From: Fidelibacterota bacterium | Lineage (GTDB): Bacteria; Fidelibacterota; SORT01 | Assembly (NCBI GenBank): GCA_022571215.1 | Contig: JACZYG010000002.1 | Location: 54,332 to 118,331, forward strand | DNA: 64,000 nucleotides | Direction of reading: 5' to 3' | Part shown: positions 1 through 64,000 of the stretch, in pieces | Numbering within the stretch: the first letter of the stretch is position 1 | Layout: the number at the start of each line of letters is the position of its first letter | Made by a program: the position numbers and the translations under genes | Notes under the pieces: generated by a model | Told to the model about the DNA's origin: nothing | Seen by the model: the letters and a program-made list of their open reading frames with translations, nothing else | Databases searched by the model: none

Positions 1-1
1 G

Positions 2-259
2 TACTATATCAGCAGAGCGGGTGGTTTCCATGTAGATGGGGATAAGGGAAATGCTCGTATATTAAGAGCAGATGGAAGTGTAGTAAATTCTAAGAAACGA
101 TTTTGGTGGGATCCGAAGGTGCACGAGGGCGACGAAATTATTATTTCATTGAAAGAAGAGAAGGAGCCGTTTGACTTTTCCGAATTCTTAACGGAGACAT
201 CAAGTATAGTTGCAAGTCTGGCAACTATAGCATTCGTCATTGTTCAATCGACTAAATAG
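2..259 (+). CDS. Partial (5-prime truncated by window edge) polysaccharide export protein C-terminus, Wza/SLBB-like
   Basis: Frame 2 is open from the window edge to TAG at 257-259 and reads ...GFHVDGDKGNARILRADGSVVNSKKRFWWDPKVHEGDEIIISLKE... ending in a hydrophobic tail; resembles C-termini of polysaccharide export proteins. Not in the ORF track because it has no start codon in the window. Confidence 0.4.
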   Translation, partial: YYISRAGGFHVDGDKGNARILRADGSVVNSKKRFWWDPKVHEGDEIIISLKEEKEPFDFSEFLTETSSIVASLATIAFVIVQSTK

Positions 260-329
260 TACTGTCAGGTTCCTGTAAATTCTGCAAAATAAATCGTAAG
301 ACAATTCGATTTCAGTCGGACAAGGTGAA

Positions 330-753
330 CTTTTGAAAGCGTTAGCTATCGGTGGGATGGGGTTCTTGGGCTCGCAAAAGCAAAAAACGCGACATTCGTT
401 CTCGCTTCAACATCTGAGGATTACGGTGATGGAACCCAAACCCGAAACTTCGCTTATATTGATGATACGGTTGACGGTATTTTTAAACTAATGACCTCTA
501 AATATACCGATTTAATATTGGCAATCCGGAAGAGATAAGTATTTTGGAGTTTGTCAAGCGGATAGAAGAAGCGACGAACACTGAAGTGGAAATTAAGCTA
601 ATGCCCTTGCCCGAGGACGATCCGAAGGTAAGATGTCCGAATATCAGCAAGTCAAAAGAACTGCTCGGCTGGGAGCCCAAGATAGGTCTTGCTGAAGGTC
701 TGAAGAATACGATACCATTCTTTCGGGATAAGCTCTCCGAACCCGCGGTCTGA
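330..753 (+). pseudogene. Degraded NAD-dependent epimerase/dehydratase gene (UDP-glucuronate decarboxylase, UXS-like) with internal deletion and frameshift
   Basis: One frame reads ...GVLGLAKAKNATFVLASTSEDYGDGTQTRNFAYIDDTVDGIFKLMTSKYTD then hits a stop; a second frame continues FNIGNPEEISILEFVKRIEE...PDDPKVRCPNISKSKELLGWEPKIGLAEGLKNTIPFF (ORF 544-753). These are UXS-family motifs, but about 75-100 aa between STSEVYGD and YGDGxQTR and the whole N-terminal Rossmann region are missing. Confidence 0.55.
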
Positions 754-767
754 ATAATCGCTAATTC

Positions 768-1766
768 TTATTGTAACTTATCAATGATGGAATTGGTAAA
801 CTCTTTCAAGGAAGCCGTTCCCCCAAGGTTTGCAGGTTTGGTCCCGTCATTTAGATTTAAAGCGATCGATGAACGAATCTTCTCAGCTGCGTCGGTTTCA
901 CCTAAGTAATTAAGCAAGGCGATGGCTGACATCAGCAAGGGCAAGGGGCTGGCATCCGATGCGTTTGCCTTTTCGGGCGCTTTCCCATGCATAACTTCGA
1001 ATACGCGAATGTCGTCACCGATATTCACTCCGTAAACCGCGCTGATTCCTCCAACCATTCCTGTGATAAGATCGGATACAATGTCACCGTATAGATTACC
1101 CATCAGAAGTACATCAAATCGTTCAGGATTCATAACAAGATTCATACAACAGGCATCAATGATCATCGTGTCATGCTCAATATCAGGATATGTTTCGGCG
1201 ATTTCAGTTGCGACATCCAAGAATAAGCCGTCGGAAAGCTTCATGATATTCGCCTTATGAACGGTAGTGACCTTTTTTCTGCTTTTTTCTTTTGCGTATT
1301 GAAACGCAAAATTTGCGATTCGCTTTGAGGCATCTTCAGTTACGACTTTCATCATCTCCACGATATCAGGAGATACGTAATGCTCGATCCCGGAGTATTC
1401 TCCCTGAGTATTTTCTCTCACTACAATGATATCAATTTCATCATACCGGCTTTCGATTCCCGGAAAAAGCTTACACGGCCTCAAATTAGCATAAAGATTG
1501 AATGATTTTCTGAGAGTTACGGTTGGAGGCTCGTACGGAGCGCCAAGCGGAATATGTATCAGACCTTTAAGAGCAACTTTGTTTCGTTCAACAGAGTCCA
1601 TCAGCTCTTGAGGTAACGGTGTTCCGTGGGCTTTTAGCGCCTTTTCTCCGGATTCCTGCCAATCCCAATCTATCTTGGCTCCCGATGAGTCCACCACTCT
1701 TGTCACTTCATTAGCGATTTCAGGACCTATCCAGTCGCCGGGTATTATTGTTACTGTTTTACTCAT
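768..1766 (-). CDS. Isocitrate/isopropylmalate dehydrogenase family protein, second tandem copy (NAD-IDH-like subunit)
   Basis: 332 aa with VRENTQGEYSG, HKANIMKLSDG and GNLYGDIVSDL motifs; the N-terminal glycine motif is the variant GDWIGPE. 4-nt overlap with the upstream IDH gene. Confidence 0.8.
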   Translation of the reverse strand: MSKTVTIIPGDWIGPEIANEVTRVVDSSGAKIDWDWQESGEKALKAHGTPLPQELMDSVERNKVALKGLIHIPLGAPYEPPTVTLRKSFNLYANLRPCKLFPGIESRYDEIDIIVVRENTQGEYSGIEHYVSPDIVEMMKVVTEDASKRIANFAFQYAKEKSRKKVTTVHKANIMKLSDGLFLDVATEIAETYPDIEHDTMIIDACCMNLVMNPERFDVLLMGNLYGDIVSDLITGMVGGISAVYGVNIGDDIRVFEVMHGKAPEKANASDASPLPLLMSAIALLNYLGETDAAEKIRSSIALNLNDGTKPANLGGTASLKEFTNSIIDKLQ

Positions 1767-2761
1767 AATGATTCGATAATGGCCCTGGTGAATTCTTTCG
1801 TACCGGATTTACCACCCAGGTCACCTGTTCTGACTTTTCCTTCTTCGAGCACCTTATAGGCCGCATCTCTAATACGATTTCCGGCGGCATGTTCTCCGAG
1901 ATACTCAAGCATTAAAACCGCTGATAGAACGGCTGCAAGCGGATTTGCTAAATCCTTACCCGCGATATCGGGAGCGCTGCCATGGACTGGCTCAAAAACA
2001 GCATAATCTTTTCCAATATTTGCTCCGGGCACAACTCCGAGTCCCCCTACTAATCCGCTTGTCAAATCGCTTATGATGTCACCGTACAAATTACCCATTA
2101 CAAGCAGATCAAATTGTGAGGGGTCAGTTACAAGCTGCATTGAGAGGTTATCAATTGCGACTTCGTCATATTCAATAAACGGATACTTAGCGGCAATTTT
2201 TCTGATTTCTTCGAGAAACAAGCCGTCAGATTTCTTCATTACCGCCGCTTTGTGCACAGCCGTGACTTTTCTTCTGCCATGATTTCGGCAGTAATCAAAT
2301 GCAAATCTGCCTATCGCATTGCAAGCATTTCGCGAGATGACTTTCAAGCTGGTAACAACTCCTTCCACGACCTGATGCTCCAATCCTGAATAAAGACCTT
2401 CAGTATTCTCTCTAACGACTACAAGGTCGACGTTTTGGTATCTTGTAACTATTCCGGGAAGATTTATGACCGGTCTGATACAGGCGCTAAGATTTAGTTT
2501 TTGACGCAGGCTTACATTTGCGGAACGAAATCCTTTTCCTACAGGCGTTGTTACAGGTCCTTTTAAGGCTACTTTTGTTTTCTTAATTGAATTTATAGTA
2601 TCTTCAGGTACCGTTTCGCCGAACTTATCAACTGCTTCCTGCCCAACTATCGCTTTATCCCATCTGATATCCACGCCGGAGGCATCGAGAATTTCAACGG
2701 CAGAGCCCATAACTTCAGGACCGATACCGTCTCCTTCGATAAGAGTAATATGATAATTCAC
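1763..2761 (-). CDS. Isocitrate dehydrogenase (NAD-dependent type), first tandem copy
   Basis: GDGIGPEV, KGPVTTPVGKGFRSANVSLRQKLNL, VRENTEGLYSG and GNLYGDIISDL motifs. The longest ORF runs to 2848 but would overlap the upstream thioesterase by 85 nt; a GTG at 2759-2761 giving VNYHITLIEGDGIGPE is the more plausible start. Confidence 0.8.
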   Translation of the reverse strand: MNYHITLIEGDGIGPEVMGSAVEILDASGVDIRWDKAIVGQEAVDKFGETVPEDTINSIKKTKVALKGPVTTPVGKGFRSANVSLRQKLNLSACIRPVINLPGIVTRYQNVDLVVVRENTEGLYSGLEHQVVEGVVTSLKVISRNACNAIGRFAFDYCRNHGRRKVTAVHKAAVMKKSDGLFLEEIRKIAAKYPFIEYDEVAIDNLSMQLVTDPSQFDLLVMGNLYGDIISDLTSGLVGGLGVVPGANIGKDYAVFEPVHGSAPDIAGKDLANPLAAVLSAVLMLEYLGEHAAGNRIRDAAYKVLEEGKVRTGDLGGKSGTKEFTRAIIESL

Positions 2762-2763
2762 AG

Positions 2764-3177
2764 CTACTTCCCCGACTGATATGTTCCCATCGCTTCGATA
2801 AGCTCCGGGGGGAATTTTACAGGTTTTCCCGAATCCAAATTTATGCAAACATGGTGAGTATGTCCCTCAGATACTTTTTTACCGGCTACTTCCATTGAAT
2901 ATAATATTTTAAAAGAGGTCCTTCCAAAATCATCTACTCCAAGGTTAAGCTCCAATAGATCATCAAATTTTACCGGCGCGAAATATCTAAGCCTGCTTTC
3001 CACCAATACCAATCCCAAGCCCATATCCATCACTGATTTGTAAGAAAGACCGCTTGCTTCCAAGAGCTCGACTCTTGCCTTTTCACAGTAATAATAAAAA
3101 TTTGAATGATGCAGAACGCCATGCATGTCAATATCACGGAAAGCCACGTTATATTTTGCCTGGAAAGGAAATTTCAT
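2764..3177 (-). CDS. Acyl-CoA thioesterase, hotdog fold (YbgC/4HBT-like)
   Basis: 137 aa; N-terminal FxxxVxFRDIDMHGVLHHSNFYYYCEKAR pattern typical of 4HBT thioesterases. Confidence 0.75.
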   Translation of the reverse strand: MKFPFQAKYNVAFRDIDMHGVLHHSNFYYYCEKARVELLEASGLSYKSVMDMGLGLVLVESRLRYFAPVKFDDLLELNLGVDDFGRTSFKILYSMEVAGKKVSEGHTHHVCINLDSGKPVKFPPELIEAMGTYQSGK

Positions 3178-3905
3178 CCTAAAATCCCCGCAACGATAAA
3201 TAGATCATAAAAACTGTGAGTATACGCTGTAACTCCAAAACCTCTAAAAACGTAGAGAACGGACAGTATAGTTCCTCCTATGAACCGAAAAACAAAAGTG
3301 CTGACGAGAAACGGCTCACCAAGGAATCCTATGTAGTGGAAACCGGAAAATATCAAAGAGGAAAGAAAAATAGAGATTATTACGGATGTAATCTTTTTCA
3401 ATCCGACAACTTTGGTGAAAATGAGTACGAAAAGAGATATCAGCACGACCCTGAATAAAAATTCCTCGTAAACGCCTGCGCCCAATGATAAAACGAGTTG
3501 GTGTTTCCAGCTGAAAGTGGGAGGAAATTGAAGCAAAATACTTGTTATCCTGCTTACTACAAAGCCGAACAGAAATGCGTAAAGAATAGATTCACCGAGC
3601 ATCAGCAGAAGATAGCGATATTGCAGAATAAACTCTTTATCCCTCAATTCATGAATGAAAAGTCCGATAAGAATAGCGAGAACCAGTATGCTGAATCCAT
3701 AGAAGCCTGCGACACCAAATATATTGAATATCTGTTTCGTGACAACGTCAGCTCCGTTTCGAAGGCCTTCAATATCCGACTTATTCATTACGAAAGCCGC
3801 TATCTCGTAAGTCATCATAAGAGGAACAACGAACAAGAACGAATAAAAAGGCGATTTTGTAGCCCTTGAGTATTCTTTATATTGTTCCCAGTAATTTTGC
3901 ATCAT
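3174..3905 (-). CDS. CPBP family intramembrane metalloprotease (CAAX protease-like)
   Basis: 243 aa polytopic membrane protein with EEFLFR (EExxxR) and FSGFHY (FxxxH) motifs. Confidence 0.75.
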   Translation of the reverse strand: MMQNYWEQYKEYSRATKSPFYSFLFVVPLMMTYEIAAFVMNKSDIEGLRNGADVVTKQIFNIFGVAGFYGFSILVLAILIGLFIHELRDKEFILQYRYLLLMLGESILYAFLFGFVVSRITSILLQFPPTFSWKHQLVLSLGAGVYEEFLFRVVLISLFVLIFTKVVGLKKITSVIISIFLSSLIFSGFHYIGFLGEPFLVSTFVFRFIGGTILSVLYVFRGFGVTAYTHSFYDLFIVAGILG

Positions 3906-3930
3906 CGAATCATATTAAAATTTTCTGAAA

Positions 3931-5730
3931 TTACTCATCCAACTGCAATACCGCAATGAACGCTTCTTGAGGAACCTGCACACTGCCGACCAATTTCATA
4001 CGTTTTTTCCCCGCTTTTTGTTTTTCTAACAGCTTCCGCTTACGGGTTATATCGCCGCCGTAACATTTGGCTGTAACATTTTTTCTGAGCGCGCTCACGG
4101 TCTGACGCGCGATAATCTTGCTTCCGACAGAACCTTGCAAGGCTATCGGGAACATCTGTCGAGGAATAATCGTTTTAAGTTTTTCGGTTATTCTTCTGCC
4201 CCAGTCGTATGCTTTATCCTTGTGGACGATAATCGAAAAGGCGTCAATTTTATCTCCGTTGATTAAAATATCAAGCCGGACGAGTTTGCCTTTCCGATAC
4301 CCTATATAATCATAATCGAGTGAAGCGTAACCTCTGCTGACAGATTTAAGACGGTCATAAAAATCAAACAGCACTTCCATTAGAGGTAACTCGTAAACGA
4401 TTTCAACCCGATTGGAATTGAGATAGTCGGTGGATTTGTAAGTGCCTCTCTTATCCTGAGCGAGTTTCATAATAGCGCCGATATATTCTGAGGGAGTTAC
4501 AATTGCCGCCCTGATGAACGGCTCTTTAATATTTTCTATATCGCCCGCTGGTGGGAGTTTTACGGGATTATCTATTTCAAAGGACGTACCGTTATGCAAC
4601 TCCACAAGATATTTGGCATTCGGAACGGTCGCGATGATATCCATATCGAATTCACGGGACAATCGTTCCTGAACTATCTCCATGTGGAGCATCCCGAGGT
4701 ATCCGCACCTAAAGCCGAACCCGAGAGCTTCGGATGATTCAGGCTCAAAAGAGATAGCCGCGTCATTGAGCTGTAATTTTTCTAAAGCAATCCTTAATTT
4801 GCTATAATCTTCGTTGTCAATCGGAAAAATACCGCTGAATACCATCGGCTTGGACTCTTTGTAACCGGGAAGAGCTTCTTTTGCCGGATTATCTGCGGAA
4901 GTAACAGTATCTCCGACTTTAGTATCCTTCACATTCTTTACTCCTGCGATCAGATAGCCGACATCACCCGCATTAAGTTCCTTTTTCTTTATCCTTTTCA
5001 TCCGCAGTATGCCGATCTCGAGCGCCTCAAGGGTTTTGTTGTTATTGAAGAACTTTACACGCTGTCCTTCGACTAACTTACCATCAAAGACTCGTATATA
5101 AGCAATAGCTCCGCGGTATTTATCAAATGTTGAATCGAATATTATCGCTCTAAGCGGTTTAGAGGTATCTGATTCTGGAGGGGGAACCAACTCTACTACG
5201 GCTTCAAGAATTTCAGCGACACCTTCACCGGTTTTAGCGCTGATAAGAAATATATCCTCTTCTTTGCAACCGAGCAATTCGATGATCTGGTCAATGGCAA
5301 CTTCAACCTCTTTAGCGCCCAAATCAATTTTGTTGATGATAGGTATGATTTTCAGTCCGCCGTCAACAGCCAGGTAGGCATTACTGACGGTTTGCGCCTC
5401 AACTCCCTGCGCGGCATCCACAAGAAGAAGCGCTCCCTCGCAAGCTGCGAGGCTGCGGCTGACTTCATACGAAAAATCTACATGACCCGGGGTATCTATA
5501 AGGTTGAAGATATATTTTTTGCCGTCATCGGCGCTGTAATCCATAGTTATAGCATGCGCTTTTATCGTAATGCCGCGTTCTCTTTCGATATCCATGTCAT
5601 CAAGCACCTGATCCTTCATCTCTTTTTCGCTCAAGGTATGGGTCAGCTCGAGAAAGCGGTCGGCAAGTGTCGATTTGCCATGATCGATATGGGCTATAAT
5701 GCAGAAATTTCGTATGTTTTCAGCCTTCAT
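3931..5730 (-). CDS. lepA: Elongation factor 4 (LepA)
   Basis: 599 aa; translational GTPase G-domain AHIDHGKSTL, DTPGHVDF, NKID, with LepA-specific C-terminal domain. Confidence 0.95.
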   Translation of the reverse strand: MKAENIRNFCIIAHIDHGKSTLADRFLELTHTLSEKEMKDQVLDDMDIERERGITIKAHAITMDYSADDGKKYIFNLIDTPGHVDFSYEVSRSLAACEGALLLVDAAQGVEAQTVSNAYLAVDGGLKIIPIINKIDLGAKEVEVAIDQIIELLGCKEEDIFLISAKTGEGVAEILEAVVELVPPPESDTSKPLRAIIFDSTFDKYRGAIAYIRVFDGKLVEGQRVKFFNNNKTLEALEIGILRMKRIKKKELNAGDVGYLIAGVKNVKDTKVGDTVTSADNPAKEALPGYKESKPMVFSGIFPIDNEDYSKLRIALEKLQLNDAAISFEPESSEALGFGFRCGYLGMLHMEIVQERLSREFDMDIIATVPNAKYLVELHNGTSFEIDNPVKLPPAGDIENIKEPFIRAAIVTPSEYIGAIMKLAQDKRGTYKSTDYLNSNRVEIVYELPLMEVLFDFYDRLKSVSRGYASLDYDYIGYRKGKLVRLDILINGDKIDAFSIIVHKDKAYDWGRRITEKLKTIIPRQMFPIALQGSVGSKIIARQTVSALRKNVTAKCYGGDITRKRKLLEKQKAGKKRMKLVGSVQVPQEAFIAVLQLDE

Positions 5731-5834
5731 GCTTTCCTGTGTTTAATTGATCTCAAATATTAAGTCATGTAGAGGGCGAAGTCAATGTAAGACATAATCC
5801 TGATTTCCGGATGACAATTAAGGTATTTGAACGC

Positions 5835-7157
5835 TCAGTTCTTAGGCTTGAAAAGAAGCGTTATAGGAACCCCGAAAAAACCGAAAGCGGCGCGCAAGTT
5901 ATGCTCAAGAAATCGTTTATAGTTTTCTTTTATACCTTTCGGGTAATTGGTAAAAAAAACAAAAGTGGGAGGAATCGCGTTAACCTGATTGACGAACGTT
6001 ATCTTCACAAAACGATTATTATAACTCGGAGGTGATGTATGTTCAACCGTTGCGGTCAACCAGTCATTAAGCGGTTTGGTTTTTATGCTTTTGCGGGATT
6101 CATTGTAAATTTTGGAGACCAGGTCAAGAATCTTATGAATCCGCTGACCGTCGAGAGCGGAAATAAATTCTATCGGATAGCTTTCCAATAGAGGTAGCCT
6201 ATATTTGAGCTCTTCCAACCACTCTTTATGAGTACGGTTGGTTTTTTCTATCAGGTCCCATTTATTTACGGCAACCACGAGACACTTTCTCCTATCCAAT
6301 GCCTCAACAATTATACTTACGTCCTGTTTATCCATACCGCGGGTCACATCGAGCATAGCGACTACCACATCCGCTCTGTCCATCGCTCTCCGCGCCCTAA
6401 CGGTACTGTAAAATTCAACGGCGTCCTTGATCTTCGCTTTTCTTCTGATTCCCGCTGTATCGATTAAAGTATAGGTCTTTCCCTTATAGGAGACTACACT
6501 GTCGGCGCTGTCCCGGGTTGTGCCGGGAATGTCGGTAACTATTTGTCTCTCTTTATTCAAAAGTCTGTTGACAAGCGAGGATTTTCCGACATTAGGAACG
6601 CCGACAATTGCGATCTTTATCCCCTCATCCTCTTCAACAGAGGGCGCAGGTGACAGTTTGAAGTGGCTTACCGCCGCTTCTAAAAGATCGCCGGTTCTTC
6701 TACCCGATTCAGCGGAAACAGGAAATGGTTCGCCAAGACCGAGCTTCATAAAATCGTATATTTCCGGCTCTCGTGTTTCGTCGTCAACTTTATTGACGAC
6801 GAGTATGACTTTTTTTGATTGCTTCAAAATGACTTTTGCGATGTCCTCATCACCTGCCGTGATCCCTGTTTCTGAATCCACCACAAACAATACGAGTTCC
6901 GACTCATTAATCGCTTCTAACGCTTGCTCGCGAACAGACGAGAGGATAACCTCATCGGATTTTGAATCATATCCTCCGGTATCCACAAGAATAAAATCAT
7001 GTCCTGACCAGGAAACTTTCCCGTACTTCCTGTCCCGTGTGACCCCTTCGGTGGAATCTACTATAGCGTCCCGCCGTCCTACAAACCGGTTAAAAAGGGT
7101 GGATTTACCGACATTAGGTCTGCCGATTATGGAGACTATGGGAATAGATTGAGTCAA
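5835..7157 (-). CDS. der: Ribosome biogenesis GTPase Der (EngA)
   Basis: 440 aa with two tandem GTPase domains (GRPNVGKSTLFN and GVPNVGKSSLVN) plus KH-like C-terminus. Confidence 0.95.
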   Translation of the reverse strand: MTQSIPIVSIIGRPNVGKSTLFNRFVGRRDAIVDSTEGVTRDRKYGKVSWSGHDFILVDTGGYDSKSDEVILSSVREQALEAINESELVLFVVDSETGITAGDEDIAKVILKQSKKVILVVNKVDDETREPEIYDFMKLGLGEPFPVSAESGRRTGDLLEAAVSHFKLSPAPSVEEDEGIKIAIVGVPNVGKSSLVNRLLNKERQIVTDIPGTTRDSADSVVSYKGKTYTLIDTAGIRRKAKIKDAVEFYSTVRARRAMDRADVVVAMLDVTRGMDKQDVSIIVEALDRRKCLVVAVNKWDLIEKTNRTHKEWLEELKYRLPLLESYPIEFISALDGQRIHKILDLVSKIYNESRKSIKTKPLNDWLTATVEHTSPPSYNNRFVKITFVNQVNAIPPTFVFFTNYPKGIKENYKRFLEHNLRAAFGFFGVPITLLFKPKN

Positions 7158-7162
7158 AACAG

Positions 7163-8443
7163 CTAACTATAAAGCGAGTGAAAATCGTTGTTATAGACCT
7201 GAACCGGCAGACCGCATACTTTTGATATATCCTCAGGACGCATATTATCGAGAAAGAATCCGTCACTGTTCAATATACGCGGAGGTAGAAATACTTCGCC
7301 GATAGGATCGCCTTCCTGAAGAGTTCTGATCAGGTCCTGCGCGGAAAGTAATCCCGCGATTGTAACCGATTCGCCTAAAAATGTGTTTTTCGCCACAAGC
7401 AATTTGACCCTGAGGTTTTCAATTTTTTCCAAAGCGGGCAAGAGCTGCTCATTCAGTATTCCCTCCGCCAACGTGCCCGTAACCAAAGTTATCTCTTTCG
7501 GCTCATTCAAGCGATCGGGAAACTTCGTTTTAGCTTTGTCGAGTTCACTAATAAATTCCCGGACCAAACCGATACCGTTATCCAATTGAGGGAATTCATC
7601 GTAATATTCTTCTTCCGGAACAGGCTCGCCAGCCATGATATACCATTCGTCGGAAAGATAAACGAATCGTTTCCCGTCGGAGCGTGGGAATTCAGTATCC
7701 CATTTGGCTCCGTTTTTCAACATTTCACGGGCATAGTCGGGCGTAACGGGATCTATTTTAGTCAGCCCGTCCCTGTGTTTCGTCAGTCCGATAGGAACCA
7801 CAGCCATAGAGCGGACGTTTTTCCTGTAATTCCAGATATCCTTTATGGTATTTTCGAGAATATCACCGTCATTCATGCCGGGGCAGAGAACGACCTGCGA
7901 GTGCATCTCAATATTATTCTCATCGAGATAAGCGATTTTTTTCAGAATATCATCATCAAAATCTATTCCGAGCATGAATTTACGTGTTTCGGGATCGGTC
8001 ACGTGTATCGATATATAAATAGGGCTGAGCCGTTGCCTGACGATTCGTTCAAGCTCTTTCCACGAAGTATTCGTCAGGGTTACAAAGTTACCATGCAGGA
8101 AGGAGAGACGATAATCTCCGTCCCTGAAATAAAGAGAAAGCCGCATACCCGCGGGGAGTTGATCTACATAGCAGAAAACGCATTTGTTGCAGCACGATTT
8201 ATATTGCTTCGGGACAAAGGAGATACCCATATCGTCATCGGGATGTTTCTCTATCTCGAAGGAAACTTCCTGATTGTTGCGTTTGATAACGACATCAACG
8301 GAATCATCCGTAGCCAAAAACCGGTAATCGATGATGTCGCTGACGCCGCATCCGTTCACGCTAACGAGTTTATCACCCGGCTCTATGCCGACTTCGGAAG
8401 CTATACTGTCTTTTTCTACATCTTTTATTTCAATCAAAACCAA
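7163..8443 (-). CDS. DUF512 radical-SAM-like protein with N-terminal PDZ domain
   Basis: 426 aa; cysteine motif CxxxCxxC in CCNKCVFC; position immediately upstream of der is typical for this family. Confidence 0.7.
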   Translation of the reverse strand: MVLIEIKDVEKDSIASEVGIEPGDKLVSVNGCGVSDIIDYRFLATDDSVDVVIKRNNQEVSFEIEKHPDDDMGISFVPKQYKSCCNKCVFCYVDQLPAGMRLSLYFRDGDYRLSFLHGNFVTLTNTSWKELERIVRQRLSPIYISIHVTDPETRKFMLGIDFDDDILKKIAYLDENNIEMHSQVVLCPGMNDGDILENTIKDIWNYRKNVRSMAVVPIGLTKHRDGLTKIDPVTPDYAREMLKNGAKWDTEFPRSDGKRFVYLSDEWYIMAGEPVPEEEYYDEFPQLDNGIGLVREFISELDKAKTKFPDRLNEPKEITLVTGTLAEGILNEQLLPALEKIENLRVKLLVAKNTFLGESVTIAGLLSAQDLIRTLQEGDPIGEVFLPPRILNSDGFFLDNMRPEDISKVCGLPVQVYNNDFHSLYS

Positions 8444-8648
8444 TTGTCCTTTCTATCGACAATAGATCAAATTTGCCATTCATTCATTGTGCAGCCTGCT
8501 AAGTAAACGATTTATCCGCTAATTAGCAAACAATATTCACTTTTATTGACCGATTTTAAAGGAAAAAGTTAAAGAAAGGCGCTTTCGGCGCACTTGTAAC
8601 TATCCCCTATGTTTATTATATTTAGAAGCTTAGAAAAGATGAAAAATA

Positions 8649-8664
8649 GCGCCGACAGGGCGCT
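8649..8664 (+). other. Perfect 6-bp stem hairpin (AGCGCC-gaca-GGCGCT) in the aconitase 5-prime leader
   Basis: Inverted repeat read directly about 20 nt upstream of the aconitase start; function unknown. Confidence 0.3.
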
Positions 8665-8684
8665 GAATATAGAAAGAAGGAATT

Positions 8685-10613
8685 ATGGGGTTAACTTTAG
8701 CGGAAAAAATAATTAACGAGCATATTGTTGAGGGAGAGCCGGTCAAAGGCTCGGAGATCGGAATAAAAATTGACCAAACCCTCACTCAGGATGCCACGGG
8801 GACTATGGCATATCTCCAATTTGAGGCGATGGGGCTGGAAAGAGTAAAGACCGAGTTGTCGGTAAGTTATGTAGATCATAATATGCTGCAAACGGATTTT
8901 CGCAACGCCGATGACCACGCATATTTGAAATCTGTTGCCGCAAAATACGGAATATATTTCTCAAAACCGGGTAACGGTATCTGTCATCAGGTACACAGGG
9001 AACGATTCGGAATTCCGGGGAAGACCCTTCTCGGCAGTGACTCGCATACTCCGACAGGTGGCGGACTCGGGATGATTTCAATAGGAGCTGGCGGGCTTGA
9101 CGTGGCGGTGGCAATGGGCGGCGGTCCGTTTTTCCTGAAATATCCCGATATTATAGGCGTAAAACTGACTGGTGAGCTCCAGCCGTTCGTAAACGCCAAA
9201 AATGTCATCTTCAAACTGTTGGAGATTCTCACCGTAAAAGGCGGAGTAGGTAAAGTATTGGAATATTTCGGACCGGGAGTTAAAGCCCTCTCCGCTGGCG
9301 ATAGGTTCGCCATTGCGAACATGGGTACGGAAGTTGGAGCGACAACATCAATCTTCCCGTCGGATGAAAATACGAAACGGTTTCTCGTTGCGCAGGACAG
9401 GGGCGATGTCTGGATAGAGCTTTCCGCGGATGATGGAGCAGAATACGATGAGATAATTGAAATAGACTTGAGCGTGTTGGAACCGTTGGTCGCGGAACCG
9501 GGCAGTCCGGACAACATCGTAGATGTCAAATCTCTTGTAGGAAAGAAAGTTGCGCAAGTGCTGATAGGAACCTGCACAAATTCATCATACGAAGATATGA
9601 TGACAGTGGCGAAAATGCTTGAAGGGAAGAAGATACATCCGGGAGTTGACATGGGAGTCGCGCCCGGTTCAAAACAGGTTTTCCAGATGATAGCGGAGAG
9701 TGGAGGATTGGGCATGATAATCTCATCGGGTTCAAGAATACTCGAATCCGCCTGCGGTTTCTGCATCGGAATGGGTCAGGCTCCGCCGACAGGAGGAATT
9801 TCTCTCCGAACCGGCAACAGGAATTTCCCCGGGAGAAGCGGTACTCAGGGCGATAATATCTATCTCGTGAGTCCTGAAATAGCCGCCGCTTCCGCGTTAG
9901 CGGGTGAGTTCGTTGACCCAACGACAATTGACCAGGTGATAGAGATAGAGCCGCCGACGCAATATACGATTGACGATTCGGGTATCATCCCTCCGATAGA
10001 AGATTCTTCGGGAGTTGAGATATTGCGGGGACCGAATATAAAGGAAGTTCCGGTGAAAGAGCCTCTTACCGACGCTATTAAGAGCGAAGTAATCCTTAAG
10101 GTCGGTGACAATATTACCACCGACCATATTTTGCCGGCAGGCGCGAAAGTTCTTCCGCTTCGGAGTAACATCCCGGCGATCGCGGAATTCGTCTATGTGA
10201 ACGTTGATGACACTTTCGCCTCGCGGGCAAAGGCGGCGGGCAGCGGTATCATAGTCGGAGGGACGAATTATGGTCAGGGTTCCTCCCGTGAGCATGCGGC
10301 TCTCGCTCCGATGTATCTCGGAATCAATGCCGTCATAGTCAACGATTTCGCTCGAATCCACAGAGCTAACCTGATAAATTTCGGAATCCTTCCGCTTCTG
10401 ATGGACGCTTCCGATAACGATAAGATAGAGCAGGGTGACGATCTCGAAATATCCGATATTCTTGCCACACTTGAGTCCGGCAGCGATTTCACGGTTAAGA
10501 ATTTGACCAAAGGGATAGAGTTCAAAGTCAAAAGCGATATGACCGACCTTGAGAAGAATATCCTGCGGGCAGGCGGAAAACTCGCCTATACTCGTTCACA
10601 GAATCAAAATTGA
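8685..10613 (+). CDS. Aconitase family hydratase (aconitate hydratase-like, fused large and swivel domains)
   Basis: 642 aa; aconitase/IPM-isomerase-like N-terminus (LAEKIINEHIVEG...QDATGTMAYLQFEAMGL) and C-terminal swivel domain; near other TCA genes. Confidence 0.8.
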   Translation: MGLTLAEKIINEHIVEGEPVKGSEIGIKIDQTLTQDATGTMAYLQFEAMGLERVKTELSVSYVDHNMLQTDFRNADDHAYLKSVAAKYGIYFSKPGNGICHQVHRERFGIPGKTLLGSDSHTPTGGGLGMISIGAGGLDVAVAMGGGPFFLKYPDIIGVKLTGELQPFVNAKNVIFKLLEILTVKGGVGKVLEYFGPGVKALSAGDRFAIANMGTEVGATTSIFPSDENTKRFLVAQDRGDVWIELSADDGAEYDEIIEIDLSVLEPLVAEPGSPDNIVDVKSLVGKKVAQVLIGTCTNSSYEDMMTVAKMLEGKKIHPGVDMGVAPGSKQVFQMIAESGGLGMIISSGSRILESACGFCIGMGQAPPTGGISLRTGNRNFPGRSGTQGDNIYLVSPEIAAASALAGEFVDPTTIDQVIEIEPPTQYTIDDSGIIPPIEDSSGVEILRGPNIKEVPVKEPLTDAIKSEVILKVGDNITTDHILPAGAKVLPLRSNIPAIAEFVYVNVDDTFASRAKAAGSGIIVGGTNYGQGSSREHAALAPMYLGINAVIVNDFARIHRANLINFGILPLLMDASDNDKIEQGDDLEISDILATLESGSDFTVKNLTKGIEFKVKSDMTDLEKNILRAGGKLAYTRSQNQN

Positions 10614-10625
10614 AAGGCTGATGAA

Positions 10626-11144
10626 ATGGAACTGAGCGGAAAAAAAGTTTTGATACCTATCGGTCCGGATTATCAGGACCTGGAAGTATGGTATCCGAAA
10701 CTTCGATTGACGGAAGCGGGAGCGGATGTCACATGCGCCGGAATCGGCGACAAAACGTATTACGGTAAAAACGGTTATCCTATAGACGTGGACGTTCAGA
10801 TAGAAGAATGCGCGGCGGACGATTTTGACGCGGTTATCATACCGGGCGGATGGGCGCCGGATAAGATCCGTATGAACAAACACGCCGTAGACATCGTCAG
10901 GACTATGTATAAAGAGGGCAAGGTAGTGGCTTCTATATGCCATGCGGGATGGGTGCTCGTTTCTGCGGGCATTCTTGAAGGTAAAAAAGCCACCTCATAT
11001 ATTGCGATAAAAGATGATATGATCGCCGCGGGAGCGGATTGGTCGGACGCCGAGGTAGTCGTTGACGGGAATTTGATAACTTCACGTAAGCCGGATGACC
11101 TTCCCGCGTTTTGCAGAGAGATAATAAGGCAATTGAGCGGTTAG
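10626..11144 (+). CDS. DJ-1/PfpI family protein
   Basis: 172 aa with nucleophile-elbow Cys in ICHAGWVL and the IIPGGWAPD motif. Confidence 0.85.
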   Translation: MELSGKKVLIPIGPDYQDLEVWYPKLRLTEAGADVTCAGIGDKTYYGKNGYPIDVDVQIEECAADDFDAVIIPGGWAPDKIRMNKHAVDIVRTMYKEGKVVASICHAGWVLVSAGILEGKKATSYIAIKDDMIAAGADWSDAEVVVDGNLITSRKPDDLPAFCREIIRQLSG

Positions 11145-11164
11145 CTGTTGTGAACAGAGAGAGG

Positions 11165-12568
11165 ATGATGAAAACTCGAATTGAAAAAGATTCTATGGGT
11201 GAAATGAGAGTACCCGAAAATTCTTATTACGGAGCGCAAACTCAGCGCGCGGTGGAGAATTTTCCTATCAGCGGAATAGGTTTTTCACGGCGGTTCATTC
11301 AAGCGCTCGGAATGCTGAAAAGAGCGGCGGCGAAAGTAAACGGCGAACTCGGATTGCTCGATGCCGACAGGAAAAAGGCTATCGTCAAGGCGGCGACCGA
11401 AGTAGTTGACGGAAAGTTTGACGATCAGTTCGTTATTGACATCTTTCAGACCGGTTCAGGCACCTCGACCAATATGAACGCGAACGAAGTGATAGGAAAC
11501 AGGGCGAGCGAACTAATGGGCGGCGCTCTCGGTTCGAGGGAGCCTGTGCACCCGAACGACCATGTGAATATGTGCCAGTCATCGAACGATGTGATCCCGT
11601 CCGCTATTCATCTCGCCGCGTATACAGCTATTTATGAGGACTTGATTCCCGCGCTCGAACAACTCGAAAAGTCGTTCGCGAACAAAGCGAAGAAATTCGA
11701 TAAGATACTGAAAATAGGCAGAACCCATCTTCAGGACGCGACTCCCGTACGGCTCGGGCAGGAGTTCGGCGGTTACGCCTCTCAGGTGAGTCACGCCATA
11801 AACCGAATCAAGAACGCCTCTAACGATTTGCTTGAGCTCGCTATCGGCGGCACTGCCGTCGGCACGGGCATTAACGCTCATCCCGATTTCGGCAGAAAAG
11901 TGGCGATGAAGATCTCCCTCGACACAGGCGCGAAATTCATCGAAGCGAAAAACCATTTTGAAGCGCAAGGCTCGAAAGACGCTGTCGTCAATATCTCAGG
12001 AGTTCTTAAGTCAACCGCCGTAGGCATCTCGAAAGCGGCGAACGATATCAGGCTCATGGGAGCGGGACCGCGAACAAGCATAGGCGAAATCAATCTGCCG
12101 GCGGTAGCGCCCGGCTCATCCATTATGCCGGGAAAGGTGAATCCCGTGATGGTGGAGATGGTGATGCAGGTGACCGCTCAGATCATAGGCAACGATGCGA
12201 CGATCACGAACGCGGGGCAGGGCGGACTTCTCGAACTCAACGTCATGATGCCGGTGATGGCTCATAATCTGCTGCAATCGGTTGAGTTGCTTTCTACCGC
12301 GTCGGCGACATTCGCGACCAGATGCGTGGACGGAATTGAGGTCAACAAGGAACGCGCGGCTGAACTCGTGGAGCAGAGCCTCGCTAACGCGACACCTCTT
12401 GCGCCTCTGATCGGCTACGACAAAGCGGCTAAGATCAGCAAAGAGGCGTTCAAAAAGGGTAAGACTATCCGTCAGATACTGAAGAGCAAAAAAATCCTTT
12501 CCGACGACAAGATAAACAAAGTTTTAAATCTAATGAAACTCACAAAACCGGGTATCAGTAAGAGGTGA
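11165..12568 (+). CDS. Fumarase C / aspartate ammonia-lyase family lyase (class II fumarate hydratase or aspartase)
   Basis: GSSIMPGKVNP signature, NMCQSSND, GRTHLQDATP. The following NPVMVEMV residues look more aspartase-like, so the assignment is ambiguous. Start moved to the ATG at 11165 (MMKTRIEKDSMGE) preceded by a GAGAGG Shine-Dalgarno; the longer ORF from 11111 overlaps the PfpI gene. Confidence 0.85.
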   Translation: MMKTRIEKDSMGEMRVPENSYYGAQTQRAVENFPISGIGFSRRFIQALGMLKRAAAKVNGELGLLDADRKKAIVKAATEVVDGKFDDQFVIDIFQTGSGTSTNMNANEVIGNRASELMGGALGSREPVHPNDHVNMCQSSNDVIPSAIHLAAYTAIYEDLIPALEQLEKSFANKAKKFDKILKIGRTHLQDATPVRLGQEFGGYASQVSHAINRIKNASNDLLELAIGGTAVGTGINAHPDFGRKVAMKISLDTGAKFIEAKNHFEAQGSKDAVVNISGVLKSTAVGISKAANDIRLMGAGPRTSIGEINLPAVAPGSSIMPGKVNPVMVEMVMQVTAQIIGNDATITNAGQGGLLELNVMMPVMAHNLLQSVELLSTASATFATRCVDGIEVNKERAAELVEQSLANATPLAPLIGYDKAAKISKEAFKKGKTIRQILKSKKILSDDKINKVLNLMKLTKPGISKR

Positions 12569-12628
12569 CTGTAGTTAGGATTAAGGCTTATCCTGACTGC
12601 CACAGTAACTGGATTTAGGGATGATTAA

Positions 12629-13336
12629 ATGAATATTATTTCAAAGAAAAGACTCTCAGCTTATTCTATATTAATGATAATACTCTTAGTAATTATAGGT
12701 ATCGCAATAGTAGGATTATGGGTGATGGGGTCGAGGGCTGAAAGCATTGTTGTTGGTTCGGTAGGACTGTATTTTTGGGCTATTAAATTCATTATGAGTG
12801 AGCATTTCAAGAAGATTGACCGAAAAGTTGTTCGGCAACACCAAATACTTCTTCAGGGCATCAAAGCTGGCTACGATTTCAAACAAACGGTTATGCAAAA
12901 TATGTATACAATCACTAATGAACTTTGGAAACGTTCAATTTGGATTGCAATGAACTGGAATAGCCTCTGGCCTGGAATGGATGGTGATTTAGAATTACGG
13001 AAGGAGTTCGACGCCAATTTTGAAGAGTATTACAAATTTAGGAGCAGCAATTCGATCAATATTCCTTCACACATTTTTACAGCTGCAGGTAAACTAATTG
13101 AAGGGATCGACACATATAAAAACGGTAGGATGGTCAAAAGCGATAAATCTTTTGATGCAGAAACGCGGAGAGAAGGTCATAAGAATATGTCTAGTGGTAC
13201 CCGATTAATCAAATCTTCCATGAAAGACTTATTTCGTGCAATCCGCGAGGAATTTGGTTTAGAACGGTTGCCCGGCGATGTGCTCAATATTCCAGTTCCA
13301 GAAGAGTCTCAAAGTAAGACTGAAGATCCAGAATAA
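12629..13336 (+). CDS. Hypothetical protein with two N-terminal transmembrane helices and a ~170 aa soluble domain of unknown family
   Basis: 235 aa; hydrophobic segments AYSILMIILLVIIGIAIVGLWVMG and IVVGSVGLYFWAIKFIM; the rest matches no family I recognise; AT-rich codon usage. Confidence 0.55.
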   Translation: MNIISKKRLSAYSILMIILLVIIGIAIVGLWVMGSRAESIVVGSVGLYFWAIKFIMSEHFKKIDRKVVRQHQILLQGIKAGYDFKQTVMQNMYTITNELWKRSIWIAMNWNSLWPGMDGDLELRKEFDANFEEYYKFRSSNSINIPSHIFTAAGKLIEGIDTYKNGRMVKSDKSFDAETRREGHKNMSSGTRLIKSSMKDLFRAIREEFGLERLPGDVLNIPVPEESQSKTEDPE

Positions 13337-13381
13337 ACCAATTCCTAAGATGGGTTTTGTTCAAAAATAACGAGGAGAGAT

Positions 13382-14221
13382 ATGTTGTATCATATTAGAA
13401 TATCTCAAAAATCAAATAAGAAAAGAGGCGAAGTGAAGGTTGATTTAACAGAAGAGCAGCTTAAAGATCGTTATGTAAAGCTCTATGAAGAAGGTATGCC
13501 TTTATTTATCAACGGTAAAACTATTCCAATTGATGATATTGAGAGAATCGAGATTAGCAGAAGTGACTTAGCGTCTAAGGATCTCATCAACCATATTAAA
13601 GCTGAAGATGCTCAAAGTAGTTTTGTGTTTTTAGGCGGACCATCGTATGAATGGAGTGCAGCCGATAGAGCTGAAGATGTAACTGAAGAATACATTACAG
13701 GACCTCCCGGATCTAAAAGAATTACTAATCCAACTGAAGAGATTATCCAAACATCAATGCTAAAATCAGAAAAAAAGGTGTTTGTTGTTCATGGACATGA
13801 TCAGGAATTAAAGAATGATGTTGAAGTATTTCTGAAAAACATTGGACTCGAACCAATTGTATTGCACAGAGAGGTCGATGAAGGATTAACCCTTATAGAA
13901 AAATTTGAGCGCCACTCCGATGTAGGATATGCGTTGATTTTAATAACACCGGATGATGAAGCGTTCCCAAAAAGTGAATTAAAAAAATCTGAGAACAAAC
14001 TTAAAATTGAATTACGAGCAAGACAAAATGTGATTTTTGAATGGGGTTACTTCGTTGGAAAGATTGGTCGTTCAAACGTATGTTGTGTGTATAAAGAGGG
14101 TGTTACACTTCCATCAGATATGGCAGGATTAGTTTATAAAAAAGTAACTAAGACTATTGAAGAGATCGGTTATGAATTAATTAAAGAATTAAACAACGCT
14201 GGATTCAAGTTAGAGATTTAA
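13382..14221 (+). CDS. Protein with C-terminal TIR-like Rossmannoid domain (COG4271/PF10137-type) and N-terminal domain of unknown function
   Basis: 279 aa; C-terminal region has KKVFVVHGHD, ALILITPDDEAF and RARQNVIFEWGYFVGKIGRSNVCCV, matching the pattern I recall for the bacterial TIR-like domain found in defence effectors. GGAG-type Shine-Dalgarno 45 bp after the upstream gene; AT-rich. Confidence 0.6.
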   Translation: MLYHIRISQKSNKKRGEVKVDLTEEQLKDRYVKLYEEGMPLFINGKTIPIDDIERIEISRSDLASKDLINHIKAEDAQSSFVFLGGPSYEWSAADRAEDVTEEYITGPPGSKRITNPTEEIIQTSMLKSEKKVFVVHGHDQELKNDVEVFLKNIGLEPIVLHREVDEGLTLIEKFERHSDVGYALILITPDDEAFPKSELKKSENKLKIELRARQNVIFEWGYFVGKIGRSNVCCVYKEGVTLPSDMAGLVYKKVTKTIEEIGYELIKELNNAGFKLEI

Positions 14222-14485
14222 CTGCGATTTTATAATTATTTGTTACTATTGATTTTGTGCATACAAAAAAATATGATTTCTTGATGTAGTAGCAACCGAT
14301 TATCTTATTTTAATACTTTGACTTTCTCTCCTAAATCGAATTGCAAATACCCATATCACAACTCCATAAACAGAAATTCCCATAATTTCCCTTGCCAATT
14401 AGATGGAGCCTAAGTATATTCAATTAAGACAAAAGTTGTCGTAATTAGATAAGTCAGATAATAACACTGACTTAAATGAACTGTA

Positions 14486-14893
14486 TTGATTGGAAAATTG
14501 ACAGAAATTGAGCGTCTGGAACTGATAAAAGGACTTGAAGAACACAACACGGGCAAGTACTTTGCCTGTCACGAGACATTGGAAGATATTTGGATGGATA
14601 AAGGGGGAGATTTGAGGCGATTCCTACAGGGATTGATACATGTGGCGGTCGGTTTCTATCATCTGAGAGATTCAAACTACGTCGGCGCGTACCGTCAACT
14701 CGAAAAGGCTAATCGGAAGCTATCGGATTATGCCACTGTCGAGGTCGGTATAAACCTTCCCAAGTTGCTGGAATCAATAAAAGTCTGGTTGGAGAATTTG
14801 CGGTTTCTTCTTGACAATCCCGACTCCGACAAGGACTTCGGCATCTTCCCAAAATTTGATTATAACGCTGAAAAGATCTTAGCGCTGACATAA
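14486..14893 (+). CDS. DUF309 domain protein
   Basis: 135 aa; CHETLEDIW...LQGLIHVAVGFYHL matches the DUF309 signature; precedes the suf operon. Confidence 0.65.
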   Translation: MIGKLTEIERLELIKGLEEHNTGKYFACHETLEDIWMDKGGDLRRFLQGLIHVAVGFYHLRDSNYVGAYRQLEKANRKLSDYATVEVGINLPKLLESIKVWLENLRFLLDNPDSDKDFGIFPKFDYNAEKILALT

Positions 14894-14927
14894 ACTATTG
14901 GACAGAAGAAAGGAATAAAACGATATA

Positions 14928-15722
14928 ATGACAACTGAAAACGGTCTCTTAACAATCAAGGACCTTAAAGTAAAAATAAACGACAAAGAGATACTCAAGG
15001 GAGTAAATCTGAAGATCGGTCCGGGTGAGGTTCACGCGATAATGGGACCGAACGGGACCGGAAAGAGCACATTGGCATACGCGTTAGCGGGAAAAGCGAG
15101 TTATGAGGTGACGAGCGGCAGCGTGACAATGGAGGGAGAGAACGTTCTCGATATGTCGCCTGACGAGCGGGCGAGAAAGGGGATGTTTCTTGCGTTTCAA
15201 TACCCTTCAGAAGTTCCGGGCGTGACCGTTGATAATTTTTTACGGGTAGCATATAACACGGTTAAAAAGAAAGAGTTGAGCATTTGGGAGTTCCGCAATC
15301 TGCTCAAGGAAAAGATGGAGTTTCTGAAGATCGACGAATCATTTTCCGGCAGATACCTCAATGAGGGATTTTCGGGCGGTGAGAAGAAGCGTAACGAGAT
15401 ACTGCAAATGGCGGTATTGACGCCGAAACTGGCAATTCTCGACGAGACAGATTCGGGTCTCGATATTGACGCGCTTCAAATTGTAGCGAAAGGAGTGAAC
15501 GAACTCCTCCCTGAAGACTCGTCCGTTCTGGTTATCACTCACTATCAGCGGATATTGCGCTACATAAAACCTGATTTTGTTCATGTTATGATAAACGGAA
15601 AAATTGTTGAAACCGGCGGAGGAGAACTCGCCGAAAAATTAGAGGAACAAGGCTACGATTGGCTGAAAGAGAAGTACGGCGAATCGGGAAAGGACAATAA
15701 TAATGTCACTGCCAACAACTGA
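14928..15722 (+). CDS. sufC: Fe-S cluster assembly ATPase SufC
   Basis: 264 aa ABC ATPase with Walker [10 protein letters not shown], the ABC signature and the SufC-type C-terminus. Confidence 0.95.
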
Positions 15723-17106
15723 TATAGGAACAGAAGAATATAAATACGGATTTTCTGACGACGTCAAACCGGAGATAAAGTTCGAAAAAGGTCTGTCACG
15801 GCAAACCGTTGAAGATATATCCAACATAAAGAACGAACCGGGATGGATGACAGAGACCCGTCTCAAGGCATATGAAATATTTTTGGAAAAGCCGATGCCC
15901 GAATGGGGCGCCGACCTTTCCGATATAGATTTCGATGATATTATCTATTTCGTCCGCGCGTCGGACAGGAAGATGACAAATTGGGATGATGTGCCTGCTG
16001 AGATCAAAGAGACTTTCGAAAAGCTCGGCATACCTGAATCCGAACGGAAGTTCCTCGCGGGAGCGGAAGCTCAGTATGACAGCGAATCCGTATACGGCGC
16101 TCTTCAGGGCGAATGGGAAAAGCAGGGCGTTATCTTTGTTGACACGGATACCGCATTGAGGGAGCATGAGAAGCTCCTGAGAAAATATTTCGGATCGGTC
16201 GTTCCGGCCACCGACAATAAACTTGCGGCTCTCAATACCGCTGTCTGGAGCGGCGGAAGTTTCCTTTATATACCTAAAGGCGTTCGGGTCGGCTTGCCGT
16301 TGCAGGCGTATTTCCGTATCAATACCCAAAATATGGGTCAGTTTGAACGCACGATGATAATCGCCGATGAAGGTTCTAACGTTCAATATATTGAAGGTTG
16401 CACCGCTCCGACATATACGACCAATTCACTGCATTCAGCGGTCGTGGAGATCATCTGCAAGAAGGATTCACGCGTAAGGTACACCACGCTGCAAAACTGG
16501 TCAGGCAATGTTTACAATCTCGTGACCAAACGCGCTCAAGCATACGAGAACGCTACAATGGAATGGATAGACGCGAATCTCGGAAGTAAAGTAACGATGA
16601 AATATCCTTCGGTTTACCTGATGGAACGCGGCGCCAAGGCGGATGTAATTTCTATCGCATTCGCGAACACCGGTCAGCACCAGGATGTCGGCTCAAAGGT
16701 CGTGCATCTGGCTCCTTATACCACTTCGAAGATCCTTTCCAAATCTATCAGCAAGGGGAAGGGCAGGTCAACATATCGCGGACTTGTGAAGATACATGAA
16801 GGTATGGAAGGATGCAAAAGCAACGTCAATTGTGACGCTTTGCTGCTCGATGAGGCGTCCGCAACCGATACTTATCCGTACATCGAGATAGAAGACCCTA
16901 CCGCCGCGATAGAGCATGAAGCTACGGTTTCGAAGCTCTCCGATGAGCAGATATTCTATCTTCAGCAGAGAGGCGTTCCCGAGGATGAAGCGCGGAATAT
17001 GATAATAAACGGTTTTATAGAGCCGTTTACAAAATTACTGCCGCTGGAGTATGCGGTTGAGATGAACAGGCTCATCGAACTTCAAATGGAAGGTTCGGTA
17101 GGATAA
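15703..17106 (+). CDS. sufB: Fe-S cluster assembly protein SufB
   Basis: 467 aa; conserved SufB core ([33 protein letters not shown]). Confidence 0.95.
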
Positions 17107-17143
17107 CAACTTAATTTAGATAGTAGTTTTAAAGGAAAAATAG

Positions 17144-18496
17144 ATGACGGAACTGTTGGGATTCGGGCGGGAAGATGTTGATCGTATTTCAAACGACTCG
17201 GAAAGCCCGGATTGGATAAAAGAAAAACGCGCAACGGCATGGCAAGCTTACGAAAATCTGCCGATGCCAACTCTGCGTGATGAGATGTGGAAATATACCG
17301 ATCTGTCTACTCTGAATATCAAGAACACCAGAACGACCGAGGCGTCAAAATATTCAGCGGTAGAAAAATTTGAATCGTTTCCCGAGGAAGCGGTCAAACT
17401 GCTTTCGGATGAAGCAGTTCAACTTGAAGAAAACGGCGGAATGTGCAAACCCGGTTTGCTAATTCAACATGATTCGCAGGTTACCTTCACCGATGTGGAG
17501 AAGGAGTTGACGGCGAAGGGAGTGATTTTTTGCAGTATGTCGGATGCGGTACGCAACCATACTGATTTAGTGCGGAAACACTTCATGGAGAAGGTCGTTC
17601 CTGTCGGCGAAGACAAATTCAGCTCGCTTAACGCCGCGTTATGGAATGGCGGTATATTCCTCTATGTCCCGAAAGGAATAGAGATCAAAATGCCGTTCAA
17701 GTCGTATATACTGATGACAGACGGCGGCAAAGCCTTGTTTCATCATTCTCTGATAGTGCTCGAAGAAGGCGCTCACGTGACATATATAGAACAGTGCAGG
17801 TCTGAGGATTATGCCACGGATTCGTTGAACTCCTCCGTCGCTGAAGTCGTTGTAAAAGAGGGCGCCTCGCTCGATTATATAACGCTGCAGAATTGGGGTA
17901 ACAATGTTGTGGATATTTCCACACGGAAAGCGGTTGTTGAGAGAGACGCTTCGCTGAATTGGATGGTCGGCACGCTTGGCGGGAAAGTCACACGGAGCGC
18001 TTATGAGACAAGATTAATAGGGCAGGGTTCATCAACGAAAACGAGAGGTTTTTTCCTCGCAAGCGACAGGCAGCATCATGATTTTTGGGGACTTCTAAGC
18101 CACGAGGCTCCTAATACTACAGCAGACCTCCTTTACAAGGGCGTACTTACCGGGAAATCACGCTCCGTGTTCAGAGGTTTGATAAAGATTTCGGAAGTGG
18201 CGCAGCTTACAGATTCGTATCTTACCAACAACAACATTCTGCTAAGTGACGAAGCAAGAGCGGACTCCGTTCCCACATTAGAAATAAACGCGAATGATGT
18301 TAAAGCAAGCCACGGAGCAACGGTGGGGAATCTTGATAAGGAAGAGATTTTCTACTTGATGAGCCGGGGGTTGACTAAGTCATCAGCCGAAAAATTAATC
18401 ATATACGGATTTTTTCGCCCCGTATTGAAATCCATTGATTCTGAGATTCTCAGAGAGCATATTTATGGATTCATTGATAAAAAATTAGGAGCGTAA
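17144..18496 (+). CDS. sufD: Fe-S cluster assembly protein SufD
   Basis: 450 aa SufB/SufD family paralogue following sufB. Confidence 0.9.
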   Translation: MTELLGFGREDVDRISNDSESPDWIKEKRATAWQAYENLPMPTLRDEMWKYTDLSTLNIKNTRTTEASKYSAVEKFESFPEEAVKLLSDEAVQLEENGGMCKPGLLIQHDSQVTFTDVEKELTAKGVIFCSMSDAVRNHTDLVRKHFMEKVVPVGEDKFSSLNAALWNGGIFLYVPKGIEIKMPFKSYILMTDGGKALFHHSLIVLEEGAHVTYIEQCRSEDYATDSLNSSVAEVVVKEGASLDYITLQNWGNNVVDISTRKAVVERDASLNWMVGTLGGKVTRSAYETRLIGQGSSTKTRGFFLASDRQHHDFWGLLSHEAPNTTADLLYKGVLTGKSRSVFRGLIKISEVAQLTDSYLTNNNILLSDEARADSVPTLEINANDVKASHGATVGNLDKEEIFYLMSRGLTKSSAEKLIIYGFFRPVLKSIDSEILREHIYGFIDKKLGA

Positions 18497-18811
18497 ATGC
18501 CTCGTGAATCGATTGGGGGAACCAACGAAATAGAACCGGGAACCGCCCGTTCTTATCTTATCGGCGGGGAGCGGATTGCTGTCTGCAACGTAAACGGCTC
18601 ATTCCATGCGATAAGCGATGTTTGCACTCATGACGGAGCGCCCTTAGACCAGGGAGTGCTTGAAGGTTCAATAATTACCTGTCCGAGGCATGGAGCAAAA
18701 TTCGATGTGGTCACCGGCGAGGCAGTTCAAATGCCTGCGGTAATTCCCGTAAAAACTTATCCCGTTGAAGTCGAAGACGACAATCTGTTTTTGAATATAG
18801 ATGAGAAATGA
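18497..18811 (+). CDS. Rieske (2Fe-2S) domain protein
   Basis: 104 aa with CTHDGAPL...CPRHGAKFD (CxH...CxxH) Rieske motifs; embedded between sufD and sufS. Confidence 0.8.
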   Translation: MPRESIGGTNEIEPGTARSYLIGGERIAVCNVNGSFHAISDVCTHDGAPLDQGVLEGSIITCPRHGAKFDVVTGEAVQMPAVIPVKTYPVEVEDDNLFLNIDEK

Positions 18812-18814
18812 CAG

Positions 18815-20041
18815 TTGAGCTCCTTTGACGTAGAGACGATCCGCAAGGATTTCCCCATTCTTTCAACAAAAGTTCATGATAAGCCGCTGGTTTATCTTGA
18901 CAATGCCGCTACCACGCAAAAACCCAACTCCGTTATTGAAATCATGAACGAATATATGCATAACCATAACGCGAATGTTCATCGCGGTATTCACTTGCTT
19001 AGCGAAAAATCAACAGAAGGTTATGAAAACGCAAGAATCAAGGTAGCGAACTTTTTTAACGCTTCACAACCCGAAGAAATAATATTCACAAAGGGCACGA
19101 CCGAATCAATAAATCTCGTTGCTCATGCCTGGGGAAGAAAGTTCATCAGCGAGGGAGACATAATCATCCTTTCGGAAATGGAGCACCACAGCAATCTGGT
19201 ACCCTGGCAGCTCCTTGCGAAAAGTGTCGGAGCGGAGTTGAAATTTGTAGAAATGAACGAGGATACGACATTGAACTTAGAGAGTTTGAAAGAGCTCGTA
19301 TCAGATAAAAGGGCAAAATTAGTTGCCCTGTCGTACGCTTCAAACGTACTGGGAAATGTGAATCCCGTAAAAGAGGTGATCGAAATCTCTCACTCCGAAA
19401 ATATTCCTGTACTATTGGACGGAGCGCAGGCGGCTCCGCACCACAAAATTGATTTCGCGGAGATAGATTGCGATTTCTTTGCCTGTTCCGCGCACAAGAT
19501 GCTTGGACCGACAGGCATTGGTATCTTGTATGCTAAAATGGAATTGTTAGAAGCTATGGATCCGTTTTTAGGCGGCGGAGAGATGATATTAGAGGTGGGT
19601 TTGCACGAATCGTCTTACAAAGAGCCTCCATATAAATTTGAGGCGGGGACTCCAAGTTATATCGAAGCGATAGGGTTCGGAGCGGCGATAGACTATCTTA
19701 AAGCGGTAGGGATGGACTCCATTCATGACCACGAGGCAAATTTATCAAAATATGCTTTGGGTGAATTAAAAAAATTAGGCGATGTAGAAGTTTACGGTCC
19801 TTCGGAGGGTCGAGCGGGGATTATATCGTTTAACATCGGAAACGCTCATCCGCATGATGTTGCGCAATTGCTCGATGCGGACGGGGTTGCGGTGAGAGCC
19901 GGTCACCACTGCGCTCAGCCGTTGATGAATTGGTTAAAAGTGAGTTCAACCAGCCGGGCGAGCTTTTATCTTTATAACACTGAATCCGAGGTTGATGTGT
20001 TCGTCGAATCACTTGACAAAATAAAAGAAATGTTCAATTGA
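18815..20041 (+). CDS. sufS: Cysteine desulfurase SufS
   Basis: 408 aa class V aminotransferase; SAHKMLGPTGIG with PLP lysine; conserved active-site Cys region (HHCAQP). Confidence 0.95.
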   Translation: MSSFDVETIRKDFPILSTKVHDKPLVYLDNAATTQKPNSVIEIMNEYMHNHNANVHRGIHLLSEKSTEGYENARIKVANFFNASQPEEIIFTKGTTESINLVAHAWGRKFISEGDIIILSEMEHHSNLVPWQLLAKSVGAELKFVEMNEDTTLNLESLKELVSDKRAKLVALSYASNVLGNVNPVKEVIEISHSENIPVLLDGAQAAPHHKIDFAEIDCDFFACSAHKMLGPTGIGILYAKMELLEAMDPFLGGGEMILEVGLHESSYKEPPYKFEAGTPSYIEAIGFGAAIDYLKAVGMDSIHDHEANLSKYALGELKKLGDVEVYGPSEGRAGIISFNIGNAHPHDVAQLLDADGVAVRAGHHCAQPLMNWLKVSSTSRASFYLYNTESEVDVFVESLDKIKEMFN

Positions 20042-20472
20042 ATTTAGACCTACTTTATAGAGAAGTAATATTAGACCATTATAAAAACCCAAGAAATCGC
20101 GGAGAACTTGAGTCTCCTACTGTTAAATTCGACGGTCATAATCCTCTGTGCGGAGACACTGTCACACTGCACATCAAGACAGACGGTGAAAAAATAACGG
20201 ACGTTAAATTCCAGGGAGACGGCTGCTCCATAAGTCAAGCGTCAATCTCCATGATGACGGAAAAGATAAAAGGATTATCGACAAGCGAAGTGAAGGATTT
20301 GATAGAGAACTTTCGAGCCATGATGAAGGGAGAAGAAGATAAAGAGATTGATATGGGTGAACTTGAGGTTTTACAAGGTGTAAAACAATTTCCTGCCCGT
20401 ATCAAATGCGCTCTTCTCGGTTGGGACACTTTAAAGCAGTCATTGGCGGTGTTAGATGACCGAAAGATATAA
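20038..20472 (+). CDS. sufU: Fe-S cluster assembly sulfur-transfer scaffold SufU (NifU-like N-terminal domain)
   Basis: 144 aa; YREVILDHYKNPRN, CGDTV and GDGCSISQAS conserved cysteines. Confidence 0.85.
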   Translation: MNLDLLYREVILDHYKNPRNRGELESPTVKFDGHNPLCGDTVTLHIKTDGEKITDVKFQGDGCSISQASISMMTEKIKGLSTSEVKDLIENFRAMMKGEEDKEIDMGELEVLQGVKQFPARIKCALLGWDTLKQSLAVLDDRKI

Positions 20473-20517
20473 TTTGATCTTTAATAGCCACTATTTTTTG
20501 CGCTGTAGTAAAAAATC

Positions 20518-20530
20518 TTGCATTGTGCAA
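20518..20530. promoter_or_regulatory. Perfect inverted repeat TTGCA-N3-TGCAA upstream of the ferredoxin gene (candidate regulator binding site)
   Basis: Read directly from sequence, about 75 nt upstream of the ferredoxin start inside the suf locus; the cognate regulator is unknown. Confidence 0.25.
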
Positions 20531-20604
20531 ATCTTGGTTTTAAATTCTCCAGATTTTGATAACGCATTGGAAAAAGAACTTGTATTTAGAGAACGGAGGA
20601 ATAA

Positions 20605-20862
20605 ATGACATATGTAATTGCAGAACCCTGTATTGATGAAAAAGATGCAGCATGTGTTGACGCATGCCCTGTAGATTGCATTCACCCTACGAAGGATGAA
20701 CCGGAATTCGAAGAAGCAACAATGCTTTACATAGATCCGGATGAATGTATCGATTGTGGAGCTTGCGTGGATCCTTGTCCGGTAGATGCTATTTTTGATG
20801 AAGCGGACTTGCCGGCAGAGTGGGAGAAATTCACCGCTACCAATGCCGAATACTTCGCATAA
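20605..20862 (+). CDS. Ferredoxin (4Fe-4S / 7Fe FdxA-type)
   Basis: 85 aa with two cysteine clusters: CIDEKDAACVDACPVDC and CIDCGACVDPCP. Confidence 0.85.
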   Translation: MTYVIAEPCIDEKDAACVDACPVDCIHPTKDEPEFEEATMLYIDPDECIDCGACVDPCPVDAIFDEADLPAEWEKFTATNAEYFA

Positions 20863-20971
20863 CTTAGATATAGACTGCATCAGATAGACAGGGCATTGTA
20901 CGCCGGAGCCATTCCACTCTTTACAGAGCACGGAATCTAAAAGGGGATGCCGGTAATTTAGTTTTATAAAT

Positions 20972-21331
20972 TTGGACAGCAGCATATTGAACAAAATCCA
21001 AGTCTACGGTAAATCGACTTGTAAGACGACTCAAAAAGTACTCGACTGGTTTACTAAAAATAATTTAGAAATTGAACGAGTTGATATCATTTCATCACCG
21101 CCTTCATTAGAGTTTCTTCGGAAACAGATAAACAGCGATGACCTGAAAAGTTTCCTAAACTCCCGTAGTAAAGTATATAGAGAAAAAGGTTTTGGAGCGG
21201 AGCTGCCTTCAAAATCGGTGGTAATAGAGACAATGCTTGTTGATCCAAACTTGATTAAAAGACCTGTAGTCGTTTCGGATAAGGGAGTATCCTTCGGCTT
21301 TGATGAGAATTATCTAAACAATTTAAAATAA
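20972..21331 (+). CDS. ArsC/Spx family protein (arsenate-reductase-like thioredoxin fold)
   Basis: 119 aa; IQVYGKSTCKTTQKVLDWF N-terminal pattern and LIKRPVV near the C-terminus typical of the ArsC/Spx/YffB family. Confidence 0.65.
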   Translation: MDSSILNKIQVYGKSTCKTTQKVLDWFTKNNLEIERVDIISSPPSLEFLRKQINSDDLKSFLNSRSKVYREKGFGAELPSKSVVIETMLVDPNLIKRPVVVSDKGVSFGFDENYLNNLK

Positions 21332-21344
21332 TGGACAGATAAAA

Positions 21345-22697
21345 ATGATCTATAAGAATGTGATGGAATTAAAAAATTCCATTGGGGGGATATTAGATTT
21401 AGCTGACGATCTTACGCCTAAGGTAATTGACGAAGCCGAATTGAAATCCCGCGTATTTGAGGATATTATCGAAACAGCGTTATTCAATGAAGAATCAGGA
21501 GTCAGAGATCTTTGTAACGCTCTTATTCGCTCGATAGCAAAAGATTTGGGCGCTTTTCCGGCTTCGATACAGGGGGTTTACGAGGCGATGGGAAGAGGTG
21601 AAGCAAAGGGATTTACGGTACCCGCCATAAATGTCAGGGGTATGACGCACATCTTTGCCGAGACCGTTTTTAAAGCCGCCATGAAACTGAATGTCGGACC
21701 GTTCATATTTGAAATTGCGCGATCAGAAATAGGATACACGAACCAGCGTCCTTCGGAGTTTTCCGCTATGATCTGCGCGGGCGCTGTTAACGCGGGATAT
21801 AAAGGACCGATATTCATACAAGGTGATCATTTCCAGGTCAAACCCGCCGCATATAAGAGCAACCCTGAAGCCGAGATAGGGGAGTTGAAAAATTTGATCT
21901 ATGAAGCTGTCGAGGCGGAATTTTATAACATCGATGTGGATTCCTCGACCTTAGTGGATTTAGACAAAAACGAGATTTCGGAACAGCAACGGGAGAATTA
22001 TGAAAACTGCGCCATTCTCACCGAATTCATAAGAGAGGTCGAACCCCACAATGTCACCGTATCGGTCGGCGGAGAGATTGGAGAGGTAGGCAAGAAGAAC
22101 AGCACGCTTGAAGAACTTGAGGCTTTTATGGAGGGTTACAACAATTCACTGACTGCGGAACTAAAGGGGATAAGCAAGATAAGCGTCCAAACAGGCACCT
22201 CTCATGGCGGGGTAGTTCTTCCTGACGGAAGTATCGCGGATGTGACTCTTGACCTTGAAACTTTAGGAGCGCTATCAACTACAGCCCGTGAAAAGTATGG
22301 AATGAGCGGAGCCGTTCAACACGGCGCTTCTACGCTTCCTGATGAAGTATTCAACAGATTCCCCGAAGTAGGGGCTTCAGAAATACATTTGGCTACAGGA
22401 TTCCAAAACCAGATTTTCGATCATCCGGCGCTGCCGGCAGAACTTCGTGATAAAATATACGCTCACTTAGCGGAGGTGAATGGCGATGAACGTAAGGAAG
22501 AGTGGACGGATGAGCAGTTCTATTACAAAACCCGTAAAAAGGGATTCGGTCCGTTCAAGAGGGAGTTCTGGGAATTGGATCCGGAAATTAAAGAATCCAT
22601 TTTCGCTGATCTACAGGAGACGTTTGAATTTCTTTTCAGGAAATTGAACGTCGAAAACACAAGAGATATTACGGATAAATTTATAACGGAAGTGTAG
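21345..22697 (+). CDS. Class II (metal-dependent) fructose/ketose-bisphosphate aldolase family protein, long form
   Basis: 450 aa; GFTVPAINV, IQGDHFQ (DH zinc ligand region), TSHGG and QHGAS motifs in class II aldolase order. Confidence 0.55.
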   Translation: MIYKNVMELKNSIGGILDLADDLTPKVIDEAELKSRVFEDIIETALFNEESGVRDLCNALIRSIAKDLGAFPASIQGVYEAMGRGEAKGFTVPAINVRGMTHIFAETVFKAAMKLNVGPFIFEIARSEIGYTNQRPSEFSAMICAGAVNAGYKGPIFIQGDHFQVKPAAYKSNPEAEIGELKNLIYEAVEAEFYNIDVDSSTLVDLDKNEISEQQRENYENCAILTEFIREVEPHNVTVSVGGEIGEVGKKNSTLEELEAFMEGYNNSLTAELKGISKISVQTGTSHGGVVLPDGSIADVTLDLETLGALSTTAREKYGMSGAVQHGASTLPDEVFNRFPEVGASEIHLATGFQNQIFDHPALPAELRDKIYAHLAEVNGDERKEEWTDEQFYYKTRKKGFGPFKREFWELDPEIKESIFADLQETFEFLFRKLNVENTRDITDKFITEV

Positions 22698-22784
22698 CAG
22701 TTCACCATAATCAGCGGTAATCCTTGTAACATTTACCGATGTTCGATAGATTAAGGCATTATATTTTAATCTAATTCAACAGTA

Positions 22785-24770
22785 TTGGAGGCGATGTTGC
22801 ATCCTACAGATAACGTTATCTCAACATTGATATTTGCGGGGACTCTCTTCGCATCTTTCAGCGCATTTGCAATTTTCATGATAAGAAAATTCCGGGTACT
22901 GCTGGCTGCCGCGCCAGACGACAGATTCGGTGATGTTGTAGAGAGGATATTGGGCGTATTTCGTTTCTTTATAGGGCAGGGCAGGATTCTGAATCCAAAA
23001 TATATCGGCGCCGGGATAATGCATGCGGTGATTTTCTGGGGGTTTATTGCCGTAACAATAAATTCTATCCATTTTATAGGAAGGGGATTCGTTGAAAACT
23101 GGAGTCTCCCTTTATTTGGCCCCGGCGATTTTTTAGGCATTATATATCTTCCGGCTCTGGATTTCTTTGAAGTAGGCGTTCTGATCATGGTAATGTGGGC
23201 GGGGTTCAGAAGAGTGATAATAAAGCCGAAGCGTGTGACGAATTCATGGGATGCCGCGTTGATACTCGGATTGATCGGCAGTCTGATGCTGACAGATATT
23301 TTACTGCGTGGAGCTGAAGGGACGATAGGAGAGTCATCCCCATTGGGGAACAGCTTAGCAGTTCTGTTTAAAAGTATGGGAACAGAAACAATTAATTCTC
23401 TCTTTACGGTTTCATGGTGGAGTCATCTGATCTCTCTTACTTTTTTCTTGGCATACCTCCCGATTTCAAAGCATTTTCATGTGATTACATCTCTGTTCAG
23501 CGTTTATTTTCGCACATTGAACTACGGAGCGCTTCCAATGATTGACATTGAGAAGGCGGAGAATTATGGTGTTTCTCAAATCGAGCAGTTCAGTTGGAAA
23601 GACCTGCTTGATGTATACACGTGCACCGAGTGTGGTCGGTGCCAGGATGCGTGTCCGGCGTTTGCCACGGAGAAACCGCTTTCACCGAAGTTGGTCAACG
23701 AGCAAATGCGGGACCATCTAAACGAAAAATTGCCGTTCTTAAATTCGTCAGGGAAAGAAGAGTGGAGCGGTCCGTCCCTTGTGGGAGGCGTGATAGCCGA
23801 AGAGACCATCTGGGCTTGTACGATGTGCAAGGCGTGCGAGGAGGCATGCCCGTTGTTTATTGATTTTATCGACAGGTTTGTGGGCATGAGAAGACATCTC
23901 GTACTCGAAAAAAGCAGCTTCCCGCCGGAGCTGAACAATACTTTCAGAAATTTAGAAACGCATGGCAATCCATGGGGAATCGGAGCGTCACAAAGAGAGG
24001 ATTGGGCGGAAGGATTAGACCTGCCGAGGATGTATGATTCGCCGGGAGATATAGATGTGTTGTATTGGGTAGGCTGCGCTGGAGCGTTAGACGACGCAAA
24101 CAAACCGGTATCGGAATCGGTAGTAAAGATATTAAAAGAAGCGGGAGTGAAGTTCGCCATTTTGGGTAAGGAGGAGACTTGTACAGGCGATGCCGCCCGC
24201 AGACTCGGCAACGAATACCTGTTTCAAGTGCTTGCCGCGCAAAATATAGAAACATTCGAAAAATATGGCGTGAAGAAGATACTTACCCAGTGCCCTCACT
24301 GTTTTAATACGATGAAAAATGAATATCCTCAGTTAGAAGGAAACTATGAGGTCATTCATCACACCGAATTTATTGCGGATCTGATCAAAGAGGGCAGGAT
24401 AAAGCCTAACAAAGAATTGAAATCGGAATTGACCTACCATGATTCCTGTTATATGGGCAGGCATAACGGAGTTTATGACAGTCCGCGGGAGGCGCTTTCG
24501 GCTATTCCGGGAGTAAACCTTACGGAGATGCCCCGTTCACGCGAGAACGGCTTTTGCTGCGGCGCAGGGGGCGGCAGGATGTGGTTGGAAGAATCGATGC
24601 CCAAGGTAAATCAGGAACGGGTCAGAGAAGCAGGATCCATAAATGTCGATACGGTCGCAACAGCCTGTCCTTTCTGTAAGACTATGATTCGGGATGGCAT
24701 TAATGAAACGGGCGTTAGCGACAGTATGAAAACAGTGGATATTGCGCAGTTAGTGGCGGATTCTCTTTGA
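22785..24770 (+). CDS. Membrane-bound Fe-S oxidoreductase: N-terminal NarI/HdrE-like cytochrome b membrane domain fused to HdrD/GlpC-like ferredoxin and CCG domains
   Basis: 661 aa; hydrophobic N-terminal ~250 aa with conserved His residues; two 4Fe-4S motifs (CTECGRCQDACP, CTMCKACEEACP); two cysteine-rich CCG-type regions (CPHCFNT...CTGD, CCGAGGG...CPFCKT). Confidence 0.75.
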   Translation: MEAMLHPTDNVISTLIFAGTLFASFSAFAIFMIRKFRVLLAAAPDDRFGDVVERILGVFRFFIGQGRILNPKYIGAGIMHAVIFWGFIAVTINSIHFIGRGFVENWSLPLFGPGDFLGIIYLPALDFFEVGVLIMVMWAGFRRVIIKPKRVTNSWDAALILGLIGSLMLTDILLRGAEGTIGESSPLGNSLAVLFKSMGTETINSLFTVSWWSHLISLTFFLAYLPISKHFHVITSLFSVYFRTLNYGALPMIDIEKAENYGVSQIEQFSWKDLLDVYTCTECGRCQDACPAFATEKPLSPKLVNEQMRDHLNEKLPFLNSSGKEEWSGPSLVGGVIAEETIWACTMCKACEEACPLFIDFIDRFVGMRRHLVLEKSSFPPELNNTFRNLETHGNPWGIGASQREDWAEGLDLPRMYDSPGDIDVLYWVGCAGALDDANKPVSESVVKILKEAGVKFAILGKEETCTGDAARRLGNEYLFQVLAAQNIETFEKYGVKKILTQCPHCFNTMKNEYPQLEGNYEVIHHTEFIADLIKEGRIKPNKELKSELTYHDSCYMGRHNGVYDSPREALSAIPGVNLTEMPRSRENGFCCGAGGGRMWLEESMPKVNQERVREAGSINVDTVATACPFCKTMIRDGINETGVSDSMKTVDIAQLVADSL

Positions 24771-24956
24771 AGATAAGATGCATGACCTCCGAATTCAGCT
24801 GTCCATTCGGAATTTCTCTGTTCGATGGAAAAAATTCTTTAGTAGGAATTGTTTTTTTGCAGAAACAATAAAAACTATTCATGCCGGATTACATGAAGAG
24901 ATCAAACATTGGAAAATTGTTTGATAAAACTGATTAGTCGTAAAAGGTGACCTAAT

Positions 24957-25018
24957 CTCCTCCTCCCCCTTAAAAAGGAGGGGAATTAAAATGTGCGGTC
25001 AGGGCTTGCCCTAACCGC
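24957..25018 (+). repeat. Degenerate copy of a dispersed hairpin module (CCCCCT...AGGAGGGG hairpin followed by ATGTGCGGTCAGGG)
   Basis: Sequence similarity to the elements at 32154-32234 and 53895-53962. Confidence 0.45.
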
Positions 25019-25151
25019 CACATAATTTTATTGTCATTGCGCGAGGAGCAGTAAAGCTGCGACGCGACAATCTCAGAAATTAGTTTAGCACCAGAATTTT
25101 GGTGCAACCAGCCTGCATCAGTCGGGCAGGTTCTGCCCGCGCTCATAAAAT

Positions 25152-25198
25152 AACCACCCCTGCCTCTTCGAGGCTTCCCCTCCTTGAAAAGGAGGGGA
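25152..25198 (+). repeat. 47-nt double-hairpin module: AACCACCCC, hairpin GCCTC/GAGGC, hairpin TCCCCTCCT/AGGAGGGGA
   Basis: Same length and architecture as 32022-32068; the first stem differs by compensatory changes while the second stem is identical. Confidence 0.55.
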
Positions 25199-25343
25199 TG
25201 AAAAATCCTGTAAGCTACTCTGAATTCAAGATATAATATTAGTAGAATGACTTGCTGAATCAGCAATAAATCAGGTAATATTTCACTATGAAAAGACCCG
25301 TTTCAATATGAAACTTAAACGTAATACTGAATAATAATGCCGC

Positions 25344-25372
25344 TTGACAATCAGTAACGATTGAAATATATT
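25344..25372 (+). promoter_or_regulatory. Candidate sigma-70 promoter: TTGACA, 17-nt spacer, TATATT
   Basis: Consensus -35 at 25344-25349 and near-consensus -10 at 25367-25372 with a 17-nt spacer, about 24 nt upstream of the 25396 start codon. Confidence 0.5.
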
Positions 25373-25395
25373 ATTCAGGGGAAATAAATACAATT

Positions 25396-26220
25396 ATGGA
25401 CACACTGCTAATTCTAAGAATAACGGTACCGCTCTTATATGCCGTTACGCTATATATTTATACGTTGGAATTTCGAGGTATACTCAAAGAACGTTCCGTA
25501 AAACCTACAATAGCCTTAATGATTTCTGTGGCGATCCATCTTGTCTTTTGGGTCGTGCTTTATTCTTCATCAGGCAAATACCCTATAGGTAGCCTTTTTG
25601 GAACGCTGACCACTTTTGTACTGCTTTTATCAATTATATATATGCTGATAGAATATGGAATGAATGACCGTTCCTTTGGTATATTTGTGCTGTCTCTTGT
25701 ATTACTCCTTCAAGTTGTGGCATCGATATTTATCAATCCTGAAGGAATTAGTTCTCCGCTATTAGAGGAAGTAATTTTCGAAATTCACGTTATATCGTTG
25801 ATTATATCGTATTCAGCTTTCGCTCTCGGAGCTATTGCGGCGGTCATGCATCTCCTTTTATCCAAAAAAATAAAACATCAGGAATTGGATATTGTTTACC
25901 ACAAACTCCCTACACTGCAATTTTTACGGCAGGTAGGTATTTTTTCTGTATACTTCGGATTTGTATTTTTGACGGCGGGCATAGCGCTCGGATTTTTTAA
26001 TGCTTCACAGGTCCCGGAGGCAGGCATATCGCTATCCGATCCGAAGATAGTCTCAGCTATTATTACATGGCTGATATACGGAATTTTCGTGCTGATACAT
26101 ATGTTGAAAAAATTAACAGCGAAATCAGCTATAAATCTATCGTTGATAGGATTTATCACAATTTTATTCACATTTTTCGTTGTGAATACTTTAATGGAAA
26201 CATTTCACCTCTTTCAATAG
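25396..26220 (+). CDS. Polytopic inner membrane protein (possibly cytochrome c assembly / HemX-like family; uncertain)
   Basis: 274 aa with about 8 hydrophobic helices; no WWD motif; family assignment is weak. Confidence 0.55.
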   Translation: MDTLLILRITVPLLYAVTLYIYTLEFRGILKERSVKPTIALMISVAIHLVFWVVLYSSSGKYPIGSLFGTLTTFVLLLSIIYMLIEYGMNDRSFGIFVLSLVLLLQVVASIFINPEGISSPLLEEVIFEIHVISLIISYSAFALGAIAAVMHLLLSKKIKHQELDIVYHKLPTLQFLRQVGIFSVYFGFVFLTAGIALGFFNASQVPEAGISLSDPKIVSAIITWLIYGIFVLIHMLKKLTAKSAINLSLIGFITILFTFFVVNTLMETFHLFQ

Positions 26221-26232
26221 GCCAATGATTCG

Positions 26233-28068
26233 TTGAAAATATCCGGAATCAAATACCGCTCTTCAGATAGTTCAGAATTCGACTCCATTCGTGAATTGAT
26301 CAGAGAAAAATCCGTTGAGTCAATTAATTTTGATTTTCAAGGTTATGAGCATCAGTATTGGGTTTCAAATGACAGAGAAAAGTCAATAAACCAAAGAGTT
26401 CAAAAGAGCATACCGATATTGGGTCATGAGGAATCCTTACAAAATATATTCAGAATTTGCTGCGGACTTTCGAACGAACAAATCGGCACAAAGAAGGGTT
26501 TTAAGAGTTTTGAATCTGCAATAATTTCGGGGAAGCAAAAGGACAGAGTAGGTCCTCTTTTTTCAAGGTTATATACCGATATTGAAGCTGTTCTGAGGAA
26601 TATTTACTCTTCAACGACATTGAGAACGGGTGTAATCGAAAGGTTTTCTGCCGCTGCGGAATTGTCGGTAAAAATATTTGGTGATTTGAACGATAAGTCA
26701 GCATTAGTGATCGGCGAAAGTTCATTTTTCAAAGAAGTGAAAGCAGCGTTAAAAGAAAGAGATATTGGATTCGTTGAGTCGTTAAGGAATAACAAGATTA
26801 GAGATGAGGAATTGTCCGCTTATGATATTCTTGTAGTTAAAGAAGAGACGACAGATAAAATAAATCAGATATACGAACTTGTTCCAAAAATGACCAGGTC
26901 AAATGAATCATCATTTCTTATACTTGATTTTGGATCGGCTGCAAACTCGCTCCATGAGCTGGGAAATATTTACAATGTTTTTTATACTCATGCTTCGTCC
27001 CTCGATTCGGTAATTTCACGGAATTTGAAATTGAGAAGCGACGCGATTCCTGAAGCGGAAAAAATTATCGAGCGTCGAGTAAAAGAATTTCTGAAATGGA
27101 GCGAGTCGGATAAATGGGATGTCTCTAAAAGCATCATCGCGCGTTCACATCAGATGCAAAAAGTCTTCGAGCTTATTTATAAGGTAGCCCCTTCGAATGC
27201 TATCGTTATCATATCGGGCGAAACGGGAACCGGAAAAGAGCTTGTTGCAAAGGCGATTCACAAGTCAGGTCAACGCGGAGATAAGCCTTTTATAGCCGTA
27301 AATTGCGGCGCAATACCGGAAAATTTACTCGAAAGCACACTTTTCGGTTATGTAAAAGGAGCATTTACCGGAGCTCACGAGGATAAAAAGGGTATTTTCC
27401 AAGCCGCGGACGGAGGCGTACTCTTCTTAGACGAAATTGCGGAATTACCGATGATGCTCCAGGTAAAACTTCTTCGAGCGTTGCAGGATAATGAGATCAC
27501 ACCGGTAGGGGGAAACAGGAGTAATAAAGTAAATGTAAGGATTCTTGCTGCAACGAATAAAAATTTAATGAAAGAGGTGATGGAGGGAAGATTCCGCGAG
27601 GATCTGTTTTATCGTCTGAACGTCGTGGAGATCGTCGTGCCTCCGCTCCGTGAAAGGGTTGATGATATACTGGCTTTAGCGAATCATTTTTTACTCGAAC
27701 ACTCTAATAGAACTCAGAAAGATAAATTCAGATTATCAGATTCTGCCGCTGAGCTGCTAACTCAATATCAATGGCCCGGAAACGTTCGGGAGCTTCAGAA
27801 CGTAATAGAACGAGCCGCTGTACTGTCTGATTCATCAACAATATTGCCAAGCGATCTTCCCGAAGGGGTCTTGGAGAACAGGGACCGTTCAATTTCAGTT
27901 GTTTCAGAAAAAGATATGTCGCTTGAGGAGATCGAAGAAGAGCACATCAGATTGATGCTGCGAAAAAACAGATATAATTACAATTCAGTGGCGGAAACGC
28001 TCGGAATCGGAAGAACGACCTTGTGGCGAAAGATGAAAAAGTATGGGATTGCTTCGGTTGACGAGTAA
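26233..28068 (+). CDS. Sigma-54-dependent transcriptional activator (enhancer-binding protein) with a non-REC N-terminal domain
   Basis: 611 aa; AAA+ core with Walker A GETGTGKE and the GAFTGA sigma-54 contact motif; C-terminal Fis-type HTH; ~300 aa N-terminal domain of unknown type. Confidence 0.85.
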   Translation: MKISGIKYRSSDSSEFDSIRELIREKSVESINFDFQGYEHQYWVSNDREKSINQRVQKSIPILGHEESLQNIFRICCGLSNEQIGTKKGFKSFESAIISGKQKDRVGPLFSRLYTDIEAVLRNIYSSTTLRTGVIERFSAAAELSVKIFGDLNDKSALVIGESSFFKEVKAALKERDIGFVESLRNNKIRDEELSAYDILVVKEETTDKINQIYELVPKMTRSNESSFLILDFGSAANSLHELGNIYNVFYTHASSLDSVISRNLKLRSDAIPEAEKIIERRVKEFLKWSESDKWDVSKSIIARSHQMQKVFELIYKVAPSNAIVIISGETGTGKELVAKAIHKSGQRGDKPFIAVNCGAIPENLLESTLFGYVKGAFTGAHEDKKGIFQAADGGVLFLDEIAELPMMLQVKLLRALQDNEITPVGGNRSNKVNVRILAATNKNLMKEVMEGRFREDLFYRLNVVEIVVPPLRERVDDILALANHFLLEHSNRTQKDKFRLSDSAAELLTQYQWPGNVRELQNVIERAAVLSDSSTILPSDLPEGVLENRDRSISVVSEKDMSLEEIEEEHIRLMLRKNRYNYNSVAETLGIGRTTLWRKMKKYGIASVDE

Positions 28069-28153
28069 GAGTTTATTCACTTGTCTTTCTACATCTTTCA
28101 TCTTACGCTTCTGACGCTATATTACATAAGAGCGGTTCAACACACTTGAAATT

Positions 28154-29236
28154 ATGAATATGGATCAGTGGAAAACAATCAGAAGAACTTTCATCGGAAC
28201 AGATCATTTTCTTGCCGATAACGTCCTACTTATTCTCTTGTTTTTACTGATCGGCGGATGCGGTCAGAAAGAGGAAACCAACAATCCGGACGAATTACGG
28301 CTCGGATTTATGCCCGATTTCACTCACGCGCAAGCTTTTGTGGGTATTGAAAAGAAACAATATAAGCTCAACCTGAAAAAAATCGATTTTAAACCGGCGC
28401 TTTACTTGACCGGTTCTTCCATGATGAGGGCGATAGCTCAAAACGAATTAGACATGGCGTTCGTGGATCCACTGTCTGCAATAATCAGTCATTCACGTTC
28501 AGACAGAAATGTGATTCGGGTGATAGGGGGGGTAAGCAGCGGAGGAATACTTTTCGTGGCACAAAGAGATGTGCCGCCTGGACACCTGAATGAATTCAAA
28601 CAAAAAACTATTGCCATTCCCGAGATTAATGGCACACAACATCTTGCGATAAAGAATTATTTTTCCTCCGAAGGTATGAGTCGCTCCATGGAAAGAGGTG
28701 AAATTATATTTTCGCCGACAAACCGGGACGAGTTATTACTTGCGTTCTCAAGACATTCGCTGATAGGAGCGTGGTTCCCGGAACCCTGGGCATCGAAACT
28801 AATCGTCGAAGGGGGAGGATACACCTACATTAACGAAAGTTCGTTGTGGACGAAATCGATATATGCGTCAACGATAATCGTATGCAGGCTCGATTTCCTT
28901 CAAACATATCCGGAGGCTGTCGAGCGATTTCTGAAAGGACATATAGAAACTACATTGTGGATTCGTAATCATAAGGATGAATCGATAAGAATTCTTTCTG
29001 AAGGGATTGAAACACTGACCGGGGAAAATATTTCCCTGACGGTCGCAAATAGGGCTTTTCAAAATATTGTGGCTACATATGACCCGGTGAGACATTCTAT
29101 AATTAAGCTGGCGTCGAGGTCTCAGCGTTTCGGGCTAATTTCTGATATGAGAATTGACGATCTTTTTGAATTTACGCCGATAGACACTATCCTTAGTTAT
29201 AGATACTTGCCACCTATAAAAATGATAATAAATTAG
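28154..29236 (+). CDS. Periplasmic substrate-binding lipoprotein, NMT1/SsuA/TauA-like (nitrate/sulfonate/bicarbonate family)
   Basis: 360 aa; lipobox LIGGC; type 2 periplasmic binding fold sequence features; no adjacent permease or ATPase. Confidence 0.65.
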   Translation: MNMDQWKTIRRTFIGTDHFLADNVLLILLFLLIGGCGQKEETNNPDELRLGFMPDFTHAQAFVGIEKKQYKLNLKKIDFKPALYLTGSSMMRAIAQNELDMAFVDPLSAIISHSRSDRNVIRVIGGVSSGGILFVAQRDVPPGHLNEFKQKTIAIPEINGTQHLAIKNYFSSEGMSRSMERGEIIFSPTNRDELLLAFSRHSLIGAWFPEPWASKLIVEGGGYTYINESSLWTKSIYASTIIVCRLDFLQTYPEAVERFLKGHIETTLWIRNHKDESIRILSEGIETLTGENISLTVANRAFQNIVATYDPVRHSIIKLASRSQRFGLISDMRIDDLFEFTPIDTILSYRYLPPIKMIIN

Positions 29237-29381
29237 ACGGTAACAGCTGTAATAAATGCAGGTATTATGACATAATGACAGGATTGATTGTATTGAATAT
29301 ATGTATTGAGTTTCAGGGTCAGATTCAGTATATTTACTCTATGGTTAGATGTTGGGAGATTTGATATTAAATTTTACCTAT

Positions 29382-29397
29382 TGGCACAAATATTGCA
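29382..29397 (+). promoter_or_regulatory. Candidate sigma-54 (-24/-12) promoter TGGCAC-N5-TTGCA upstream of lon
   Basis: TGGCACaaataTTGCA with GG at 29383-29384 and GC at 29395-29396; about 46 nt upstream of the lon ATG. Confidence 0.5.
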
Positions 29398-29442
29398 AAA
29401 AATAATGATTGAAAACAACATTGTAACCAAGAGATAGATAAT

Positions 29443-31842
29443 ATGGAAGATTTTGAAAACGAACATATACCTGAAGTATTACCGATACTTCCGCTAAGAA
29501 ATACTGTACTCTTTCCTCAGCAGGTCATACCGATATCAATCGGAAGAGAAAAATCTGTAAGTCTGATTTCGAAAGTAAGTGAAACTAATAAATTGATAGG
29601 CGTAGTCGCTCAGCGTGACGGCTCGGTTGAGCATCCGGAGTCCACAGATTTATATGCCTGGGGAACGCTCGCAGCGGTGCTGAAGGTATTTGATATGCCT
29701 GACGGTAGTAAAAGCGCTATCATACAGGGTCTTCAAAGGATAAAATTGATAACGTATTTAGAGGAAGAGCCATATATCAAAGCGGCAGTGCAGCAAATTT
29801 CCGACGATGAAACGACAAGCGATCTTGAGATTGAGGCTATGGCTGTCAACGTAAGATCCGTTTTTCAGGATATTGTTGAGATTGCGCCATATCTGTCTAT
29901 GGAGCATACGTCCCTTCTGGCGAATATTGACGAACCGGGTAAACTTGTGGATAGGGCTATATCAGTTTTGAATATCCGCACTTCTGAAAAACAGATTGTT
30001 TTAGAAGAGGTGAGTATTCGGCGACGTCTCGAAGAATCAATAATTATTCTCAATAGAGAACTTCAAAGATTACAGTTAGGTGAAAAAATACAAACAGAAG
30101 TTCAGGGTGAAATAAACAAGACCCAGAGAGAATATTTTCTAAGGGAGCAGCTGAAGGCTATTAAAAAAGAGCTTGGTGAGGAGGACGATATTGCCCTCGA
30201 ATTAAGAGAATTGAAAGAGAAGATGGACGCCGCAAAACTAAGCGAAGAAGCATTGAAGGTAGCGGAAAAAGAACTTGACAGGCTAAACCGGATACCTCCT
30301 TCCTCTCCGGAATATACTGTTTCAAGGACATATCTCGATTGGCTTATAGATCTCCCCTGGAGCAAGAATACGGAAGACAATATGGATATAAAAGAAGCCG
30401 CGGCGGTTCTCGACGGTGATCATTACGGCCTCAAAAAGGTCAAAGAGCGGATTCTTGAATATCTTGCCGTTAGAAAACTTAAATCGGACATGAAAGGTCC
30501 TATACTCTGCTTTGTCGGTCCTCCCGGAACTGGAAAAACTTCCGTCGGTAAATCAATAGCCGAAGCGGTTGGAAGAAAATTCGTGAGGATATCACTTGGC
30601 GGAGTTCATGATGAGGCGGAGATAAGGGGTCATCGTAGAACCTACATCGGCGCCTTGCCGGGTCGGATTATACAGGGACTTAAAAAAGCCGGTTCGAATA
30701 ATCCTATATTCATGCTGGACGAGATAGACAAGGTCGGCAAAGATTTTCGCGGGGATCCCTCCTCTGCGCTGCTTGAGGTTCTTGACCCGGAACAGAACGA
30801 CACTTTTTCCGATCATTATTTGGAGGTGGAGTTCGATCTCTCGAAGGTAATGTTCATAGCAACCGCGAATATGGTTGATACCATTCCTCCCGCATTGAGG
30901 GACAGGATGGAGGTAATCGAATTTTCGGGATATATCGAAGAAGAAAAAACTCAGATAGCTCGAAAATTCCTCATTCCGAAACAGCTTGCGGAGCATGGTC
31001 TCAGTGACAGAAAACTCGAATTTGAAGAGTCCGGACTAACAGAGATAGTGCATTCTTATACCCGTGAGTCGGGCGTTAGAAATCTCGAAAGACAATTGGC
31101 GAATGTATCACGCAGAGTCGCGAAAGAAATTGTCGAAGGAAACAAAAAGAAAAAGAGAGTGACCAAGGCAAATGTCGCCGATTATCTCGGGCCTGTCAAA
31201 TTTTTCTCCGATGTTGCCGAACGGACTAAAAAACCGGGTATCGCAACCGGTTTAGCATATACGCCTTCAGGAGGTGATATCTTGTTTATCGAGGCTACAT
31301 CAATGCCCGGAAAGGGAAAACTCACCCTGACCGGTCAACTTGGGGATGTAATGAAAGAGTCCGCCGAAGCCGCGAAGTCCTTCATACGTTCGCAAGCGGA
31401 AGAACTCGGAATTGATCCTAAATTTAATGAAAATACGGATATTCACATACACGTACCCGCGGGAGCAATTCCGAAAGACGGTCCATCGGCGGGCGTAACG
31501 ATGCTTTCCGCGATGGTTTCTCTTTTAACAGGCAGGCGTTTGAAGCTTGATATCGCTATGACTGGTGAGATAACGCTTAGAGGCGCTGTTCTCCCAGTTG
31601 GGGGTATACGGGAAAAAGTTCTCGCTGCTCATCGCGCCGGTATCAAAATGATAATCTTACCTGAGAAGAATAAAAAAGATTTAGAAGAGATACCGAAAAA
31701 AACGCTTCGGGGAATGAAATTCCAATTCGCCTCGGAGATGCTCCAGGTTATAGACCTCGCATTGGTGAAAGCTCCGGGCAGGCATTCTCTTCAGAGCAGT
31801 CCGGTAAAAGGGGCGACCCATATCCAATCCGGGAGAGCGTAA
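29443..31842 (+). CDS. lon: ATP-dependent Lon protease
   Basis: 799 aa; Lon N-terminal domain, AAA+ Walker A GPPGTGKTS, protease domain with catalytic Ser in PKDGPSAG. Confidence 0.95.
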   Translation: MEDFENEHIPEVLPILPLRNTVLFPQQVIPISIGREKSVSLISKVSETNKLIGVVAQRDGSVEHPESTDLYAWGTLAAVLKVFDMPDGSKSAIIQGLQRIKLITYLEEEPYIKAAVQQISDDETTSDLEIEAMAVNVRSVFQDIVEIAPYLSMEHTSLLANIDEPGKLVDRAISVLNIRTSEKQIVLEEVSIRRRLEESIIILNRELQRLQLGEKIQTEVQGEINKTQREYFLREQLKAIKKELGEEDDIALELRELKEKMDAAKLSEEALKVAEKELDRLNRIPPSSPEYTVSRTYLDWLIDLPWSKNTEDNMDIKEAAAVLDGDHYGLKKVKERILEYLAVRKLKSDMKGPILCFVGPPGTGKTSVGKSIAEAVGRKFVRISLGGVHDEAEIRGHRRTYIGALPGRIIQGLKKAGSNNPIFMLDEIDKVGKDFRGDPSSALLEVLDPEQNDTFSDHYLEVEFDLSKVMFIATANMVDTIPPALRDRMEVIEFSGYIEEEKTQIARKFLIPKQLAEHGLSDRKLEFEESGLTEIVHSYTRESGVRNLERQLANVSRRVAKEIVEGNKKKKRVTKANVADYLGPVKFFSDVAERTKKPGIATGLAYTPSGGDILFIEATSMPGKGKLTLTGQLGDVMKESAEAAKSFIRSQAEELGIDPKFNENTDIHIHVPAGAIPKDGPSAGVTMLSAMVSLLTGRRLKLDIAMTGEITLRGAVLPVGGIREKVLAAHRAGIKMIILPEKNKKDLEEIPKKTLRGMKFQFASEMLQVIDLALVKAPGRHSLQSSPVKGATHIQSGRA

Positions 31843-31930
31843 AAGAGTATTATGGAGCGCTCCGAAAGTATTACCGTTGTATAATCTGACTTTAAGATAG
31901 ATATTAAACGGTATCTACCAGCTTGTAAAA

Positions 31931-31960
31931 AACCCTCAATTTTAGTTGGGGGTTTTTCTT
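31931..31960 (+). terminator. Rho-independent terminator downstream of lon
   Basis: AACCCTCAA-ttttag-TTGGGGGTT stem (9 bp with one G-U pair in RNA) followed by TTTCTT. Confidence 0.6.
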
Positions 31961-32021
31961 GATATCACGGTTCATTCCGCTGGAGATTCCCGCCGAACAG
32001 ACTCTGACGGCATTTCAATTC

Positions 32022-32068
32022 AACCACCCCTCCGCTTTCAGCGGCGTCCCCTCCTTGTTAGGAGGGGA
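32022..32068 (+). repeat. 47-nt double-hairpin module: AACCACCCC, hairpin CCGCT/AGCGG, hairpin TCCCCTCCT/AGGAGGGGA
   Basis: Paralogue of 25152-25198 with covarying first stem. Confidence 0.55.
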
Positions 32069-32153
32069 TATCTCAAGGAGGCAATACGTGGCGAGGTCTA
32101 TTTAAAGTCCCGTGGATTAAGGAGAATGCGGATAACTGATTTCTAACTCTCGA

Positions 32154-32234
32154 CACACCCCGCCCTGCGGGCACCCCTCTTTTTAGAGGGGAACTTACAT
32201 CCCATCTTCGATGGGATATGTGCGAGTCAGGATT
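32154..32234 (+). repeat. Composite repeat: degenerate double-hairpin module (GCCC/GGGC and CCCCTCT/AGAGGGG) plus ATCCCATC/GATGGGAT hairpin plus conserved TGTGCGAGTCAGGATT box
   Basis: The 16-nt box at 32219-32234 is identical to 53931-53946; the module architecture matches the other copies. Confidence 0.5.
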
Positions 32235-32320
32235 TACCCGCTTGGCTTCAGCCGGACAGACTCTGACGGAACGAAACCTTAAAACCATTAAAATGGTTCA
32301 AAATATTATACTTCTTTGGA

Positions 32321-32346
32321 TAACCCCTGGATTAATCCAGGGGTTA
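32321..32346. repeat. 26-bp perfect palindrome TAACCCCTGGATTAATCCAGGGGTTA
   Basis: Read directly; self-complementary over its full length. Confidence 0.6.
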
Positions 32347-32686
32347 ATAATATGTAATGTTACGAAAAACCGTTTTAACGGTTTTATTCAAAATTCTACA
32401 ACTCAGACATAGGTCTGGCGAGTCTTGAGTACATAATATGAAGGTGGATTATATGGAGTGCTCGAACGGAGTTCTTACGGAACATCAACTGTGTTGATGC
32501 GGCAATGACTCAGTCAAGGTACTCCAAAAGTATTACCATCGCAGTCCTGACAGTTGCAAAAGTTTCTTGTCATGACACCCTTAAAGAACTGATTCCACAG
32601 CTACCTTTTTATTGCTTTCAAGAGGCGTAAAATCTAAATTACGTTGTTACAGCAAAAGTTAATTTAATTATTTAAAGGTTTAAGAA

Positions 32687-33439
32687 ATGTCCGGTCATTC
32701 CAAATGGAGTACCATAAAAAGAAAAAAGGGTATTGAGGACGCGAAGCGTGGAAAGATATTCACGAAGCTGATAAAGGAGATAACGGTTGCCGCAAAAGAG
32801 GGGGGCGGTGATGAATCATCAAATCCGAGATTAAGAGCTGCCATTTCCGTCGCAAAGAACGCTAATATGCCGGCGGCAAATATCGATAAAGCCATAAAAA
32901 GGGGTACCGGCGAGCTTCCGGGAATAGTTTATGAAGAGGCTGTATACGAGGGTTACGGACCGGGTGGAGCGGCGCTTCTTATGTTCACTCTGACCGATAA
33001 TAAAAACAGGACTGTTTCTGAGTTACGGCATTTGCTCACGAAGGCTGACGGCTCTCTCGCGGGACCGGGCAGCGTGGCATGGATCTTTGAACCTAAGGGG
33101 ATTATTCGGATCAAGAAAGATGGAGTAAACGAGGATGAGGTATTTACGGTAGCGGTTGAAGCGGGCGCCGAAGATATGCAGGCGGAGGACGATATGTATG
33201 AAATAATCACTACTCCTGAAAATTACGAAAGTCTGAAATCAGCCCTCGACAGCTCGGGAATAACTATAGATTCAGCCGAACTTACTCATCTACCGAGCAA
33301 CAGTAAAAAGATCGAGGGTGATGACGCAAAGAAATTCCTTCATTTGATGGAGGAGATAGAATCTCACGATGATATTCAGAACGTCTACTCGAATTTTGAT
33401 ATTGATGATAGTGTCATTGAGGAATTAGCTTCTGTCTGA
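32687..33439 (+). CDS. yebC: YebC/PmpR family DNA-binding transcriptional regulator
   Basis: 250 aa; MSGHSKWSTIKRKKG N-terminus is diagnostic. Confidence 0.9.
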   Translation: MSGHSKWSTIKRKKGIEDAKRGKIFTKLIKEITVAAKEGGGDESSNPRLRAAISVAKNANMPAANIDKAIKRGTGELPGIVYEEAVYEGYGPGGAALLMFTLTDNKNRTVSELRHLLTKADGSLAGPGSVAWIFEPKGIIRIKKDGVNEDEVFTVAVEAGAEDMQAEDDMYEIITTPENYESLKSALDSSGITIDSAELTHLPSNSKKIEGDDAKKFLHLMEEIESHDDIQNVYSNFDIDDSVIEELASV

Positions 33440-33449
33440 GGAGAATAAA

Positions 33450-33929
33450 ATTCTAACCATCCTCGGTATTGATCCGGGTCTTGCCACAGCAGGCTATGGA
33501 GTAATTAATCGAACAGGCAATAAATTAAGTTATGTTGATTCGGGTGAAATCACCACTCAGCCGAAAACTCCGTTTGGAACTCGATTATTGGCGATAAACA
33601 ACTGGCTTCGGGAGATCATTGAAAAAGTGAAGCCTCAAATAGGAGTAGTGGAGGAGACGTTTTACGGATCGAACGCTAAGACAGCTTTACAGATGGGTCA
33701 TGCCCGCGGGGCTATTTTACTGACTCTTTCTCAAGCGAATGTCGAGTGCGCTGAATATTCGGCACGCTCGATAAAGCAGTCTGTGGTCGGTAACGGGAGC
33801 GCTTCAAAAGAGCAGGTAGAATACATGGTAAAGAACATTCTTAATGTGAAGGAGCTGCCGGGCGAACACGCTTCAGATGCGCTTGCGGCGGCGATATGTC
33901 ATGCAAATCACGGAGACTTCGGTCTGTGA
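33450..33929 (+). CDS. ruvC: Holliday junction resolvase RuvC (start codon uncertain)
   Basis: Frame reads ILTILGIDPGLATAGYGVI...ASDALAAAICHANH. The reading frame is open only from 33429 and has no ATG/GTG/TTG before the conserved N-terminus; an ATT at 33450 sits 7 nt after a GGAG. Confidence 0.75.
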   Translation: MLTILGIDPGLATAGYGVINRTGNKLSYVDSGEITTQPKTPFGTRLLAINNWLREIIEKVKPQIGVVEETFYGSNAKTALQMGHARGAILLTLSQANVECAEYSARSIKQSVVGNGSASKEQVEYMVKNILNVKELPGEHASDALAAAICHANHGDFGL

Positions 33930-34528
33930 TAACTCATTTAAAGGGCACACTCGTAAGCAAGGAACCGGTTCTTGTGACCATAGACGTCGGCGGGTTGGGC
34001 TATTCCGTGCATATACCTCTGAGTACCTTTGAAAAACTGCCGGAAAAAGATTCCTCTGTAATGTTATACACGCATCTTCATATCCGGGAAGACGAGATGT
34101 CGCTCTTCGGGTTCTATACCGAGGAAGAGAGGAAAATGTTTCGCCTTCTGATCGCCATATCCGGCATAGGTCCAAAAGTTGCCCTTGGAATCCTTTCCGG
34201 CACAGGCATAATGCAATTGAAAAAAGCGGTTACGGAAGGTGATGTGGAGCGGTTAACAACTATCAAGGGAATAGGAAAGAAAACCGCTCAGCGATTGATA
34301 GTGGAATTAAGGGACAAATTCGGCGCGCCGGATGACGGTGACGAATGGTTGAGAGAGGGCGATGAAGCTGAGTCGGATTCCAGTATCATGACCACTGTTT
34401 CGGCTTTGGAGACGCTCGGTTATTCCCGCAAGCAGGCATTTGAGGCGGCTAAACGGTCCGTTCGTTCTTTAGGCGCGGACGCGCTGCCGGAAGAACTGAT
34501 ACGTGACGCCTTGAGCAATATAAGATAG
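33925..34528 (+). CDS. ruvA: Holliday junction DNA helicase subunit RuvA
   Basis: GTG start overlapping the ruvC stop; (V)ITHLKGTL...LLIAISGIGPKVALGILSG...IKGIGKKTAQRLIVEL HhH motifs. Confidence 0.9.
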
Positions 34529-34540
34529 GATAAGAGAAAA

Positions 34541-35701
34541 GTGTATTTAGCTGATAGAACGAATAGACTCGGAACAGAGACGGCGTTTGAGGTACTCGCG
34601 AGAGCAAAAGCGCTTGAGGCTCAGGGAAAATCAATTATTCATCTTGAGATTGGAGAACCCGATTTCGATACGCCCCGTCACATCATTGAAGCGGCGCATA
34701 AGGCTCTCGATGAAGGATGGACCCATTACGGTCCCGCTTCGGGCGACTTGGAGTTGAAAGAAGCGATTGTTGAAGAGATGAAATCAACGAGGAGTGTGGA
34801 TATAGGGGTGGAGAACGTAGTTGTCACGCCCGGCGCAAAACCGATAATGTTTTACGGAATATTATCTTGTATCGAGGAAGGCGATGAGGTTATTTACCCG
34901 AATCCCGGATTTCCCATATACGAATCAATGATCAATTTTATAGGCGCAAAAGCGGTACCGCTCACTCTACGTGAAGAGAAGGATTTCAGCTTTGATGTAG
35001 AAGAATTAAAGAGTCTTATCAATGATAAGACTCGAATGATAATCATTAATTCCCCGCAAAATCCGACCGGCGGTATACTTTCGTTGGAGGATTTGGAACA
35101 GATAGCTTCGTTGGTGGCAGACAGAGATATCATAGTGATGACAGACGAAGTTTACAGTCGAATGGTTTATGAGGGGCAGCATCACTCGATTTTATCACTT
35201 GACGGAATGAAGGAAAAAACGATACTCATAGAAGGATTTTCGAAGACCTATGCCATGACTGGATGGCGGCTCGGATACGGGGTGATGCCGAAAAATGTCG
35301 CTGATATGGTTTCAAAATTTATGGTGAACAGTAATTCCTGTACCGCATCGTTTACTCAAAGGGCGGGAATACAGGCTCTTAGAGGACCGCAGGATGACTC
35401 TGAAAATATGATTGCTAAATTCAAAGAACGGAAATCGGTTATCGTGGATGGTTTGAACTCTCTTCCGGGTATCAGTTGCCGAACTCCAAAAGGAGCTTTT
35501 TATGTCTTCCCGAACATCAAGGAAACGGGGCTGACCTCGGAGGAGGCGGAGAATAAATTTCTGAACGATGCCGGAGTCGCTTGTTTAAAAGGAACGTCTT
35601 TTGGAGCTAACGGAGAGGGCTACGTCCGTTTTTCGTATGCTAATTCTAAAGAGAATATCAGAGAGGCGTTAGATAGGATAGAAAGGGTGCTGACAGGATG
35701 A
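34541..35701 (+). CDS. Pyridoxal-phosphate-dependent aminotransferase, class I (aspartate aminotransferase-like)
   Basis: 386 aa; NSPQNPTGG and PLP-lysine motif EGFSKTYAMTGWRLGY. Confidence 0.85.
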   Translation: MYLADRTNRLGTETAFEVLARAKALEAQGKSIIHLEIGEPDFDTPRHIIEAAHKALDEGWTHYGPASGDLELKEAIVEEMKSTRSVDIGVENVVVTPGAKPIMFYGILSCIEEGDEVIYPNPGFPIYESMINFIGAKAVPLTLREEKDFSFDVEELKSLINDKTRMIIINSPQNPTGGILSLEDLEQIASLVADRDIIVMTDEVYSRMVYEGQHHSILSLDGMKEKTILIEGFSKTYAMTGWRLGYGVMPKNVADMVSKFMVNSNSCTASFTQRAGIQALRGPQDDSENMIAKFKERKSVIVDGLNSLPGISCRTPKGAFYVFPNIKETGLTSEEAENKFLNDAGVACLKGTSFGANGEGYVRFSYANSKENIREALDRIERVLTG

Positions 35702-36792
35702 GCGGGATGAAAAGAACTCCATTATACGATTCGCATCTGAAAGCGGGTGGGAAGATGGTCGAATTTGCGGGATACGAAATGCCTGTGCAGTACGCGGGTA
35801 TAGGTATCGTAGAGGAACATAGAGCGGTTCGAGAACGGGTCGGACTATTTGATGTTTCGCACATGGGTGAATTCAAGGTCAGCGGGAGCGACTCACTTGA
35901 GTTTCTCCAAAAAATGACGCTGAATGATGTGTCGAAATTAGAGGTGAACCAGGCGCAATATTCGGGAATCTGCTATGAAGACGGAGGAATGGTTGACGAT
36001 CTGCTCGTTTACAAATTTGAAGATCATTATATGCTCGTCGTGAACGCTTCCAACATAGAGAAAGATTTTGATTGGTTCGATTCTCACAAACCTGAGGGCG
36101 TGGAGTTGATAAACGAGTCGGATGATACGGCATTGCTCGCCTTACAGGGAAAATATTCAAAGGATGTATTAAATAAACTCACTTCTTTGGCGCTTGACGA
36201 CATAAAATATTACCGGTTCGAAATCGGGAGCGTTTCGGGGAAGGAAGCAACTGTATCCCGTACCGGTTATACCGGAGAGTTAGGTTTCGAACTTTATCTG
36301 AAAGCGGAAGACGCCCTGGAGGTCTGGAATGATCTGATGTCGGCAGGCGCAGAATTCGACATTAAACCAACGGGGCTTGGAGCGCGGGATACGCTGAGGC
36401 TCGAGATGTGTTACCCATTATACGGTAACGATATCGATCAGACGACCAATCCGATCGAAGCAGGATTGGGTTGGATAACGAAGCTGAATAAGGGTGACTT
36501 TATAGGTTCGACTCTGCTTAGACAAATAAAAGAGAATGGTCCTTCCAAGAGGCTTGTAGCGTTCGAGATGGAAAGGAAAGCGATACCGAGACACGATTAT
36601 GAGATTTTACTTGATGATAAAATAATCGGTAAAGTTACAAGCGGAACGTTTTCCCCTACGCTTCGAATAGGGATAGGACTCGGATATGTCAGAGCGGGAA
36701 ATCATAAACCGGAGACTGAGATAAAAATAGACATTCGGGGCAGATACGAATCCGCTAAGATCATTAAACCACCATTTTACAAACCTGAATAA
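35698..36792 (+). CDS. gcvT: Glycine cleavage system aminomethyltransferase T
   Basis: 364 aa; TPLYDSH...FAGYEMPVQY...LFDVSHMGEF conserved GcvT N-terminus. Confidence 0.9.
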   Translation: MSGMKRTPLYDSHLKAGGKMVEFAGYEMPVQYAGIGIVEEHRAVRERVGLFDVSHMGEFKVSGSDSLEFLQKMTLNDVSKLEVNQAQYSGICYEDGGMVDDLLVYKFEDHYMLVVNASNIEKDFDWFDSHKPEGVELINESDDTALLALQGKYSKDVLNKLTSLALDDIKYYRFEIGSVSGKEATVSRTGYTGELGFELYLKAEDALEVWNDLMSAGAEFDIKPTGLGARDTLRLEMCYPLYGNDIDQTTNPIEAGLGWITKLNKGDFIGSTLLRQIKENGPSKRLVAFEMERKAIPRHDYEILLDDKIIGKVTSGTFSPTLRIGIGLGYVRAGNHKPETEIKIDIRGRYESAKIIKPPFYKPE

Positions 36793-36801
36793 ATTACCTG
36801 T

Positions 36802-39180
36802 ATGATAGAAAAGAAAAAGAAAGAAAGACGGAAGGAAGTAGTGGGGTTGCTCCTCATGACTCTGGCTCTGCTTGTTGGAGCTTCCATGTTCAGCTACGAT
36901 ATGTCTGAAGAACCGGGTAACGTTACACAACTCAGAACGAATAATTATCTTGGTATCGGCGGAGTATATCTGTCTCATTACTTAATAAAAATGTTTCTCG
37001 GAGTTGGCTCGGCGGTTATTCCCGTGTTGCTTTTTATCTGGGGTTTTTGGCTGTTTACAAGCAGGGGGATTAAATCCCTCTTACGGTTTACCCTGTTATT
37101 ATTGGTTTTAGCTCTTTTGTTCTCAACCGTTATGGCGCTGTTGCTCGGAAAACCTTGGGCTGTTCCGGGAGTTTTAGGCGGATTATTTGCCGGCTTTCTC
37201 CAAACTTTTTTTGGCACATTAGGAGCCTGGGTTTTTGTCGGTCTCACGATGCTGCTGGTCATAACAGGATATTTTGGTTGGAGTCTTTATAATATGGCGA
37301 GCGGGATCGGAGGACCATTCAGAAAGATCATCACATCTCTAAGCCGATTAAAGCCGAGCAAAAAGAAGAAAAGAAAACCGGTTATAAGAGAATCGTCGGT
37401 CCTTGAAGAAGCAACGGCGGAAGAATCGGAAAAGGAGGAATCTTGGACTCCCCCTGAAGTGGTGACTCTTGATGACCCGCCGTCCGAGCCTGAAGATCAA
37501 GAGCCTTTGATAGACGCCGATGTTCCGCCAATTCCCACAAACGGAAATGCGTTACGGGACGACTCCCTCCCAATTGAGAAAGAAAAATCTCCCGCGCAAA
37601 CAATTCAGGAAGATGATTCAGAATTTGAGGTTAAAGATCAAGTAATTGAAGAAGAAATTGATTATGATGCCGAACGCGCCGAGTACGCCCGCCGTGAATT
37701 TAATTTGCCCTCTGTAGACCTTCTCGAACAGGCTCCACCGGTTATCGAAGATCAGATATCCCGTGAAGAGATAATGGACAACGCGAAACTATTAGAAGAC
37801 ACTCTCGAAAGTTTTGGCGTGAGCGCAAAGGTGGTGGAAGTTCATCCGGGTCCGGTAATCACGCGGTTCGAACTCGAACCTGCTACCGGAGTGAAAGTCA
37901 GCAAGATAGTAACTCTATCCGACGACATAGCTCTTGCGATGAGAGCGAAGAGGGTGAGAATTCTTGCGCCGATACCCGGGAAAGCAGCCGTAGGGATCGA
38001 GATACCCAATAAGAACGCGCAAACCGTGTTTCTCCGTTCGGTGATAAATTCTGAAAAGTTTGCTGCGATGGATTCACCTTTGGCTATTGCGCTTGGTAAA
38101 ACCTCATCAGGGGAAACTATATGCGTAGACCTCGCGACCATGCCGCATCTCTTAATTGCAGGCTCCACAGGCTCGGGTAAAAGTGTTTGTATCAACTCGA
38201 TTATTACAAGCATGCTATATAAAGCGCGTCCTGATGAACTTAAATTCATCATGATCGACCCAAAGAAATTGGAACTTTCAACTTATAAGAAGCTGAAAAA
38301 TTATCATCTGATGCCACTGAGGGACGTTAAAGAGGATATAATTACATTGCCCCAGTTGGCGGTACTCGCTCTGAAAAGCGCTGAAGTAGAAATGGAAAGA
38401 AGATACGATCTTCTTGCTGAAGCGGGCGTGAGAAGCATTGCCGAGTATAACAGCAAGGCGGAAACCGCGGAAGATATGACGAAATTACCGTATTTGGTGA
38501 TAATCGTGGACGAACTTGCTGATCTGATGATAACCGCCGCAAAAGATATTGAAGAGCCGATATCCCGTTTAGCTCAAATGGCGCGAGCGGTCGGCATTCA
38601 CCTGATAGTCGCCACTCAACGACCATCGGTTGACGTCCTTACAGGCGTAATTAAAGCGAACTTCCCCGCCCGGATGGCGTTTCAAGTGGCATCGAAAACC
38701 GATTCCCGCACTATTATTGATATGAACGGCGCAGAAAAATTGCTTGGTAAGGGAGACATGCTTTATGTTCCACCTGCGGAACCGGAAGCTATAAGAGTTC
38801 ATAATTCTTTCGTTTCGCTGCCGGAAATTGAAAGAGTATTGGAGCATATAAGCAATCAGCCTAAATATGAGGAGAAACCGCTGCCGTCAGTGAAGGAAAC
38901 CCCTCTTCAATCCGAAGGCGACGGTTACCTCGAATTTTACGGAAACGACTCGCTGCTTCCGGAGTCTATGCGACTCGTGGTCATGCATCAGCAAGGCTCA
39001 ATATCCCTATTACAACGCAGGCTTAAGGTGGGATATTCCAGGGCAGCTCGCCTTATAGACGAGTTGGAAAACGCGGGAGTCGTTGGACCGTTTGAGGGAA
39101 GTAAAGCGAGGGAAGTACTTTGGGATGAACAGGATTTGAAGAAAAATTTAGAACAAGATGATGACGAGGGAGAAAAATGA
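36802..39180 (+). CDS. ftsK: DNA translocase FtsK/SpoIIIE
   Basis: 792 aa; N-terminal membrane helices, Pro/Glu-rich linker, motor domain with Walker A GSTGSGKS and C-terminal gamma domain. Confidence 0.9.
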   Translation: MIEKKKKERRKEVVGLLLMTLALLVGASMFSYDMSEEPGNVTQLRTNNYLGIGGVYLSHYLIKMFLGVGSAVIPVLLFIWGFWLFTSRGIKSLLRFTLLLLVLALLFSTVMALLLGKPWAVPGVLGGLFAGFLQTFFGTLGAWVFVGLTMLLVITGYFGWSLYNMASGIGGPFRKIITSLSRLKPSKKKKRKPVIRESSVLEEATAEESEKEESWTPPEVVTLDDPPSEPEDQEPLIDADVPPIPTNGNALRDDSLPIEKEKSPAQTIQEDDSEFEVKDQVIEEEIDYDAERAEYARREFNLPSVDLLEQAPPVIEDQISREEIMDNAKLLEDTLESFGVSAKVVEVHPGPVITRFELEPATGVKVSKIVTLSDDIALAMRAKRVRILAPIPGKAAVGIEIPNKNAQTVFLRSVINSEKFAAMDSPLAIALGKTSSGETICVDLATMPHLLIAGSTGSGKSVCINSIITSMLYKARPDELKFIMIDPKKLELSTYKKLKNYHLMPLRDVKEDIITLPQLAVLALKSAEVEMERRYDLLAEAGVRSIAEYNSKAETAEDMTKLPYLVIIVDELADLMITAAKDIEEPISRLAQMARAVGIHLIVATQRPSVDVLTGVIKANFPARMAFQVASKTDSRTIIDMNGAEKLLGKGDMLYVPPAEPEAIRVHNSFVSLPEIERVLEHISNQPKYEEKPLPSVKETPLQSEGDGYLEFYGNDSLLPESMRLVVMHQQGSISLLQRRLKVGYSRAARLIDELENAGVVGPFEGSKAREVLWDEQDLKKNLEQDDDEGEK

Positions 39181-39827
39181 GATTTTTATTTACCGGTAAA
39201 CTATCCATAACGTCAATGGTATTTCTTCTGTCTTTGAACGCGCCACAGCTCTCTTTCGGTCAGTCAGCCAAAGAAGTTATGGATAAAATGCGTGATGTCC
39301 TTAGAAAACAGAAAGAAATCTCTATCTCTTACGAACAATCATTTAGCTGGAAATCATCCAGCTCGGTCAGCAAGAGCTTCGGAAAATTGGATATGAAAAA
39401 CCTTAAAAAATTACGGCTTCAAACGGATGAACAAACGCTTGTCACTGATGGAGATCTGATCTGGACGTATTCATCCTTTACGAATCAGGTGGTGATAAAT
39501 AAAATTGATAAATCGGGTGGAACGATATTTCCGAGTGATTTCTTATTTGAATATCCAAAGGATTATAATTCGAAATTGGTTGATGAAAACAAGTTCAAGG
39601 GTGAATATCTAATCTTATTGACGCCTAAGAATAGAAGCAGTTTTGTCACTGCCATCAGAATCTGGCTGGATGACAAAGATTTTCTCATTCGTAGTATCGA
39701 GTATAAGGATATTAACGGTAACGTGACATTATGGGAAGTTACGGAGATGGATATTGAGCCGAACTTTGGTGATTCTCATTTTGATTTTGAGACGCCTCCC
39801 GGAGCAGAAGTAGTTGACCTACGCTGA
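39177..39827 (+). CDS. lolA: LolA-like outer-membrane lipoprotein carrier protein
   Basis: 216 aa with signal peptide; LolA-like length and conserved ftsK-lolA synteny. Confidence 0.6.
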   Translation: MRFLFTGKLSITSMVFLLSLNAPQLSFGQSAKEVMDKMRDVLRKQKEISISYEQSFSWKSSSSVSKSFGKLDMKNLKKLRLQTDEQTLVTDGDLIWTYSSFTNQVVINKIDKSGGTIFPSDFLFEYPKDYNSKLVDENKFKGEYLILLTPKNRSSFVTAIRIWLDDKDFLIRSIEYKDINGNVTLWEVTEMDIEPNFGDSHFDFETPPGAEVVDLR

Positions 39828-39842
39828 AATTGAAGATTATTC

Positions 39843-40832
39843 ATGAATAAAAAACATGTTCTCGGGATAATAATAAGTCTGACCTTTGTATATTTTGCGT
39901 TCCGCGATATAAATTTAGAAGAGTTCATTGAATTGATAAAAGAAGGGCAGTACGTCTGGTTATTGCCTGCCATTACAGCTATGCTAGCGAGTTTTTGGCT
40001 AAGGGGTTATAGATGGAAAATCATACTTGAACCGGTTAAAGAGATCAGCATTCGATCGGCGTTTTCTGCCACAATGATAGGATATATGGCGAATAATATT
40101 CTTCCGTTCCGCATAGGGGATCTCATTCGCTTAGTTGCGATATCGAAAGAAACAAAGGTTTCAAAGGCGGCAGCTCTCGGCTCTGTAGTGATAGAACGAA
40201 TATTTGATCTATTTATGATTCTTGCGATCTTCGGTATAGCGCTGTTTGCATATCCCCAACTTCCTCAGTGGGCGGTAGGCGCAGGATATTTCGCTGTCGG
40301 AATATTTTCGGTTTTAATATTTTTTTCGTTTTATGCAAGAAATAATGTAGAGACGCTTGTAAGATTTAGTAAGAAGTTCATGGGTAAATTTTCCGACAAA
40401 GCAGCGGAAAAAGGTGAATCGATCATCCGATCTTTTTCTGACGGATTAAAAGTAATTCACAATGTTAAGGGCCTTCTGTGGCTGGTGCTTGTATCCGTTG
40501 CACTCTGGTTTATAAGTATACTTTGGGTTTGGTTTACATTGGAAATATTCGATTTTGATCTGCCTTTCAGCGCATCGTTTCTTGTCATAATATTTATCAT
40601 TTTTGCGGTATCAATCCCATCAGCGCCCGGATATGTCGGCACATTCCATGGGTTTGTAATCGCTGCTTTGATGTTTATGCGAGTGGATGCGGATGCCGCA
40701 AGGGCAAGCGCGGTTGTCATGCATGCGACAAACTACATCCCCGTGACCGTTATAGGGCTTTACTACCTTTGGAGCAGTAATTTCAGTTTGAAATCAGCTA
40801 CTAAAAACGCGGCTCTTATTGATGAACAATGA
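39843..40832 (+). CDS. Flippase-like / lysylphosphatidylglycerol-synthase transmembrane-region family protein (UPF0104)
   Basis: 329 aa polytopic membrane protein with LRGYRWK and NILPFRIGD motifs typical of this family. Confidence 0.65.
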   Translation: MNKKHVLGIIISLTFVYFAFRDINLEEFIELIKEGQYVWLLPAITAMLASFWLRGYRWKIILEPVKEISIRSAFSATMIGYMANNILPFRIGDLIRLVAISKETKVSKAAALGSVVIERIFDLFMILAIFGIALFAYPQLPQWAVGAGYFAVGIFSVLIFFSFYARNNVETLVRFSKKFMGKFSDKAAEKGESIIRSFSDGLKVIHNVKGLLWLVLVSVALWFISILWVWFTLEIFDFDLPFSASFLVIIFIIFAVSIPSAPGYVGTFHGFVIAALMFMRVDADAARASAVVMHATNYIPVTVIGLYYLWSSNFSLKSATKNAALIDEQ

Positions 40833-40958
40833 CCATCCGGGTATCCGATGAGAACTCTTGAGAATTAGCATGATCAATATAATAAATATCCTATGAGCCT
40901 AAAGAACCGCAACATCATGTTATATGTTGATTGTTCATAATGGATAACTTAATTTTGC

Positions 40959-41339
40959 TTGGCTGATTTGCGGGAGAATTTTTTGGATAGAATCACGTTA
41001 AATAATATGGTTTTTTTCGGTTATCATGGCGCCATGTCGGAGGAACAGGAGATAGGCGGGAGGTTTGAGGTAGATATAGACCTGTTAGGCGATTTTAGCC
41101 AAGCATCGAAATCTGATGATCTTTCAAAAGCGGTAGATTATCAAAAGGCGTATGAGAGCATCAAGCCGATTATAGAAGGCGAAAAATATAATCTTATTGA
41201 AGGATTGGCAGAAGCGGTTGCAAAAAAGATATTGGGTGAATTTGAGGTGTCGAGAGTGAACGTTCGGTTGAGAAAACGAAACGTGCCAATCGGAGGAGTT
41301 ATTGATTTCGTAGAGGTCGAGCTCACCCGGGACAAATAG
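40959..41339 (+). CDS. folB: Dihydroneopterin aldolase
   Basis: 126 aa; FFGYHGAMSEEQEIGGRFEVD pattern. Confidence 0.85.
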   Translation: MADLRENFLDRITLNNMVFFGYHGAMSEEQEIGGRFEVDIDLLGDFSQASKSDDLSKAVDYQKAYESIKPIIEGEKYNLIEGLAEAVAKKILGEFEVSRVNVRLRKRNVPIGGVIDFVEVELTRDK

Positions 41340-41359
41340 AGGATGAAATAGAGTATACT

Positions 41360-41872
41360 TTGAAAACGACCGCCTATATTGGAATGGGTTCCAATCTCGG
41401 TGATAGAGAAGAAAACCTGAATAAGGCTCTTGAGTTATTGACGAGAATCGAGGGAACAGAGCTTGAAACATATTCGGATATCTTTGAAAGTGAACCTATG
41501 TATCTATCGGCGCAGCCTGATTATCTTAACATGGCGGCTATGCTTTCAACAAGTTTATCCCCCCTGAATTTATTGGAAGAGCTGTTATCGTTAGAAAACG
41601 GGATGGGAAGAGTACGGGAAATTAAGTTCGGATCGCGCGTCATTGATCTTGACATATTGTTTTTTGGAGAGGAGATAATTAATTCCGAAGCGCTCAGACT
41701 GCCTCATCCGTCGTTATACGACAGACTGTTCGTTTTACTCCCGCTGAGTGAGATTGCCGGTGATTTGATCTGCCCTGTCAAACAAAAAACCGTCAGTGAA
41801 TTGTTAAAGCTATCCAAGGATAATTCCCGCATATCAAAATACGAAAACAAAACTCCGGTGGAATCTGACTGA
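41360..41872 (+). CDS. folK: 2-amino-4-hydroxy-6-hydroxymethyldihydropteridine pyrophosphokinase
   Basis: 170 aa; YIGMGSNLGDREENL and DLDILFFGEEIINS motifs. Confidence 0.85.
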   Translation: MKTTAYIGMGSNLGDREENLNKALELLTRIEGTELETYSDIFESEPMYLSAQPDYLNMAAMLSTSLSPLNLLEELLSLENGMGRVREIKFGSRVIDLDILFFGEEIINSEALRLPHPSLYDRLFVLLPLSEIAGDLICPVKQKTVSELLKLSKDNSRISKYENKTPVESD

Positions 41873-41876
41873 AATT

Positions 41877-42515
41877 ATGAGAAACATTTATTATATAGCG
41901 GTTGAAGGGGTTATTGGAGTCGGCAAGACGAGTTTATGCTCAATAATAGGGGAATATTTTTCAGCGAAAATTGTTTATGAAAAGTTTGAAGAAAATCCAT
42001 TTTTGGAAGATTTTTATTCTGATAGAGAACGATTCGCTTTTCAAACTCAACTCTACTTTCTTTTGAGTCGTTATCGGCAACATCAGGATATGATGCAGGT
42101 GGAGCTATTTCATAAACTGCTTGTATCCGATTATATGTTTGTCAAGGACAAGATATTCGCGAATATTACATTGTCTGACAAGGAGCTGGTTCTTTATAAT
42201 TCGGTAGTCACTTTATTAGAGCGTGATATTCCAAATCCTGATCTTGTGATATACCTGCAATCCACTACTGACAGGCTGATGGAAAATATCCGGGCGCGCG
42301 GGCGGCATTATGAGGAATTGATAACCGATGATTATTTGCAACAGCTTAACGATGCGTATAATGATTTTTTCCTTCGATACGAAAGTAGTCCTCTTCTGAT
42401 AGTGAACTCGACAGACATAGATTTCGTCAACGATGATAAAGACAGGGATAATCTGTTGAGTAAAATAAGACAGCCCTTTTCAGGAACCAGATACTATAAT
42501 CCGAAGGGTTTGTGA
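41877..42515 (+). CDS. Deoxynucleoside kinase
   Basis: 212 aa; P-loop EGVIGVGKTS, ERF and DR motifs of the dNK family. Confidence 0.85.
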   Translation: MRNIYYIAVEGVIGVGKTSLCSIIGEYFSAKIVYEKFEENPFLEDFYSDRERFAFQTQLYFLLSRYRQHQDMMQVELFHKLLVSDYMFVKDKIFANITLSDKELVLYNSVVTLLERDIPNPDLVIYLQSTTDRLMENIRARGRHYEELITDDYLQQLNDAYNDFFLRYESSPLLIVNSTDIDFVNDDKDRDNLLSKIRQPFSGTRYYNPKGL

Positions 42516-42685
42516 TGTTAAAATTTATTATATTTTTGGCAGTTGGTTGGTTTTTACTGAAAATCTTCAGGGGAGCGAAATTTCTCAAAAAAAATAAAGT
42601 CACGACACCTGAGAGAGATAAAAAGAATAAATTAAAATATAATAAAGGTGACATCGAAGATGCAGATTTCAAGGACTTGGATTGA
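42515..42685 (+). CDS. Small membrane-anchored protein (56 aa), unannotated in the ORF track
   Basis: ATG overlaps the dNK stop (TGATG); MLKFIIFLAVGWFLLKIF hydrophobic helix followed by a Lys-rich tail. Confidence 0.35.
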   Translation: MLKFIIFLAVGWFLLKIFRGAKFLKKNKVTTPERDKKNKLKYNKGDIEDADFKDLD

Positions 42686-42709
42686 GTGAATAACATAAAG
42701 GGATAACGT

Positions 42710-43753
42710 TTGACTGAACTAATCAACATACTTTTAGAGGAAGAAAATGTCCTTTTCTTATTGAGGGGCGGTTTCAGGATAATTCTGATTTTGCTGATTG
42801 CAAAAATAGCCTATAGTCTGATAAATAAAAGATTCCTGGAACGGCTTAATCGAGCGCAGAAAACATCAGGTGCAAGCCGCGAAACCGATAAAAGCCTTAC
42901 GCTGTTACCTATCTTCCAAAATATTCTGAAAATAGGTATCTGGTCTATAGCGTGGATCCTGGTTCTCGGAGAATTAGGAATAAATACCACCGCCTTGATA
43001 GCAGGCATCGGAATGCTCGGAATTGCTCTCGGTTTGGCAGCACAGTCGATGATAAAGGATCTTATAGCCGGATTCCTGCTTATTCTCGAAAATTTGATAT
43101 TGGTAGGTGATTCGATAGTTGTCGGAAATATTTCAGGCAAAGTTGAGCAGGTTGGAATCAGGTACACTAAAATTCGATTGTTCTCCGGTGAATTACGGAT
43201 AGTCCCAAACAGTGAACTGTCTAATTTCGGTAATAAGAATAGAGGGTACATGAGAGTGATAGTTGATGTAGGACTGGCTTATGAACAGGACCTGGAGAAA
43301 GCTTTATTGGTCATGAAGGAAGTTGCTTCATTGTGGGCAAGAGACAATTCTGAGATCATCATAGAATATCCATCGGTCCAAGCGATAACAGAATTTGGTG
43401 ACAGCGCGCTGTTAGCAAGAATTGTCGCTACCGTAAAACCGGGCGAGCAGGGGAATGCGGAAAGAACAATTAGAAGTCTCCTAAAGCAAAAATTTGATGA
43501 ACGGAATGTCGATATGCCCTTTCCGAGAAGGCATCTGTATCTTCATACACAAGATTCACAGGATTTCAATATTAATGTAGAAAATCTTGATATTCTTCCA
43601 GAGCCTGGTTCAAAGGAAGAACTTGAAAATCCCTCACTGACGGGGATGGTCTTTGAGAGGGAGGTAAAGAAAATGTCAGGAGCGATGGATAAGCTAAGTA
43701 ATATGTTTAATAATAAAGATTCACCTAAAGAAGACGAAGATAAAAAAGATTGA
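42710..43753 (+). CDS. mscS: Mechanosensitive ion channel MscS family protein
   Basis: 347 aa; pore-lining TM3 signature IAGIGMLGIALGLAAQSMIKDLIAGF and beta-domain GDSIVVGNISGKVEQVGIRYTKIR. Confidence 0.85.
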   Translation: MTELINILLEEENVLFLLRGGFRIILILLIAKIAYSLINKRFLERLNRAQKTSGASRETDKSLTLLPIFQNILKIGIWSIAWILVLGELGINTTALIAGIGMLGIALGLAAQSMIKDLIAGFLLILENLILVGDSIVVGNISGKVEQVGIRYTKIRLFSGELRIVPNSELSNFGNKNRGYMRVIVDVGLAYEQDLEKALLVMKEVASLWARDNSEIIIEYPSVQAITEFGDSALLARIVATVKPGEQGNAERTIRSLLKQKFDERNVDMPFPRRHLYLHTQDSQDFNINVENLDILPEPGSKEELENPSLTGMVFEREVKKMSGAMDKLSNMFNNKDSPKEDEDKKD

Positions 43754-43827
43754 GGGGTATAGATAAAATGTTTGTAAAATCAATAAAACTACTATATATT
43801 GTACTATCAAGATAAAAATGGGTTGAT

Positions 43828-44259
43828 GTGGTAGTCAATTTAACAGAAACTCTCGTTATCAAGAGTAATGTTAATGAGCTTGCTAAGGTAGCAACAATTA
43901 CCGAAGAAATTTGTGAACGTTGTGGGTTGATAGAAGATGAGATAGATGATATTGCAATAGCCGTGACCGAGGCAGTTAATAATGCGATAAAACACGGTAA
44001 CAAGGAAGATTCTACCAAATCTATTGAAATAGTCTTCCAAATTGAAACTGAAAGAATTAAAATACGTATAAAGGATGAAGGGAAAGGATTCCAGTTAGAA
44101 AAAGTAAAGGATCCGCGTAAAAATGAAAACCTTCTAAAAGACGATGGCAGAGGAATTCTTATTATGAAGACTCTGATGGACGAAGTCAAAGTATTGTCGG
44201 GAACTGAAGGAAACGTATTGCAGCTGGTAAAAAACATTAGCAGGAATGGTGGAAATTGA
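43828..44259 (+). CDS. Anti-sigma regulatory factor-like GHKL ATPase / serine kinase (RsbW/SpoIIAB-like)
   Basis: 143 aa; N-box region AVTEAVNNAIKHG and G-box DEGKGF. Confidence 0.7.
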   Translation: MVVNLTETLVIKSNVNELAKVATITEEICERCGLIEDEIDDIAIAVTEAVNNAIKHGNKEDSTKSIEIVFQIETERIKIRIKDEGKGFQLEKVKDPRKNENLLKDDGRGILIMKTLMDEVKVLSGTEGNVLQLVKNISRNGGN

Positions 44260-44264
44260 AAACA

Positions 44265-44906
44265 ATGATCAGATCGCGTATAGTCCTATTGAATATAATT
44301 ATTTTAATGTATACGGCAGTGGGAGTTGCCGGAGAGCGTAAAGGCGAGAAGGGATTCGGAGCCACCCTGACCAACAAAGGATTCGGATTACGGCTGAGTT
44401 ATAACCGCAGTAAGGGACCGGCAAGTTTGTTCACAACCGATTTTGAGATCATTAACGTAAAAGGGAAAAACGAGCTGTCCGGTGAGATTTATAACCCGTT
44501 TACCGGAAGATATGAGCGGTTCAAAATTGGAGACGAAAACCTGCTTCTGATGCCTCTGATGTTTGGCTATCGAAAAAATATGTGGCATGATCAGATCGCC
44601 AATAATTTTCAACCGTATATCCAACTTTCCGGAGGACCTGTTCTTGCGTTTGATTTGAAGGAAGAGGACCCATTTGCGACTGATATCCAGGAGAACGTAG
44701 GATTTATCGAGCAGTTTTCAAAAGGAAAAGCTTACTATACTATTGGAGCTTCTCTCAGTGGAGGAGCAGTGATCGAGACGAGTAAAAACAGGTTTATCAA
44801 TATCAGCGTAAATTATAGTATTATTGATTATGGCAGGGATTTAGACCATAGACGCGCGTTAGGGGGACTCGCGTTTAGAGTGGAATTCGGTAGTTGGATA
44901 AGATAA
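44265..44906 (+). CDS. Hypothetical secreted protein (signal peptide, beta-rich)
   Basis: ORF with hydrophobic N-terminus MIRSRIVLLNIIILMYTAVGVAG; no family recognised; the start may be the TTG at 44256. Confidence 0.5.
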   Translation: MIRSRIVLLNIIILMYTAVGVAGERKGEKGFGATLTNKGFGLRLSYNRSKGPASLFTTDFEIINVKGKNELSGEIYNPFTGRYERFKIGDENLLLMPLMFGYRKNMWHDQIANNFQPYIQLSGGPVLAFDLKEEDPFATDIQENVGFIEQFSKGKAYYTIGASLSGGAVIETSKNRFINISVNYSIIDYGRDLDHRRALGGLAFRVEFGSWIR

Positions 44907-44928
44907 TTTGAACAATATGCCGTAAAAA

Positions 44929-45681
44929 ATGGACAGCGATTATTTTTTTGTAGAACCCTCTAACGTGACTGAAGATGAACTGACACTAATTGATGCCGAA
45001 GCTCATCACATTCAAAATGTAATCAGGAAGCATGAAGGTGATTCAATAATGGCGGTAAACGGCAACGGCGTAGCCTATAAAACTATAATTGAAAACATCC
45101 AGGAAAACTCAATTGTTTGCAGTATAGTTAATACGATAGAAGGCTTGAATGAACCTTCGTTTAAATTAGCGCTTGGAATAGGATTATTAAAATCCACACA
45201 TTTAGAAGATACCTTGAATAGTTGCATACAATTAGGAATTTCGGAATTGATACCGTTGCTTTGCGCTCGTTCAATTAAAAAAAATATAAACTTGCGAAGA
45301 TTTGAAACCATATCCATGACAGCCATGAAGCAGACGGGCAGATGCGTCAGAACTCTGATTCACGAGCCGGTCGGTATAGAGGAGCTCTTGACAATGACGG
45401 CAGGTTATCAGCTAAAATTAATTTCTATGCTTGGCGAATCGCTACCGCTGTTATACGATGTGATAAGTGAAATGAATGCTGAAAAGTTTAAAAATGGAGT
45501 GATATTGGTTGGACCGGAGGGAGATTTTACAGATGAGGAGATCACCTGCATTTTGGAGAATGGCTTTGAACCTGTATCTCTGGGAAAAAGAAGATTGAGA
45601 TCGGAAACCGCCGCATCTGCCGCGGTTTCATTGATTATGAGCCATTTTGAGGAAAGGGATTTGAACTATGACATCAACTGA
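44929..45681 (+). CDS. rsmE: 16S rRNA (uracil1498-N3)-methyltransferase RsmE
   Basis: 250 aa; PUA-like N-terminus and SPOUT C-terminus with LVGPEGDFTDEE and SLGKRRLRSETAA. Confidence 0.8.
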   Translation: MDSDYFFVEPSNVTEDELTLIDAEAHHIQNVIRKHEGDSIMAVNGNGVAYKTIIENIQENSIVCSIVNTIEGLNEPSFKLALGIGLLKSTHLEDTLNSCIQLGISELIPLLCARSIKKNINLRRFETISMTAMKQTGRCVRTLIHEPVGIEELLTMTAGYQLKLISMLGESLPLLYDVISEMNAEKFKNGVILVGPEGDFTDEEITCILENGFEPVSLGKRRLRSETAASAAVSLIMSHFEERDLNYDIN

Positions 45682-46024
45682 AAATGATTGCCTTTTCTGT
45701 AAGATAGCAGATGAGCAGCTGCCGGCGGATGTGGTTTATAAGGATGATTTGGTCGTTGCTTTCAGAGATGTTAATCCGCAGGCTCCAACACATATTCTCG
45801 TGATCCCGAGAGAGCACATCAGCTATGCCGCGGATCTAAGTGACAGCCATTCGGCGCTGCTGTCGCGAATGTTTAAAACTGCCAATAAGATCGCTTCAGA
45901 TGAAAATATATCAGAGGAAGGATATCGAATGGTAATAAATAATGGAAAAGGCGCCGGGCAGACGGTCTTTCATTTGCACCTACACCTGCTCGGTGGAAGA
46001 CCTATGAATTGGCCTCCGGGATAA
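45668..46024 (+). CDS. HIT family (histidine triad) nucleotide hydrolase
   Basis: 118 aa; CLFCKI, HILVIPREH and histidine triad HLHLHLLGG. Confidence 0.9.
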   Translation: MTSTENDCLFCKIADEQLPADVVYKDDLVVAFRDVNPQAPTHILVIPREHISYAADLSDSHSALLSRMFKTANKIASDENISEEGYRMVINNGKGAGQTVFHLHLHLLGGRPMNWPPG

Positions 46025-46033
46025 GATAAAAGT

Positions 46034-49000
46034 ATGTATCTATCAAAATTAGAAATATTCGGCTTCAAATCGTTCGCTACGAAGACTGTGGTGCCCCTCC
46101 GGCCGGGGATAACAAGCATTGTTGGTCCGAACGGGTGTGGAAAAACAAACATTGTGGACGCAATTCGTTGGGTCCTGGGTGAACAGCGCACATCTATGCT
46201 CAGAACGGAGAAAATGCAGGATATAATTTTCAACGGTTCAAAAAACAGGAAAAGGCTAAATTATGCGGAAGTTTCCTTGACCTTGCATAATAACAAGGGA
46301 ATTCTTCCGGTTGAGTATACTGACGTGGTAATTACACGAAGATTGTACCGTGACGGCGATTCCGAGTATCTTCTTAATAAGAATGTGGTACGCTTGAAAG
46401 ATATCAATGATCTTTTCATGGATACCGGAATGGGTCCGGATGCTTATTCTGTCATCGAGCTCAAAATGGTTGATGACCTTTTATCGGAAGATCCGGTGGA
46501 ACGCCGAAAACTGTTTGAAGAGGCGGCGGGCATTACGAAATACAAAAGTCAAAGAAAAGCTACTTTAAGAAAACTCGATGCAACCAAAATAGATCTCTTA
46601 AGAGTTTTTGATATTATTAGTGAAGTGGAAAAAAACGTTCGTTCGCTCAACTATCAGCTTGGAAAATTTAAGCGTTATCAGAAAGAAAAAGACCTGCTTG
46701 TAGAGGGCGAGGTACGATTGGCTCGTTTTCAATATCATAATATATTGAATCAGATTGTCCCGCTCTCAGAGAGACTGCAAAAAGAAAAACTCCAAAGAGA
46801 TGATGCGGCCAGCCAAATAAAAATGGATGAGGCGCTCCATGAACGGCTGGAAAAATCCCTTGATGCTCTTGACCAGGAAATTAAGGAGTGCGAAAACAAG
46901 ATAGAGGAACGCGCTCAACGTCTTATCTCAGCCAAAGAGAGGCAGGTGACTGCTCATCAAAGAAGTCAGTCGGAAGCTACAGCGATAGAGAAGGCGAAAC
47001 AGCGTATCGGTTCAGCGCAGGAACGGTTCAGCGCCCTTGACGCTCAGGAGAAGCTTTACGGGGAGGAGTTAGTTGAAGCCGAAGCGTCATTTAACAGCGT
47101 AAAAAATAATTATGATGGCGTGAAAACATCTCTTGACAAAGCTGAAGAGGAATTAAACGAAAAGCAGGACAGCTTGTCATCATTGGAACATGAGCGGGCG
47201 ACTTTTATAGAAAAGATTAGTCAGCTAAGCGCGGAAAAACAAAAAATGGTAGCGCATATTGAAGCGATAGAAAACAGCAGTGAGGCGAGGCTTAAGGAAA
47301 AGGACGAATTGGAAGTTGCCGTCAAGGAAAACAGTAAAACACTTCAAGAAGCAAATCGCAGAAAGAAGCAGCTTATTACCGACCGCACACTGAGCGATGA
47401 TAAGATATCCGGACTAACAGAGAAGATAGAGAAGAAGAAAATAAATAGTCAGCAGTTAGATAATGCGGAATCCAAGCAGATTGCCGAATTGAGTTTGGTT
47501 AAATCAAAAATTTCCATGTTAGAAACGCTTATAGAAGGAAGAGGCGGACAGTCAGACGGGGTTTTGAATCTGTTCGAAAACGGCGGAAAGATCAAAGGTA
47601 TGCTCGGCAGTGTTGCAGATCTCTTGGAAGTCGAGAAGAATTACCGCGCTCCCATCGAACAGGCGCTTGGGGCAATCAGTGATTATGTGGTTGTTGATAC
47701 GTTAGAAAATGCCAGAGCTGTTGCTGAATGGGTTGCCGAAGCAAAGAAAGGTTCAGTCACCTTTCTCGCGTTGGGTTCATTAAAATCTACAAATGGTTTG
47801 GGGAATGCCGGTTCAGAGTATGTACAGGCATCATCGGTTGTGAGCTCTGTCCATGAAGGGCTTGTCCCGGGACTATTCGGTGATCTTTTGATAACAGAGA
47901 AGATGAATGGCAGCATTGATTATCCCAAAGGGTATCGAATTGTGGATAAAGATGGGTTTATGTATGACGGCGCAGGACTGCTTAAATCAGGCGGGCATGA
48001 TTCAGACTTCTCGAGCAAGATAGGAAGAAATGAGATTAAAGCGGAATTGAAAGAGAAATTGTCTGAAATTGAAGAAGAATTGAGTGAAGTTCAAAAAGAG
48101 AAAGAATCGAACAAAATCTCTCTTGAAACTGACAAAAATTCTCTGAACGAACTGTTACTTAAAGAAAGAGAGATTCTAACGGAAGATGCCCGATTAGCGG
48201 GCAATGTCGCAGGACTTGATGCGGAACTCAGGAGAATGAACGAGAGACTCAGCAGGATGAATGCGGAAGGCAGTGATGATGAAAAAGTACAGAAACTTGA
48301 AGCAGATGCCAATGAGTTTCAAGTGAAGATTGACTCTATCGAACAAAGTCAATCAGGATTTATGCAGAAGTATGAAAAACTTTCAGAGAAGATGAAATTT
48401 GCTTCGAAAAAGAAAGATGAAGCGTCAGCTGCGCATCAAGAAGCCACAATATCACTAATGGCTGACGAGAGAAATCTTGAAGCACTCCGTTTCAGAATTT
48501 CAGGAATAACCGAAACTCGCTCCGAGACTGAAGATAGAATTAAATCCTCCTTTGAAGAAATTGAACGCTCTAAGAATATGATAGAATCGTTAAAATCGGA
48601 GCTGACAGAATCTATAGATGAGATTACCGGATTAGAGGAAGAAAGAAAAACACTGTTTGAAGAGCGGGATACGCATTTAGATAAAAAAGAGAAGATGCGA
48701 TTGGAGAGAAACGAACTTGACCGTGAACTTAGAGAAAGAAGAAGGCAAAAAGACAGGGTAGCGGAATCTTCCAATGAGATGGAACTCCGTCTAACAGAAT
48801 TTAAAATGGAGTCGGAAAGGATTCTCAATTATATTTCAAATACTTATGGCACGGATATTTCGGAAGCGCCCGACGGTGAGCCTATCGATGAAGCGGAAGA
48901 AGCGGGAAGATTAGAACGGCTCAGAAAAAAGATAGAGGGTATGGGTCCCGTCAATATGGCGGTGGAGGATGAATATAACAGTGAATCGGAACGGTTAGAA

Positions 49001-49534
49001 TTTTTGGTCAAACAAAGAGATGACCTTACCTCCGCGGAAAAAATCCTTTTGTCCACCATGAAACAAATTGACGATACTGCAAGGATACAGTTTTTGGAGG
49101 CTTTTGAGAAGATAAGAGATAATTTTCACAGAACCTTCTCCATGTATTTTGAAGGGGGGGAAGCCGATCTGAGTCTCCAAGAGAACGAAGACCCGTTGGA
49201 GGCGAAGATAGAGATCTATGCAAGACCGCCCGGTAAACGAAATCAGGCGTTGAAACAATTATCGGGTGGCGAGAAAGCGTTGACTGCGATCGCACTCCTG
49301 TTTGCGATTTATTTGGTAAAGCCCAGTCCGTTTTGTATATTGGATGAGGTAGATGCGCCATTGGATGATGCGAACATCAAGCGTTTCAGCACGGTATTGA
49401 GTAAATTTGCGGAAGATACTCAATTTATTGTAGTTACACATAACAAGGATACAATGAAATCTGCCGGAACACTATATGGAGTCACGATGGAGGAGGTTGG
49501 AGTATCAAAAATAGTTTCAGTGAACTTGAACTAA
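46034..49534 (+). CDS. smc: Chromosome segregation protein SMC
   Basis: 1166 aa; N-terminal Walker A GPNGCGKTN, long coiled coils, hinge, C-terminal LSGGEKALTAIALLFA signature and Walker B ILDEVDAPLDD. Confidence 0.95.
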   Translation: MYLSKLEIFGFKSFATKTVVPLRPGITSIVGPNGCGKTNIVDAIRWVLGEQRTSMLRTEKMQDIIFNGSKNRKRLNYAEVSLTLHNNKGILPVEYTDVVITRRLYRDGDSEYLLNKNVVRLKDINDLFMDTGMGPDAYSVIELKMVDDLLSEDPVERRKLFEEAAGITKYKSQRKATLRKLDATKIDLLRVFDIISEVEKNVRSLNYQLGKFKRYQKEKDLLVEGEVRLARFQYHNILNQIVPLSERLQKEKLQRDDAASQIKMDEALHERLEKSLDALDQEIKECENKIEERAQRLISAKERQVTAHQRSQSEATAIEKAKQRIGSAQERFSALDAQEKLYGEELVEAEASFNSVKNNYDGVKTSLDKAEEELNEKQDSLSSLEHERATFIEKISQLSAEKQKMVAHIEAIENSSEARLKEKDELEVAVKENSKTLQEANRRKKQLITDRTLSDDKISGLTEKIEKKKINSQQLDNAESKQIAELSLVKSKISMLETLIEGRGGQSDGVLNLFENGGKIKGMLGSVADLLEVEKNYRAPIEQALGAISDYVVVDTLENARAVAEWVAEAKKGSVTFLALGSLKSTNGLGNAGSEYVQASSVVSSVHEGLVPGLFGDLLITEKMNGSIDYPKGYRIVDKDGFMYDGAGLLKSGGHDSDFSSKIGRNEIKAELKEKLSEIEEELSEVQKEKESNKISLETDKNSLNELLLKEREILTEDARLAGNVAGLDAELRRMNERLSRMNAEGSDDEKVQKLEADANEFQVKIDSIEQSQSGFMQKYEKLSEKMKFASKKKDEASAAHQEATISLMADERNLEALRFRISGITETRSETEDRIKSSFEEIERSKNMIESLKSELTESIDEITGLEEERKTLFEERDTHLDKKEKMRLERNELDRELRERRRQKDRVAESSNEMELRLTEFKMESERILNYISNTYGTDISEAPDGEPIDEAEEAGRLERLRKKIEGMGPVNMAVEDEYNSESERLEFLVKQRDDLTSAEKILLSTMKQIDDTARIQFLEAFEKIRDNFHRTFSMYFEGGEADLSLQENEDPLEAKIEIYARPPGKRNQALKQLSGGEKALTAIALLFAIYLVKPSPFCILDEVDAPLDDANIKRFSTVLSKFAEDTQFIVVTHNKDTMKSAGTLYGVTMEEVGVSKIVSVNLN

Positions 49535-49558
49535 AAATCGGGAAGCAAATATTTCACA

Positions 49559-50971
49559 TTGTATAAATTTCTATTAGTTATCCCGTTTTTGATACTGAAT
49601 CAATCATTTGAGCTTCACGCTCAAACTCAAACGCCAAAGAATTTTATTGCATTTGATATGGATTACGCAACGTTCCGTGCTTCAAAAGGAATGGTTCATC
49701 TTGAAATATATCTTCTTGTGTCCAGAACCGAATTCAAATTTATACCGGATAGTGGGAAATATCACTCAGAACATAACATTGAAGTCCGTGTCTTAAGGAA
49801 TGATTCTCTCGTAGCACATGATAACTGGAATAGGATCGACCGCACTGAAGATCCTAATTCAATCCGTTCTACACAATTGCTGCCGGATTTTTCTGATTTT
49901 GTTCTATCTCCGGGCAGTTATAACTTGCTCGTAACTATGACCGACAAAAATGCGGGTATTTCAGGTAAAAGGCAGGTTGATTTAGTATTAACGGAATATG
50001 AGGAAGGCGAACTTATCATAAGCGATCTCGAATTCGCAACCGAAATAAAAGAAGCTGAGAAAAAGGGAATATTCACTAAATACGGAAGGGATATTATTCC
50101 CAATGCATCCTCGACTTACGGAATTGAAATGCCTGTACTTTATATCTATTGCGAAATATATAATTTTAAGTCGGTAGATGGAGAAGAGCCGTCGAATTAT
50201 CAGGTTGAGTACAGCGTTACTGATCTTAATGGCAAAGAAATGATTAAACCTGAACCGAGAGTACATAAAAAACCAGGCAGTTCAACTATAGAAATGGGCG
50301 GGCTAAACGTTGTCTCTCTCAAGAGCAAAGGGTATTACTTCCGTATTAAAGTTACAGATCTTGCTACCGGAGCCGTTGCGACCCGTAGTAAGAAATATTT
50401 TGTTTATCGACCGGGTGATACACAGGAACTCACAGATGCTGAACAAATTTCAGGCTTCGGCGCGGACGGATATATCGAAAGTGTCTATACTGAGATGAGC
50501 TTAAAGGAGCTGGATGATGAGTGGGCAATGATGAAAATTCTTGCGTACAAAAACGAGAAGAAGCTTTATAAAGGTTCGGATGAAGAAGGTCGCAGACAAG
50601 TAATGCAAAAGTATTGGCAGGAAAGAAGGGGTCAGATAACCAGAGACGAATTCATGTTGAGGGCGACCATCGCAAAACAACAATGGTCAGGTTTACGACC
50701 CGGTTGGAGAACGGACAGGGGACGTGTGATGATCACTTACGGCAAGCCTGACGAGATAGAAAGAGAAGGTCATAGCATAAATTCGAGACCATTTGAAGTA
50801 TGGAGGTATTTTGGAATAGATGGCGGAATCGAATTCGTGTTTGTAGATAAACAAGGGTTTAGCAATTTTGAGCTCGTCCATTCCACATCCAGAAACGAGT
50901 TGCAAGATTATAATTGGATCCGTTGGATTCAAGTCTCATCCACAGGGCAGGGCGCGGCTATAGGTCGTTAA
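49559..50971 (+). CDS. Secreted GWxTD domain protein
   Basis: 470 aa with signal peptide; C-terminal GWRTDRGRVMITYGKPDEI...FEVWRY matches the GWxTD motif family. Confidence 0.6.
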   Translation: MYKFLLVIPFLILNQSFELHAQTQTPKNFIAFDMDYATFRASKGMVHLEIYLLVSRTEFKFIPDSGKYHSEHNIEVRVLRNDSLVAHDNWNRIDRTEDPNSIRSTQLLPDFSDFVLSPGSYNLLVTMTDKNAGISGKRQVDLVLTEYEEGELIISDLEFATEIKEAEKKGIFTKYGRDIIPNASSTYGIEMPVLYIYCEIYNFKSVDGEEPSNYQVEYSVTDLNGKEMIKPEPRVHKKPGSSTIEMGGLNVVSLKSKGYYFRIKVTDLATGAVATRSKKYFVYRPGDTQELTDAEQISGFGADGYIESVYTEMSLKELDDEWAMMKILAYKNEKKLYKGSDEEGRRQVMQKYWQERRGQITRDEFMLRATIAKQQWSGLRPGWRTDRGRVMITYGKPDEIEREGHSINSRPFEVWRYFGIDGGIEFVFVDKQGFSNFELVHSTSRNELQDYNWIRWIQVSSTGQGAAIGR

Positions 50972-51008
50972 AACGCTACTTTAAAAATCTATTTGAAAAA
51001 GTGAACGG

Positions 51009-51929
51009 TTGATGCAGGATCAATTTGAAGGCGGGATAAGATTCGGTGTTGACCTTGGGGGTTCCAAGTACAGAATAGGTTTGGTAAACTCCAACGCAGA
51101 GTTGGTGGGTGAGTCCATTCGAGTTTCAGTTGATGATATCAGCGACGCTGATGTCTTAGTAAGATCGATCTCCGACTCTGCCGTAAAACTCCTAAACACG
51201 AACAATATCTCTAAAGAAGATGTTAAAAGAATGGGAATCGGTTCGCCGGGTCCTCTGAACATTTATACGGGGACGATTCTCGAAACACTTAATTTACATT
51301 ATCTCAGGGGATATCCCCTTGCTGATAAGGTCAGTGAGTCGCTTTCTATCGAGGTGAGCCTCGGAAATGACGCGAATTGTTTTGTTCTCGGTCAGCAGAT
51401 TGCGGGCGCCGCAAAAGGATTTCAAAACGTCTTCGGGATTACATTGGGTACAGGGTTTGGATGCGGAATAATTATAGATGGAAATCTTTATGAAGGTTCC
51501 ACAGGCACAGCGGCGGAATATGGAATTTCGCCATATCTTGAGGGTGCGTTCGAAGACTATATAAGCGGCAGGGGATTAAAATCGATATTCAAGAACCTAT
51601 CGGGAGAGGAGAGTCATCCCTTTTTAATTGAAGACGCGGCGAGGGAAGGGGATAAAAATGCCATACAGACTTTTGTGGAGTTCGGAAAACATATCGGGAA
51701 CAGTCTTTCCTATATCGTGAATCTTTTAGACCCTTCGATTATAGTAATCGGGGGTTCCATAGCTAATGCCTATGATTTGTTCGAAGATTCACTTAAAGAA
51801 TCATTACTGTCTAAAATTCATGAACAGCCGATAAAGAATCTTATTATCAAACAAGCGGAAAACGGTGAAGAGAATGCTCTCATCGGCGCGGCGATGCTAA
51901 CCGACTCAAGAAAGACCAACGGTAAATAA
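51009..51929 (+). CDS. ROK family sugar kinase (glucokinase-like)
   Basis: 306 aa; N-terminal GVDLGGSKYRIGLV and ROK-type ATPase fold motifs (GIGSPGP, LGNDANC). Confidence 0.8.
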   Translation: MMQDQFEGGIRFGVDLGGSKYRIGLVNSNAELVGESIRVSVDDISDADVLVRSISDSAVKLLNTNNISKEDVKRMGIGSPGPLNIYTGTILETLNLHYLRGYPLADKVSESLSIEVSLGNDANCFVLGQQIAGAAKGFQNVFGITLGTGFGCGIIIDGNLYEGSTGTAAEYGISPYLEGAFEDYISGRGLKSIFKNLSGEESHPFLIEDAAREGDKNAIQTFVEFGKHIGNSLSYIVNLLDPSIIVIGGSIANAYDLFEDSLKESLLSKIHEQPIKNLIIKQAENGEENALIGAAMLTDSRKTNGK

Positions 51930-51946
51930 TAATAAAGGAAAAATAA

Positions 51947-53194
51947 ATGGATAACAACAATCCCTTTGAAATCGCGATGCGAAATTTTGACACAGCGGCG
52001 GATAGACTCGGAATAAACGAAAATATGCGGAACCGTATCAAACATCCGGTGAGAGCTTTGATAGTTTCAATTCCTGTGCGAATGGATGACGGAAGCGTCA
52101 GACGATTCGAGGGATACAGGGTTCAGCATAGCACCATGCGGGGACCTGCAAAGGGCGGCGTGAGATATCATCCACAGGTCAATCTCGACGAGGTAAAAGC
52201 ATTGGCAACATGGATGACATGGAAGTGCGCTATTTCCGGCATACCGTTCGGCGGTGGAAAAGGAGGGATATGCTGTAATCCTAAAGAGATGTCACCCGCG
52301 GAATTAGAACGGATGACCCGTAGATACATAATCGAGATTATGCCGATCATAGGGCCTGAAAAAGATATTCCCGCGCCGGATGTATACACAAACGCTCAGA
52401 CGATGGCTTGGATGATGGACACTTTCAGCATGAATAAGGGTTATGCGGTTCCCGGAATTGTAACAGGCAAACCGTTGGAGATAGGGGGGTCTCTTGGCAG
52501 GGAATTCGCAACTGCGCGGGGTACGGTATATACCGTTGAAAGTGGAGCAAAATATATAGGACTTGACCTGTCAAAGGCAACTTGCGCCGTCCAGGGATTC
52601 GGAAACGCGGGAAGTAATGCCGCGCGGTTGATTAGTGAGCTCGGGACGAAAGTTGTAGCCGTCTCAGATTCGCAAGGCGGAATTTTCAGTTCCAAAGGCT
52701 TAGACATTGATGCTGTTATTCAACACAAGAAGGAAACCGGTTCAGTGATCGGTTTCGCAGGAGCAGAGGATATCTCGAATGAAGAACTTCTCATAATAGA
52801 TTGTGATGTTCTAATTCCGGCGGCGTTGGAAAATGTCCTTACAGAAAAAAATGCCGCTGATGTGAAGGCAAAAATAATAGCCGAAGCCGCTAACGGTCCC
52901 ACAACGCCTGAAGCAGATAAAATATTAGAGGAGAAAAACGTGTTTATCATTCCTGATATCCTTGCTAACGCGGGTGGAGTGACCGTTTCTTACTTTGAAT
53001 GGGTGCAGAATGTCCAACATCTTTTCTGGAAGGAAGAGGAGATTAACGAACGGTTGAGAACTATCATGGACGTTGCTTTTAAGTCTGTGATTGAATACAA
53101 GGAGAAGTATAACGTTTACATGCGAATTGCTGCCAACATGCTCGGCATAAATCGGGTCGCTCAGGCGGCGAAGGTCAGGGGACTGTATCCTTAA
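51947..53194 (+). CDS. gdhA: Glutamate dehydrogenase (Glu/Leu/Phe/Val dehydrogenase family)
   Basis: 415 aa; GPAKGGVRYH active-site motif, GGGKGG and Rossmann GFGNAGSNAA. Confidence 0.9.
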   Translation: MDNNNPFEIAMRNFDTAADRLGINENMRNRIKHPVRALIVSIPVRMDDGSVRRFEGYRVQHSTMRGPAKGGVRYHPQVNLDEVKALATWMTWKCAISGIPFGGGKGGICCNPKEMSPAELERMTRRYIIEIMPIIGPEKDIPAPDVYTNAQTMAWMMDTFSMNKGYAVPGIVTGKPLEIGGSLGREFATARGTVYTVESGAKYIGLDLSKATCAVQGFGNAGSNAARLISELGTKVVAVSDSQGGIFSSKGLDIDAVIQHKKETGSVIGFAGAEDISNEELLIIDCDVLIPAALENVLTEKNAADVKAKIIAEAANGPTTPEADKILEEKNVFIIPDILANAGGVTVSYFEWVQNVQHLFWKEEEINERLRTIMDVAFKSVIEYKEKYNVYMRIAANMLGINRVAQAAKVRGLYP

Positions 53195-53216
53195 GGAATT
53201 TATTCCGAATAATTCG

Positions 53217-53885
53217 ATGCGTTGGAATCTCCTATTGAAAAAACTGTTAAAGGATCTGCTTGATTTTGTTTACCCCCCGTATTGTATACTTTGCGAGGCT
53301 GATCTTGAGCCGGAAAATAAACTCGTCTGCGAAAAGTGCTGGGAGCGCTTAGAATCTTCTTCGACAATGGAAACTCAGATTTCCAAGCATAGGATTTTGG
53401 CGCTTTATCCATTTTCAAACGATGTGAGAACGATTATTCATAATTTGAAGTATCTCAATAAGAGACATCTCGCCGTCAATCTTGGGAGCGCAATCGGAAA
53501 AATTATCGTAGAGGATAAGAATATTAGAAAATGTGACTTTCTGATTCCAATACCGCTTCACAAGGTGAAGCAACGCTCACGCGGTTTTAACCAGAGTGAA
53601 CTTATCGTGGACGCAATCGCTGAAGTTGCCTCAATCGAAAAGGATTACAGAATCCTGATAAGGCACCGGTACACGAAAAATCAGGCTGCATTGCCGATGA
53701 GAGAGCGAGCGGCGAACGTCAAAGGAGCTTTCAGTGTCCTGAATAAATCGAGAATTGAAGGTAAGAAAATTATTTTGGTGGATGACGTTATAACCACGGG
53801 CAGTACGATGCTGGAATGTATAAAAGTGCTTAAAGAAGCGGGAGCAAAAGAGGTTACGGCGGTGTCGGCAGCGCTCGCTGTTTGA
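53217..53885 (+). CDS. comF: ComF family protein (phosphoribosyltransferase domain)
   Basis: 222 aa; N-terminal Cys pairs (CILCEA...CEKCW) and PRTase motif ILVDDVITTGSTM. Confidence 0.8.
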   Translation: MRWNLLLKKLLKDLLDFVYPPYCILCEADLEPENKLVCEKCWERLESSSTMETQISKHRILALYPFSNDVRTIIHNLKYLNKRHLAVNLGSAIGKIIVEDKNIRKCDFLIPIPLHKVKQRSRGFNQSELIVDAIAEVASIEKDYRILIRHRYTKNQAALPMRERAANVKGAFSVLNKSRIEGKKIILVDDVITTGSTMLECIKVLKEAGAKEVTAVSAALAV

Positions 53886-53894
53886 TTATTATTT

Positions 53895-53962
53895 CCGGCT
53901 GCGAGGCTTTCCCTTAAGGGTAGAGAATCGTGTGCGAGTCAGGATTCATCCTGACCGCAAGA
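53895..53962 (+). repeat. Composite repeat: degenerate CGAGGCTTTCCCTTAAGGG module plus conserved TGTGCGAGTCAGGATT box with GTCAGGA-ttca-TCCTGAC hairpin
   Basis: The 16-nt box at 53931-53946 is identical to 32219-32234; the upstream part resembles CGAGGCTTCCCCTCCTT at 25169-25185. Confidence 0.5.
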
Positions 53963-54076
53963 GTATGTATTATTGGCATCGGGGCAAGTCCTGACTGCAC
54001 GGAATCCGCTCAATTGCAAGTTCGCTATGGCTTTAGTATATTCAAGCCTATTCCAATTTTAGAATAGAGGAGAGAT

Positions 54077-55246
54077 ATGAGTTTATATCAGGGGGTAGAT
54101 TTTTATAATATTGATGAACTTCTCACTGAAGAAGAGCGTCTTACACGGGATTCTGTCCGTGAGTTTGCGGAAGAAAAGATAATGCCGTTGATTGCGGCGC
54201 ACTATCGTGAGGGCACTTTTCCAACAGAGTTGATCAAACCGATGGCGGAGCTGGGTCTTTTAGGCGCGAATCTGCCCGAAAAGTACGGCTGCGCCGGTTC
54301 GAGCGATACGGTTTACGGTCTGATCTGTCAAGAGCTGGAAAGGATTGATTCCGGCATTCGCAGCTTTGTCAGCGTACAGGGTTCGCTTGTGATGTGGCCT
54401 ATTTACACCTACGGCAGCGAAGAGCAGAAACAAAAATGGCTGCCTAAGATGGCGAAGGGAGAAGTCATAGGTTGTTTCGGCCTGACAGAATCCGATCATG
54501 GTTCGGACCCGGCAGGCATGACGACGAAAGCGGTTCTTGAAGGAGATGAATGGGTCATATCCGGTTCAAAGATGTGGATAACAAATGGAACTCTCGCCGA
54601 TGTCGCATTGGTCTGGGCGGTTACAGATGAAGGTATCAGAGGATTTCTTGTCGAGAAAGGGACAAAGGGATTTTCGACGAACGAGATAAAAGGTAAACTG
54701 TCACTGCGGGCATCAGATACATCCGAACTCGTGTTCGACAGCTGTCGAATTCCAAAAGAGAGTGTTCTACCTGAATCAGATGGATTAAAATCTCCGCTAT
54801 CCTGTCTTAAACAAGCAAGGTACGGCATCGCATGGGGTGTTGTCGGAGCGGCAATGGCATGTTATGACGAGGCGCTCAGGTATGCCGGGGAGCGAATTCA
54901 GTTCGGTAAACCGATAGCCTCTTATCAATTAGTACAGCGGAAGTTGGTAAATATGCTCAGCGAGATCACGAAAGCTCAACTTCTTGTTTTCAGGCTCGGA
55001 AGGTTGAAGGACGCGGGAAAAGAGAGTGTCGAACAGGTCTCGCTTGCGAAGCGCAACAATGTGAAAATGGCGCTTGAAATCGCCCGGAACGCAAGGGATA
55101 TATTAGGCGCAGCGGGGATAACCGATGAACATCAAGCGATGAGACATATGGCAAATCTTGAATCGGTCTATACGTATGAAGGAACTCATGATATGCATAC
55201 ACTGATAATCGGTAAAAAGATAACGGGTTTGGGGGCGTTCACCTAA
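54077..55246 (+). CDS. Acyl-CoA dehydrogenase (glutaryl-CoA dehydrogenase-like)
   Basis: 389 aa; GCFGLTESDHGSDPAGM and the C-terminal YEGTHDMHTLIIGK motif typical of glutaryl-CoA dehydrogenases. Confidence 0.85.
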   Translation: MSLYQGVDFYNIDELLTEEERLTRDSVREFAEEKIMPLIAAHYREGTFPTELIKPMAELGLLGANLPEKYGCAGSSDTVYGLICQELERIDSGIRSFVSVQGSLVMWPIYTYGSEEQKQKWLPKMAKGEVIGCFGLTESDHGSDPAGMTTKAVLEGDEWVISGSKMWITNGTLADVALVWAVTDEGIRGFLVEKGTKGFSTNEIKGKLSLRASDTSELVFDSCRIPKESVLPESDGLKSPLSCLKQARYGIAWGVVGAAMACYDEALRYAGERIQFGKPIASYQLVQRKLVNMLSEITKAQLLVFRLGRLKDAGKESVEQVSLAKRNNVKMALEIARNARDILGAAGITDEHQAMRHMANLESVYTYEGTHDMHTLIIGKKITGLGAFT

Positions 55247-55251
55247 ACCAT

Positions 55252-55677
55252 ATGAAACAGATTGACCATATCGCCATTGCCGTAAATTCTCTCGAAGAGT
55301 CAATTAAGGTGTACACATCCCTTCTTGGAGTTGAACCTGAATTAGAAACTATTACCGCCGAAAAGGTAAACACGGCTGTCTACGATCTTGACGGTGTCTC
55401 CTTAGAATTGATCGAACCGATTGGGGATGACTCTCCCATCACCAAATTTCTTCAAAAAAAAGGGGAAGGACTTCATCACGTCTGTCTCAAGGTAGACAGC
55501 TTAGAAGAAACTATGACCGAACTGAAAGAGAAAGGTATCGACATTATTGATGAGACTCCGAAAATAGGCGCGGGAGGAACGAAAATAGTCTTCATCCATC
55601 CTAAAAGCACCGGCGGCGTGCTGTTTGAGCTGAACTCGGGTCTGAAAAAAAAGGATGCTGACGAAAATGCCGATTGA
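55252..55677 (+). CDS. Methylmalonyl-CoA epimerase (VOC / glyoxalase fold)
   Basis: 141 aa; IDHIAIAV...LELIEP...GEGLHHVCLKVD...GVLFEL. Confidence 0.8.
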   Translation: MKQIDHIAIAVNSLEESIKVYTSLLGVEPELETITAEKVNTAVYDLDGVSLELIEPIGDDSPITKFLQKKGEGLHHVCLKVDSLEETMTELKEKGIDIIDETPKIGAGGTKIVFIHPKSTGGVLFELNSGLKKKDADENAD

Positions 55678-57502
55678 CATTAATCATGCAAAGTTGGCTG
55701 AGATTCCCAAAAGTCCCGGATGTTACCTGTTCAAGAGTGGAAAAGGGGAGATAATTTATGTCGGTAAGGCGAAGGTGCTTAGAAACAGAGTTCGTTCTTA
55801 TTTTCAAGAGGGAACGTCGAAAGACGGCAAGACGCTCGTTATGGTTAAAAAGATAGAGGATATTGAATGGCTTGCCACAAATAACGAAGTGGAAGCGTTC
55901 ATATTGGAAGCGAATCTCATAAAGGAGCATATTCCCCGTTATAACGTTACTCTAAAAGATGACAAGAGCTTTCCGTACATCAGAATAACCAATGAGCCGT
56001 ATCCACAGGTATTTCTAACGAGACGGGTTGTCCGTGACGGTTCAAAATATCTCGGTCCCTTTACCAATGTGGCAAAGGTAAGGCAGGCATTGAAAGTGGT
56101 GAAAAAAGTCTTTTCTATTCGTTCGTGTTCCTATCATATAAACGATGAATTCATAGAGAAGAAAAAAGCGAAGATCTGTTTGGACTATCATATTAAAAAA
56201 TGCGAAGGGCCATGCGAAGGACTTGTATCACAAAAAGAATATGTCGCGATGGTTCGTCAAGTTGAAGATTATCTCAACGGAAAGACATCGGGCGTTATAT
56301 CATATATTACGGCCAAAATGAAGGAAGCGGCAGAGGCGGAAGAATTCGAGGACGCAGCCCGCTTTAGAGATCAGCTCTCAACAGTTAAAAAACGCGCTGA
56401 ATCTCAGATGGTCGAATCGCTTGATGAGAGTGACAGGGATTTTATCGTGATTGCGGTTGAAGAGGAGAACGCATGCGCGGTTGTATTAAGAGTTCGAGAA
56501 GGAAAGTTGATAGGATTAGAACATTTCTTTCTGAAAGGTCTCGAGAACGAGCAACCTGAATCAATCCTGAGGCAATTTATAGGACAATATTATACAACTG
56601 CTGAAGACGTGCCGAAAGAAGTTTACAGTGAATTCAGGCTGAACGAATCAATCACTATTGAAGAGTGGTTGGGAAAGAAAAAGGGGAGTCCGGTAAGGCT
56701 TATGACCCCTCAGCGGGGAAAAAAGAAGAAACTGCTTTCAATGGCAATGAAAAATGCCAATTTACATTTGAAGGAATTCATACTAAACAAAATTGTCCGC
56801 GCGGATTACGTTCCAAAGAGTCTATCGGCTCTAAAAAACGACCTGAACATGGATAAAATGCCGCGCAGAATAGAAGCATTCGATATCTCAAATATACAGG
56901 GAAGTGACGCAGTGGGTTCAATGGTTTGTTTTATTAATGCGGCGCCCAGGAAAAGTGAATATAGGAGATTCAAGATAAAGTCGGTTGAAGGTCCGGATGA
57001 TTATTCCATGATGAGAGAGGTTCTTTTACGGAGATATAGGCGTGTTTTGGATGAAGATAAACCGCTGCCCGACCTGATACTCATTGATGGTGGAAAAGGA
57101 CAGCTCTCCGCAGCGGTTTCAGTTCTCAAAAACCTCGACCTTCTTGATCTGGATGTAATAGGATTAGCAAAACGCTTGGAAGAAGTGTATAAACCTGATC
57201 AGAGCGAGCCTCAAAATATCTCCAAAACATCTCCCGGATTGAGTCTTCTCAGAAAAATACGAGATGAGTCTCACCGGTTTGCGATCACATATCATCGTAA
57301 ATTACGTAAAAAAAGAAACCTTCATTCGGTTCTTGATGATGTGAAAGGAATCGGACCGAATAAGCGGAATGCGTTGCTCGCGGAGTTCAAATCGGTTAAC
57401 GATATTAAAGATGCGCCGATAAATAAGCTGATAGTTGTTCCGGGTATATCCGCAAAATTGGCCGAATCGATCAAAAAGCAGCTCGTGGAGCTCCTCAGTT
57501 GA
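55655..57502 (+). CDS. uvrC: Excinuclease ABC subunit C
   Basis: 615 aa; GIY-YIG domain (GCYLFKSGKGEIIYVGKAKVLRNR), UvrBC-interaction region, RNase-H-like domain and C-terminal HhH. Confidence 0.95.
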   Translation: MLTKMPIDINHAKLAEIPKSPGCYLFKSGKGEIIYVGKAKVLRNRVRSYFQEGTSKDGKTLVMVKKIEDIEWLATNNEVEAFILEANLIKEHIPRYNVTLKDDKSFPYIRITNEPYPQVFLTRRVVRDGSKYLGPFTNVAKVRQALKVVKKVFSIRSCSYHINDEFIEKKKAKICLDYHIKKCEGPCEGLVSQKEYVAMVRQVEDYLNGKTSGVISYITAKMKEAAEAEEFEDAARFRDQLSTVKKRAESQMVESLDESDRDFIVIAVEEENACAVVLRVREGKLIGLEHFFLKGLENEQPESILRQFIGQYYTTAEDVPKEVYSEFRLNESITIEEWLGKKKGSPVRLMTPQRGKKKKLLSMAMKNANLHLKEFILNKIVRADYVPKSLSALKNDLNMDKMPRRIEAFDISNIQGSDAVGSMVCFINAAPRKSEYRRFKIKSVEGPDDYSMMREVLLRRYRRVLDEDKPLPDLILIDGGKGQLSAAVSVLKNLDLLDLDVIGLAKRLEEVYKPDQSEPQNISKTSPGLSLLRKIRDESHRFAITYHRKLRKKRNLHSVLDDVKGIGPNKRNALLAEFKSVNDIKDAPINKLIVVPGISAKLAESIKKQLVELLS

Positions 57503-58908
57503 GCAGAATATTTTTTGCGGTTATACTGATTTTTTTCTCTTCCGCTTCGTACGGACAGTCGGTATCTGACCAAACGACCTTGGTTCACCCGCAAAAGAAA
57601 CATGCGCCGATCAGAAAAGCGGGAAAATATCTTCTCAAGCTCTATCTTGGTATTAGCGCGAAAGTTGATGATCCGCAGGGGATCGCGATCGTAAAGCTCA
57701 TATCACGTGATGATCCCGATGTGCCGAAGGACGATGATGAGGTAACGGTTTACGGTGTAAACAGAGGGAATAACTCAATAATATACAATAATTCTCTTCT
57801 GTCGGTTGCGATTTATGGAAAAGGCTTGCCTGATGAGCATCGGTTGAAATCGCCTAATGGCATCACGGCTAATCCTGCGGGAAGGGTTCTTGTTGCGGAC
57901 ACCGGCAATGACAGGATAGTGGAACTGCAAGACAACGGGATTCTCTCTCACGTAAGAACATACGGTAAAAAGGGAACTGGGAAAGGGGAATTCAATGCGC
58001 CGTTAGACGTTAAATTAGATTCTCAGGGAAATTTTTATGTTTTAGACAGCGGTAATAACAGGATTCAGTTCTTTTCGGCGGATGGGGAAGTGTTAGAAAT
58101 ATGGGGCGAGGGAGACGGGTTGAGTCTGAATAATCCGATTTCAATGGTTGTTACCGACCTGCGGGAGAGATGGTCCTACAGTAAAAAGAACATGATAATT
58201 GTGTCTGATAATAACGGCGCAAGCCTGAAAAAACTAACGGGTAAAGGGGTATTGGTAAAAGAGGTGACGGGAGCCGATATTGGTTATCCCGATGCTTTGT
58301 TCGCATATCTGGCTCTCGATTATTATGACAATATTTACGCGACCGATAGGAAGAATCATGTTATCCATAAGTTCAAATCCAACTTATCATATATAACGAC
58401 TTTTGGAAGGAGGGGGAAAAATAAGAACGAGTTTATAGAGCCAAGAGGCATAGCCATTTGGAGAAGATTGGGTCAGGTGATAATCGGGGAGAAAGAAACA
58501 GTACAGTACTATCTGATCGGCACGGAGCTGCAAGACGTCAGATTAGAAACCGTCAAGGGAGCCGTTTATCTGTCTGCAAAATTGACAGAGAGAGCTATCT
58601 TGAAAGTGGATATTTTTGATGAGAACAATAATTTTGTCAGGAGATTGAATAAAACCGGCAAGAAGTATGGACCCGGTAATGTAACATTCAGGTGGAATAT
58701 GATGCCGGGGGAATTTGAAAGTATTTACAAAGAAATTGACGGATATAAACGTAAAAAGAATTACTCTATAGATGAAAAGGTTCCGGCGGGGAAATATAAA
58801 ATCCGGTTAGAGGCTAAACCGACTTATTCTTCAAAAAAGTATTTTAAGGATAAGGAACAGATCGAATTGGAAATAAAAGAAAACGGAATCGTTGTTGAAA
58901 TTAAATAA
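57499..58908 (+). CDS. Secreted NHL repeat-containing protein
   Basis: 469 aa with signal peptide; repeated NHL-type units (VADTGNDRIVEL, VLDSGNNRIQFF, ATDRKNHVIHKF). Confidence 0.75.
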   Translation: MSRIFFAVILIFFSSASYGQSVSDQTTLVHPQKKHAPIRKAGKYLLKLYLGISAKVDDPQGIAIVKLISRDDPDVPKDDDEVTVYGVNRGNNSIIYNNSLLSVAIYGKGLPDEHRLKSPNGITANPAGRVLVADTGNDRIVELQDNGILSHVRTYGKKGTGKGEFNAPLDVKLDSQGNFYVLDSGNNRIQFFSADGEVLEIWGEGDGLSLNNPISMVVTDLRERWSYSKKNMIIVSDNNGASLKKLTGKGVLVKEVTGADIGYPDALFAYLALDYYDNIYATDRKNHVIHKFKSNLSYITTFGRRGKNKNEFIEPRGIAIWRRLGQVIIGEKETVQYYLIGTELQDVRLETVKGAVYLSAKLTERAILKVDIFDENNNFVRRLNKTGKKYGPGNVTFRWNMMPGEFESIYKEIDGYKRKKNYSIDEKVPAGKYKIRLEAKPTYSSKKYFKDKEQIELEIKENGIVVEIK

Positions 58909-58923
58909 AGTGAATGAAATTCT

Positions 58924-61158
58924 GTGAAGGAACAAAAAGTTACTTTAGAGCTCGCTGTTGAGCACGGACTCACCGAGGCAGAGTTTGAAGAAATAAAGAG
59001 TATTCTCGGAAGAGTGCCGAATTATACCGAATTGGGAATTTTTTCGGTAATGTGGAGCGAACACTGTTCATATAAATCCTCTATCGCGGAGTTAAAAAAG
59101 CTTCCAAAAGAAGGTAAGCGTATACTGTCCGGCGCGGGAGAAGAAAACGCCGGACTGGTTGATATCGGAGACGGAATAGCGGTAGCGTTTAAAATAGAAA
59201 GCCACAACCATCCTTCGGCGATTGAACCGTATCAGGGAGCGGCAACAGGAGTAGGGGGAATTATGAGAGATATATTCACTATGGGCGCTCGTCCGATAGC
59301 CTCTCTGAATTCATTACGGTTCGGCCCTCTTGACAGCGCCAAGAACAGGTATCTTCTCGATGGCGTAGTGCGCGGGATAGGCGATTACGGAAACTGTATG
59401 GGAGTTCCCACAGTGGCGGGGGAGATATATTTCGATCCCCATTATGAAGGTAATCCGCTTATTAACGCCATGACAGTGGGGATTGTGAAACATAACAATA
59501 CGGCGAGCGCAATCGCAAAGGGAGAAGGCAACAGCGTAATGTTGTTAGGCTCATCAACGGGAAGAGACGGTATTCATGGAGCGACTTTTGCTTCTGTGGA
59601 GCTTTCCGAGGAATCGGAGGAGAAGCGACCGGCTGTTCAAGTAGGTGATCCGTTTACCGAAAAACTTCTCTTGGAAGCAGTTCTTGAGTTGACGAAACAA
59701 AATTTGCTCATAGGTATGCAGGATATGGGCGCAGCCGGGATAATCTGCTCGTCAGCCGAAATGGCTGAAAAGGGTGGAGTGGGAATGGAAATCGATCTAT
59801 CAAAAGTGCCGTTGCGGGAGGAGGGAATGATTCCCTATGAAATCCTTCTTTCAGAATCTCAAGAACGAATGCTCCTTGTAGTCAGGAAGGGAAAAGATAG
59901 AGAAGTATTGAATATTGCCGAGAAGTGGGAGCTTAATTGTGTCAAGATAGGAAAAGTGATTATCGGAACAGAACTTAAGTTCAAGATGGATGGGAATGAA
60001 AGCGCAACCGTACCGGCGGAATCGCTTGTTTTGGGAGGCGGCGCTCCCGTTTATCATAGAGAGAGCAGGCAGCCGGAATATCTTGAGAAGCTCAGAGAAT
60101 TTGATGTAAGAGATATTGAAGTTCCTTCCGATATAGAAGCAACCTTTCTCCGGTTGCTTACGTCAACGAATATCGCAAGTAAGAGATGGGTTTACCGGCA
60201 GTATGACAGCACGGTACAATCTAATACGGTGCTTGGTCCCGGTAAAGCCGATGCGGCGGTCATTAGAATTAAAGAGGCGCCCAACAAGGCTATAGCAATA
60301 AAGACAGATGGAAACGGCAGATATACTTATATCAATCCTCGAAAAGGAGGTATGATAGCTGTTGCGGAATCGGCTCGGAACGTCGTCTGCACAGGCGCGA
60401 GACCTATCGCAATAACGAATTGTCTTAATTTTGGAAACCCGGAGGATCCGGAAGTATTTTGGACATTCAAGGAAGCCGTGGCAGGTATAGGAGAAGCTTG
60501 TCTTGTGTTTGATACTCCGGTTACGGGGGGAAACGTCAGCTTTTACAATGAAAATCCCGAGGGCGCCATCTTTCCTACGCCTGTGATCGGAATGCTTGGT
60601 TTGATAGAGGATCTGGCTCATATCAGGCAGTCAGGTTTTGTTGATGAAGGCGATTTTATAATTCTATTGGGTAGCCTCGGAGGATGCATCGGTGGATCGG
60701 AATACCTTAATCTGATTCATGGAAGGGTGGAGGGAGATATTCCGAACATAGACCTTGATTATGAAAAATTAGTTCAGGAAACTGTGCTCGAAGGCATTCG
60801 CAGCGGGATTATAAAATCAGCTCATGACATTTCAGATGGTGGCATTGCGATTGCGCTCGCTGAGTGTTGCATAGCCGGGAGAAACAATTTAGGAGCGAAC
60901 ATCGTAATAAATAGAAAGATAAGAGACGACGAACTTCTCTTCGGAGAAACTCAATCGGCAATCATTGTAACGGTTGCAGAGAGTGACCTGATACGAATAG
61001 AGGAAGTTAGCGGAAAATTCGAGATACCATGCGAAACGATCGGCAAGGTATCCGGAGACAGCCTCTCGATAAACTCGTATTTTGACATACCTGTTTCCGA
61101 ATTGAGAACTAAATATGAATCAGCGCTGCCCGAACTGTTAGAAAGGAGACTAAGATAA
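58924..61158 (+). CDS. purL: Phosphoribosylformylglycinamidine synthase subunit PurL
   Basis: 744 aa; [34 protein letters not shown] and duplicated PurM-like domains. Confidence 0.95.
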
Positions 61159-61769
61159 TGAGAACTGCGCTAATAATATTCTGCATACTGCTGTATACGT
61201 CATTTAGCCATGCTCAGGAGCACGAGTATACTGAAATAATACAGATCGATCTTTCAAAAATAGAAGACTATGTTTACAAAAAGACCACTGGTAAAGCCCG
61301 CGCGATTCAAAAACTCCCAAATTTTGTTTTAGAAGATACCACCGGAGAGATGAAAGATTTCTACAAGTTCATCAAGGGTAAAAAGATAGTTCTTCTCACA
61401 TTTATGCGAGCCGATTGCGAAAATTCACAGTATGAATATCCGAATATTGAAAAAAACTATCAGAAATACAAAAATAAGGGGTTTGATGTATTCGCCATAA
61501 TGGAATACACAAATGCAGACCACCTTGACGAGTTTCTAATGACATATTTTCCATCAGTTACATTGACTTTAGGAACCCGCACTAAAGAAGATGAGGATAT
61601 TCGTTTTCTAACTGACCATTATCGGTTGCGCAAATCTCTCGGTGATACCCGGAAATGGGGAACTCCCTTCAGTTTCCTTATTATAGACGGTGATTTACAG
61701 AATGTATGGTACGTCGGCGGCGAGTTCAATCCCGGTGATTTGGAAAATTTTTTGAAAAAAAATCTTTAG
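61158..61769 (+). CDS. Thioredoxin-like fold protein (redoxin/TlpA-like, atypical single Cys), secreted
   Basis: 203 aa with signal peptide; thioredoxin-fold-like organisation but no canonical CxxC; weak assignment. Confidence 0.4.
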   Translation: MRTALIIFCILLYTSFSHAQEHEYTEIIQIDLSKIEDYVYKKTTGKARAIQKLPNFVLEDTTGEMKDFYKFIKGKKIVLLTFMRADCENSQYEYPNIEKNYQKYKNKGFDVFAIMEYTNADHLDEFLMTYFPSVTLTLGTRTKEDEDIRFLTDHYRLRKSLGDTRKWGTPFSFLIIDGDLQNVWYVGGEFNPGDLENFLKKNL

Positions 61770-61788
61770 GATAAGAAGTATCGAAAAT

Positions 61789-62670
61789 TCAGTTTTTTTC
61801 TAAAACGAATTCCGCATATTTAATTATCTCCGTAGCGACATCCACGCCCGTGGTAAGTTCTATACCCTGAAGTCCGGGAGATGAGTTCAGCTCGATAATG
61901 ATCGGTTCCCCCGGTGTATCGAAGAAATCAACTCCCGCAATCCCAAGCCCAAGAATTTCGGTAGCCCTTACCGCTGTCTCTTCCTGAATGGAAGAGAGGA
62001 CTACGATTTTACCTGTTCCTCCTCTGTGTATATTCGCTCTAAATTCCTCCGCGGCGGCTTCACGTTTCATGGCGGCGACCACCTTACCGTTTACTACAAA
62101 AGCGCGAATATCTCTTCCCTTTGAATCCGCAATAAACTGCTGAATTAAGATATCCTGGCCGAGATTCCAAAGAGTGTCTAATGTAGATTCAAACGATTGT
62201 TTTGTCTCGGAGATGATCACTCCTATGCCCTGAGTCCCTTCTATAAGCTTCAGGATAACGGGAGGACCGTCTGTCAGTTGAAGCGCTCTGACCAACTGAT
62301 TCGGATTCCGCGCCATTACGGTTTTGGGAATATGTATACCTTCAGCCGCAAGCAGTTGCAAAGATCTCATCTTGTCACGCGAGCGACTGATAGAATCAGC
62401 GGAGTTGAGGACGTTTGCTCCGAGGATTTCGAACTGTCTGACGACAGATATGCCGTAATTAGTAAGGGAAGCGCCTATACGAGGTACAATGACATCCGGT
62501 GGATTAACCTTTCGTCCCGAGTAATAGATCGAATGCTGATATCTCATGAGGTTTAATTGACATTTGAGAGGGTTATATGTGATCACCCGATGACCTCTGT
62601 TCCTTGCTGCCTCTCTAATGCGTTTGGTCGAATAAATTCTGCTTCCTTTGGATAGAATGCCGAGTCTCAT
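61789..62670 (-). CDS. rimK: RimK family alpha-L-glutamate ligase (ATP-grasp)
   Basis: 293 aa; ATP-grasp motifs VILKLIEGTQGIGV and DIRAFVVNGKVVAAMKR. Confidence 0.85.
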   Translation of the reverse strand: MRLGILSKGSRIYSTKRIREAARNRGHRVITYNPLKCQLNLMRYQHSIYYSGRKVNPPDVIVPRIGASLTNYGISVVRQFEILGANVLNSADSISRSRDKMRSLQLLAAEGIHIPKTVMARNPNQLVRALQLTDGPPVILKLIEGTQGIGVIISETKQSFESTLDTLWNLGQDILIQQFIADSKGRDIRAFVVNGKVVAAMKREAAAEEFRANIHRGGTGKIVVLSSIQEETAVRATEILGLGIAGVDFFDTPGEPIIIELNSSPGLQGIELTTGVDVATEIIKYAEFVLEKN

Positions 62671-63464
62671 GAATTTTCCGCTCTCCCCTTCGCTCTTAAA
62701 ATAGCTTCAATGGCTTCTTCATGGATGAATCCGTTACTTATCAAAATATTCCCCGTTTCTAAATCAAAAGGATCGCCGAATGGAGAAGTGATCTTTCCTC
62801 CGGCTTCCTGAAGTATCAAACTTCCTGCAGCTATATCCCAAGGTTCGAGCGTAAATTCATAATACAGGTCGAATCTTCCCATAGCCGTATAACAGCAGTC
62901 AAGAGAGGCTGTACCGAGCCTTCGCAAGCCTTGAGCGCTCGTTAACATCTCTCTGACACTCTCCACAACGATATCAAGAATACCCTCCGATTCGTAAGGA
63001 AATCCGGTAGCCACAAGAGCGTATTTGAGTTTATTCACCTCTGAAACCGTTATCGGTTCATCGTTCAATTTTGCGCCGTTTCCGATTGCGGCGGTGAACT
63101 CTTCTTTATTATAAGGATCGTAGACCACTCCTGATTGAATCACACCATCATTTTCGTAAGCGATTGATACGGTGAAACCCGGTAAGGAGTGTGTAAAATT
63201 GGTGGTGCCGTCGAGAGGATCAACTATCCAACGCTCATCCGCGCTTCCATGCGATTCTTCATTTTCTTCGGAGGTGATGTGGACACCGGGAGAATTCTTT
63301 GACAAAAATTCCAATATGACTTCCTCTGATTCCCGGTCTGTGTCGGTTACAAGGTTGATCTTCCCTTTAAAATCAAGCTTACCCGCGTTTCCAAGTTTAC
63401 TGAGAAGAATTTTTCCCCCTTCCCGAGCGGCGATTCGCGCGATTTCAAGATGCTCAAGACTCAT
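62667..63464 (-). CDS. suhB: Inositol monophosphatase family protein (SuhB-like)
   Basis: 265 aa; WIVDPLDGTTNF and ATGFPYE motifs. Confidence 0.85.
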   Translation of the reverse strand: MSLEHLEIARIAAREGGKILLSKLGNAGKLDFKGKINLVTDTDRESEEVILEFLSKNSPGVHITSEENEESHGSADERWIVDPLDGTTNFTHSLPGFTVSIAYENDGVIQSGVVYDPYNKEEFTAAIGNGAKLNDEPITVSEVNKLKYALVATGFPYESEGILDIVVESVREMLTSAQGLRRLGTASLDCCYTAMGRFDLYYEFTLEPWDIAAGSLILQEAGGKITSPFGDPFDLETGNILISNGFIHEEAIEAILRAKGRAENS

Positions 63465-63517
63465 TTGTCGCTCTAATTTTCAACTCATAATTTTTGATCT
63501 ATACTCTAAACCGGAAA

Positions 63518-64000
63518 TCAAACATCATTTTTATGGTTCAGAAGATATTCGTTGGTCATTTTCACCAACAGCGGAGTCAGTAGAAGTATAGATATCAAGT
63601 TCGGTATAACCATAAATCCTAACGCTATATCACCGAACGTCCATGCCATATTGATGGTAAGATTTGCCCCGACGAATATGGCTATTGAAAATAGTATTCT
63701 GTAAGGCATTATGCCCTTCCGTCCGATAAGGAATTCAACGCCTCTGTCGCCGTAATAACTCCAGGCTATCGCGGTGGAAAATGCGAATAGAATAACGGCG
63801 AACGTGACAAAATAATTCCCCCAATTACCCGGTAGACCATGACTGAATGCCTGCGCTGTCAGATTGGCTCCCGTAAGGAGCATACTGCCGCCTAAAGCCA
63901 ACTTACCGTCCTGAGAATCCATATTTATCGTTCCCTCATCATTGAGTTCGATCATACCCGTATACGGGGTTGTATTTCCATCCACTCCCGTAAGAGATAA
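63518..64000 (-). CDS. Alanine/glycine:cation symporter (AGCS) family protein, partial (N-terminus beyond window end)
   Basis: Frame stays open to position 64000; the C-terminal 160 aa are hydrophobic with the AGCS-like segment FSTAIAWSYYGDRGVEFL. Confidence 0.75.
   Translation of the reverse strand, partial: LSLTGVDGNTTPYTGMIELNDEGTINMDSQDGKLALGGSMLLTGANLTAQAFSHGLPGNWGNYFVTFAVILFAFSTAIAWSYYGDRGVEFLIGRKGIMPYRILFSIAIFVGANLTINMAWTFGDIALGFMVIPNLISILLLTPLLVKMTNEYLLNHKNDV

Follow-up and report, generated by a model that had tools for sequence, protein, structure and literature searches.

A strain-variable slot between fumC and the suf genes of an uncultured Marinimicrobia population carries a predicted TIR-domain defence protein

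Introduction

Is the short AT-rich stretch that separates a fumarase gene from the suf genes of an uncultured Marinimicrobia (SAR406) bacterium horizontally acquired DNA, and what might the two genes within it do? A preliminary description had proposed an islet of foreign DNA at positions 12569–14485 of a 64-kb window (the whole stretch of DNA analysed here, to which all coordinates refer), and had guessed that its cargo, here termed g1 and g2, was of unknown or defence-like function. Chromosomal defence hotspots and flexible islets between core genes have been described in E. coli, Pseudomonas, Vibrio and marine bacteria. Here, we examined the composition, boundaries and strain distribution of this locus, as well as the predicted architecture of its two proteins.

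Results

Base composition of the islet

The GC content of 12569–14485 was 35.3% compared to 43.6% for the entire window, which was the minimum among all 1917-bp stretches taken in 50-bp steps (0.08th percentile). A sliding-window check, as suggested earlier, showed the same trough: the 300-bp GC profile changed from 0.54–0.57 within the end of fumC to 0.29–0.40 over 12500–14600, and then to 0.44–0.49 in the suf genes. Thus, an AT-rich islet of ~1.9 kb between the fumarase-family gene and the suf operon was borne out.

GC and GC3 z-scores were then computed for each of the 55 ORFs of the window. The g2 gene (13382–14221) had a GC content of 34.5% (z = −2.3) and a GC3 of 26.2% (z = −3.0), the latter being the lowest of all 55 ORFs. 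The g1 gene (12629–13336) had a GC content of 38.0% (z = −1.4) and a GC3 of 36.6% (z = −1.3); its GC lies in the low tail, overlapping ordinary genes of the window such as those for a cytochrome c assembly protein, MscS, dNK and LolA. The GC3 of fumC was 61% (z = +2.7), the window maximum, and the GC step at the left edge is partly exaggerated because fumC itself is unusually GC-rich. Scored by synonymous-codon likelihood, the islet did not stand out from the remainder of the window (g2 z = +1.6); GC3 is the informative measure here because the common codons of this genome already end in A or T. The only true compositional outlier is g2, not g1. The abrupt A/T shift that had been attributed to both genes therefore holds in full for g2, which lies outside the distribution of window genes, while g1 falls inside that distribution, in its low tail.

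Boundaries of the islet

The conserved left flank is fumC (11111–12568, + strand), which encodes a class II fumarase (Pfam Lyase_1, 5e-100, and FumaraseC_C). The variable region begins immediately past the fumC stop codon, and a contig carrying a different cargo (allele B, described below; contig L090) followed the window up to 12566 and then diverged in blastn. The right junction was common to five differing sequences at ~14358–14374. Allele A, the form of the islet in the window, thus spans 12569–14357 (no strand assigned) and comprises g1, g2 and a 136-bp non-coding tail. The segment that follows (14358–14485, + strand) is conserved intergenic DNA 5′ of the DUF309-suf genes, as seen in an alignment of 11 contigs, in blastn junctions and in a promoter scan, in which the best promoter-like site was TTGCCA-17-TATATT at 14392–14420. 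The final ~115–128 bp of the 264-bp spacer (~14358–14485) were kept in every allele, and this segment, AT-rich as it is, is core suf-promoter DNA and not islet. The extent proposed earlier, which had included the whole spacer to 14485, consequently stands up to ~14357 and is shortened by the last ~128 bp. The conserved right flank begins with the DUF309 gene (14486–14893, + strand; Pfam DUF309, 1.3e-21), the first of the suf cluster. The genes adjoining the cargo are fumC on the left and DUF309-sufCBD on the right.

A small hairpin repeat, GTTAGGAT-loop-ATCCTGAC followed by TGCCACAG, was read from the sequence at 12574–12605 (+ strand). The motif TCCTGACTGCCACAG was present in every allele-A and allele-B contig, and the hairpin lay to the left of the cargo in allele A but to the right of it in allele B; the two cargoes therefore occupy at least two insertion points. 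Related hairpins were also seen at 53938–53967 of the window and at the left end of contig L097.

There was no tRNA in the whole 64-kb window, no integrase among the islet ORFs, and no convincing flanking direct repeat, only short ones at chance level, all of which agrees with the preliminary description. An Rfam search gave no match. A pair of candidate terminal inverted repeats (12607–12619 and 14330–14342, 11 of 13 positions complementary) was rejected, as ten comparable pairs in the 2.4-kb region indicate chance.

Alternative cargoes in conspecific contigs

Thirteen contigs encoded a 100% identical DUF309 protein, and the DNA upstream of this gene fell into five classes (alleles A–E). Allele A holds g1 and g2, and allele B encodes a 323-aa orphan protein that matched nothing in Pfam, in PADLOC or among plasmids. 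The product of allele C is a GajB/UvrD-like helicase (PADLOC GajB match, 3e-22), present as a fragment beside which no partner gene could be seen, and only 115–150 bp of alleles D and E are available. Alleles A, B and C were each seen again in independent assemblies, and the right flanks were 99.1–99.6% identical over 6 kb of suf DNA. The allele-B contig covered both junctions; its left flank was 92.2% identical compared to 99% on the right, which points to an imported recombination tract and predicts a breakpoint at some position upstream of 12181. Marinimicrobia MT.SAG.3 is the species representative nearest to this genome; its fumC was 91% identical, it lacked both g1 and g2, and a different island carrying HNH and phage-integrase-family genes followed fumC. 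An apparent deletion of DJ-1 and the 5′ end of fumC in contig L087 was a scaffold gap of Ns.

These results indicate that the fumC-suf intergenic region is a real strain-variable slot, with the same core flanks and different cargo in conspecifics. Horizontal acquisition, as first proposed from composition, is supported by at least five differing sequences beside an identical DUF309 gene and by the lack of both genes in MT.SAG.3, and g1 and g2 are not conserved core at this position. The expectation that fumC and DUF309-suf might directly adjoin each other in relatives was answered in part, as differing cargo was found and direct adjacency was not. Insertion is accordingly deduced from alternative alleles, because no empty site was recovered among the contigs compared. 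JGI metagenome contigs contained no exact copy of a 30-mer taken from the right junction.

The g1-g2 pair was present on the same right flank in contig L097, from a relative at 79% nucleotide identity. Relative to this contig, dN/dS was 0.24 for g1 and 0.20 for g2, and dS was 0.45–0.86, which is similar to the dS of core genes relative to MT.SAG.3. Allele A is old and not a recent arrival.

The g2 protein

The g2 gene (+ strand) encodes a 279-aa protein that is named merely 'nucleotide-binding protein' by NCBI. It was matched over nearly its full length by a profile of PADLOC candidate single-gene defence family PDC-S35 (PDLC05007, 3.7e-69; protein residues 1–278 on profile positions 1–273 of 278), and four more PDC-S35 models matched it at 4e-65 to 9e-42. 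The C-terminal part (aa 132–256; 13775–14149, + strand) is a TIR domain of the Cap12/Pycsar type (PF10137, 1.7e-35), which scored 122.1 bits against a Pfam gathering score of 24.7 and covered profile positions 1–118 of 119. The earlier guess of a defence-like cargo is backed by these two matches as far as g2 is concerned.

An AlphaFold2 model of g2 showed two domains (pLDDT 85), and the solved folds nearest to its TIR domain were those of TIR-STING (7un8 and 9lmq). The NADase active site of SfSTING consists of R78, N80 and E84, together with D110 acting in trans (PMC9402430). In a profile alignment to 7un8 and 9lmq, R214, N216, E220 and D246 of g2 aligned with R78, N80, E84 and D110, respectively; across 67 g2 homologues, R214, N216 and E220 were invariant and D246 was at least 90% conserved. 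The codon of E220, the predicted catalytic glutamate, is at 14039–14041. That g2 has kept the active-site residues of TIR-STING implies an NADase in which the site would be completed across a TIR dimer.

The N-terminal domain (aa 1–114; 13382–13723, + strand) is an uncharacterised small alpha/beta domain and a putative sensor or regulatory module. It was found in 992 representative clusters and is elsewhere fused to nucleases (restriction-endonuclease) and HEPN-like domains. Its suggested sensing role follows from this architecture only, because searches by structure and by sequence returned no relative with known function. Matches to Fumerase_C and Ubiquitin_5 (best E-values of 8e-4 and 4e-3) were below any threshold and were rejected; these weak Pfam matches bear no relation to the class II fumarase encoded next to the islet. 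A seemingly natural fusion of the N-terminal domain to an AAA ATPase (P0115/L106) was a probable chimeric assembly and was excluded from the evidence: contig L106 was 97.9% identical to 12835–13831 of the window and then continued into an FtsH/Cdc48-like AAA sequence at 1.9× coverage, the switch falling within the first part of the TIR domain.

A total of 2670 g2 homologues, 275–282 aa in length, were spread over many phyla, and small plasmids as well as viral contigs resembling prophages also carried members of this mobile family. The gene neighbours of the homologues were all different in the four contigs compared (L098, L101, L103 and L114); they were often defence genes, such as PDC-M34A/B, and not TCA or suf genes. 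Judged by its profile matches and these neighbourhoods, g2 is a full-length, stand-alone PDC-S35 member that has no obligatory conserved neighbour, and it likely functions as a one-protein sensor plus NADase effector of abortive infection.

The g1 protein

The g1 gene (+ strand) encodes a 235-aa membrane protein. By hydropathy, it has two N-terminal transmembrane helices, the first assignment being clear for one of them and probable for the other, and ~175 soluble residues make up its C-terminal part. It had no Pfam, PADLOC or NCBIfam match, including no Macro, SLOG or SLATT domain. Only 5 homologues were found among 5.8 billion clusters, all from Marinimicrobia. A relationship to the 323-aa protein of allele B was rejected (BLASTP 33 bits; a five-member g1 profile scored 1.4 bits, lower than shuffled controls at 3.5–4.2 bits).

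The g1 and g2 genes co-occur in two lineages, and g1 adjoins g2 in close relatives only. Two distant g1 homologues sit amid defence genes in contigs L107 and L110, where the surrounding genes included a Type I R-M system, an MBL-fold LmuA-like protein, PDC-S11, McrB, PDC-S18 and a DpdF-like helicase. The immediate partner was an overlapping MBL-fold LmuA-like protein gene in L107, and a Zn-ribbon protein together with the DpdF-like helicase in L110. We take g1 to be either an accessory partner at the membrane or a gene of defence islands that acts independently.

Discussion

We favour, with a probability of roughly three in four, the explanation that the fumC-suf region is a slot with fast-changing, probably mostly defence-like cargo, of which allele A contributes g2 as a sensor-effector together with the membrane protein g1. 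Allele A is then an unexceptional bacterial defence islet with a predicted NAD-destroying anti-phage protein. Strains of one Marinimicrobia species hold different cargoes between fumC and suf, and these, which have no mobility genes, would turn over by homologous recombination via the conserved flanks, together with independent insertion events within a single intergenic region of ~170 bp. The N-terminal domain of g2, as a modular unit of ~114 aa, would sense an infection cue; upon activation the Cap12-type TIR domains may assemble, each active site being completed across the dimer interface as in TIR-STING, and the assembled TIRs would hydrolyse NAD+ and so abort the infection.

Other explanations of the locus were weighed against the same observations. 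Vertical inheritance of ordinary DNA would attribute the low GC to gene-specific causes (membrane or low-expression genes and AT-rich regulatory DNA) and make g2 a housekeeping nucleotide-binding protein tied to its TCA and Fe-S neighbours. The GC of g1 does overlap that of ordinary window genes, the conserved suf promoter region is also AT-rich, a diverged relative has the same pair on the same right flank, and the NCBI name of g2 says no more than nucleotide binding. However, unrelated genes replace the pair in conspecific contigs, MT.SAG.3 lacks both genes, relatives of g2 turn up in unrelated phyla, on plasmids and in prophages, no ORF of the window has a lower GC3 than g2, and the g2 homologues neighbour defence genes instead of TCA or suf genes. 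This explanation is hardly credible, and the exchange of alleles already refutes most of it. A further explanation, which also appears very improbable, is that the islet is what is left of a mobile element (a decayed prophage, satellite or integrative island) that had integrated site-specifically and then lost its integrase, as opposed to a recombination-driven slot. Although the MT.SAG.3 island after fumC has phage-integrase-family and HNH genes, g2 relatives occur in prophage-like contigs, and a hairpin repeat marks the islet boundary, the window has no integrase, tRNA, or direct or terminal inverted repeats above chance. Moreover, the junctions are fuzzy (14358–14374) with no fixed att core, cargoes A and B lie on opposite sides of the hairpin, and the alleles are just 1–2 kb.

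In another explanation, the two genes would form an obligate Thoeris-like system in which the TIR protein makes an NAD-derived signal on infection and g1 breaches the membrane as the effector. The genes are on the same strand, 45 bp apart, and are kept as a unit under purifying selection in the relative at 79% identity; membrane-spanning effectors are also frequent partners of signalling TIRs (bioRxiv 10.64898/2025.12.03.692087). We consider this arrangement improbable, since the five g1 homologues are from Marinimicrobia alone whereas those of g2 cross phyla, no g1-like or otherwise conserved membrane gene was beside the g2 homologues in L098, L101 and L103, and the distant g1 homologues adjoin an MBL-fold protein or a Zn-ribbon protein and helicase, never a TIR protein. 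In addition, the fusions of the N-terminal domain to restriction-endonuclease and HEPN-like domains put the TIR in the effector position, the g2 TIR is nearest to effector-type Cap12 TIRs, and the PADLOC model of PDC-S35 is a single gene. Compared to Thoeris systems with membrane effectors (type II and newer types), g2 and g1 share the placement of a TIR gene beside a membrane-protein gene, but the conserved TIR-effector partnership of Thoeris is not matched by g1 and g2, whose pairing is not conserved outside close relatives, and the g2 TIR takes the place that effectors occupy in a modular family.

The closest known relative of g2 is PDC-S35 itself (PADLOC-DB v2), from which it does not depart in its sequence features, having the same length, the same two-domain architecture and no conserved partner gene. 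This family is itself a computational candidate; its name did not appear in the literature searched, and a cold-seep study tested PDC families other than PDC-S35. Cap12/TIR-STING (the CBASS effector; SfSTING, PDB 7UN8 and 9LMQ) has a TIR of the same subfamily, PF10137, and the same active-site residues, but the domain order is reversed in g2, where the TIR is C-terminal, and the STING-type cyclic-dinucleotide sensor domain is absent, with the uncharacterised 114-aa fold in its place. The NCBIfam Cap12 equivalog scored only 37 bits on g2 against a cut-off of 450, and the CD-NTase or pyrimidine cyclase gene of CBASS and Pycsar was absent among the genes adjoining g2 (fumC, g1 and DUF309-sufCBD). 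The Pycsar effector PycTIR (PDB 8JSJ) has a PF10137-type TIR and matched g2 weakly (PADLOC 1.6e-06, PDB 0.005), and its cyclic-nucleotide-binding domain is absent from g2. SpbK of Bacillus subtilis is one of the single-protein TIR genes of abortive infection, with a mode of action comparable to that predicted for g2. Like g2 it is one gene of ~270 aa with a TIR domain, but it was a weaker fold match (PDB 9PHB, rank 23), probably belongs to another TIR subfamily, and has a non-TIR part that seems to bear no sequence relation to that of g2.

The fumC-suf slot resembles the defence hotspots of cultured enterobacteria, pseudomonads and vibrios in having fixed core flanks, several cargoes per species and no mobility genes in its short alleles. 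It differs from them in being very small (1–2 kb alleles), in lying between central-metabolism and Fe-S assembly genes, and in being seen in an uncultured deep-sea Marinimicrobia population through metagenome contigs alone. Current views are not overturned by this locus, and its value is modest; it flags two uncharacterised modules, the 114-aa N-terminal domain and the g1 membrane family. A bolder proposal, which we regard as unlikely, is that the g1 family is an undescribed, Marinimicrobia-specific membrane defence component with interchangeable enzymatic partners, and that the N-terminal domain of g2 is a new and widespread infection-sensing module of TIR, restriction-endonuclease and HEPN-like effectors. 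If true, membrane-coupled defence would gain a new modular class in the g1 family. For PDC-S35, the candidate family gains a testable mechanism, that of a Cap12-type NADase with a complete predicted active site and a modular N-terminal domain as its driver. For the organism, the locus shows at nucleotide resolution that several alternative, probably mostly defence-like cargoes coexist within an uncultured deep-sea SAR406 population, in a single tiny slot flanked by genes of central metabolism.

Alternative contents of the slot between fumC and suf

Contigs were sought by exact identity to the DUF309 protein of the window, and the upstream DNA of the 13 contigs returned was then aligned. Five unrelated sequences (alleles A-E) lay upstream of the identical DUF309 in the matching contigs. 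Allele A, consisting of the two islet genes g1 (12629-13336, + strand) and g2 (13382-14221, + strand), occurred in the window and in contigs L087, L088 and L004; allele B, a 323-aa orphan on the + strand, in L090 and L092; allele C, an SF1 helicase fragment on the minus strand (Pfam UvrD-helicase, 4e-24; PADLOC GajB, 3e-22), in L089, L093 and L094; and alleles D and E, one further sequence each, in L091 and L095. All five shared a right junction at ~14358-14374, downstream of which the allele contigs were 99.1-99.6% identical to the window over >6 kb, indicating that they all come from one species. Alleles A, B and C were each found repeatedly in independent assemblies, and the ERZ272673xx-ERZ272674xx assemblies jointly held A, C and E. 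No empty site was found among the contigs compared.

Both junctions were covered by L090, whose match to the window ends at the fumC stop (12566) and resumes at 14370. Given this match and the convergence of the five alleles, the variable region extends from 12569 to about 14357. The fumC 3' end beside allele B (L090 1-386 vs window 12181-12566) was only 92.2% identical, compared to ~99% on the suf side, and was also not of the type found in Candidatus Marinimicrobia bacterium MT.SAG.3 (87%); the difference between the two sides points to a recombination tract brought in from a more distant lineage. The soluble protein of allele B (L090 446-1417) had no Pfam, PADLOC or plasmid match and is a complete orphan sitting in a defence slot.

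MT.SAG.3 was the closest species representative for fumC (91% amino-acid identity), with aconitase, DJ-1/PfpI and fumC syntenic. There, fumC was followed (contig L007, 9460-16700) by a Yip1 gene, two DUF4440 genes and a low-GC block (27-37% GC) encoding a 605-aa DUF2254-like membrane protein, an HNH endonuclease and a 202-aa phage-integrase-family gene, and no g1, g2, DUF309 or suf gene was found within 8 kb. A low-GC block at the equivalent position indicates that the 3' side of fumC is an insertion site between species also. The preliminary description had read the islet as horizontally acquired, which agrees with the allelic replacement in conspecific contigs and with the lack of g1 and g2 in MT.SAG.3; the five sequences beside an identical DUF309 likewise show that the pair is not fixed core. 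As a separate matter, the TTG start of fumC at 11111 is tentative; it would give a 34-nt overlap (11111-11144) with the DJ-1/PfpI gene, and NCBI calls a 466-aa version in the sister contig L003.

Composition and boundaries of the islet

The AT-richness first judged by eye was borne out by measurement, as 12569-14485 had a GC content of 35.3% vs 43.6% for the 64-kb window and was the lowest of all sampled 1917-bp stretches (0.08th percentile). In a 300-bp profile, GC fell from 0.54-0.57 at the fumC end, which had correctly been described as GC-rich, to 0.29-0.40, and rose to 0.44-0.49 in the suf genes. Per-gene z-scores, taken over the 55 ORFs of the window, identified g2 as a true outlier (GC 34.5%, z -2.3; GC3 26.2%, z -3.0, the lowest of all). 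The bias attributed to both islet genes was weaker in g1 (GC 38.0%; GC3 36.6%, z about -1.3), which fell in a range also seen in ordinary genes of the window, among them those for MscS, LolA, a deoxynucleoside kinase and a cytochrome c assembly protein. The GC step was partly caused by fumC itself, whose GC3 was the highest in the window (61%, z +2.7). A 170-aa ORF at 43725-44237 (minus strand) combined a very low GC3 (28%) with the most atypical codon choice in the window (z -3.9). It is wedged among + strand genes, overlaps the terminal part of the MscS-like gene and is unlikely to be a genuine gene.

As initially reported, no integrase was found in the islet, no tRNA in the 64-kb window and no repeats beyond chance level; an Rfam search gave no match. 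The 264-bp spacer behind g2 had been assigned wholly to the islet and is variable up to ~14357, but its last ~128 bp before DUF309 are conserved and contain the best promoter-like site (TTGCCA-17-TATATT, 14392-14420). To the left of cargo A there is a small hairpin with TGCCACAG after it (12574-12605); in L090, the same hairpin is found to the right of cargo B and runs without a break into the conserved flank, which indicates that the cargoes entered one short intergenic region at different points. This hairpin belongs to a dispersed small repeat (GTCAGGA-loop-TCCTGAC, often followed by TGC(C)AC(A/G)G AATCC), with intergenic copies at 12574-12605, 53938-53967, 53983-54008 and about 32218-32232, and in L090 (1480-1509) and L097 (9-38), between which stem changes are compensatory. 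The boundary of the islet is marked by one copy, and in L097 a further copy precedes the g1-g2 pair; the repeat may be a REP-like element.

g2 is a candidate sensor-NADase

The guess that the cargo was defence-like gained support for g2, which belongs to the PF10137 CAP12/Pycsar TIR subfamily (1.7e-35, residues 132-256) and, over its full length, to the PADLOC candidate single-gene system PDC-S35 (3.7e-69); NCBIfam Cap12 equivalogs scored far under cut-off. The name PDC-S35 was absent from the searched literature, and a study testing other PDC families did not include it. A search returned 2670 homologues at E ≤ 1e-5, the best 120 of which were nearly all 273-291 aa with full-length alignments; named sources included Flavobacterium, Lutibacter, Ulvibacter, Aerophobetes, Margulisiibacteriota and Marinobacterium. 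Gene neighbours differed between homologues: L098 had PDC-M34A/B (DUF5343 + HEPN_Swt1), L101 a transposase and DUF6144, and L103 uncharacterised genes. Full-length relatives were also present on a 6.7-kb Acinetobacter plasmid and in about ten IMG/VR prophage-like contigs.

An AlphaFold2 model of g2 (67-sequence alignment; mean pLDDT 85) predicted two domains with confidence and a disordered linker between them (115-127). In Foldseek, the TIR domain was closest to bacterial TIR-STING (7UN8, 9LMQ; E 7e-7 to 5e-5), followed by SPARTA TIR-APAZ and other TIRs. When a profile of the family was aligned, its invariant motif R-a-R-Q-N-V-I-F-E-f-G fell on Cap12 R-D-N-V-V-F-E-F-G. In SfSTING, E84 is the catalytic residue, the substrate is contacted by R78 and N80, and the opposite TIR contributes D110 to complete the active site (PMC9402430). 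R78, N80, E84 and D110 correspond to R214, N216, E220 and D246 of g2, the first three of which are invariant and the last at least 90% conserved among 67 homologues. This conservation supports g2 being an active NADase, with a site that would form on TIR-TIR assembly.

Profile searches with the N-domain (1-114) returned 992 representative clusters at E ≤ 0.001. Partner domains, counted for 131 of the best matches, were PF10137 TIR (52), TIR_2 (8), TIR (5), DpnII-MboI restriction endonuclease (4) and Hypoth_Ymh (4), with single cases of AbiJ_NTD4, PNP_UDP_1, DUF4145 and others. Sensor-effector immunity proteins are usually built in this way, from a constant N-module joined to toxic C-modules that can be exchanged, and the same arrangement here places the g2 TIR in the effector position. 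A 1447-bp contig, L106 (ERZ24945578 NODE_41979, coverage 1.9x), was 97.9% identical to window 12835-13831, but from a point just inside the TIR domain it encoded an FtsH/Cdc48-like AAA ATPase instead, giving an apparent N-domain-AAA fusion (protein P0115); it is probably a chimeric low-coverage assembly, and less probably a real recombinant.

g1 is a lineage-restricted membrane protein

At its N-terminus, the g1 protein carries a clear transmembrane helix and probably a second one, and the remaining ~175 aa are soluble. Searches of Pfam, PADLOC and NCBIfam assigned it to no family. A single-sequence search returned only g1 itself and two relatives (67-69% identity), one of which adjoins an 83%-identical g2 on L097. 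This contig was 79% identical in nucleotides to window 12671-14438, including the conserved right flank, and differed on the left side. Relative to L097, dN/dS was 0.24 for g1 and 0.20 for g2, indicating that both are functional, and the dS of the pair (0.45-0.86), comparable with core-gene dS vs MT.SAG.3, indicates that the pair is old. The first 32 codons are conserved, which favours the start giving 235 aa rather than the 203-aa call.

A profile search added two distant homologues, 44% and 49% identical, of which at least the first is from a Marinimicrobia MAG; both lie in dense defence neighbourhoods of other Marinimicrobia. In L107 (1-12831), the first homologue is preceded by a Type I R-M system and followed by an overlapping MBL-fold LmuA/RTasMBL-like gene, PDC-S11 (DUF4268) and an EVE-McrB-like gene. 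In L110 (1-4265), the second has PDC-S18 (NucS-like + DUF5655) and, beyond it, a MIT_C PLD-like gene on one side, and a 95-aa Zn-ribbon with a DpdF-like helicase on the other. Given its narrow distribution and defence neighbours, g1 is therefore a lineage-restricted, defence-island-associated protein and not an obligatory TIR partner.

Interpretation

We favour, with a probability of about 75%, the reading that the slot is a strain-variable defence islet. Here g2 would combine sensor and NADase in one protein acting by abortive infection, g1 would be an accessory or independent membrane component, and the slot would turn over by homologous recombination through its flanks and by independent insertions. 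That g1 and g2 instead form a Thoeris-like signalling pair is unlikely, because g1 is so narrowly distributed and the g2 TIR occupies the place of an effector. We consider it slightly less likely still that the islet is a decayed site-specific integrative element; the integrase at the equivalent place in MT.SAG.3 would fit such an origin, but an att core is lacking and the hairpin has cargoes both to its left and to its right. Vertically inherited housekeeping DNA is contradicted by allelic replacement and is very improbable.

Within known systems, g2 would work like Cap12/TIR-STING at its catalytic end. It is neither a CBASS nor a Pycsar effector, since it lacks both a STING and a cNMP-binding domain and no cyclase gene lies in its vicinity. 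Chromosomal defence hotspots are known from cultured bacteria, and the fumC-suf slot seems to behave in a similar manner. Both g2 and the slot belong to known kinds, and the N-domain and the g1 family are the unexplored parts.

Follow-up and report, generated by a model that had tools for sequence, protein, structure and literature searches.

The 64,000-nucleotide stretch of Marinimicrobia DNA analyzed here (the window) contains two adjacent genes, one for a membrane protein and one for a TIR-like protein, and raises the question of whether they constitute a new two-gene defense system or two separate genes that have come to lie side by side. The first-pass annotation had favored the former, describing an uncharacterized cassette and a possible new minimal sensor-effector arrangement. 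Both open reading frames were found where it had placed them, co-directional on the + strand (12629-13336, 235 aa; 13382-14221, 279 aa), in the following setting:

12500-14500, no strand: low-GC islet holding both genes and the downstream spacer, between fumarase (11111-12568) and DUF309/sufCBD (14486 onward)
12574-12597, + strand: hairpin GTTAGGAT-N8-ATCCTGAC, directly 3' of the fumarase stop codon
12629-13336, + strand: gene for a 235-aa membrane-hairpin and four-helix-bundle (2-TM) protein of a rare, unnamed family (ORF, phmmer)
13337-13381, + strand: 45-bp intergenic spacer with a GAGGAG ribosome-binding site before the TIR gene (sequence)
13382-14221, + strand: gene for a 279-aa PDC-S35-family protein with a sensor-like N-terminal domain, a linker and a Cap12/PycTIR-type TIR domain (PADLOC PDLC05007)
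14222-14485, no strand: AT-rich spacer 3' of the TIR gene, GC ~0.29, part of the islet; DNA conserved with L001, a contig of the window's own lineage, up to window position 14438; no Rfam match

GC content was 0.52-0.58 in fumarase (11.5-12.4 kb) and 0.29-0.42 between 12.5 and 14.5 kb, and it recovered in the DUF309/sufC genes; judging by this sharp drop, the islet was probably acquired. Searches of the islet for a tRNA, an integrase, an Rfam family and flanking direct repeats above chance were all negative. It is surrounded by housekeeping genes (aconitase, a PfpI/DJ-1-like protein and fumarase upstream; DUF309 and SufC/B/D downstream) and lies outside any defense island, a position that counts against a conflict role. 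The pattern of the hairpin behind fumarase matched once in the window against zero expected, and the hairpin is probably a terminator or REP-like element setting the islet apart from fumarase; a related, hairpin-containing 28-mer is common to L001 (1-29) and window positions 53931-53958. A terminator scan between the two genes found no site, so their co-transcription is possible. When PADLOC was run on the 55 window proteins, PDC-S35 was the sole specific match among the best 25 of 50 matched families, and the remaining matches listed among these look like generic cross-matches of housekeeping enzymes. A 189-kb contig of a Candidatus Marinimicrobia MAG is on record as encoding an identical copy of an islet protein.

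The 279-aa protein was divided into the following parts:

13382-13717, + strand: N-terminal domain, residues 1-112, no family assigned, presumed sensor (AF2, conservation)
13718-13771, + strand: variable and disordered linker, residues 113-130 (pLDDT <50 at residues 116-126; identity 18%)
13772-14218, + strand: TIR domain, residues 131-279 (Pfam PF10137)
14039-14041, + strand: codon GAA of Glu220 in NVIFEWGYF, the presumed catalytic glutamate (invariance and alignment)

The recognition of a TIR-like domain at the C-terminus by the first-pass annotation was borne out, as Pfam PF10137 matched residues 132-256 (model 1-118 of 119) with 122.1 bits against a gathering threshold of 24.7 (E=1.7e-35). 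The domain also has a TIR (flavodoxin-like) fold. Glu220 is invariant in 108 homologues and aligns with the Glu of NVVFEFG in the solved Cap12 TIR-STING chains 9lmq and 7un8. From general knowledge of TIR NADases we take this residue to be catalytic, and by analogy NAD+ hydrolysis by the protein is likely. The claim of an uncharacterized novelty fared less well: PADLOC PDC-S35 model PDLC05007 aligned with residues 1-278 (model 1-273 of 278, E=3.7e-69), a second PDC-S35 model, PDLC05004, matched with E=4.4e-65, and 2,674 homologues were detected, mostly of 273-283 aa, in both bacteria and archaea. As judged from these matches the protein is an ordinary PDC-S35 member with no detectable difference from that family. 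The TIR domain is the best conserved part among homologues, with a mean pairwise identity of 65%, ahead of the N-terminal domain (52%, across phyla) and the linker (18%). Since three of the five PDC-S35 models (PDLC05003/5/6) match the TIR half of the protein only, and since 63 fetched genome ORFs join other N-terminal regions of similar size to the same TIR domain, PDC-S35 as defined is a constant TIR effector carrying exchangeable N-terminal domains.

The N-terminal domain and the upstream 235-aa protein matched no named family (Pfam, NCBIfam and PADLOC; for the N-terminal domain, Pfam and PDB), in agreement with the first reading of both. AF2 modeled the N-terminal domain with pLDDT mostly 82-94 (E2-9, E17-22, H24-36, E41-43, E46-48, E53-61, H65-78), and the predicted order of elements, b1-b2-a1-b3-b4-b5 followed by helices, is beta-grasp-like. 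Residues H4, E17, K19, Y35, N44, T47, R55, W91, T101 and G110 are near-invariant. Neither PDB sequences nor Pfam yielded a significant match in profile searches, no Pfam model reached E<=1 (cyclic-nucleotide-binding domains included), and Ubiquitin_5 matched 4 of 22 members below threshold. The beta-grasp nature of this domain is treated as a lead only.

PDC-S35 was listed as a single-gene "phage defence candidate" in a preprint (Payne et al. 2024) in which 145 PDC candidates were chosen because members had been found lying within BREX, DISARM or type I RM loci. In the literature searched, no mention of PDC-S35 by name and no experiment on it was found, and it was not among the PDC candidates assayed in one cold-seep study; its role in defense is inferred through guilt by association. 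The homologues detected here range over Bacteroidota, Marinimicrobia, Aerophobetes, Gammaproteobacteria, Campylobacterota, Bacillota and Methanosarcinales archaea. In four metagenome lineages, TIR homologues at 53-62% identity adjoin DUF5343 and HEPN_Swt1, MqsA/SocA, integrase fragments and transposases, and HipA/HipB-like genes are further neighbors. All-against-all clustering of the neighbors of 24 full-length TIR loci returned no recurrent partner, the sole shared neighbors being within three related Methanosarcinales islands. Membrane proteins were not enriched among operon-like neighbors of TIR genes (15/73 versus 173/905, Fisher p=0.76), and a general arrangement of this TIR with any membrane partner was rejected for lack of this enrichment. 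A type VI retron reverse transcriptase (RT_VI, E=9e-79) lies upstream of the TIR homologue in L106-L108 only; no reverse transcriptase was found in the window or in ~100 other loci. Type VI retrons possess their own toxin and antitoxin. The idea that PDC-S35 is a retron effector was therefore rejected, RT_VI being adjacent in one enterobacterial lineage only and type VI retrons being self-contained.

On two Acinetobacter plasmids of 6.7 kb and 10.9 kb, the TIR gene is a lone cargo gene amid toxin-antitoxin modules, and 1,150 plasmid records contain matches to the TIR domain. Such placements raise the alternative that the TIR protein, and perhaps the 2-TM protein, serves mobile-element maintenance or addiction, as a toxin-like stabilizer of plasmids and islands or as a competition factor. 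The presence of full-length homologues on very small non-mobilizable plasmids would suit this alternative, as would the HipA/HipB-like, MqsA and integrase genes among the neighbors. However, no conserved antitoxin-like small gene adjoins the TIR gene, the copy in the window sits on a chromosome without mobility genes around it, and PDC families were defined through members embedded in BREX, DISARM or type I RM systems. Addiction is on balance distinctly unlikely as the explanation of this locus; the two roles, addiction and defense, are not mutually exclusive.

The 235-aa protein was resolved into two parts:

12659-12799, + strand: transmembrane hairpin, residues ~11-57 (TM1 11-32, loop MGSRAE, TM2 ~36-57; AF2, hydropathy)
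12872-13255, + strand: cytoplasmic four-helix bundle, residues ~82-209, the conserved family core

AF2 placed helices at residues 11-32 and 36-80. Hydropathy was 2.96 for TM1 and 1.43 for TM2, and with three K/R before TM1 and five after TM2 the positive-inside rule predicts an N-in/C-in topology. A shorter public version of the protein (203 aa) begins at Met33 and lacks TM1; because TM1 is conserved across the family, we favor the 235-aa start. A word-indexed search with the protein gave three matches, and an exhaustive phmmer search of 1.84 billion representatives gave 15 clusters with identities down to ~29%, in which the motifs ELWxRSIWIAxNWNxLWPG, YKxGR, EGGxxMSxG and IRxEFG are conserved. 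No member of the family occurs in the plasmid, phage or IMG/VR collections or among species-representative genomes; a related-locus search with a tighter family alignment returned two metagenome loci, and none in species-representative genomes or IMG/VR. Scans with Pfam, NCBIfam and PADLOC gave no consistent match, SLATT and other TM-effector models included, and when all 14 family members were scanned the weak matches concerned one or two members each (S_4TM, 0.055; CyanoTRADDas_TM, 0.2; PADLOC 4TM, 0.19; BnzB, 0.0084). By these scans, the protein appears to lie outside the known 2-TM/4-TM effector families (SLATT, S_4TM, PycTM, CBASS TM effectors).

In the relatives P0135 and P0139, the same bundle is preceded not by the TM hairpin but by a RelA/SpoT domain (PF04607, E=6e-21), and their RelA part also matches PADLOC PDC-S33 (E=8e-22). 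Neighbors of 2-TM members include PDC-S18 (E=2e-134), an MIT_C PLD-like protein and a DpdF-like helicase in L010, a type IIG RM enzyme in L021 and a DUF559 nuclease in L015, and the RelA-bundle fusions (L008/L009) are accompanied by a type I RM system, DUF6161, REase-ARP and a TIR/NDT-like protein. Most contigs of the 2-TM family span only 1-4 kb, and a partner located some genes further on could have escaped notice in them. A class III cyclase upstream of the 2-TM homologue P0125 (L019), suggested by motifs read by eye, received no support from Pfam or PADLOC and was discarded. From these contexts, it is plausible that the bundle family is a new single-protein defense family. In the sources searched there appears to be no description of this family or of its RelA/SpoT fusions, for which the evidence comes from a small number of short contigs.

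With both proteins in view, a role outside biological conflict can be weighed. On this view the TIR-like domain would act enzymatically on nucleotides or nucleosides, with the 2-TM protein serving as a membrane sensor unrelated to it. The fold of the TIR-like domain is also that of nucleoside 2-deoxyribosyltransferases and CMP hydrolases. Against such housekeeping, sequence models assign the domain to PF10137 and PDC-S35 and not to Nuc_deoxyrib_tr, and the TIR family is patchy and horizontally scattered across bacteria and archaea in variable contexts that include plasmids. The GC content of the islet is atypical, and the bundle is predicted to be cytoplasmic and is without a kinase or MCP output domain. 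We regard this reading as very improbable.

Whether the two genes form a unit was assessed from their co-occurrence. The pair recurs only in the window's own lineage, in L001 and in L013, a near-identical low-coverage contig. Between L001 and the window, the TIR protein is 83% identical, the 2-TM protein 67% and the DNA 79% (window 12671-14438). No 2-TM/bundle relative was found within 8 kb of TIR-family loci in GTDB species representatives (0/80), and the 2-TM gene is likewise absent beside TIR homologues in the four further metagenome lineages and on the small plasmids. Conversely, the 2-TM relatives in six lineages (L010-12, L014, L015, L016-18, L019-20, L021-22) have no TIR-family neighbor. 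The 2-TM protein of L016-18 is 69% identical to that of the window, compared to 67% for L001, yet no TIR-like gene follows it, and one L016-18 contig has an opposite-strand gene at that place. Synonymous divergence between the window and L001 was 0.86 for the 2-TM gene and 0.45 for the TIR gene, and this two-fold difference is a weak hint that the genes have different histories. Both appear to be under purifying selection given dN/dS values of 0.24-0.28 for the 2-TM gene and 0.20 for the TIR gene.

Two further arrangements were considered and set aside. In L013 the N-terminal domain appears fused to an AAA+ ATPase (P0115): the contig shows ~98% DNA identity to the window up to TIR residue ~150 and continues as Cdc48/PAN-like sequence. 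Because the switch falls inside the TIR beta-1 strand on a contig of 1.9x coverage, this fusion was judged an assembly chimera. The TIR/NDT-like gene of L008/L009, which lies two genes upstream of the RelA-bundle fusion with the REase gene in between, was rejected as a second pairing of TIR and bundle, since its 337-aa product is homologous to the TIR family in the catalytic motif only (L009: 13-residue motif in common, hhalign probability 0.4%).

The first-pass annotation had named as a test of its cassette whether the genes ever co-occur elsewhere. Outside the immediate lineage they did not, L001 and L013 being the exceptions, and a two-gene cassette is hard to uphold with the pair missing in 80/80 loci. 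On these comparisons the 235-aa protein is not a regular partner of the TIR protein, and the two genes do not form a conserved unit. A system confined to this Marinimicrobia lineage is a separate matter, and here TIR and 2-TM proteins could cooperate in two ways. In a Thoeris-like version, the TIR protein would make an NAD-derived signal that the bundle binds and the membrane hairpin would open; in the other, the membrane protein would anchor, restrain or trigger the TIR NADase. The 45-bp spacing on the same strand with a ribosome-binding site and no terminator, and the retention of the pair in L001 at 79% DNA identity, speak for such a system and count against two independent modules; given this spacing and retention, the two genes may be co-expressed and cooperate in this lineage. 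Furthermore, a modular bundle combined with either a TM hairpin or RelA/SpoT is built in the manner of signal-activated effectors, TM effectors with domains of unassigned function occur in recently described Thoeris types, and L008/L009 do place a TIR/NDT-like protein two genes upstream of a RelA-bundle fusion. In contrast, the pair occurs at none of the 80 genome loci and at no other TIR locus sampled, the TIR neighbor is missing in six other 2-TM lineages (one at 69% identity), and the L009 TIR-like protein has only its 13-residue motif in common with the family. The TIR belongs to the PF10137 effector clade, with the ThsB-type models PF08937 and PF13676 unmatched at E<=1 and PADLOC matching effector TIR models only; the missing membrane-neighbor enrichment and the unequal dS values also weigh against cooperation, and a lineage-specific two-gene system is unlikely. 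A bolder form, with a low chance of being correct, would make the bundle the hallmark of a new, modular family of abortive-infection proteins (with hairpin or RelA/SpoT) and, beside the PF10137 TIR of the window, one half of a new Thoeris-like pair, with an effector-clade TIR opening a membrane effector via an NAD-derived signal or direct contact.

Overall, we favor two independent single-gene conflict modules that are neighbors by chance in this Marinimicrobia lineage, at a probability of roughly 0.6. Conflict-type contexts were counted in favor for both families: HEPN_Swt1/DUF5343, MqsA/SocA, integrases, transposases and the retron RT near TIR homologues, and PDC-S18, the DpdF-like helicase, type IIG RM, type I RM with REase-ARP and the DUF559 nuclease near members of the 2-TM family. 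For the TIR protein, an abortive-infection-type role is the most plausible inference. Its N-terminal domain would detect an infection cue directly, which is proposed because a signal-generating enzyme is absent beside the TIR family; detection would lead to TIR-TIR assembly and Glu220-dependent NAD+ hydrolysis, and with the loss of NAD+ the infected cell would no longer support phage growth. To our knowledge, all solved PF10137 relatives rely on a ligand from a partner enzyme, which counts against a partner-free mode of action. In the 235-aa protein, the four-helix bundle would be the regulatory or sensor module and the membrane hairpin a membrane-damaging effector, its place being taken in relatives by a RelA/SpoT toxin domain.

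For the TIR gene the outcome serves as a calibration, a seemingly unclassifiable TIR cassette having turned out to be a routine member of a widespread, catalogued candidate family. PDC-S35 is nonetheless a reasonable experimental target, being present in bacteria and archaea, having no partner enzyme and carrying a conserved N-terminal domain that presumably recognizes the trigger. A by-product of greater originality is the 235-aa protein, whose bundle is combined with two toxic-looking partners and recurs beside RM and other defense genes, and the real potential for novelty is confined to the 2-TM/bundle family and its RelA/SpoT fusions.

Comparison with known systems in which a TIR domain works with partners upheld the earlier statement that no CBASS, Pycsar or Thoeris partner lies nearby. 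Compared to Cap12/TIR-STING (7un8, 9lmq), the window protein has its TIR domain at the C-terminus, in reversed order, and is without a STING domain; no Pfam STING or SAVED sensor domain was found in it, and the NCBIfam Cap12 models reached 37 and 35 bits against a cut-off of 450 bits. No CD-NTase adjoins it, the neighbors being fumarase, the 2-TM protein and DUF309, and none occurs among the best 25 of the 50 PADLOC families matched by the 55 window proteins. PycTIR (8jsj) is more alike, with a sensor domain followed by a C-terminal PF10137 TIR at a similar overall size, but the PADLOC PycTIR match (E=1.6e-6) covers residues 179-256 only, within the TIR part, no pyrimidine cyclase is adjacent and the N-terminal domain is without a Pfam match. 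Thoeris systems with membrane effectors (types II, VI and VII) also place a TIR gene beside a TM protein with a cytoplasmic domain; however, the TIR here is not of the ThsB type (no ThsB match in PADLOC, PF10137 alone in Pfam at E<=1), the pairing is not conserved and no Macro, SLATT or DUF6650 domain was found in the islet proteins. Unlike in a type VI retron, no reverse transcriptase adjoins the window TIR gene. Because the defining partners and sensor domains of these systems were searched for and were absent, the TIR protein is, as far as sequence can tell, not a CBASS, Pycsar, Thoeris or retron component. SpbK (9phb) is a single-protein TIR defense but belongs to another TIR clade and has an unrelated N-terminal domain.

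For the 235-aa protein, the points of comparison are PDC-S33 and the fused toxSAS (CapRel-type) toxins, in which a toxin domain is followed by a C-terminal regulatory domain; P0135 and P0139 are laid out alike, with RelA_SpoT followed by the bundle. The 235-aa protein itself differs in being without a RelA/SpoT domain, and the bundle does not detectably resemble the regulatory domains known from toxSAS proteins. The TIR protein, for its part, agrees with PADLOC PDC-S35 in its full-length HMM match, its length and its architecture of an N-terminal domain plus TIR, as well as in the stand-alone behavior of a single gene, with no recurrent neighbor, a 2-TM relative at 0/80 loci and homologues that stand alone on small plasmids.

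Plasmids also yielded matches to the TIR protein encoded at 13382-14221 of the window. In PLSDB, 1,150 records, about half of them from conjugative plasmids, matched this protein in the TIR domain only, mostly from Klebsiella (617), Escherichia (367) and Salmonella (65), and enterobacterial plasmids therefore widely carry a PF10137 gene. Other arrangements involving the TIR protein family (PADLOC candidate family PDC-S35) or the four-helix bundle of its neighbor, the 2-TM protein, were found at the following loci:

L052, 6164-7048 and 7629-8441: two TIR-family genes side by side in Methylobacterium sp. Leaf99
L107, 3974-5837: retron type VI reverse transcriptase with a PDC-S35 homologue
L008/L009, 8001-9059: RelA/SpoT-four-helix-bundle fusion, 352 aa (proteins P0139 and P0135)

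The tandem genes of L052 adjoin one another and differ in their N-terminal regions, for which reason the TIR family appears to have undergone local duplication with N-terminal diversification there. The L107 pair belongs to a set of Salmonella and E. coli loci (L106-L108) drawn from IMG/VR UViGs and GenBank OR850936, in which a full-length PDC-S35 homologue lies directly downstream of, and is overlapped by, the retron type VI reverse transcriptase. At L106, the N-terminal domain is continuous with the reverse transcriptase reading frame and the TIR domain falls in a different frame, a split that may reflect a frameshift or a pseudogene. Among archaea (Methanosarcinales/Methanoperedens; L034, L037 and L038), the PDC-S35 homologues have two neighbors in common, a methyltransferase-like ORF and a second ORF beginning KVFVSSVQKELEDER, which by eye looks DUF4062-like. 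This common neighborhood suggests a shared archaeal defence island.

One apparent fusion of the TIR protein was traced to L013 (ENA contig NODE_41979, coverage 1.9), which resembles the window up to approximately TIR residue 150 and continues as a Cdc48/PAN-type AAA ATPase. This contig is almost certainly a chimeric assembly, although protein databases list the 296-aa product of the join, P0115, as a “fusion.” Database records also differ for the 2-TM protein (window 12629-13336), as the public version (P0121) comprises 203 aa, starting at Met33 and lacking the first transmembrane helix. The longer 235-aa ORF is favored because this helix is conserved in homologues.

A 28-nt hairpin-containing sequence at positions 2-29 of L001, a relative's contig, is identical to intergenic window positions 53931-53958 (~53.9 kb), and a hairpin resembling it lies after the stop codon of the fumarase gene (window 12574-12597). 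These hairpins may represent an intergenic, REP-like element in this lineage. Elsewhere in the window, GC content is 0.36-0.41 at 25000-27000 and 39000-45000, compared to an average of ~0.45.

In the L008/L009 fusion, a RelA/SpoT domain (PF04607) matching PADLOC PDC-S33 is joined to a four-helix bundle of the 2-TM protein type. The fusion gene is part of a type I RM island, where it follows the genes for a TIR/NDT-like protein of 337 aa and a REase-ARP nuclease, and could represent a new, fused toxSAS-type module.

Follow-up and report, generated by a model that had tools for sequence, protein, structure and literature searches.

Few single-chain TIR NADases with a built-in sensor have been characterised, and in these proteins the sensor domain sets what is seen. 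One of them is SpbK of Bacillus subtilis ICEBs1, where docking of the N-terminal domain on the phage portal, a dodecamer, brings the TIR domains together; at the raised local concentration they form a head-to-tail assembly with NADase activity (PMC12847820). TIR domains of the PF10137 clade, when unrestrained, form filaments which are active NADases (bioRxiv 10.64898/2026.04.30.722052). In abortive infection (Abi) proteins, small N-terminal alpha+beta domains (NTDs) are interchangeable on HEPN (AbiJ, Ymh, DUF4145), REase, TIR and further toxin domains and often occur in restriction-modification (R-M) operons, with viral proteins or nucleic acids as their proposed targets (PMC3710099). The text of that paper calls all the NTDs alpha+beta, while its Table 2 lists NTD1 as 'mostly alpha helical'. 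Further candidates are collected in PADLOC as PDC models, built on genes that lie within BREX, DISARM or type I R-M systems; the PDC systems are described as 'untested' candidates, and the embedded systems mostly also occur non-embedded (Payne et al.).

Here we describe a gene in a 64,000-nucleotide stretch of DNA, termed the window, which encodes a PF10137-type TIR domain behind an N-terminal domain that belongs to no known family. An open reading frame of 279 residues on the forward strand, with the N-terminal sequence quoted in the earlier note, was confirmed at positions 13382 to 14221. The Shine-Dalgarno core GGAG, read from the sequence, lies 4 nt 5' of the ATG. The features of the locus are as follows.

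12567..14369, no strand assigned: low-GC, strain-variable two-gene cassette (islet) of 1.8 kb between fumC and the DUF309-suf operon
12629..13336, + strand: upstream orphan ORF of 235 aa with an N-terminal transmembrane helix
13382..14221, + strand: PDC-S35-type TIR gene, a 279-aa ORF whose protein starts with MLYHIRISQKSNKKRGEVKV
13382..13717, + strand: N-terminal alpha/beta domain, aa 1-112, AlphaFold2 (AF2) pLDDT 87.4; predicted trigger-recognition or regulatory module
13718..13774, + strand: flexible, non-conserved linker, aa 113-131, pLDDT below 50 at aa 116-127, mean pairwise identity 0.18
13775..14221, + strand: TIR domain of the Cap12/Pycsar type including the stop codon, aa 132-279, PF10137; predicted NAD+ hydrolase effector
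14039..14041, + strand: codon of Glu220 in the motif NVIFEWG, predicted catalytic glutamate of the TIR domain, position read from the sequence

The affiliation of the whole protein was determined with profile searches. The only Pfam domain in the 279 residues was PF10137 (CAP12-PCTIR_TIR) at aa 132-256 with an E-value of 1.7e-35. The PADLOC model PDLC05007 (PDC-S35) matched the protein from end to end, with aa 1-278 aligned to profile positions 1-273 of 278 (E 3.7e-69), and four further PDC-S35 models matched the TIR half. An identical protein is recorded as 'nucleotide-binding protein [Candidatus Marinimicrobia bacterium]'. A search with the whole protein returned 2,674 clusters at 90% identity. 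Among the 120 matches listed, nearly all share the architecture of about 275-285 residues and are 50-83% identical to the 279-aa protein; they come from Bacteroidota, Aerophobetes, Margulisiibacteriota and Gammaproteobacteria. Judged by these matches, the protein as a whole is a member of the catalogued, uncharacterised and widespread PDC-S35 family and is not new. Novelty at the level of the protein family is therefore not upheld, since the family is already a PADLOC candidate with more than 100 listed homologues of the same architecture.

In the C-terminal half, the TIR domain scored 122.1 bits against PF10137, for which the Pfam gathering cut-off is 24.7. The region of its catalytic motif matched structures of Cap12 and PycTIR, and the PADLOC models of the CBASS TIR effector and of PycTIR matched it as well. 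The motif NVIFEWG aligned with NVVFEFG of the Cap12 chains 9lmq and 7un8, and its glutamate E220 was invariant in 50 homologues.

The N-terminal region, coordinates 13382-13774, comprises residues 1-131 and divides into a folded domain (1 to about 112) and the flexible linker (113-131). When the N-terminal domain was modelled alone with AlphaFold2, using an alignment of the N-terminal region of 40 homologues, a confident alpha/beta fold was obtained with a pLDDT of 87.4 and a pTM of 0.76; this is the outcome of the structure prediction of residues 1-130 that the earlier note had proposed. The model contains the strands b1 (2-9) and b2 (16-22), the helix a1 (24-36), the strands b3 (41-43), b4 (46-48) and b5 (53-61), the helices a2 (65-78) and a3 (89-96) and then a short turn at 101-104. 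The model of the whole protein gave identical elements for this domain. Its pTM was 0.54, with no confident arrangement between the domains. The disorder of residues 116-127 together with this pTM indicates that the N-terminal and TIR domains would fold independently, without a fixed mutual orientation.

Conservation follows the same division. Among 114 full-length homologues, the mean pairwise identity was 0.645 in the TIR domain and 0.52 in aa 1-112, but only 0.18 in aa 113-131. In 134 representatives of the superfamily of the N-terminal domain, G45 was conserved in 99%, H4 in 96%, T101 in 95%, P34 in 93%, G38 in 91%, D21 and Y35 each in 89%, D99 in 88%, D102 in 84%, R6 and E17 each in 81%, R55 in 78% and W91 in 76%. 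H4, R6, E17, D21, R55, D99, T101 and D102 thus form a strongly conserved polar set. From the periodicity of the strands in the model, H4/R6, E17/K19/D21 and R55/R57 probably lie on one face of the sheet. Because more than 100 full-length homologues conserve the region, the AF2 models are confident and the profile finds 803 matches, we conclude that the first 115 or so residues are a real, well-folded domain and not a product of chance.

The N-terminal domain was then compared with the known families. The earlier note had seen no assignable motif in residues 1-130, and this holds for Pfam, NCBIfam and PHROGs, where residues 1-131 alone had no match. Profile searches with two alignments of the domain against all PDB sequences gave nothing below E 0.1. 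With Foldseek, the model had no match below E=1 among 350,542 PDB chains and none at E<=1e-3 among viral models. The PDB libraries that were searched contain the STING-TIR, Cap12 and PycTIR chains, so that the sensors known alongside the PF10137 TIR family are excluded. Similarity to STING, SAVED, CARF, cNMP or SLOG domains was found neither in sequence nor in fold. The remote-homology check for a known sensor or housekeeping family (Pfam, NCBIfam, PDB profiles and Foldseek) therefore ended with no confident assignment. The designation 'unrecognised' stands for these general libraries and has to be given up for PADLOC, where PDLC05007 (PDC-S35) also matches the N-terminal 131 residues by themselves (E 5e-6).

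Scanning 56 diverse N-terminal domains singly against Pfam at E<=10 gave scattered weak matches only. The sole recurrent one was Fumerase_C (6 of the 56, best E 0.0023), and the domain profile aligned aa 14-65 to residues 420-472 of a class I fumarase with an E-value of 0.54; this weak lead was not adopted, as the structure searches gave it no support. A beta-grasp-like topology was hinted at by the bb-a-bbb strand order and by two weak Ubiquitin_5 matches among the 56, and no support for it was found. In the literature, searches for PF10137, COG4271 and the combinations of partner domains brought up no description of the domain, and PDC-S35 was not mentioned by name in the literature searched. 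By Pfam, NCBIfam and PDB comparison, the domain thus belongs to no known family and has no solved structural relative.

The earlier note had proposed to look for fusions of the domain to other types of effector as a signature of domain swapping, and such fusions were found. Against 1.84 billion representative proteins, the domain profile matched 803 representatives at E<=1e-3 and 368 at E<=1e-10. The matched proteins are 74 to 584 residues long, with the domain usually at the N-terminus and sometimes internal. The partner domains were assigned with Pfam on 99 matches of at least 200 residues. PF10137 TIR was present in 48 of the 99, TIR_2 in nine and a DpnII/MboI-type REase and a Ymh HEPN domain in four each. 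Single cases were PNP_UDP_1, DUF4145 (HEPN), AbiJ_NTD4, DUF2321/zinc ribbon, DUF7379/alpha-beta hydrolase and a ThsB-type TIR, and in about a quarter to a third of the 99 proteins the partner had no Pfam match. In PADLOC, the partners resemble the effectors of the pAgo-associated, Thoeris, PD-Lambda-3, SpbK and SEFIR systems, and seven of the 99 proteins matched a second candidate family, PDC-S66. An apparent fusion to an AAA+ domain (P0119) was rejected as a probable assembly chimera, because the start of a TIR domain (VVHG...) switches there to CDC48/FtsH-like sequence on a contig of 1.4 kb. These assignments suggest that the N-terminal domain is an autonomous module found in front of ten or more toxic effector domains that are unrelated to one another.

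The module is taxonomically widespread. The loci which carry it belong to Bacteroidota, Pseudomonas, Aerophobetes, Cloacimonadota, Dehalococcoidia, Methanosarcina and Bathyarchaeota, and the protein in which it precedes the AbiJ_NTD4 domain (P0133) comes from Moorella. Carriage on phages or plasmids is rare, with one Acinetobacter plasmid of 6.7 kb and one unverified 'phage' record of 4.6 kb.

The genomic setting of the window copy was analysed by comparison with sister contigs, which were chosen as metagenomic contigs encoding an identical DUF309 protein. The GC content of the cassette is 0.31-0.385 and that of the flanks 0.45-0.55, with fumC on one side and the DUF309-sufCBD operon on the other. 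The same cassette is present on three of the compared contigs. Another contig (L025) agrees with the window as far as 12566 and resumes the match at 14370 (99%); between these junctions it contains a different insert of 1.13 kb with an unknown ORF of 323 residues. The contig L024 matches the window from 14358 onward only; directly upstream of this right-hand junction it carries the gene of a UvrD helicase resembling GajB of the Gabija system (PADLOC E 3e-22), inside which the contig ends, so that the fumC side lies outside it. The contents of this slot in L025 and L024 delimit the cassette to about 12567-14369 and place it in a defence hotspot, and we conclude that the slot in the window is a strain-variable one. 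A search for flanking repeats or att-like sites of the cassette gave nothing convincing.

The second gene of the cassette encodes the 235-aa orphan protein with a hydrophobic segment at about aa 7-38 (19-residue windows starting at 7-20). It had no match in Pfam, PADLOC, NCBIfam or PHROG and only three homologues among 5.8 billion proteins, all from the same lineage. At one further locus (L019), a 67%-identical copy lies just upstream of an 83%-identical TIR gene. In the window lineage, the orphan ORF and the TIR gene are thus inherited together; as a general partner the ORF was rejected, since its three homologues are confined to this one lineage. Apart from it, no defence gene adjoins the TIR gene in the window, which weighs against a role in defence.

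Elsewhere, several homologues lie inside or next to defence systems. In Methanosarcina (L010) the gene follows BrxC and a PglX-like methylase of 1,159 residues and precedes a Schlafen/AlbA_2 gene; in Dehalococcoidia (L012) it sits between HsdM-HsdS and HsdR. Members of the PDC-S35 family are accordingly embedded in BREX (L010) and in type I R-M (L012), the setting from which PDC models are derived. In Cloacimonadota (L011) the gene comes after a PglX-like gene homologous to that of L010. Both L011 and L028 adjoin methylases of the Eco57I/MmeI type; in L028 a fusion of the N-terminal domain to PNP abuts such a methylase of 1,196 residues. In Aequorivita (L004) an HsdM gene is 3.3 kb away from the gene for the N-terminal domain protein, and in L017 the gene follows the candidate pair PDC-M34A/B. 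The remaining loci have transposases or integrases, toxin-antitoxin genes or plain housekeeping genes as neighbours. An all-against-all comparison of the neighbours in 14 genome loci, together with 22 flanking ORFs, revealed no conserved partner gene outside close relatives. In defence contexts, the gene travels on its own. A defence context for the TIR protein is thereby corroborated by the PDC-S35 match, by the homologues embedded in BREX and R-M and by the loci adjacent to methylases and PDC-M34.

Taken together, we favour, with slightly more confidence than doubt, the view that sensor, tether and TIR domain together make up an abortive-infection effector on one polypeptide, in which the N-terminal domain recognises a trigger and controls the clustering of the TIR domains. 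The N-terminal domain would recognise an infection trigger, a role that we infer from the architecture only. Binding to a multivalent or oligomeric target, or self-association induced by a ligand, would then gather the tethered TIR domains head to tail. Their assembly would complete composite NADase sites and lead to NAD+ depletion, which would halt phage replication with the cell paying the cost. In other proteins, the same domain would arm REase, HEPN, nucleoside-phosphorylase and hydrolase effectors.

Two statements of the earlier note bear on this proposal. It had taken the N-terminal domain of TIR effectors to be the sensor as a rule. This is not general; in Cap12 TIR-STING the TIR domain is N-terminal and the sensor C-terminal. 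It had further called the domain a possible ligand or phage sensor. The discrete fold, the swapping between effectors and the defence context speak for a sensor, whereas a receptor for a second-messenger ligand is disfavoured because no signal-making gene is conserved alongside in about 25 loci.

The nature of the trigger may be approached from the conservation of the domain. A mean pairwise identity of 52%, with H4 present in 96%, would be out of the ordinary for a domain that senses fast-evolving phage proteins directly. Since the polar residues are so strongly conserved, a conserved target is more likely than a fast-evolving phage protein; it could be, for instance, a core phage component, a nucleic acid or a state of the host that infection induces. 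The high conservation would also be compatible with a host partner or a small-molecule ligand. The conservation of the polar set is the main feature which a simple model of a phage-protein sensor explains poorly.

We also considered that the N-terminal domain, in the manner of PrrC, acts as a guard or adaptor which docks on an R-M or BREX complex of the N6-adenine methyltransferase type and holds the effector silent, until a phage anti-restriction protein disables the complex and frees the effector. A PrrC-type model for HEPN effectors embedded in R-M systems has been laid out (PMC3710099), and both the origin of the PDC models and the five loci next to methylases (L010, L012, L011, L028 and L004), where the partners all carry an N6_Mtase domain, are in line with it. 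However, most loci have no R-M or BREX gene nearby, among them the window, L001, L015, L017, L029-L032 and the Pseudomonas loci. The window copy is not embedded in a BREX or R-M system, and the non-overlapping ORF list of the 64-kb window, taken without a family scan, contains no long methylase-like ORF. Embedded systems, moreover, mostly occur non-embedded too. On the whole, we regard the guard function as unlikely.

Rather improbable is an orphan receptor, in which the N-terminal domain would play the part that STING, SAVED and cNMP domains have in Cap12 and PycTIR and bind a nucleotide signal which a different system supplies in trans. The set of partners (TIR, REase, PNP, hydrolase and HEPN) does resemble the receptor effectors of CBASS and type III CRISPR, and the strongly conserved polar constellation would suit a small, conserved ligand. 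Yet in about 25 loci no CD-NTase, cyclase, TIR synthase or conserved neighbour was found. Where the genes of a locus were annotated one by one with Pfam, neither a CD-NTase nor a cyclase was listed, and no CD-NTase or pyrimidine cyclase was evident in the window. In addition, PADLOC classes the family as a single-gene system, and the domain differs from STING, SAVED, CARF, cNMP and SLOG domains in the comparisons described above.

We give just as little credence to the idea that the domain is a constitutive auto-inhibitory or oligomerisation module which itself senses nothing. Control of the toxin would then lie elsewhere, with the orphan membrane protein as an antitoxin or partner or with the expression level. 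The co-inheritance of the 235-aa ORF in the window lineage would agree with this, as would the positions of the Acinetobacter plasmid copy and of L030 near toxin-antitoxin-type genes (MqsA/SecB, MqsA-Panacea). The upstream ORF, however, does not extend beyond its narrow lineage, the family as a whole has no conserved neighbour, and an invariant His/Asp/Thr set across ten effector classes in Bacteria and Archaea would be unexpected for a structural module.

A non-immune housekeeping enzyme that binds nucleotides or processes NAD, as the database name 'nucleotide-binding protein' and the central-metabolism genes flanking the window copy might suggest, is very improbable, because contigs that are about 99% identical over the flanks lack the low-GC cassette or have something else in its place, the distribution across phyla is patchy and includes a small plasmid, copies lie inside BREX and R-M systems and beside transposases, the N-terminal domain is also fused to REase and HEPN toxins, and synteny with metabolic genes is not conserved across genera.

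What is new is the putative sensor domain of a single-chain sensor-TIR effector, which is undescribed as far as our searches show; the kind of effector is known. Going beyond the window protein, we tentatively propose that the domain is an undescribed pattern-recognition fold of Bacteria and Archaea which detects one conserved infection cue and is coupled to at least ten suicide effectors. Candidates for the cue are a core component of the virion or of replication, a feature of nucleic acids or the inactivation of R-M/BREX complexes based on an N6-methyltransferase. If this were true, the domain would define a new superfamily of sensors with a reach comparable to that of SAVED or CARF, acting without a signalling partner. 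The 803 representative clusters of the module extend over many bacterial phyla and archaea, and most of the common types of defence effectors are among its partners. Since it is widespread and has no Pfam entry and no solved relative, identification of the trigger would annotate hundreds of protein families. It would also test a conserved sensor of a conserved phage feature or of a host-integrity signal, without a second-messenger step. A protein of this type would offer a compact and portable sensor-effector scaffold, and the annotation 'nucleotide-binding protein' can be replaced by the specific prediction of a sensor-TIR effector. The protein is unsurprising in principle, and it is well delimited, widespread and experimentally tractable.

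Among the known systems, the Abi N-terminal domains AbiJ-NTD1 to NTD5 and AbiTii (Anantharaman et al. 2013) follow the same logic of a swappable module, and the partners of AbiJ-NTD1 (Ymh, DUF4145 and REase) overlap with those found here. The window domain had no match to the Pfam families AbiJ_NTD3, NTD4 or NTD5. It is separate from AbiJ_NTD4, as it precedes an AbiJ_NTD4 domain in P0133 and both types occur in this one protein. AbiJ-NTD1 has about 140 residues and is listed as 'mostly alpha helical' (PMC3710099 Table 2), whereas the window domain has about 112 residues and five strands; the two are set apart by description. Conceptually, the domain would thus belong to the class of Abi N-terminal domains defined in 2013, with NTD1 compared by its description only. 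PDC-S35, which the protein matches from end to end, is a catalogue entry without a described domain anatomy or mechanism. The likeness to PrrC is that a type I R-M or BREX operon encloses some of the homologues, but the window protein has no ABC-ATPase or anticodon-nuclease domain and most copies, including this one, are not embedded. As for Thoeris, the window contained no ThsA-like neighbour and the protein had no match to the PADLOC Thoeris models.

With Cap12 (TIR-STING and TIR-SAVED of CBASS) and PycTIR (Pycsar), the protein shares the PF10137 TIR domain and the catalytic glutamate in NVxFExG, and in these systems a non-TIR domain controls the oligomerisation-dependent NADase activity. 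It differs from them in its N-terminal domain, which is unrelated to STING, SAVED and cNMP-binding domains, and in that no CD-NTase or pyrimidine cyclase gene lies near the window gene or its annotated homologues. Its score against the NCBIfam Cap12 model was 37 bits, the cut-off being 450. SpbK appears to be the best precedent. Both are single polypeptides of similar length, 266 residues in SpbK and 279 here, in which a flexible linker, 18 residues long in SpbK and about 19 in the window protein, joins a small N-terminal domain to a C-terminal TIR domain (PMC12847820). [quoted passage not shown] By the fold of its sensor, the spbK HMM, the STING, SAVED and cNMP domains and the cyclase gene, the protein falls outside SpbK, Cap12 and PycTIR. 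In conclusion, the comparison suggests that the window protein would work most like SpbK, with a TIR domain of the family found in Cap12 and PycTIR.

The TIR gene lies in a slot whose content varies between strains. In two contigs, L024 and L025, which are about 99% identical to the window over the flanking DUF309-suf region, the slot is filled differently.

Window 12567-14369, L024 1-1137 and L025 387-1516: strain-variable hotspot, a slot with fumC on one side and the DUF309-suf operon on the other
Window 12629-13336, + strand: orphan ORF of 235 aa with an N-terminal transmembrane helix, directly 5' of the TIR gene

The slot of L024 holds a gene for a GajB-like (Gabija) helicase, and the contig ends there, so that the fumC side is outside the view. 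An unassigned ORF of 323 aa is found in L025; it was not matched in the Pfam and PADLOC scans and may be another defence candidate.

In the window, the orphan ORF and the TIR gene are both located on one low-GC cassette. Only 3 homologues of the orphan ORF were found among 5.8 billion proteins, and it has evolved faster than the TIR gene, with an identity of 67% versus 83% between the window and locus L019. The orphan ORF could be a lineage-specific partner of the TIR gene or unrelated cargo.

Some homologues of the window protein are short. P0002, P0003 and P0004, of 172-205 aa from Bathyarchaeia and metagenomes, have an intact N-domain, and unrelated sequence begins shortly past the TIR start (P0002 and P0003) or shortly past the N-domain (P0004). 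Either frameshifted pseudogenes or errors in the sequencing may explain them. Putative stand-alone N-domain proteins were found as matches of 112-125 aa in the N-domain profile search. The 296-aa protein P0119 is encoded on a 1447-bp ENA contig. It shares about 90% identity with residues 1-155 of the window protein and continues with CDC48/FtsH-like AAA+ sequence; a chimera created in the assembly, rather than a true AAA+ fusion, is the most likely explanation.

P0205, P0214, P0167 and P0219 share an N-terminal extension of about 210-240 aa (residues ~1-240) without a Pfam match, followed by an internal copy of the N-domain. They are three-part proteins composed of an unrecognised extension, the N-domain and an effector.

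A 34%-identical homologue was observed on the non-mobilisable 6.7 kb plasmid pAhaemAN59a of Acinetobacter haemolyticus (L020, 3501-4373), where it adjoins an antitoxin of the MqsA family together with a SecB-like chaperone, resembling a toxin-antitoxin-chaperone module. On contig L017 (6749-7970), the homologue P0009, of the PADLOC candidate family PDC-S35, is encoded immediately 3' of a DUF5343 and HEPN_Swt1 gene pair. The pair matches the PADLOC candidate PDC-M34A/B, and by these matches two candidate defence systems adjoin. A second candidate family, PDC-S66, was matched by 7 of the 99 N-domain proteins of at least 200 aa (best E 1.3e-63). Therefore, one candidate sensor module may link PDC-S35 and PDC-S66, two separately catalogued candidates.

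Follow-up and report, generated by a model that had tools for sequence, protein, structure and literature searches.

Small palindromic repeats resembling REP elements in a Fidelibacterota genome recur in many bacterial phyla and in phages

Introduction

Small palindromic repeats of the REP type are normally specific to one lineage. In E. coli messages, REP hairpins are stabilisers and processing sites of transcripts, and BIMEs are bound by gyrase, IHF and Pol I. Group 3 REPs are perfect palindromes of 5-8 bp with loops of 3-4 nt; they are read as single-stranded DNA, and a conserved motif precedes the stem by a few bases on its 5' side (PMC8266576). A preprint reports REPINs as vertically inherited (bioRxiv 10.1101/2024.10.14.618302).

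The modules described here come from a 64,000-nt stretch of a Fidelibacterota genome, which we call the window. They resemble the REPs, BIMEs and REPINs of Proteobacteria, which RAYT (TnpA-REP) mobilises, in being short intergenic palindromes, some of them perfectly paired with 3-nt loops, in carrying a 5' motif, in forming mosaic combinations with other motifs, and in being multi-copy and similar to one another within a genome. Inverted doublets like those of REPINs were seen only in one phage contig (L144); the window copies A1-A4 all have one orientation. There are also differences from REPs. In both the window copies and the family consensus, there is no GTAG 5' of the palindrome; its place is taken by ACC[A/T]CCCC-T, with three bases between this motif and the stem. 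GTAGAACGA was seen only in Hymenobacter copies, at about 10 nt from the core. The repeat unit also contains a nested variable hairpin. A tblastn search of the window and about 1.3 Mb around other copies, using an approximate sequence of the IS200 TnpA (Y1) as query, gave no match to a RAYT, although such a query makes this a weak negative. Finally, REP sequences are lineage-specific, but here a single core recurs in at least 17 phyla and in phages.

Other small repeats offer partial parallels. Elhai et al. in 2008 reportedly described the small dispersed repeats (SDRs) of cyanobacteria as mobile repeats of 21-27 nt that are nested in carrier hairpins and keep the fold. Compared by description only, SDRs share the nested hairpin-in-hairpin mosaics of our modules, but they have been described only in cyanobacteria. 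MITEs such as Correia/NEMIS, RUP and Nezha are likewise non-autonomous, intergenic and palindromic, and one indel reported below has an 8-nt direct repeat. However, the core unit here measures only about 35-50 nt, and the 184-bp block of that indel is without terminal inverted repeats. No autonomous insertion sequence with the same ends, as expected of a MITE, was seen in the loci around the copies, and we know of no parent insertion sequence for this repeat. Integron attC sites consist of R''/L''...L'/R' core sites beside gene cassettes; the A1 and A2 sequences contain no such core sites (RYYYAAC ... GTTRRRY), and their flanking genes are housekeeping genes.

Two further systems resemble the modules in other respects. 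PeSLs, from Arbiol et al. in 2010, are said to be promoter/stem-loop cassettes between the genes of T4-type phages. Like the hairpins of phage contig L144, they are repeated stem-loop cassettes in phage intergenic gaps, but they belong to one phage group and have a defined early promoter, whereas the repeat described here also occurs in cellular genomes of many phyla. Terminators and hairpins that mask a Shine-Dalgarno (SD) sequence, such as RNA thermometers and riboswitch platforms, share the GC-rich hairpin and the AGGAGG-like arm. In contrast to those, our modules have no U tract, do not sit at a ribosome-binding site, are orientation-independent, and are conserved in sequence and not only in structure.

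Results

The first-pass annotation of the window proposed two 47-nt elements, A1 and A2, that share AACCACCCC followed by two hairpins. Direct reading of the sequence bears this out (Table 1). The first hairpin has different stem sequences in A1 and A2 and keeps its pairing (GCCTC/GAGGC versus CCGCT/AGCGG), while the second, TCCCCTCCTT/AGGAGGGGA, is common to both. The pattern CCCCTCCT-N3-6-AGGAGGGG occurs twice in the window and in none of 100 shuffled versions of it. The 16-nt box TGTGCGAGTCAGGATT had been reported as identical at 32219 and 53931, and both copies are indeed exact; 0.45 occurrences would be expected even with 3 mismatches allowed.

Table 1. Positions of the repeat modules and of neighbouring features in the 64-kb window.
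Feature	Position	Strand	Sequence or remark
A1	25152-25198	+	AACCACCCC-T-GCCTC TTC GAGGC-T-TCCCCTCCTT GAA AAGGAGGGGA
A1, box	25152-25160	+	AACCACCCC
A1, variable hairpin	25162-25174	+	GCCTC/GAGGC
A1, core hairpin	25176-25198	+
A2	32022-32068	+	AACCACCCC-T-CCGCT TTC AGCGG-CG-TCCCCTCCT TGTT AGGAGGGGA
A3, degenerate core copy	24948-24986	+	TGACCT..AATCTCCTCCT ... AGGAGGGGA; inverted repeat, folding
A4, composite	32153-32234	+
A4, box-like part	32153-32161	+	ACACACCCC
A4, first hairpin	32162-32172	+	GCCCTGCGGGC
A4, core variant	32174-32191	+	CCCCTCT TTTT AGAGGGG
A4, further hairpin	32199-32217	+	ATCCCATC/GATGGGAT
A4, box	32219-32234	+	TGTGCGAGTCAGGATT
A5 (fifth copy of the first-pass annotation)	53895-53925		weak hairpin only, without core
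GTCAGG-type box/hairpin adjoining A1	25117-25146	-	minus strand ATGAGCGCGGGCAGAACCTGCCCGACTGAT; other strains GTGCGGTCAGAAC
GTCAG-type box adjoining A2	31985-32013	-	minus strand ATGCCGTCAGAGTCTGTTCGGCGG
Second copy of 19-nt GCCGRACAGACTCTGACGG, core of the A2-adjoining box	32251-32269	-
Hairpin of the GTCAGG box family	24989-25023	+	GTGCGGTCAGGGC TT GCCCTAACCGCCAC
Module of a second family	25031-25074	+	TTGTCATTGCGCGAGGAG...GCGACGCGACAATCTC; family also cross-phylum
Hairpin	25088-25105	+	GCACCAGAA/TTTTGGTGC
GTCAGG-box element	53931-54002	+	hairpin TGTGCGAGTCAGGAT TC ATCCTGACCGCA
Inverted partner in the same element	53984-54002	-	GCAAGTCCTGACTGCACGG
184-bp block	24933-25116		A3, GTCAGG hairpin, TTGTCATTGCG module, GCACC hairpin
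Promoter-like site of ccsA	25344-25372	+	TTGACA-17-TATATT; 11/12 matches; downstream of A1
Canonical intrinsic terminator of lon	31928-31960	+	AAAAACCCTCAA / TTGGGGGTTTTT + T run; upstream of A2
Gap 1, flanking genes		+	HdrD-like CCG protein / CcsA
Gap 2, flanking genes		+	Lon / YebC
Gap 3, flanking genes		+	phosphoribosyltransferase / acyl-CoA dehydrogenase

We trained a covariance model on 47 copies, all from other organisms, and ran it over the 64-kb window. The model recovered A1 (E = 1e-8), A2 (E = 7e-5) and A3 (E = 0.004), and no other site had E < 0.05. The core of A4 alone was not significant (E = 3.2), and A5 gave no match. We regard A4 as a member of the family because its first hairpin, GCCCTGCGGGC beside a CACCCC box, is identical in Acidobacteriota copies and has a counterpart, GCCCCTGCGGGGC, on a Gammaproteobacteria chromosome. 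Among the three degenerate copies that had been proposed, A3 is therefore upheld by its score and A4 by its first hairpin. A5 is not upheld: what it shares is the downstream GTGCGAGTCAGG box and not the core.

The window copies lie between plus-strand housekeeping genes in three intergenic regions, as annotated, out of about 10 gaps longer than 120 bp. Reading the sequence of the gaps at 2849-3173, 14222-14485 and 42516-42709 turned up no similar module. Spurious small ORFs arise from the modules, one example being 24970-25266 on the minus strand.

Further boxes and hairpins accompany the core copies. The plus-strand GTCAGG boxes at 24991, 32219 and 53931 had been noted before and are all present, but the family extends further than that, since it also includes the four minus-strand sites of Table 1. 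Two of these adjoin A1 and A2, so that the A1/A2 arrangement is longer than the 47 nt originally given. The 19-nt GCCGRACAGACTCTGACGG has 2 matches in the window against 0.03 expected. A single-cell contig of Marinimicrobia (L012) has the same order of core, GGGGTGGTT, about 10 nt, and a TGCGGTC box. The TTGTCATTGCGCGAGGAG...GCGACGCGACAATCTC motif was also found in an Omnitrophota genome (L050), in a Bacteroidales genome (L106), and in locus L137.

Scanning 185,579 species genomes with the pattern TCCCCTCCTT-N2-6-AGGAGGGGA located the core at no fewer than 120 genome loci, and the genomes concerned represent at least 17 phylum-level groups. The idea of a dispersed, non-coding family of hairpin modules is borne out. 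The consensus of the core is (A)ACC[A/T]CCCC-T-NNN-TCCCCTCCTT-loop-AAGGAGGGGA, about 35 nt, made up of a 9-nt box, a T, three variable bases and a perfect 10-bp palindrome whose short loop is free in both length and sequence. A perfect, variable hairpin is often nested between the box and the palindrome. The T that follows the box is invariant (49 of 49 copies). Among the 120 loci listed, a ACCNCCCC box lies within 80 nt of the core hairpin in 105 of 129 cases, most commonly at a distance of 4 nt.

Bacteroidota account for about 31 of the listed loci, cultured Hymenobacter among them. The other carriers are Balneolota, Ignavibacteriota, Calditrichota, Marinimicrobia, Zixibacteria, Nitrospinota, Nitrospirota, Planctomycetota (anammox bacteria), Acidobacteriota, Patescibacteria, Alpha-, Beta- and Gammaproteobacteria, Omnitrophota, Binatia, Thermodesulfobacteriota and Bdellovibrionota. 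Mis-binning or contamination does not explain this spread, because the core is carried by cultured isolates (Hymenobacter and Rhodohalobacter) and some copies are on megabase contigs or closed chromosomes. The closed chromosomes include OY970352.1 (Acidobacteriota) and OZ244890.1 (Gammaproteobacteria), and further carriers are the Marinimicrobia assemblies GCA_022564305.1 and GCA_022563775.1.

Searches of Rfam and of the literature did not identify the family. No Rfam 15 family reached its gathering threshold anywhere in the window, and permissive Rfam scans of the two large intergenic regions yielded hairpin noise below threshold and nothing more. The literature was searched by topic as well as with DNA strings and with peptides from the spurious translations, and no description was found. 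BLAST with the consensus element gave no hits in a phage collection and only chance-level pieces in plasmids, although a low-complexity filter may hide matches in such searches.

The core is also present in 20 viral contigs. One of these, L144 (IMGVR_UViG_3300008255_004712), has genes for a large terminase and a Mu-type portal; within 11 kb it holds 11 hairpins, which form inverted doublets between genes. Each doublet has the form hairpin-N4-GGGGAGGTC, about 37 nt, GACCACCCC-N4-hairpin. In at least six gaps, the doublets stand between a stop codon and the next ribosome-binding site. Phages offer a possible vehicle for transfer between hosts. The high density of hairpins in this compact genome also hints at a role in expression.

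Folded as single-stranded DNA, A1 and A2 are each predicted to form two hairpins, with energies of -14.4 kcal/mol (z = -4.5) and -14.6 kcal/mol (z = -5.5), respectively. In 44 copies of the family, the box and the core are separated by a spacer of 9-60 nt. A hairpin fills that spacer in 33 of the 44 (p ≤ 0.05 against shuffles), and nearly all of the 33 hairpin sequences differ from one another. In six Hymenobacter copies, pairing can be followed more closely: both sides have changed in 5 of 8 pairs, one-sided changes do not occur, and 97.9% of cells are paired, compared with 34-51% when the partners are slid. Stem pairs comprise 273 Watson-Crick pairs, 5 G-T pairs and 4 A-C mismatches, and the loop is 3 nt long in 22 of 31 hairpins.

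These data separate two parts of an earlier argument, which held that the compensatory stem changes reflect selection on RNA or DNA structure. Selection on structure is supported by the filled spacers and by the Hymenobacter covariation. The RNA reading is not, because G-T pairs are nearly absent, A-C mismatches are as frequent, and there are no one-sided changes; this pattern is that of a DNA palindrome, not that of an RNA under selection on a single strand.

A second, inverted box, GGGG[A/T]GGT, follows the core in 25 cases. The A/T (W) positions of the two outer boxes do not co-vary, which argues that these boxes are recognised by their sequence, not through a helix. Pairing between them as a selected helix is not supported, as W is mismatched in about half of the two-box copies. 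The core loop ranges from 2 to 7 nt across the family, which argues against a duplex operator for a dimeric protein.

We then compared the window with contigs from deep-sea metagenomes that are 99.5-99.9% identical to it. A CcsA homologue with 82% identity is labelled Candidatus Marinimicrobia (SAR406, the population of the window). The 184-bp block, which comprises A3 and three other modules (Table 1), is present in the window and missing from five strains that are about 99% identical across the intergenic region. Its ends are marked by an 8-nt direct repeat, ATTAGTCG (24933-24940) and ATCAGTCG (25117-25124), and one empty site reads ATTAGTCG. The right part of the block also exists in a related lineage (L139 and L141), so the indel may be a loss and not a fresh insertion; loss between the 8-nt direct repeats may explain it as well as insertion does. 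A search for other copies of the block turned up only the orthologous site in that related lineage. Whether the indel was a loss or an insertion, the modules are dispensable and turn over fast.

Other sites vary in a similar way. A1 is present in all strains of the same species and in part of a related lineage. Among related-lineage contigs with an identical CcsA protein, some have A1 at this site and others have unrelated repeats there, and in one other lineage the A1 intergenic region is wholly replaced. The loop of A2 reads GTT, GAT, AGTA or GTA among near-identical strains. The third intergenic gap, with the 53931 element, had the same length in six strains and no presence/absence variation.

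Copies within a genome resemble each other. The same loop is shared by 50% of copy pairs within a genome and by 1.4% between genomes. There are 3-4 copies in the 64 kb of the window, a modest number, and several loci per MAG elsewhere. In one Nitrospinota MAG, the core forms part of a larger unit of about 170 nt that is itself repeated. Other assemblies of the same population as the window stop, or have 100-N scaffold gaps, exactly at the repeats. We also looked for a recurrent neighbour by comparing all 556 ORFs within 3 kb of the copies against each other, and no family was found at more than 5 of the 120 listed loci.

Discussion

Our analysis confirms and extends the original observation: the family of structure-selected modules is real, and the reading as SD-sequestering hairpins is unsupported. 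The repeat is multi-copy, is amplified or homogenised within genomes, and is indifferent to orientation. Near-identical strains differ by its gain, loss or replacement, and it is common, almost unchanged, to many phyla and some phages. With moderate confidence, we interpret the modules as non-coding, non-autonomous palindromic DNA repeats of the REP/BIME kind that fold as single-stranded DNA. We rank this interpretation first because the palindrome, the short loop and the motif at a fixed 5' distance reproduce the geometry of REPs and of IS200/IS605 ends, which HUH/Y1 enzymes read as folded single-stranded DNA. The missing GTAG means that these are not REPs in the strict sense, though they may work like them.

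In the window genome, core repeats stand in mosaics with other small hairpin modules. If our interpretation is correct, the repeat would act as a folded single strand of DNA, in a hairpin or cruciform. By analogy with REP/RAYT pairs and IS200/IS605 ends, it would be recognised through a hairpin and a box at a fixed distance, and a putative enzyme supplied in trans would copy it. Any effects on neighbouring genes, such as providing a transcript-end hairpin, would be secondary.

The modules could instead be cis-acting RNA hairpins, working as transcript-end stabilisers, RNase processing sites or factor-dependent terminators, which we consider unlikely. Two features would suit such a role: their folds are very stable, and in tandem gene pairs the copies lie a median of 60 nt from the stop codon upstream but 180 nt from the start codon downstream. 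One strain variant of A2, a C to T change, would keep a G-U pair, and the placement of the L144 doublets is hard to square with pure junk in a compact genome. However, G-U pairs are otherwise nearly absent from the family, and the sequence itself is invariant across phyla, whereas a generic stabiliser needs only structure. No T run follows any of A1-A4, and terminator scans call none of them. The terminator of lon precedes A2, and A1 lies upstream of the promoter-like site of ccsA, whose TTGACA-containing stretch is conserved in related species. Among the 80 classifiable contexts of the 120 listed loci, 50 are tandem, 16 convergent and 14 divergent, and the strand of the box in the listed loci (20 versus 11) has no significant bias. 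The lack of T runs and the gene contexts (14 of 80 divergent) together rule out an intrinsic terminator.

We are more doubtful still that the modules are cruciform or hairpin sites useful to the host, serving a conserved DNA enzyme or nucleoid protein. Such a role would agree with a core and box that are invariant in many phyla, with symmetric, orientation-independent DNA, and with a loop of free length, as for an extruded hairpin. It is difficult to reconcile with copies that can be dispensed with or replaced between near-identical strains and whose positions are not conserved between related species. The similarity of copies within a genome points to copying and not to independent maintenance, and we know of no candidate protein.

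The suggestion that the second hairpin is an SD-sequestering switch, in which a CCUCCU arm masks AGGAGG until a signal arrives, is very improbable. In its favour, a single base separates the 3' arm AAGGAGGGGA from the ideal SD AAGGAGGUGA, and the 5' arm is like the 3' tail of 16S rRNA, with one base different between CCCCUCCUU and the tail CACCUCCUU. Position contradicts the suggestion, though: from the end of the AGGAGG arm to the next start codon there are 198 nt for A1 (start at 25396) and 619 nt for A2 (start at 32687), not 5-12 nt. A promoter-like site (A1) or a terminator (A2) separates the module from the nearer gene, the family is found in both orientations, and in L144 each hairpin is followed by GAGGAG sites that belong to the genes themselves. 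The family is also abundant in Bacteroidota, a group that relies little on SD pairing. No conserved small ORF starts 5-10 nt after the AGGAGG arm. A chance resemblance, which the low-complexity C-rich and G-rich arms might bring to mind, can be dismissed for practical purposes, given that 0 of 100 shuffles reproduce the 16 specified bases, that the box is so regularly linked to the hairpin in the listed loci, and that a model built from other organisms finds A1.

The REP/BIME-like interpretation leaves two points unexplained: the constancy of the core across phyla, which REPs do not show, and the resemblance of its arms to an SD:anti-SD pair. Since REPINs are vertically inherited according to the preprint cited above, the REP model does not predict a core that is invariant across phyla. 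We offer one speculative proposal, and we do not rate its chances highly. The repeat could be a pan-bacterial mobile module, a hairpin plus box of about 35-50 nt, that phages move between phyla and whose sequence stays constant because one widely conserved machine reads it. This would be either an unrecognised family of single-strand DNA transposases or nucleases or the ribosome with its 16S tail, given that the two arms mimic the SD:anti-SD helix. The companion TGTCATTGCGAGGAG... modules and GTCAGG boxes would then be part of a cross-phylum toolkit of mini-elements from which intergenic mosaics are built.

In summary, this is a repeat described neither in Rfam nor in the literature we searched, yet it behaves like a REP-type element. 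Its core of about 35 nt is essentially invariant in Marinimicrobia, Bacteroidota, Acidobacteriota, Planctomycetota, bacteria of the candidate phyla radiation, Proteobacteria and phages. That invariance implies either that so small an element is frequently passed between phyla or that some conserved, still unnamed machine recognises it. There are practical consequences as well. The modules break metagenome assemblies and can pass for riboregulators, and a covariance model of them would improve the annotation of uncultured genomes.

Strain variation around A2

We compared the region around A2, a copy of the CCCCTCC-core repeat in the lon-yebC gap, with contigs L123-L127, from strains that otherwise share 99.1-99.3% identity over this gap. 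Four forms of the A2 loop (32056-32059) occur among these strains, the G run 3' of CAATACGT (~32092-32096) differs in length by strain (GG, GGGGG or GGGGGG), and five substitutions are clustered within 32053-32130. One strain carries 21 additional nucleotides, GCAGACGGATGTCGGGCTGGA, at L126 ~16560-16600 (orthologous to ~31990 in the window), within the GTCAG-type box region, a companion box and hairpin module, upstream of A2. The gap also holds two perfect palindromes that are members of neither hairpin family.

Gene content in the neighborhood varies among strains and species (L127 13147-13824; L134 12702-14379). In one strain, an additional ORF of 225 aa, for which there was no Pfam match, separates the sigma-54 activator from the NMT1-like gene; in a species at 82% identity, that position holds an ECF sigma factor, an ORF of 197 aa and a DUF6249 gene.

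Core hairpins in other genomes

Phage contig L144 (IMGVR_UViG_3300008255_004712, 1-10966), which encodes a terminase and a Mu-type portal, has 11 core hairpins paired as inverted doublets. The doublets occupy almost all gaps separating its small genes, each with a stop codon on one side and the next GAGGAG ribosome-binding site on the other.

In Hymenobacter (L025, L095, L110, L120), every core hairpin is enclosed by a longer unit that starts with GTAGAACGATAAGC and often ends in ...CCGGTAGAACGA; the element is therefore flanked by a GTAG-containing direct repeat. Such flanking may hint that the element is linked to recognition of the REP type (GTAG) or has a fixed target site.

Other hairpins and ORFs in the window

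A second small hairpin family, with the module TGTCATTGCGAGGAG...GACGAAGCAATC, crosses phyla, occurring in Omnitrophota, Bacteroidales and Marinimicrobia, and is separate from the CCCCTCC core.

Directly 3' of the HdrD-like gene, a stretch kept among strains (24878-24935) forms two hairpins followed by AAACUGAUU. Its resemblance to the queA RNA motif of Rfam is weak, falls below the threshold (22.2 bits, E = 0.085; gathering score, 52.6) and is probably due to chance.

Positions of the additional palindromes, second-family modules and repeat-crossing ORFs
Feature	Location	Strand	Details
Perfect palindrome	window 32321-32346		TAACCCCTGGATT/AATCCAGGGGTTA; 13 bp, no loop
Perfect palindrome	window 32366-32385		AAAACCGTT/AACGGTTTT
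Second-family module	window 25031-25074		TTGTCATTGCGCGAGGAG...GCGACGCGACAATCTC
Second-family module	L050 ~331-400
Second-family module	L106 ~4030
Second-family module	L137 ~5190-5260
ORF across repeat mosaic	window 24970-25266	-
ORF across repeat mosaic	window 31946-32146	+
ORF across repeat mosaic	window 32073-32288	-
ORF across repeat mosaic	window 32218-32412	+

The ORFs that cross the repeat mosaics (64-98 aa) are almost certainly spurious, and repeats of this kind are a likely reason why MAG annotations contain hypothetical proteins that are false.
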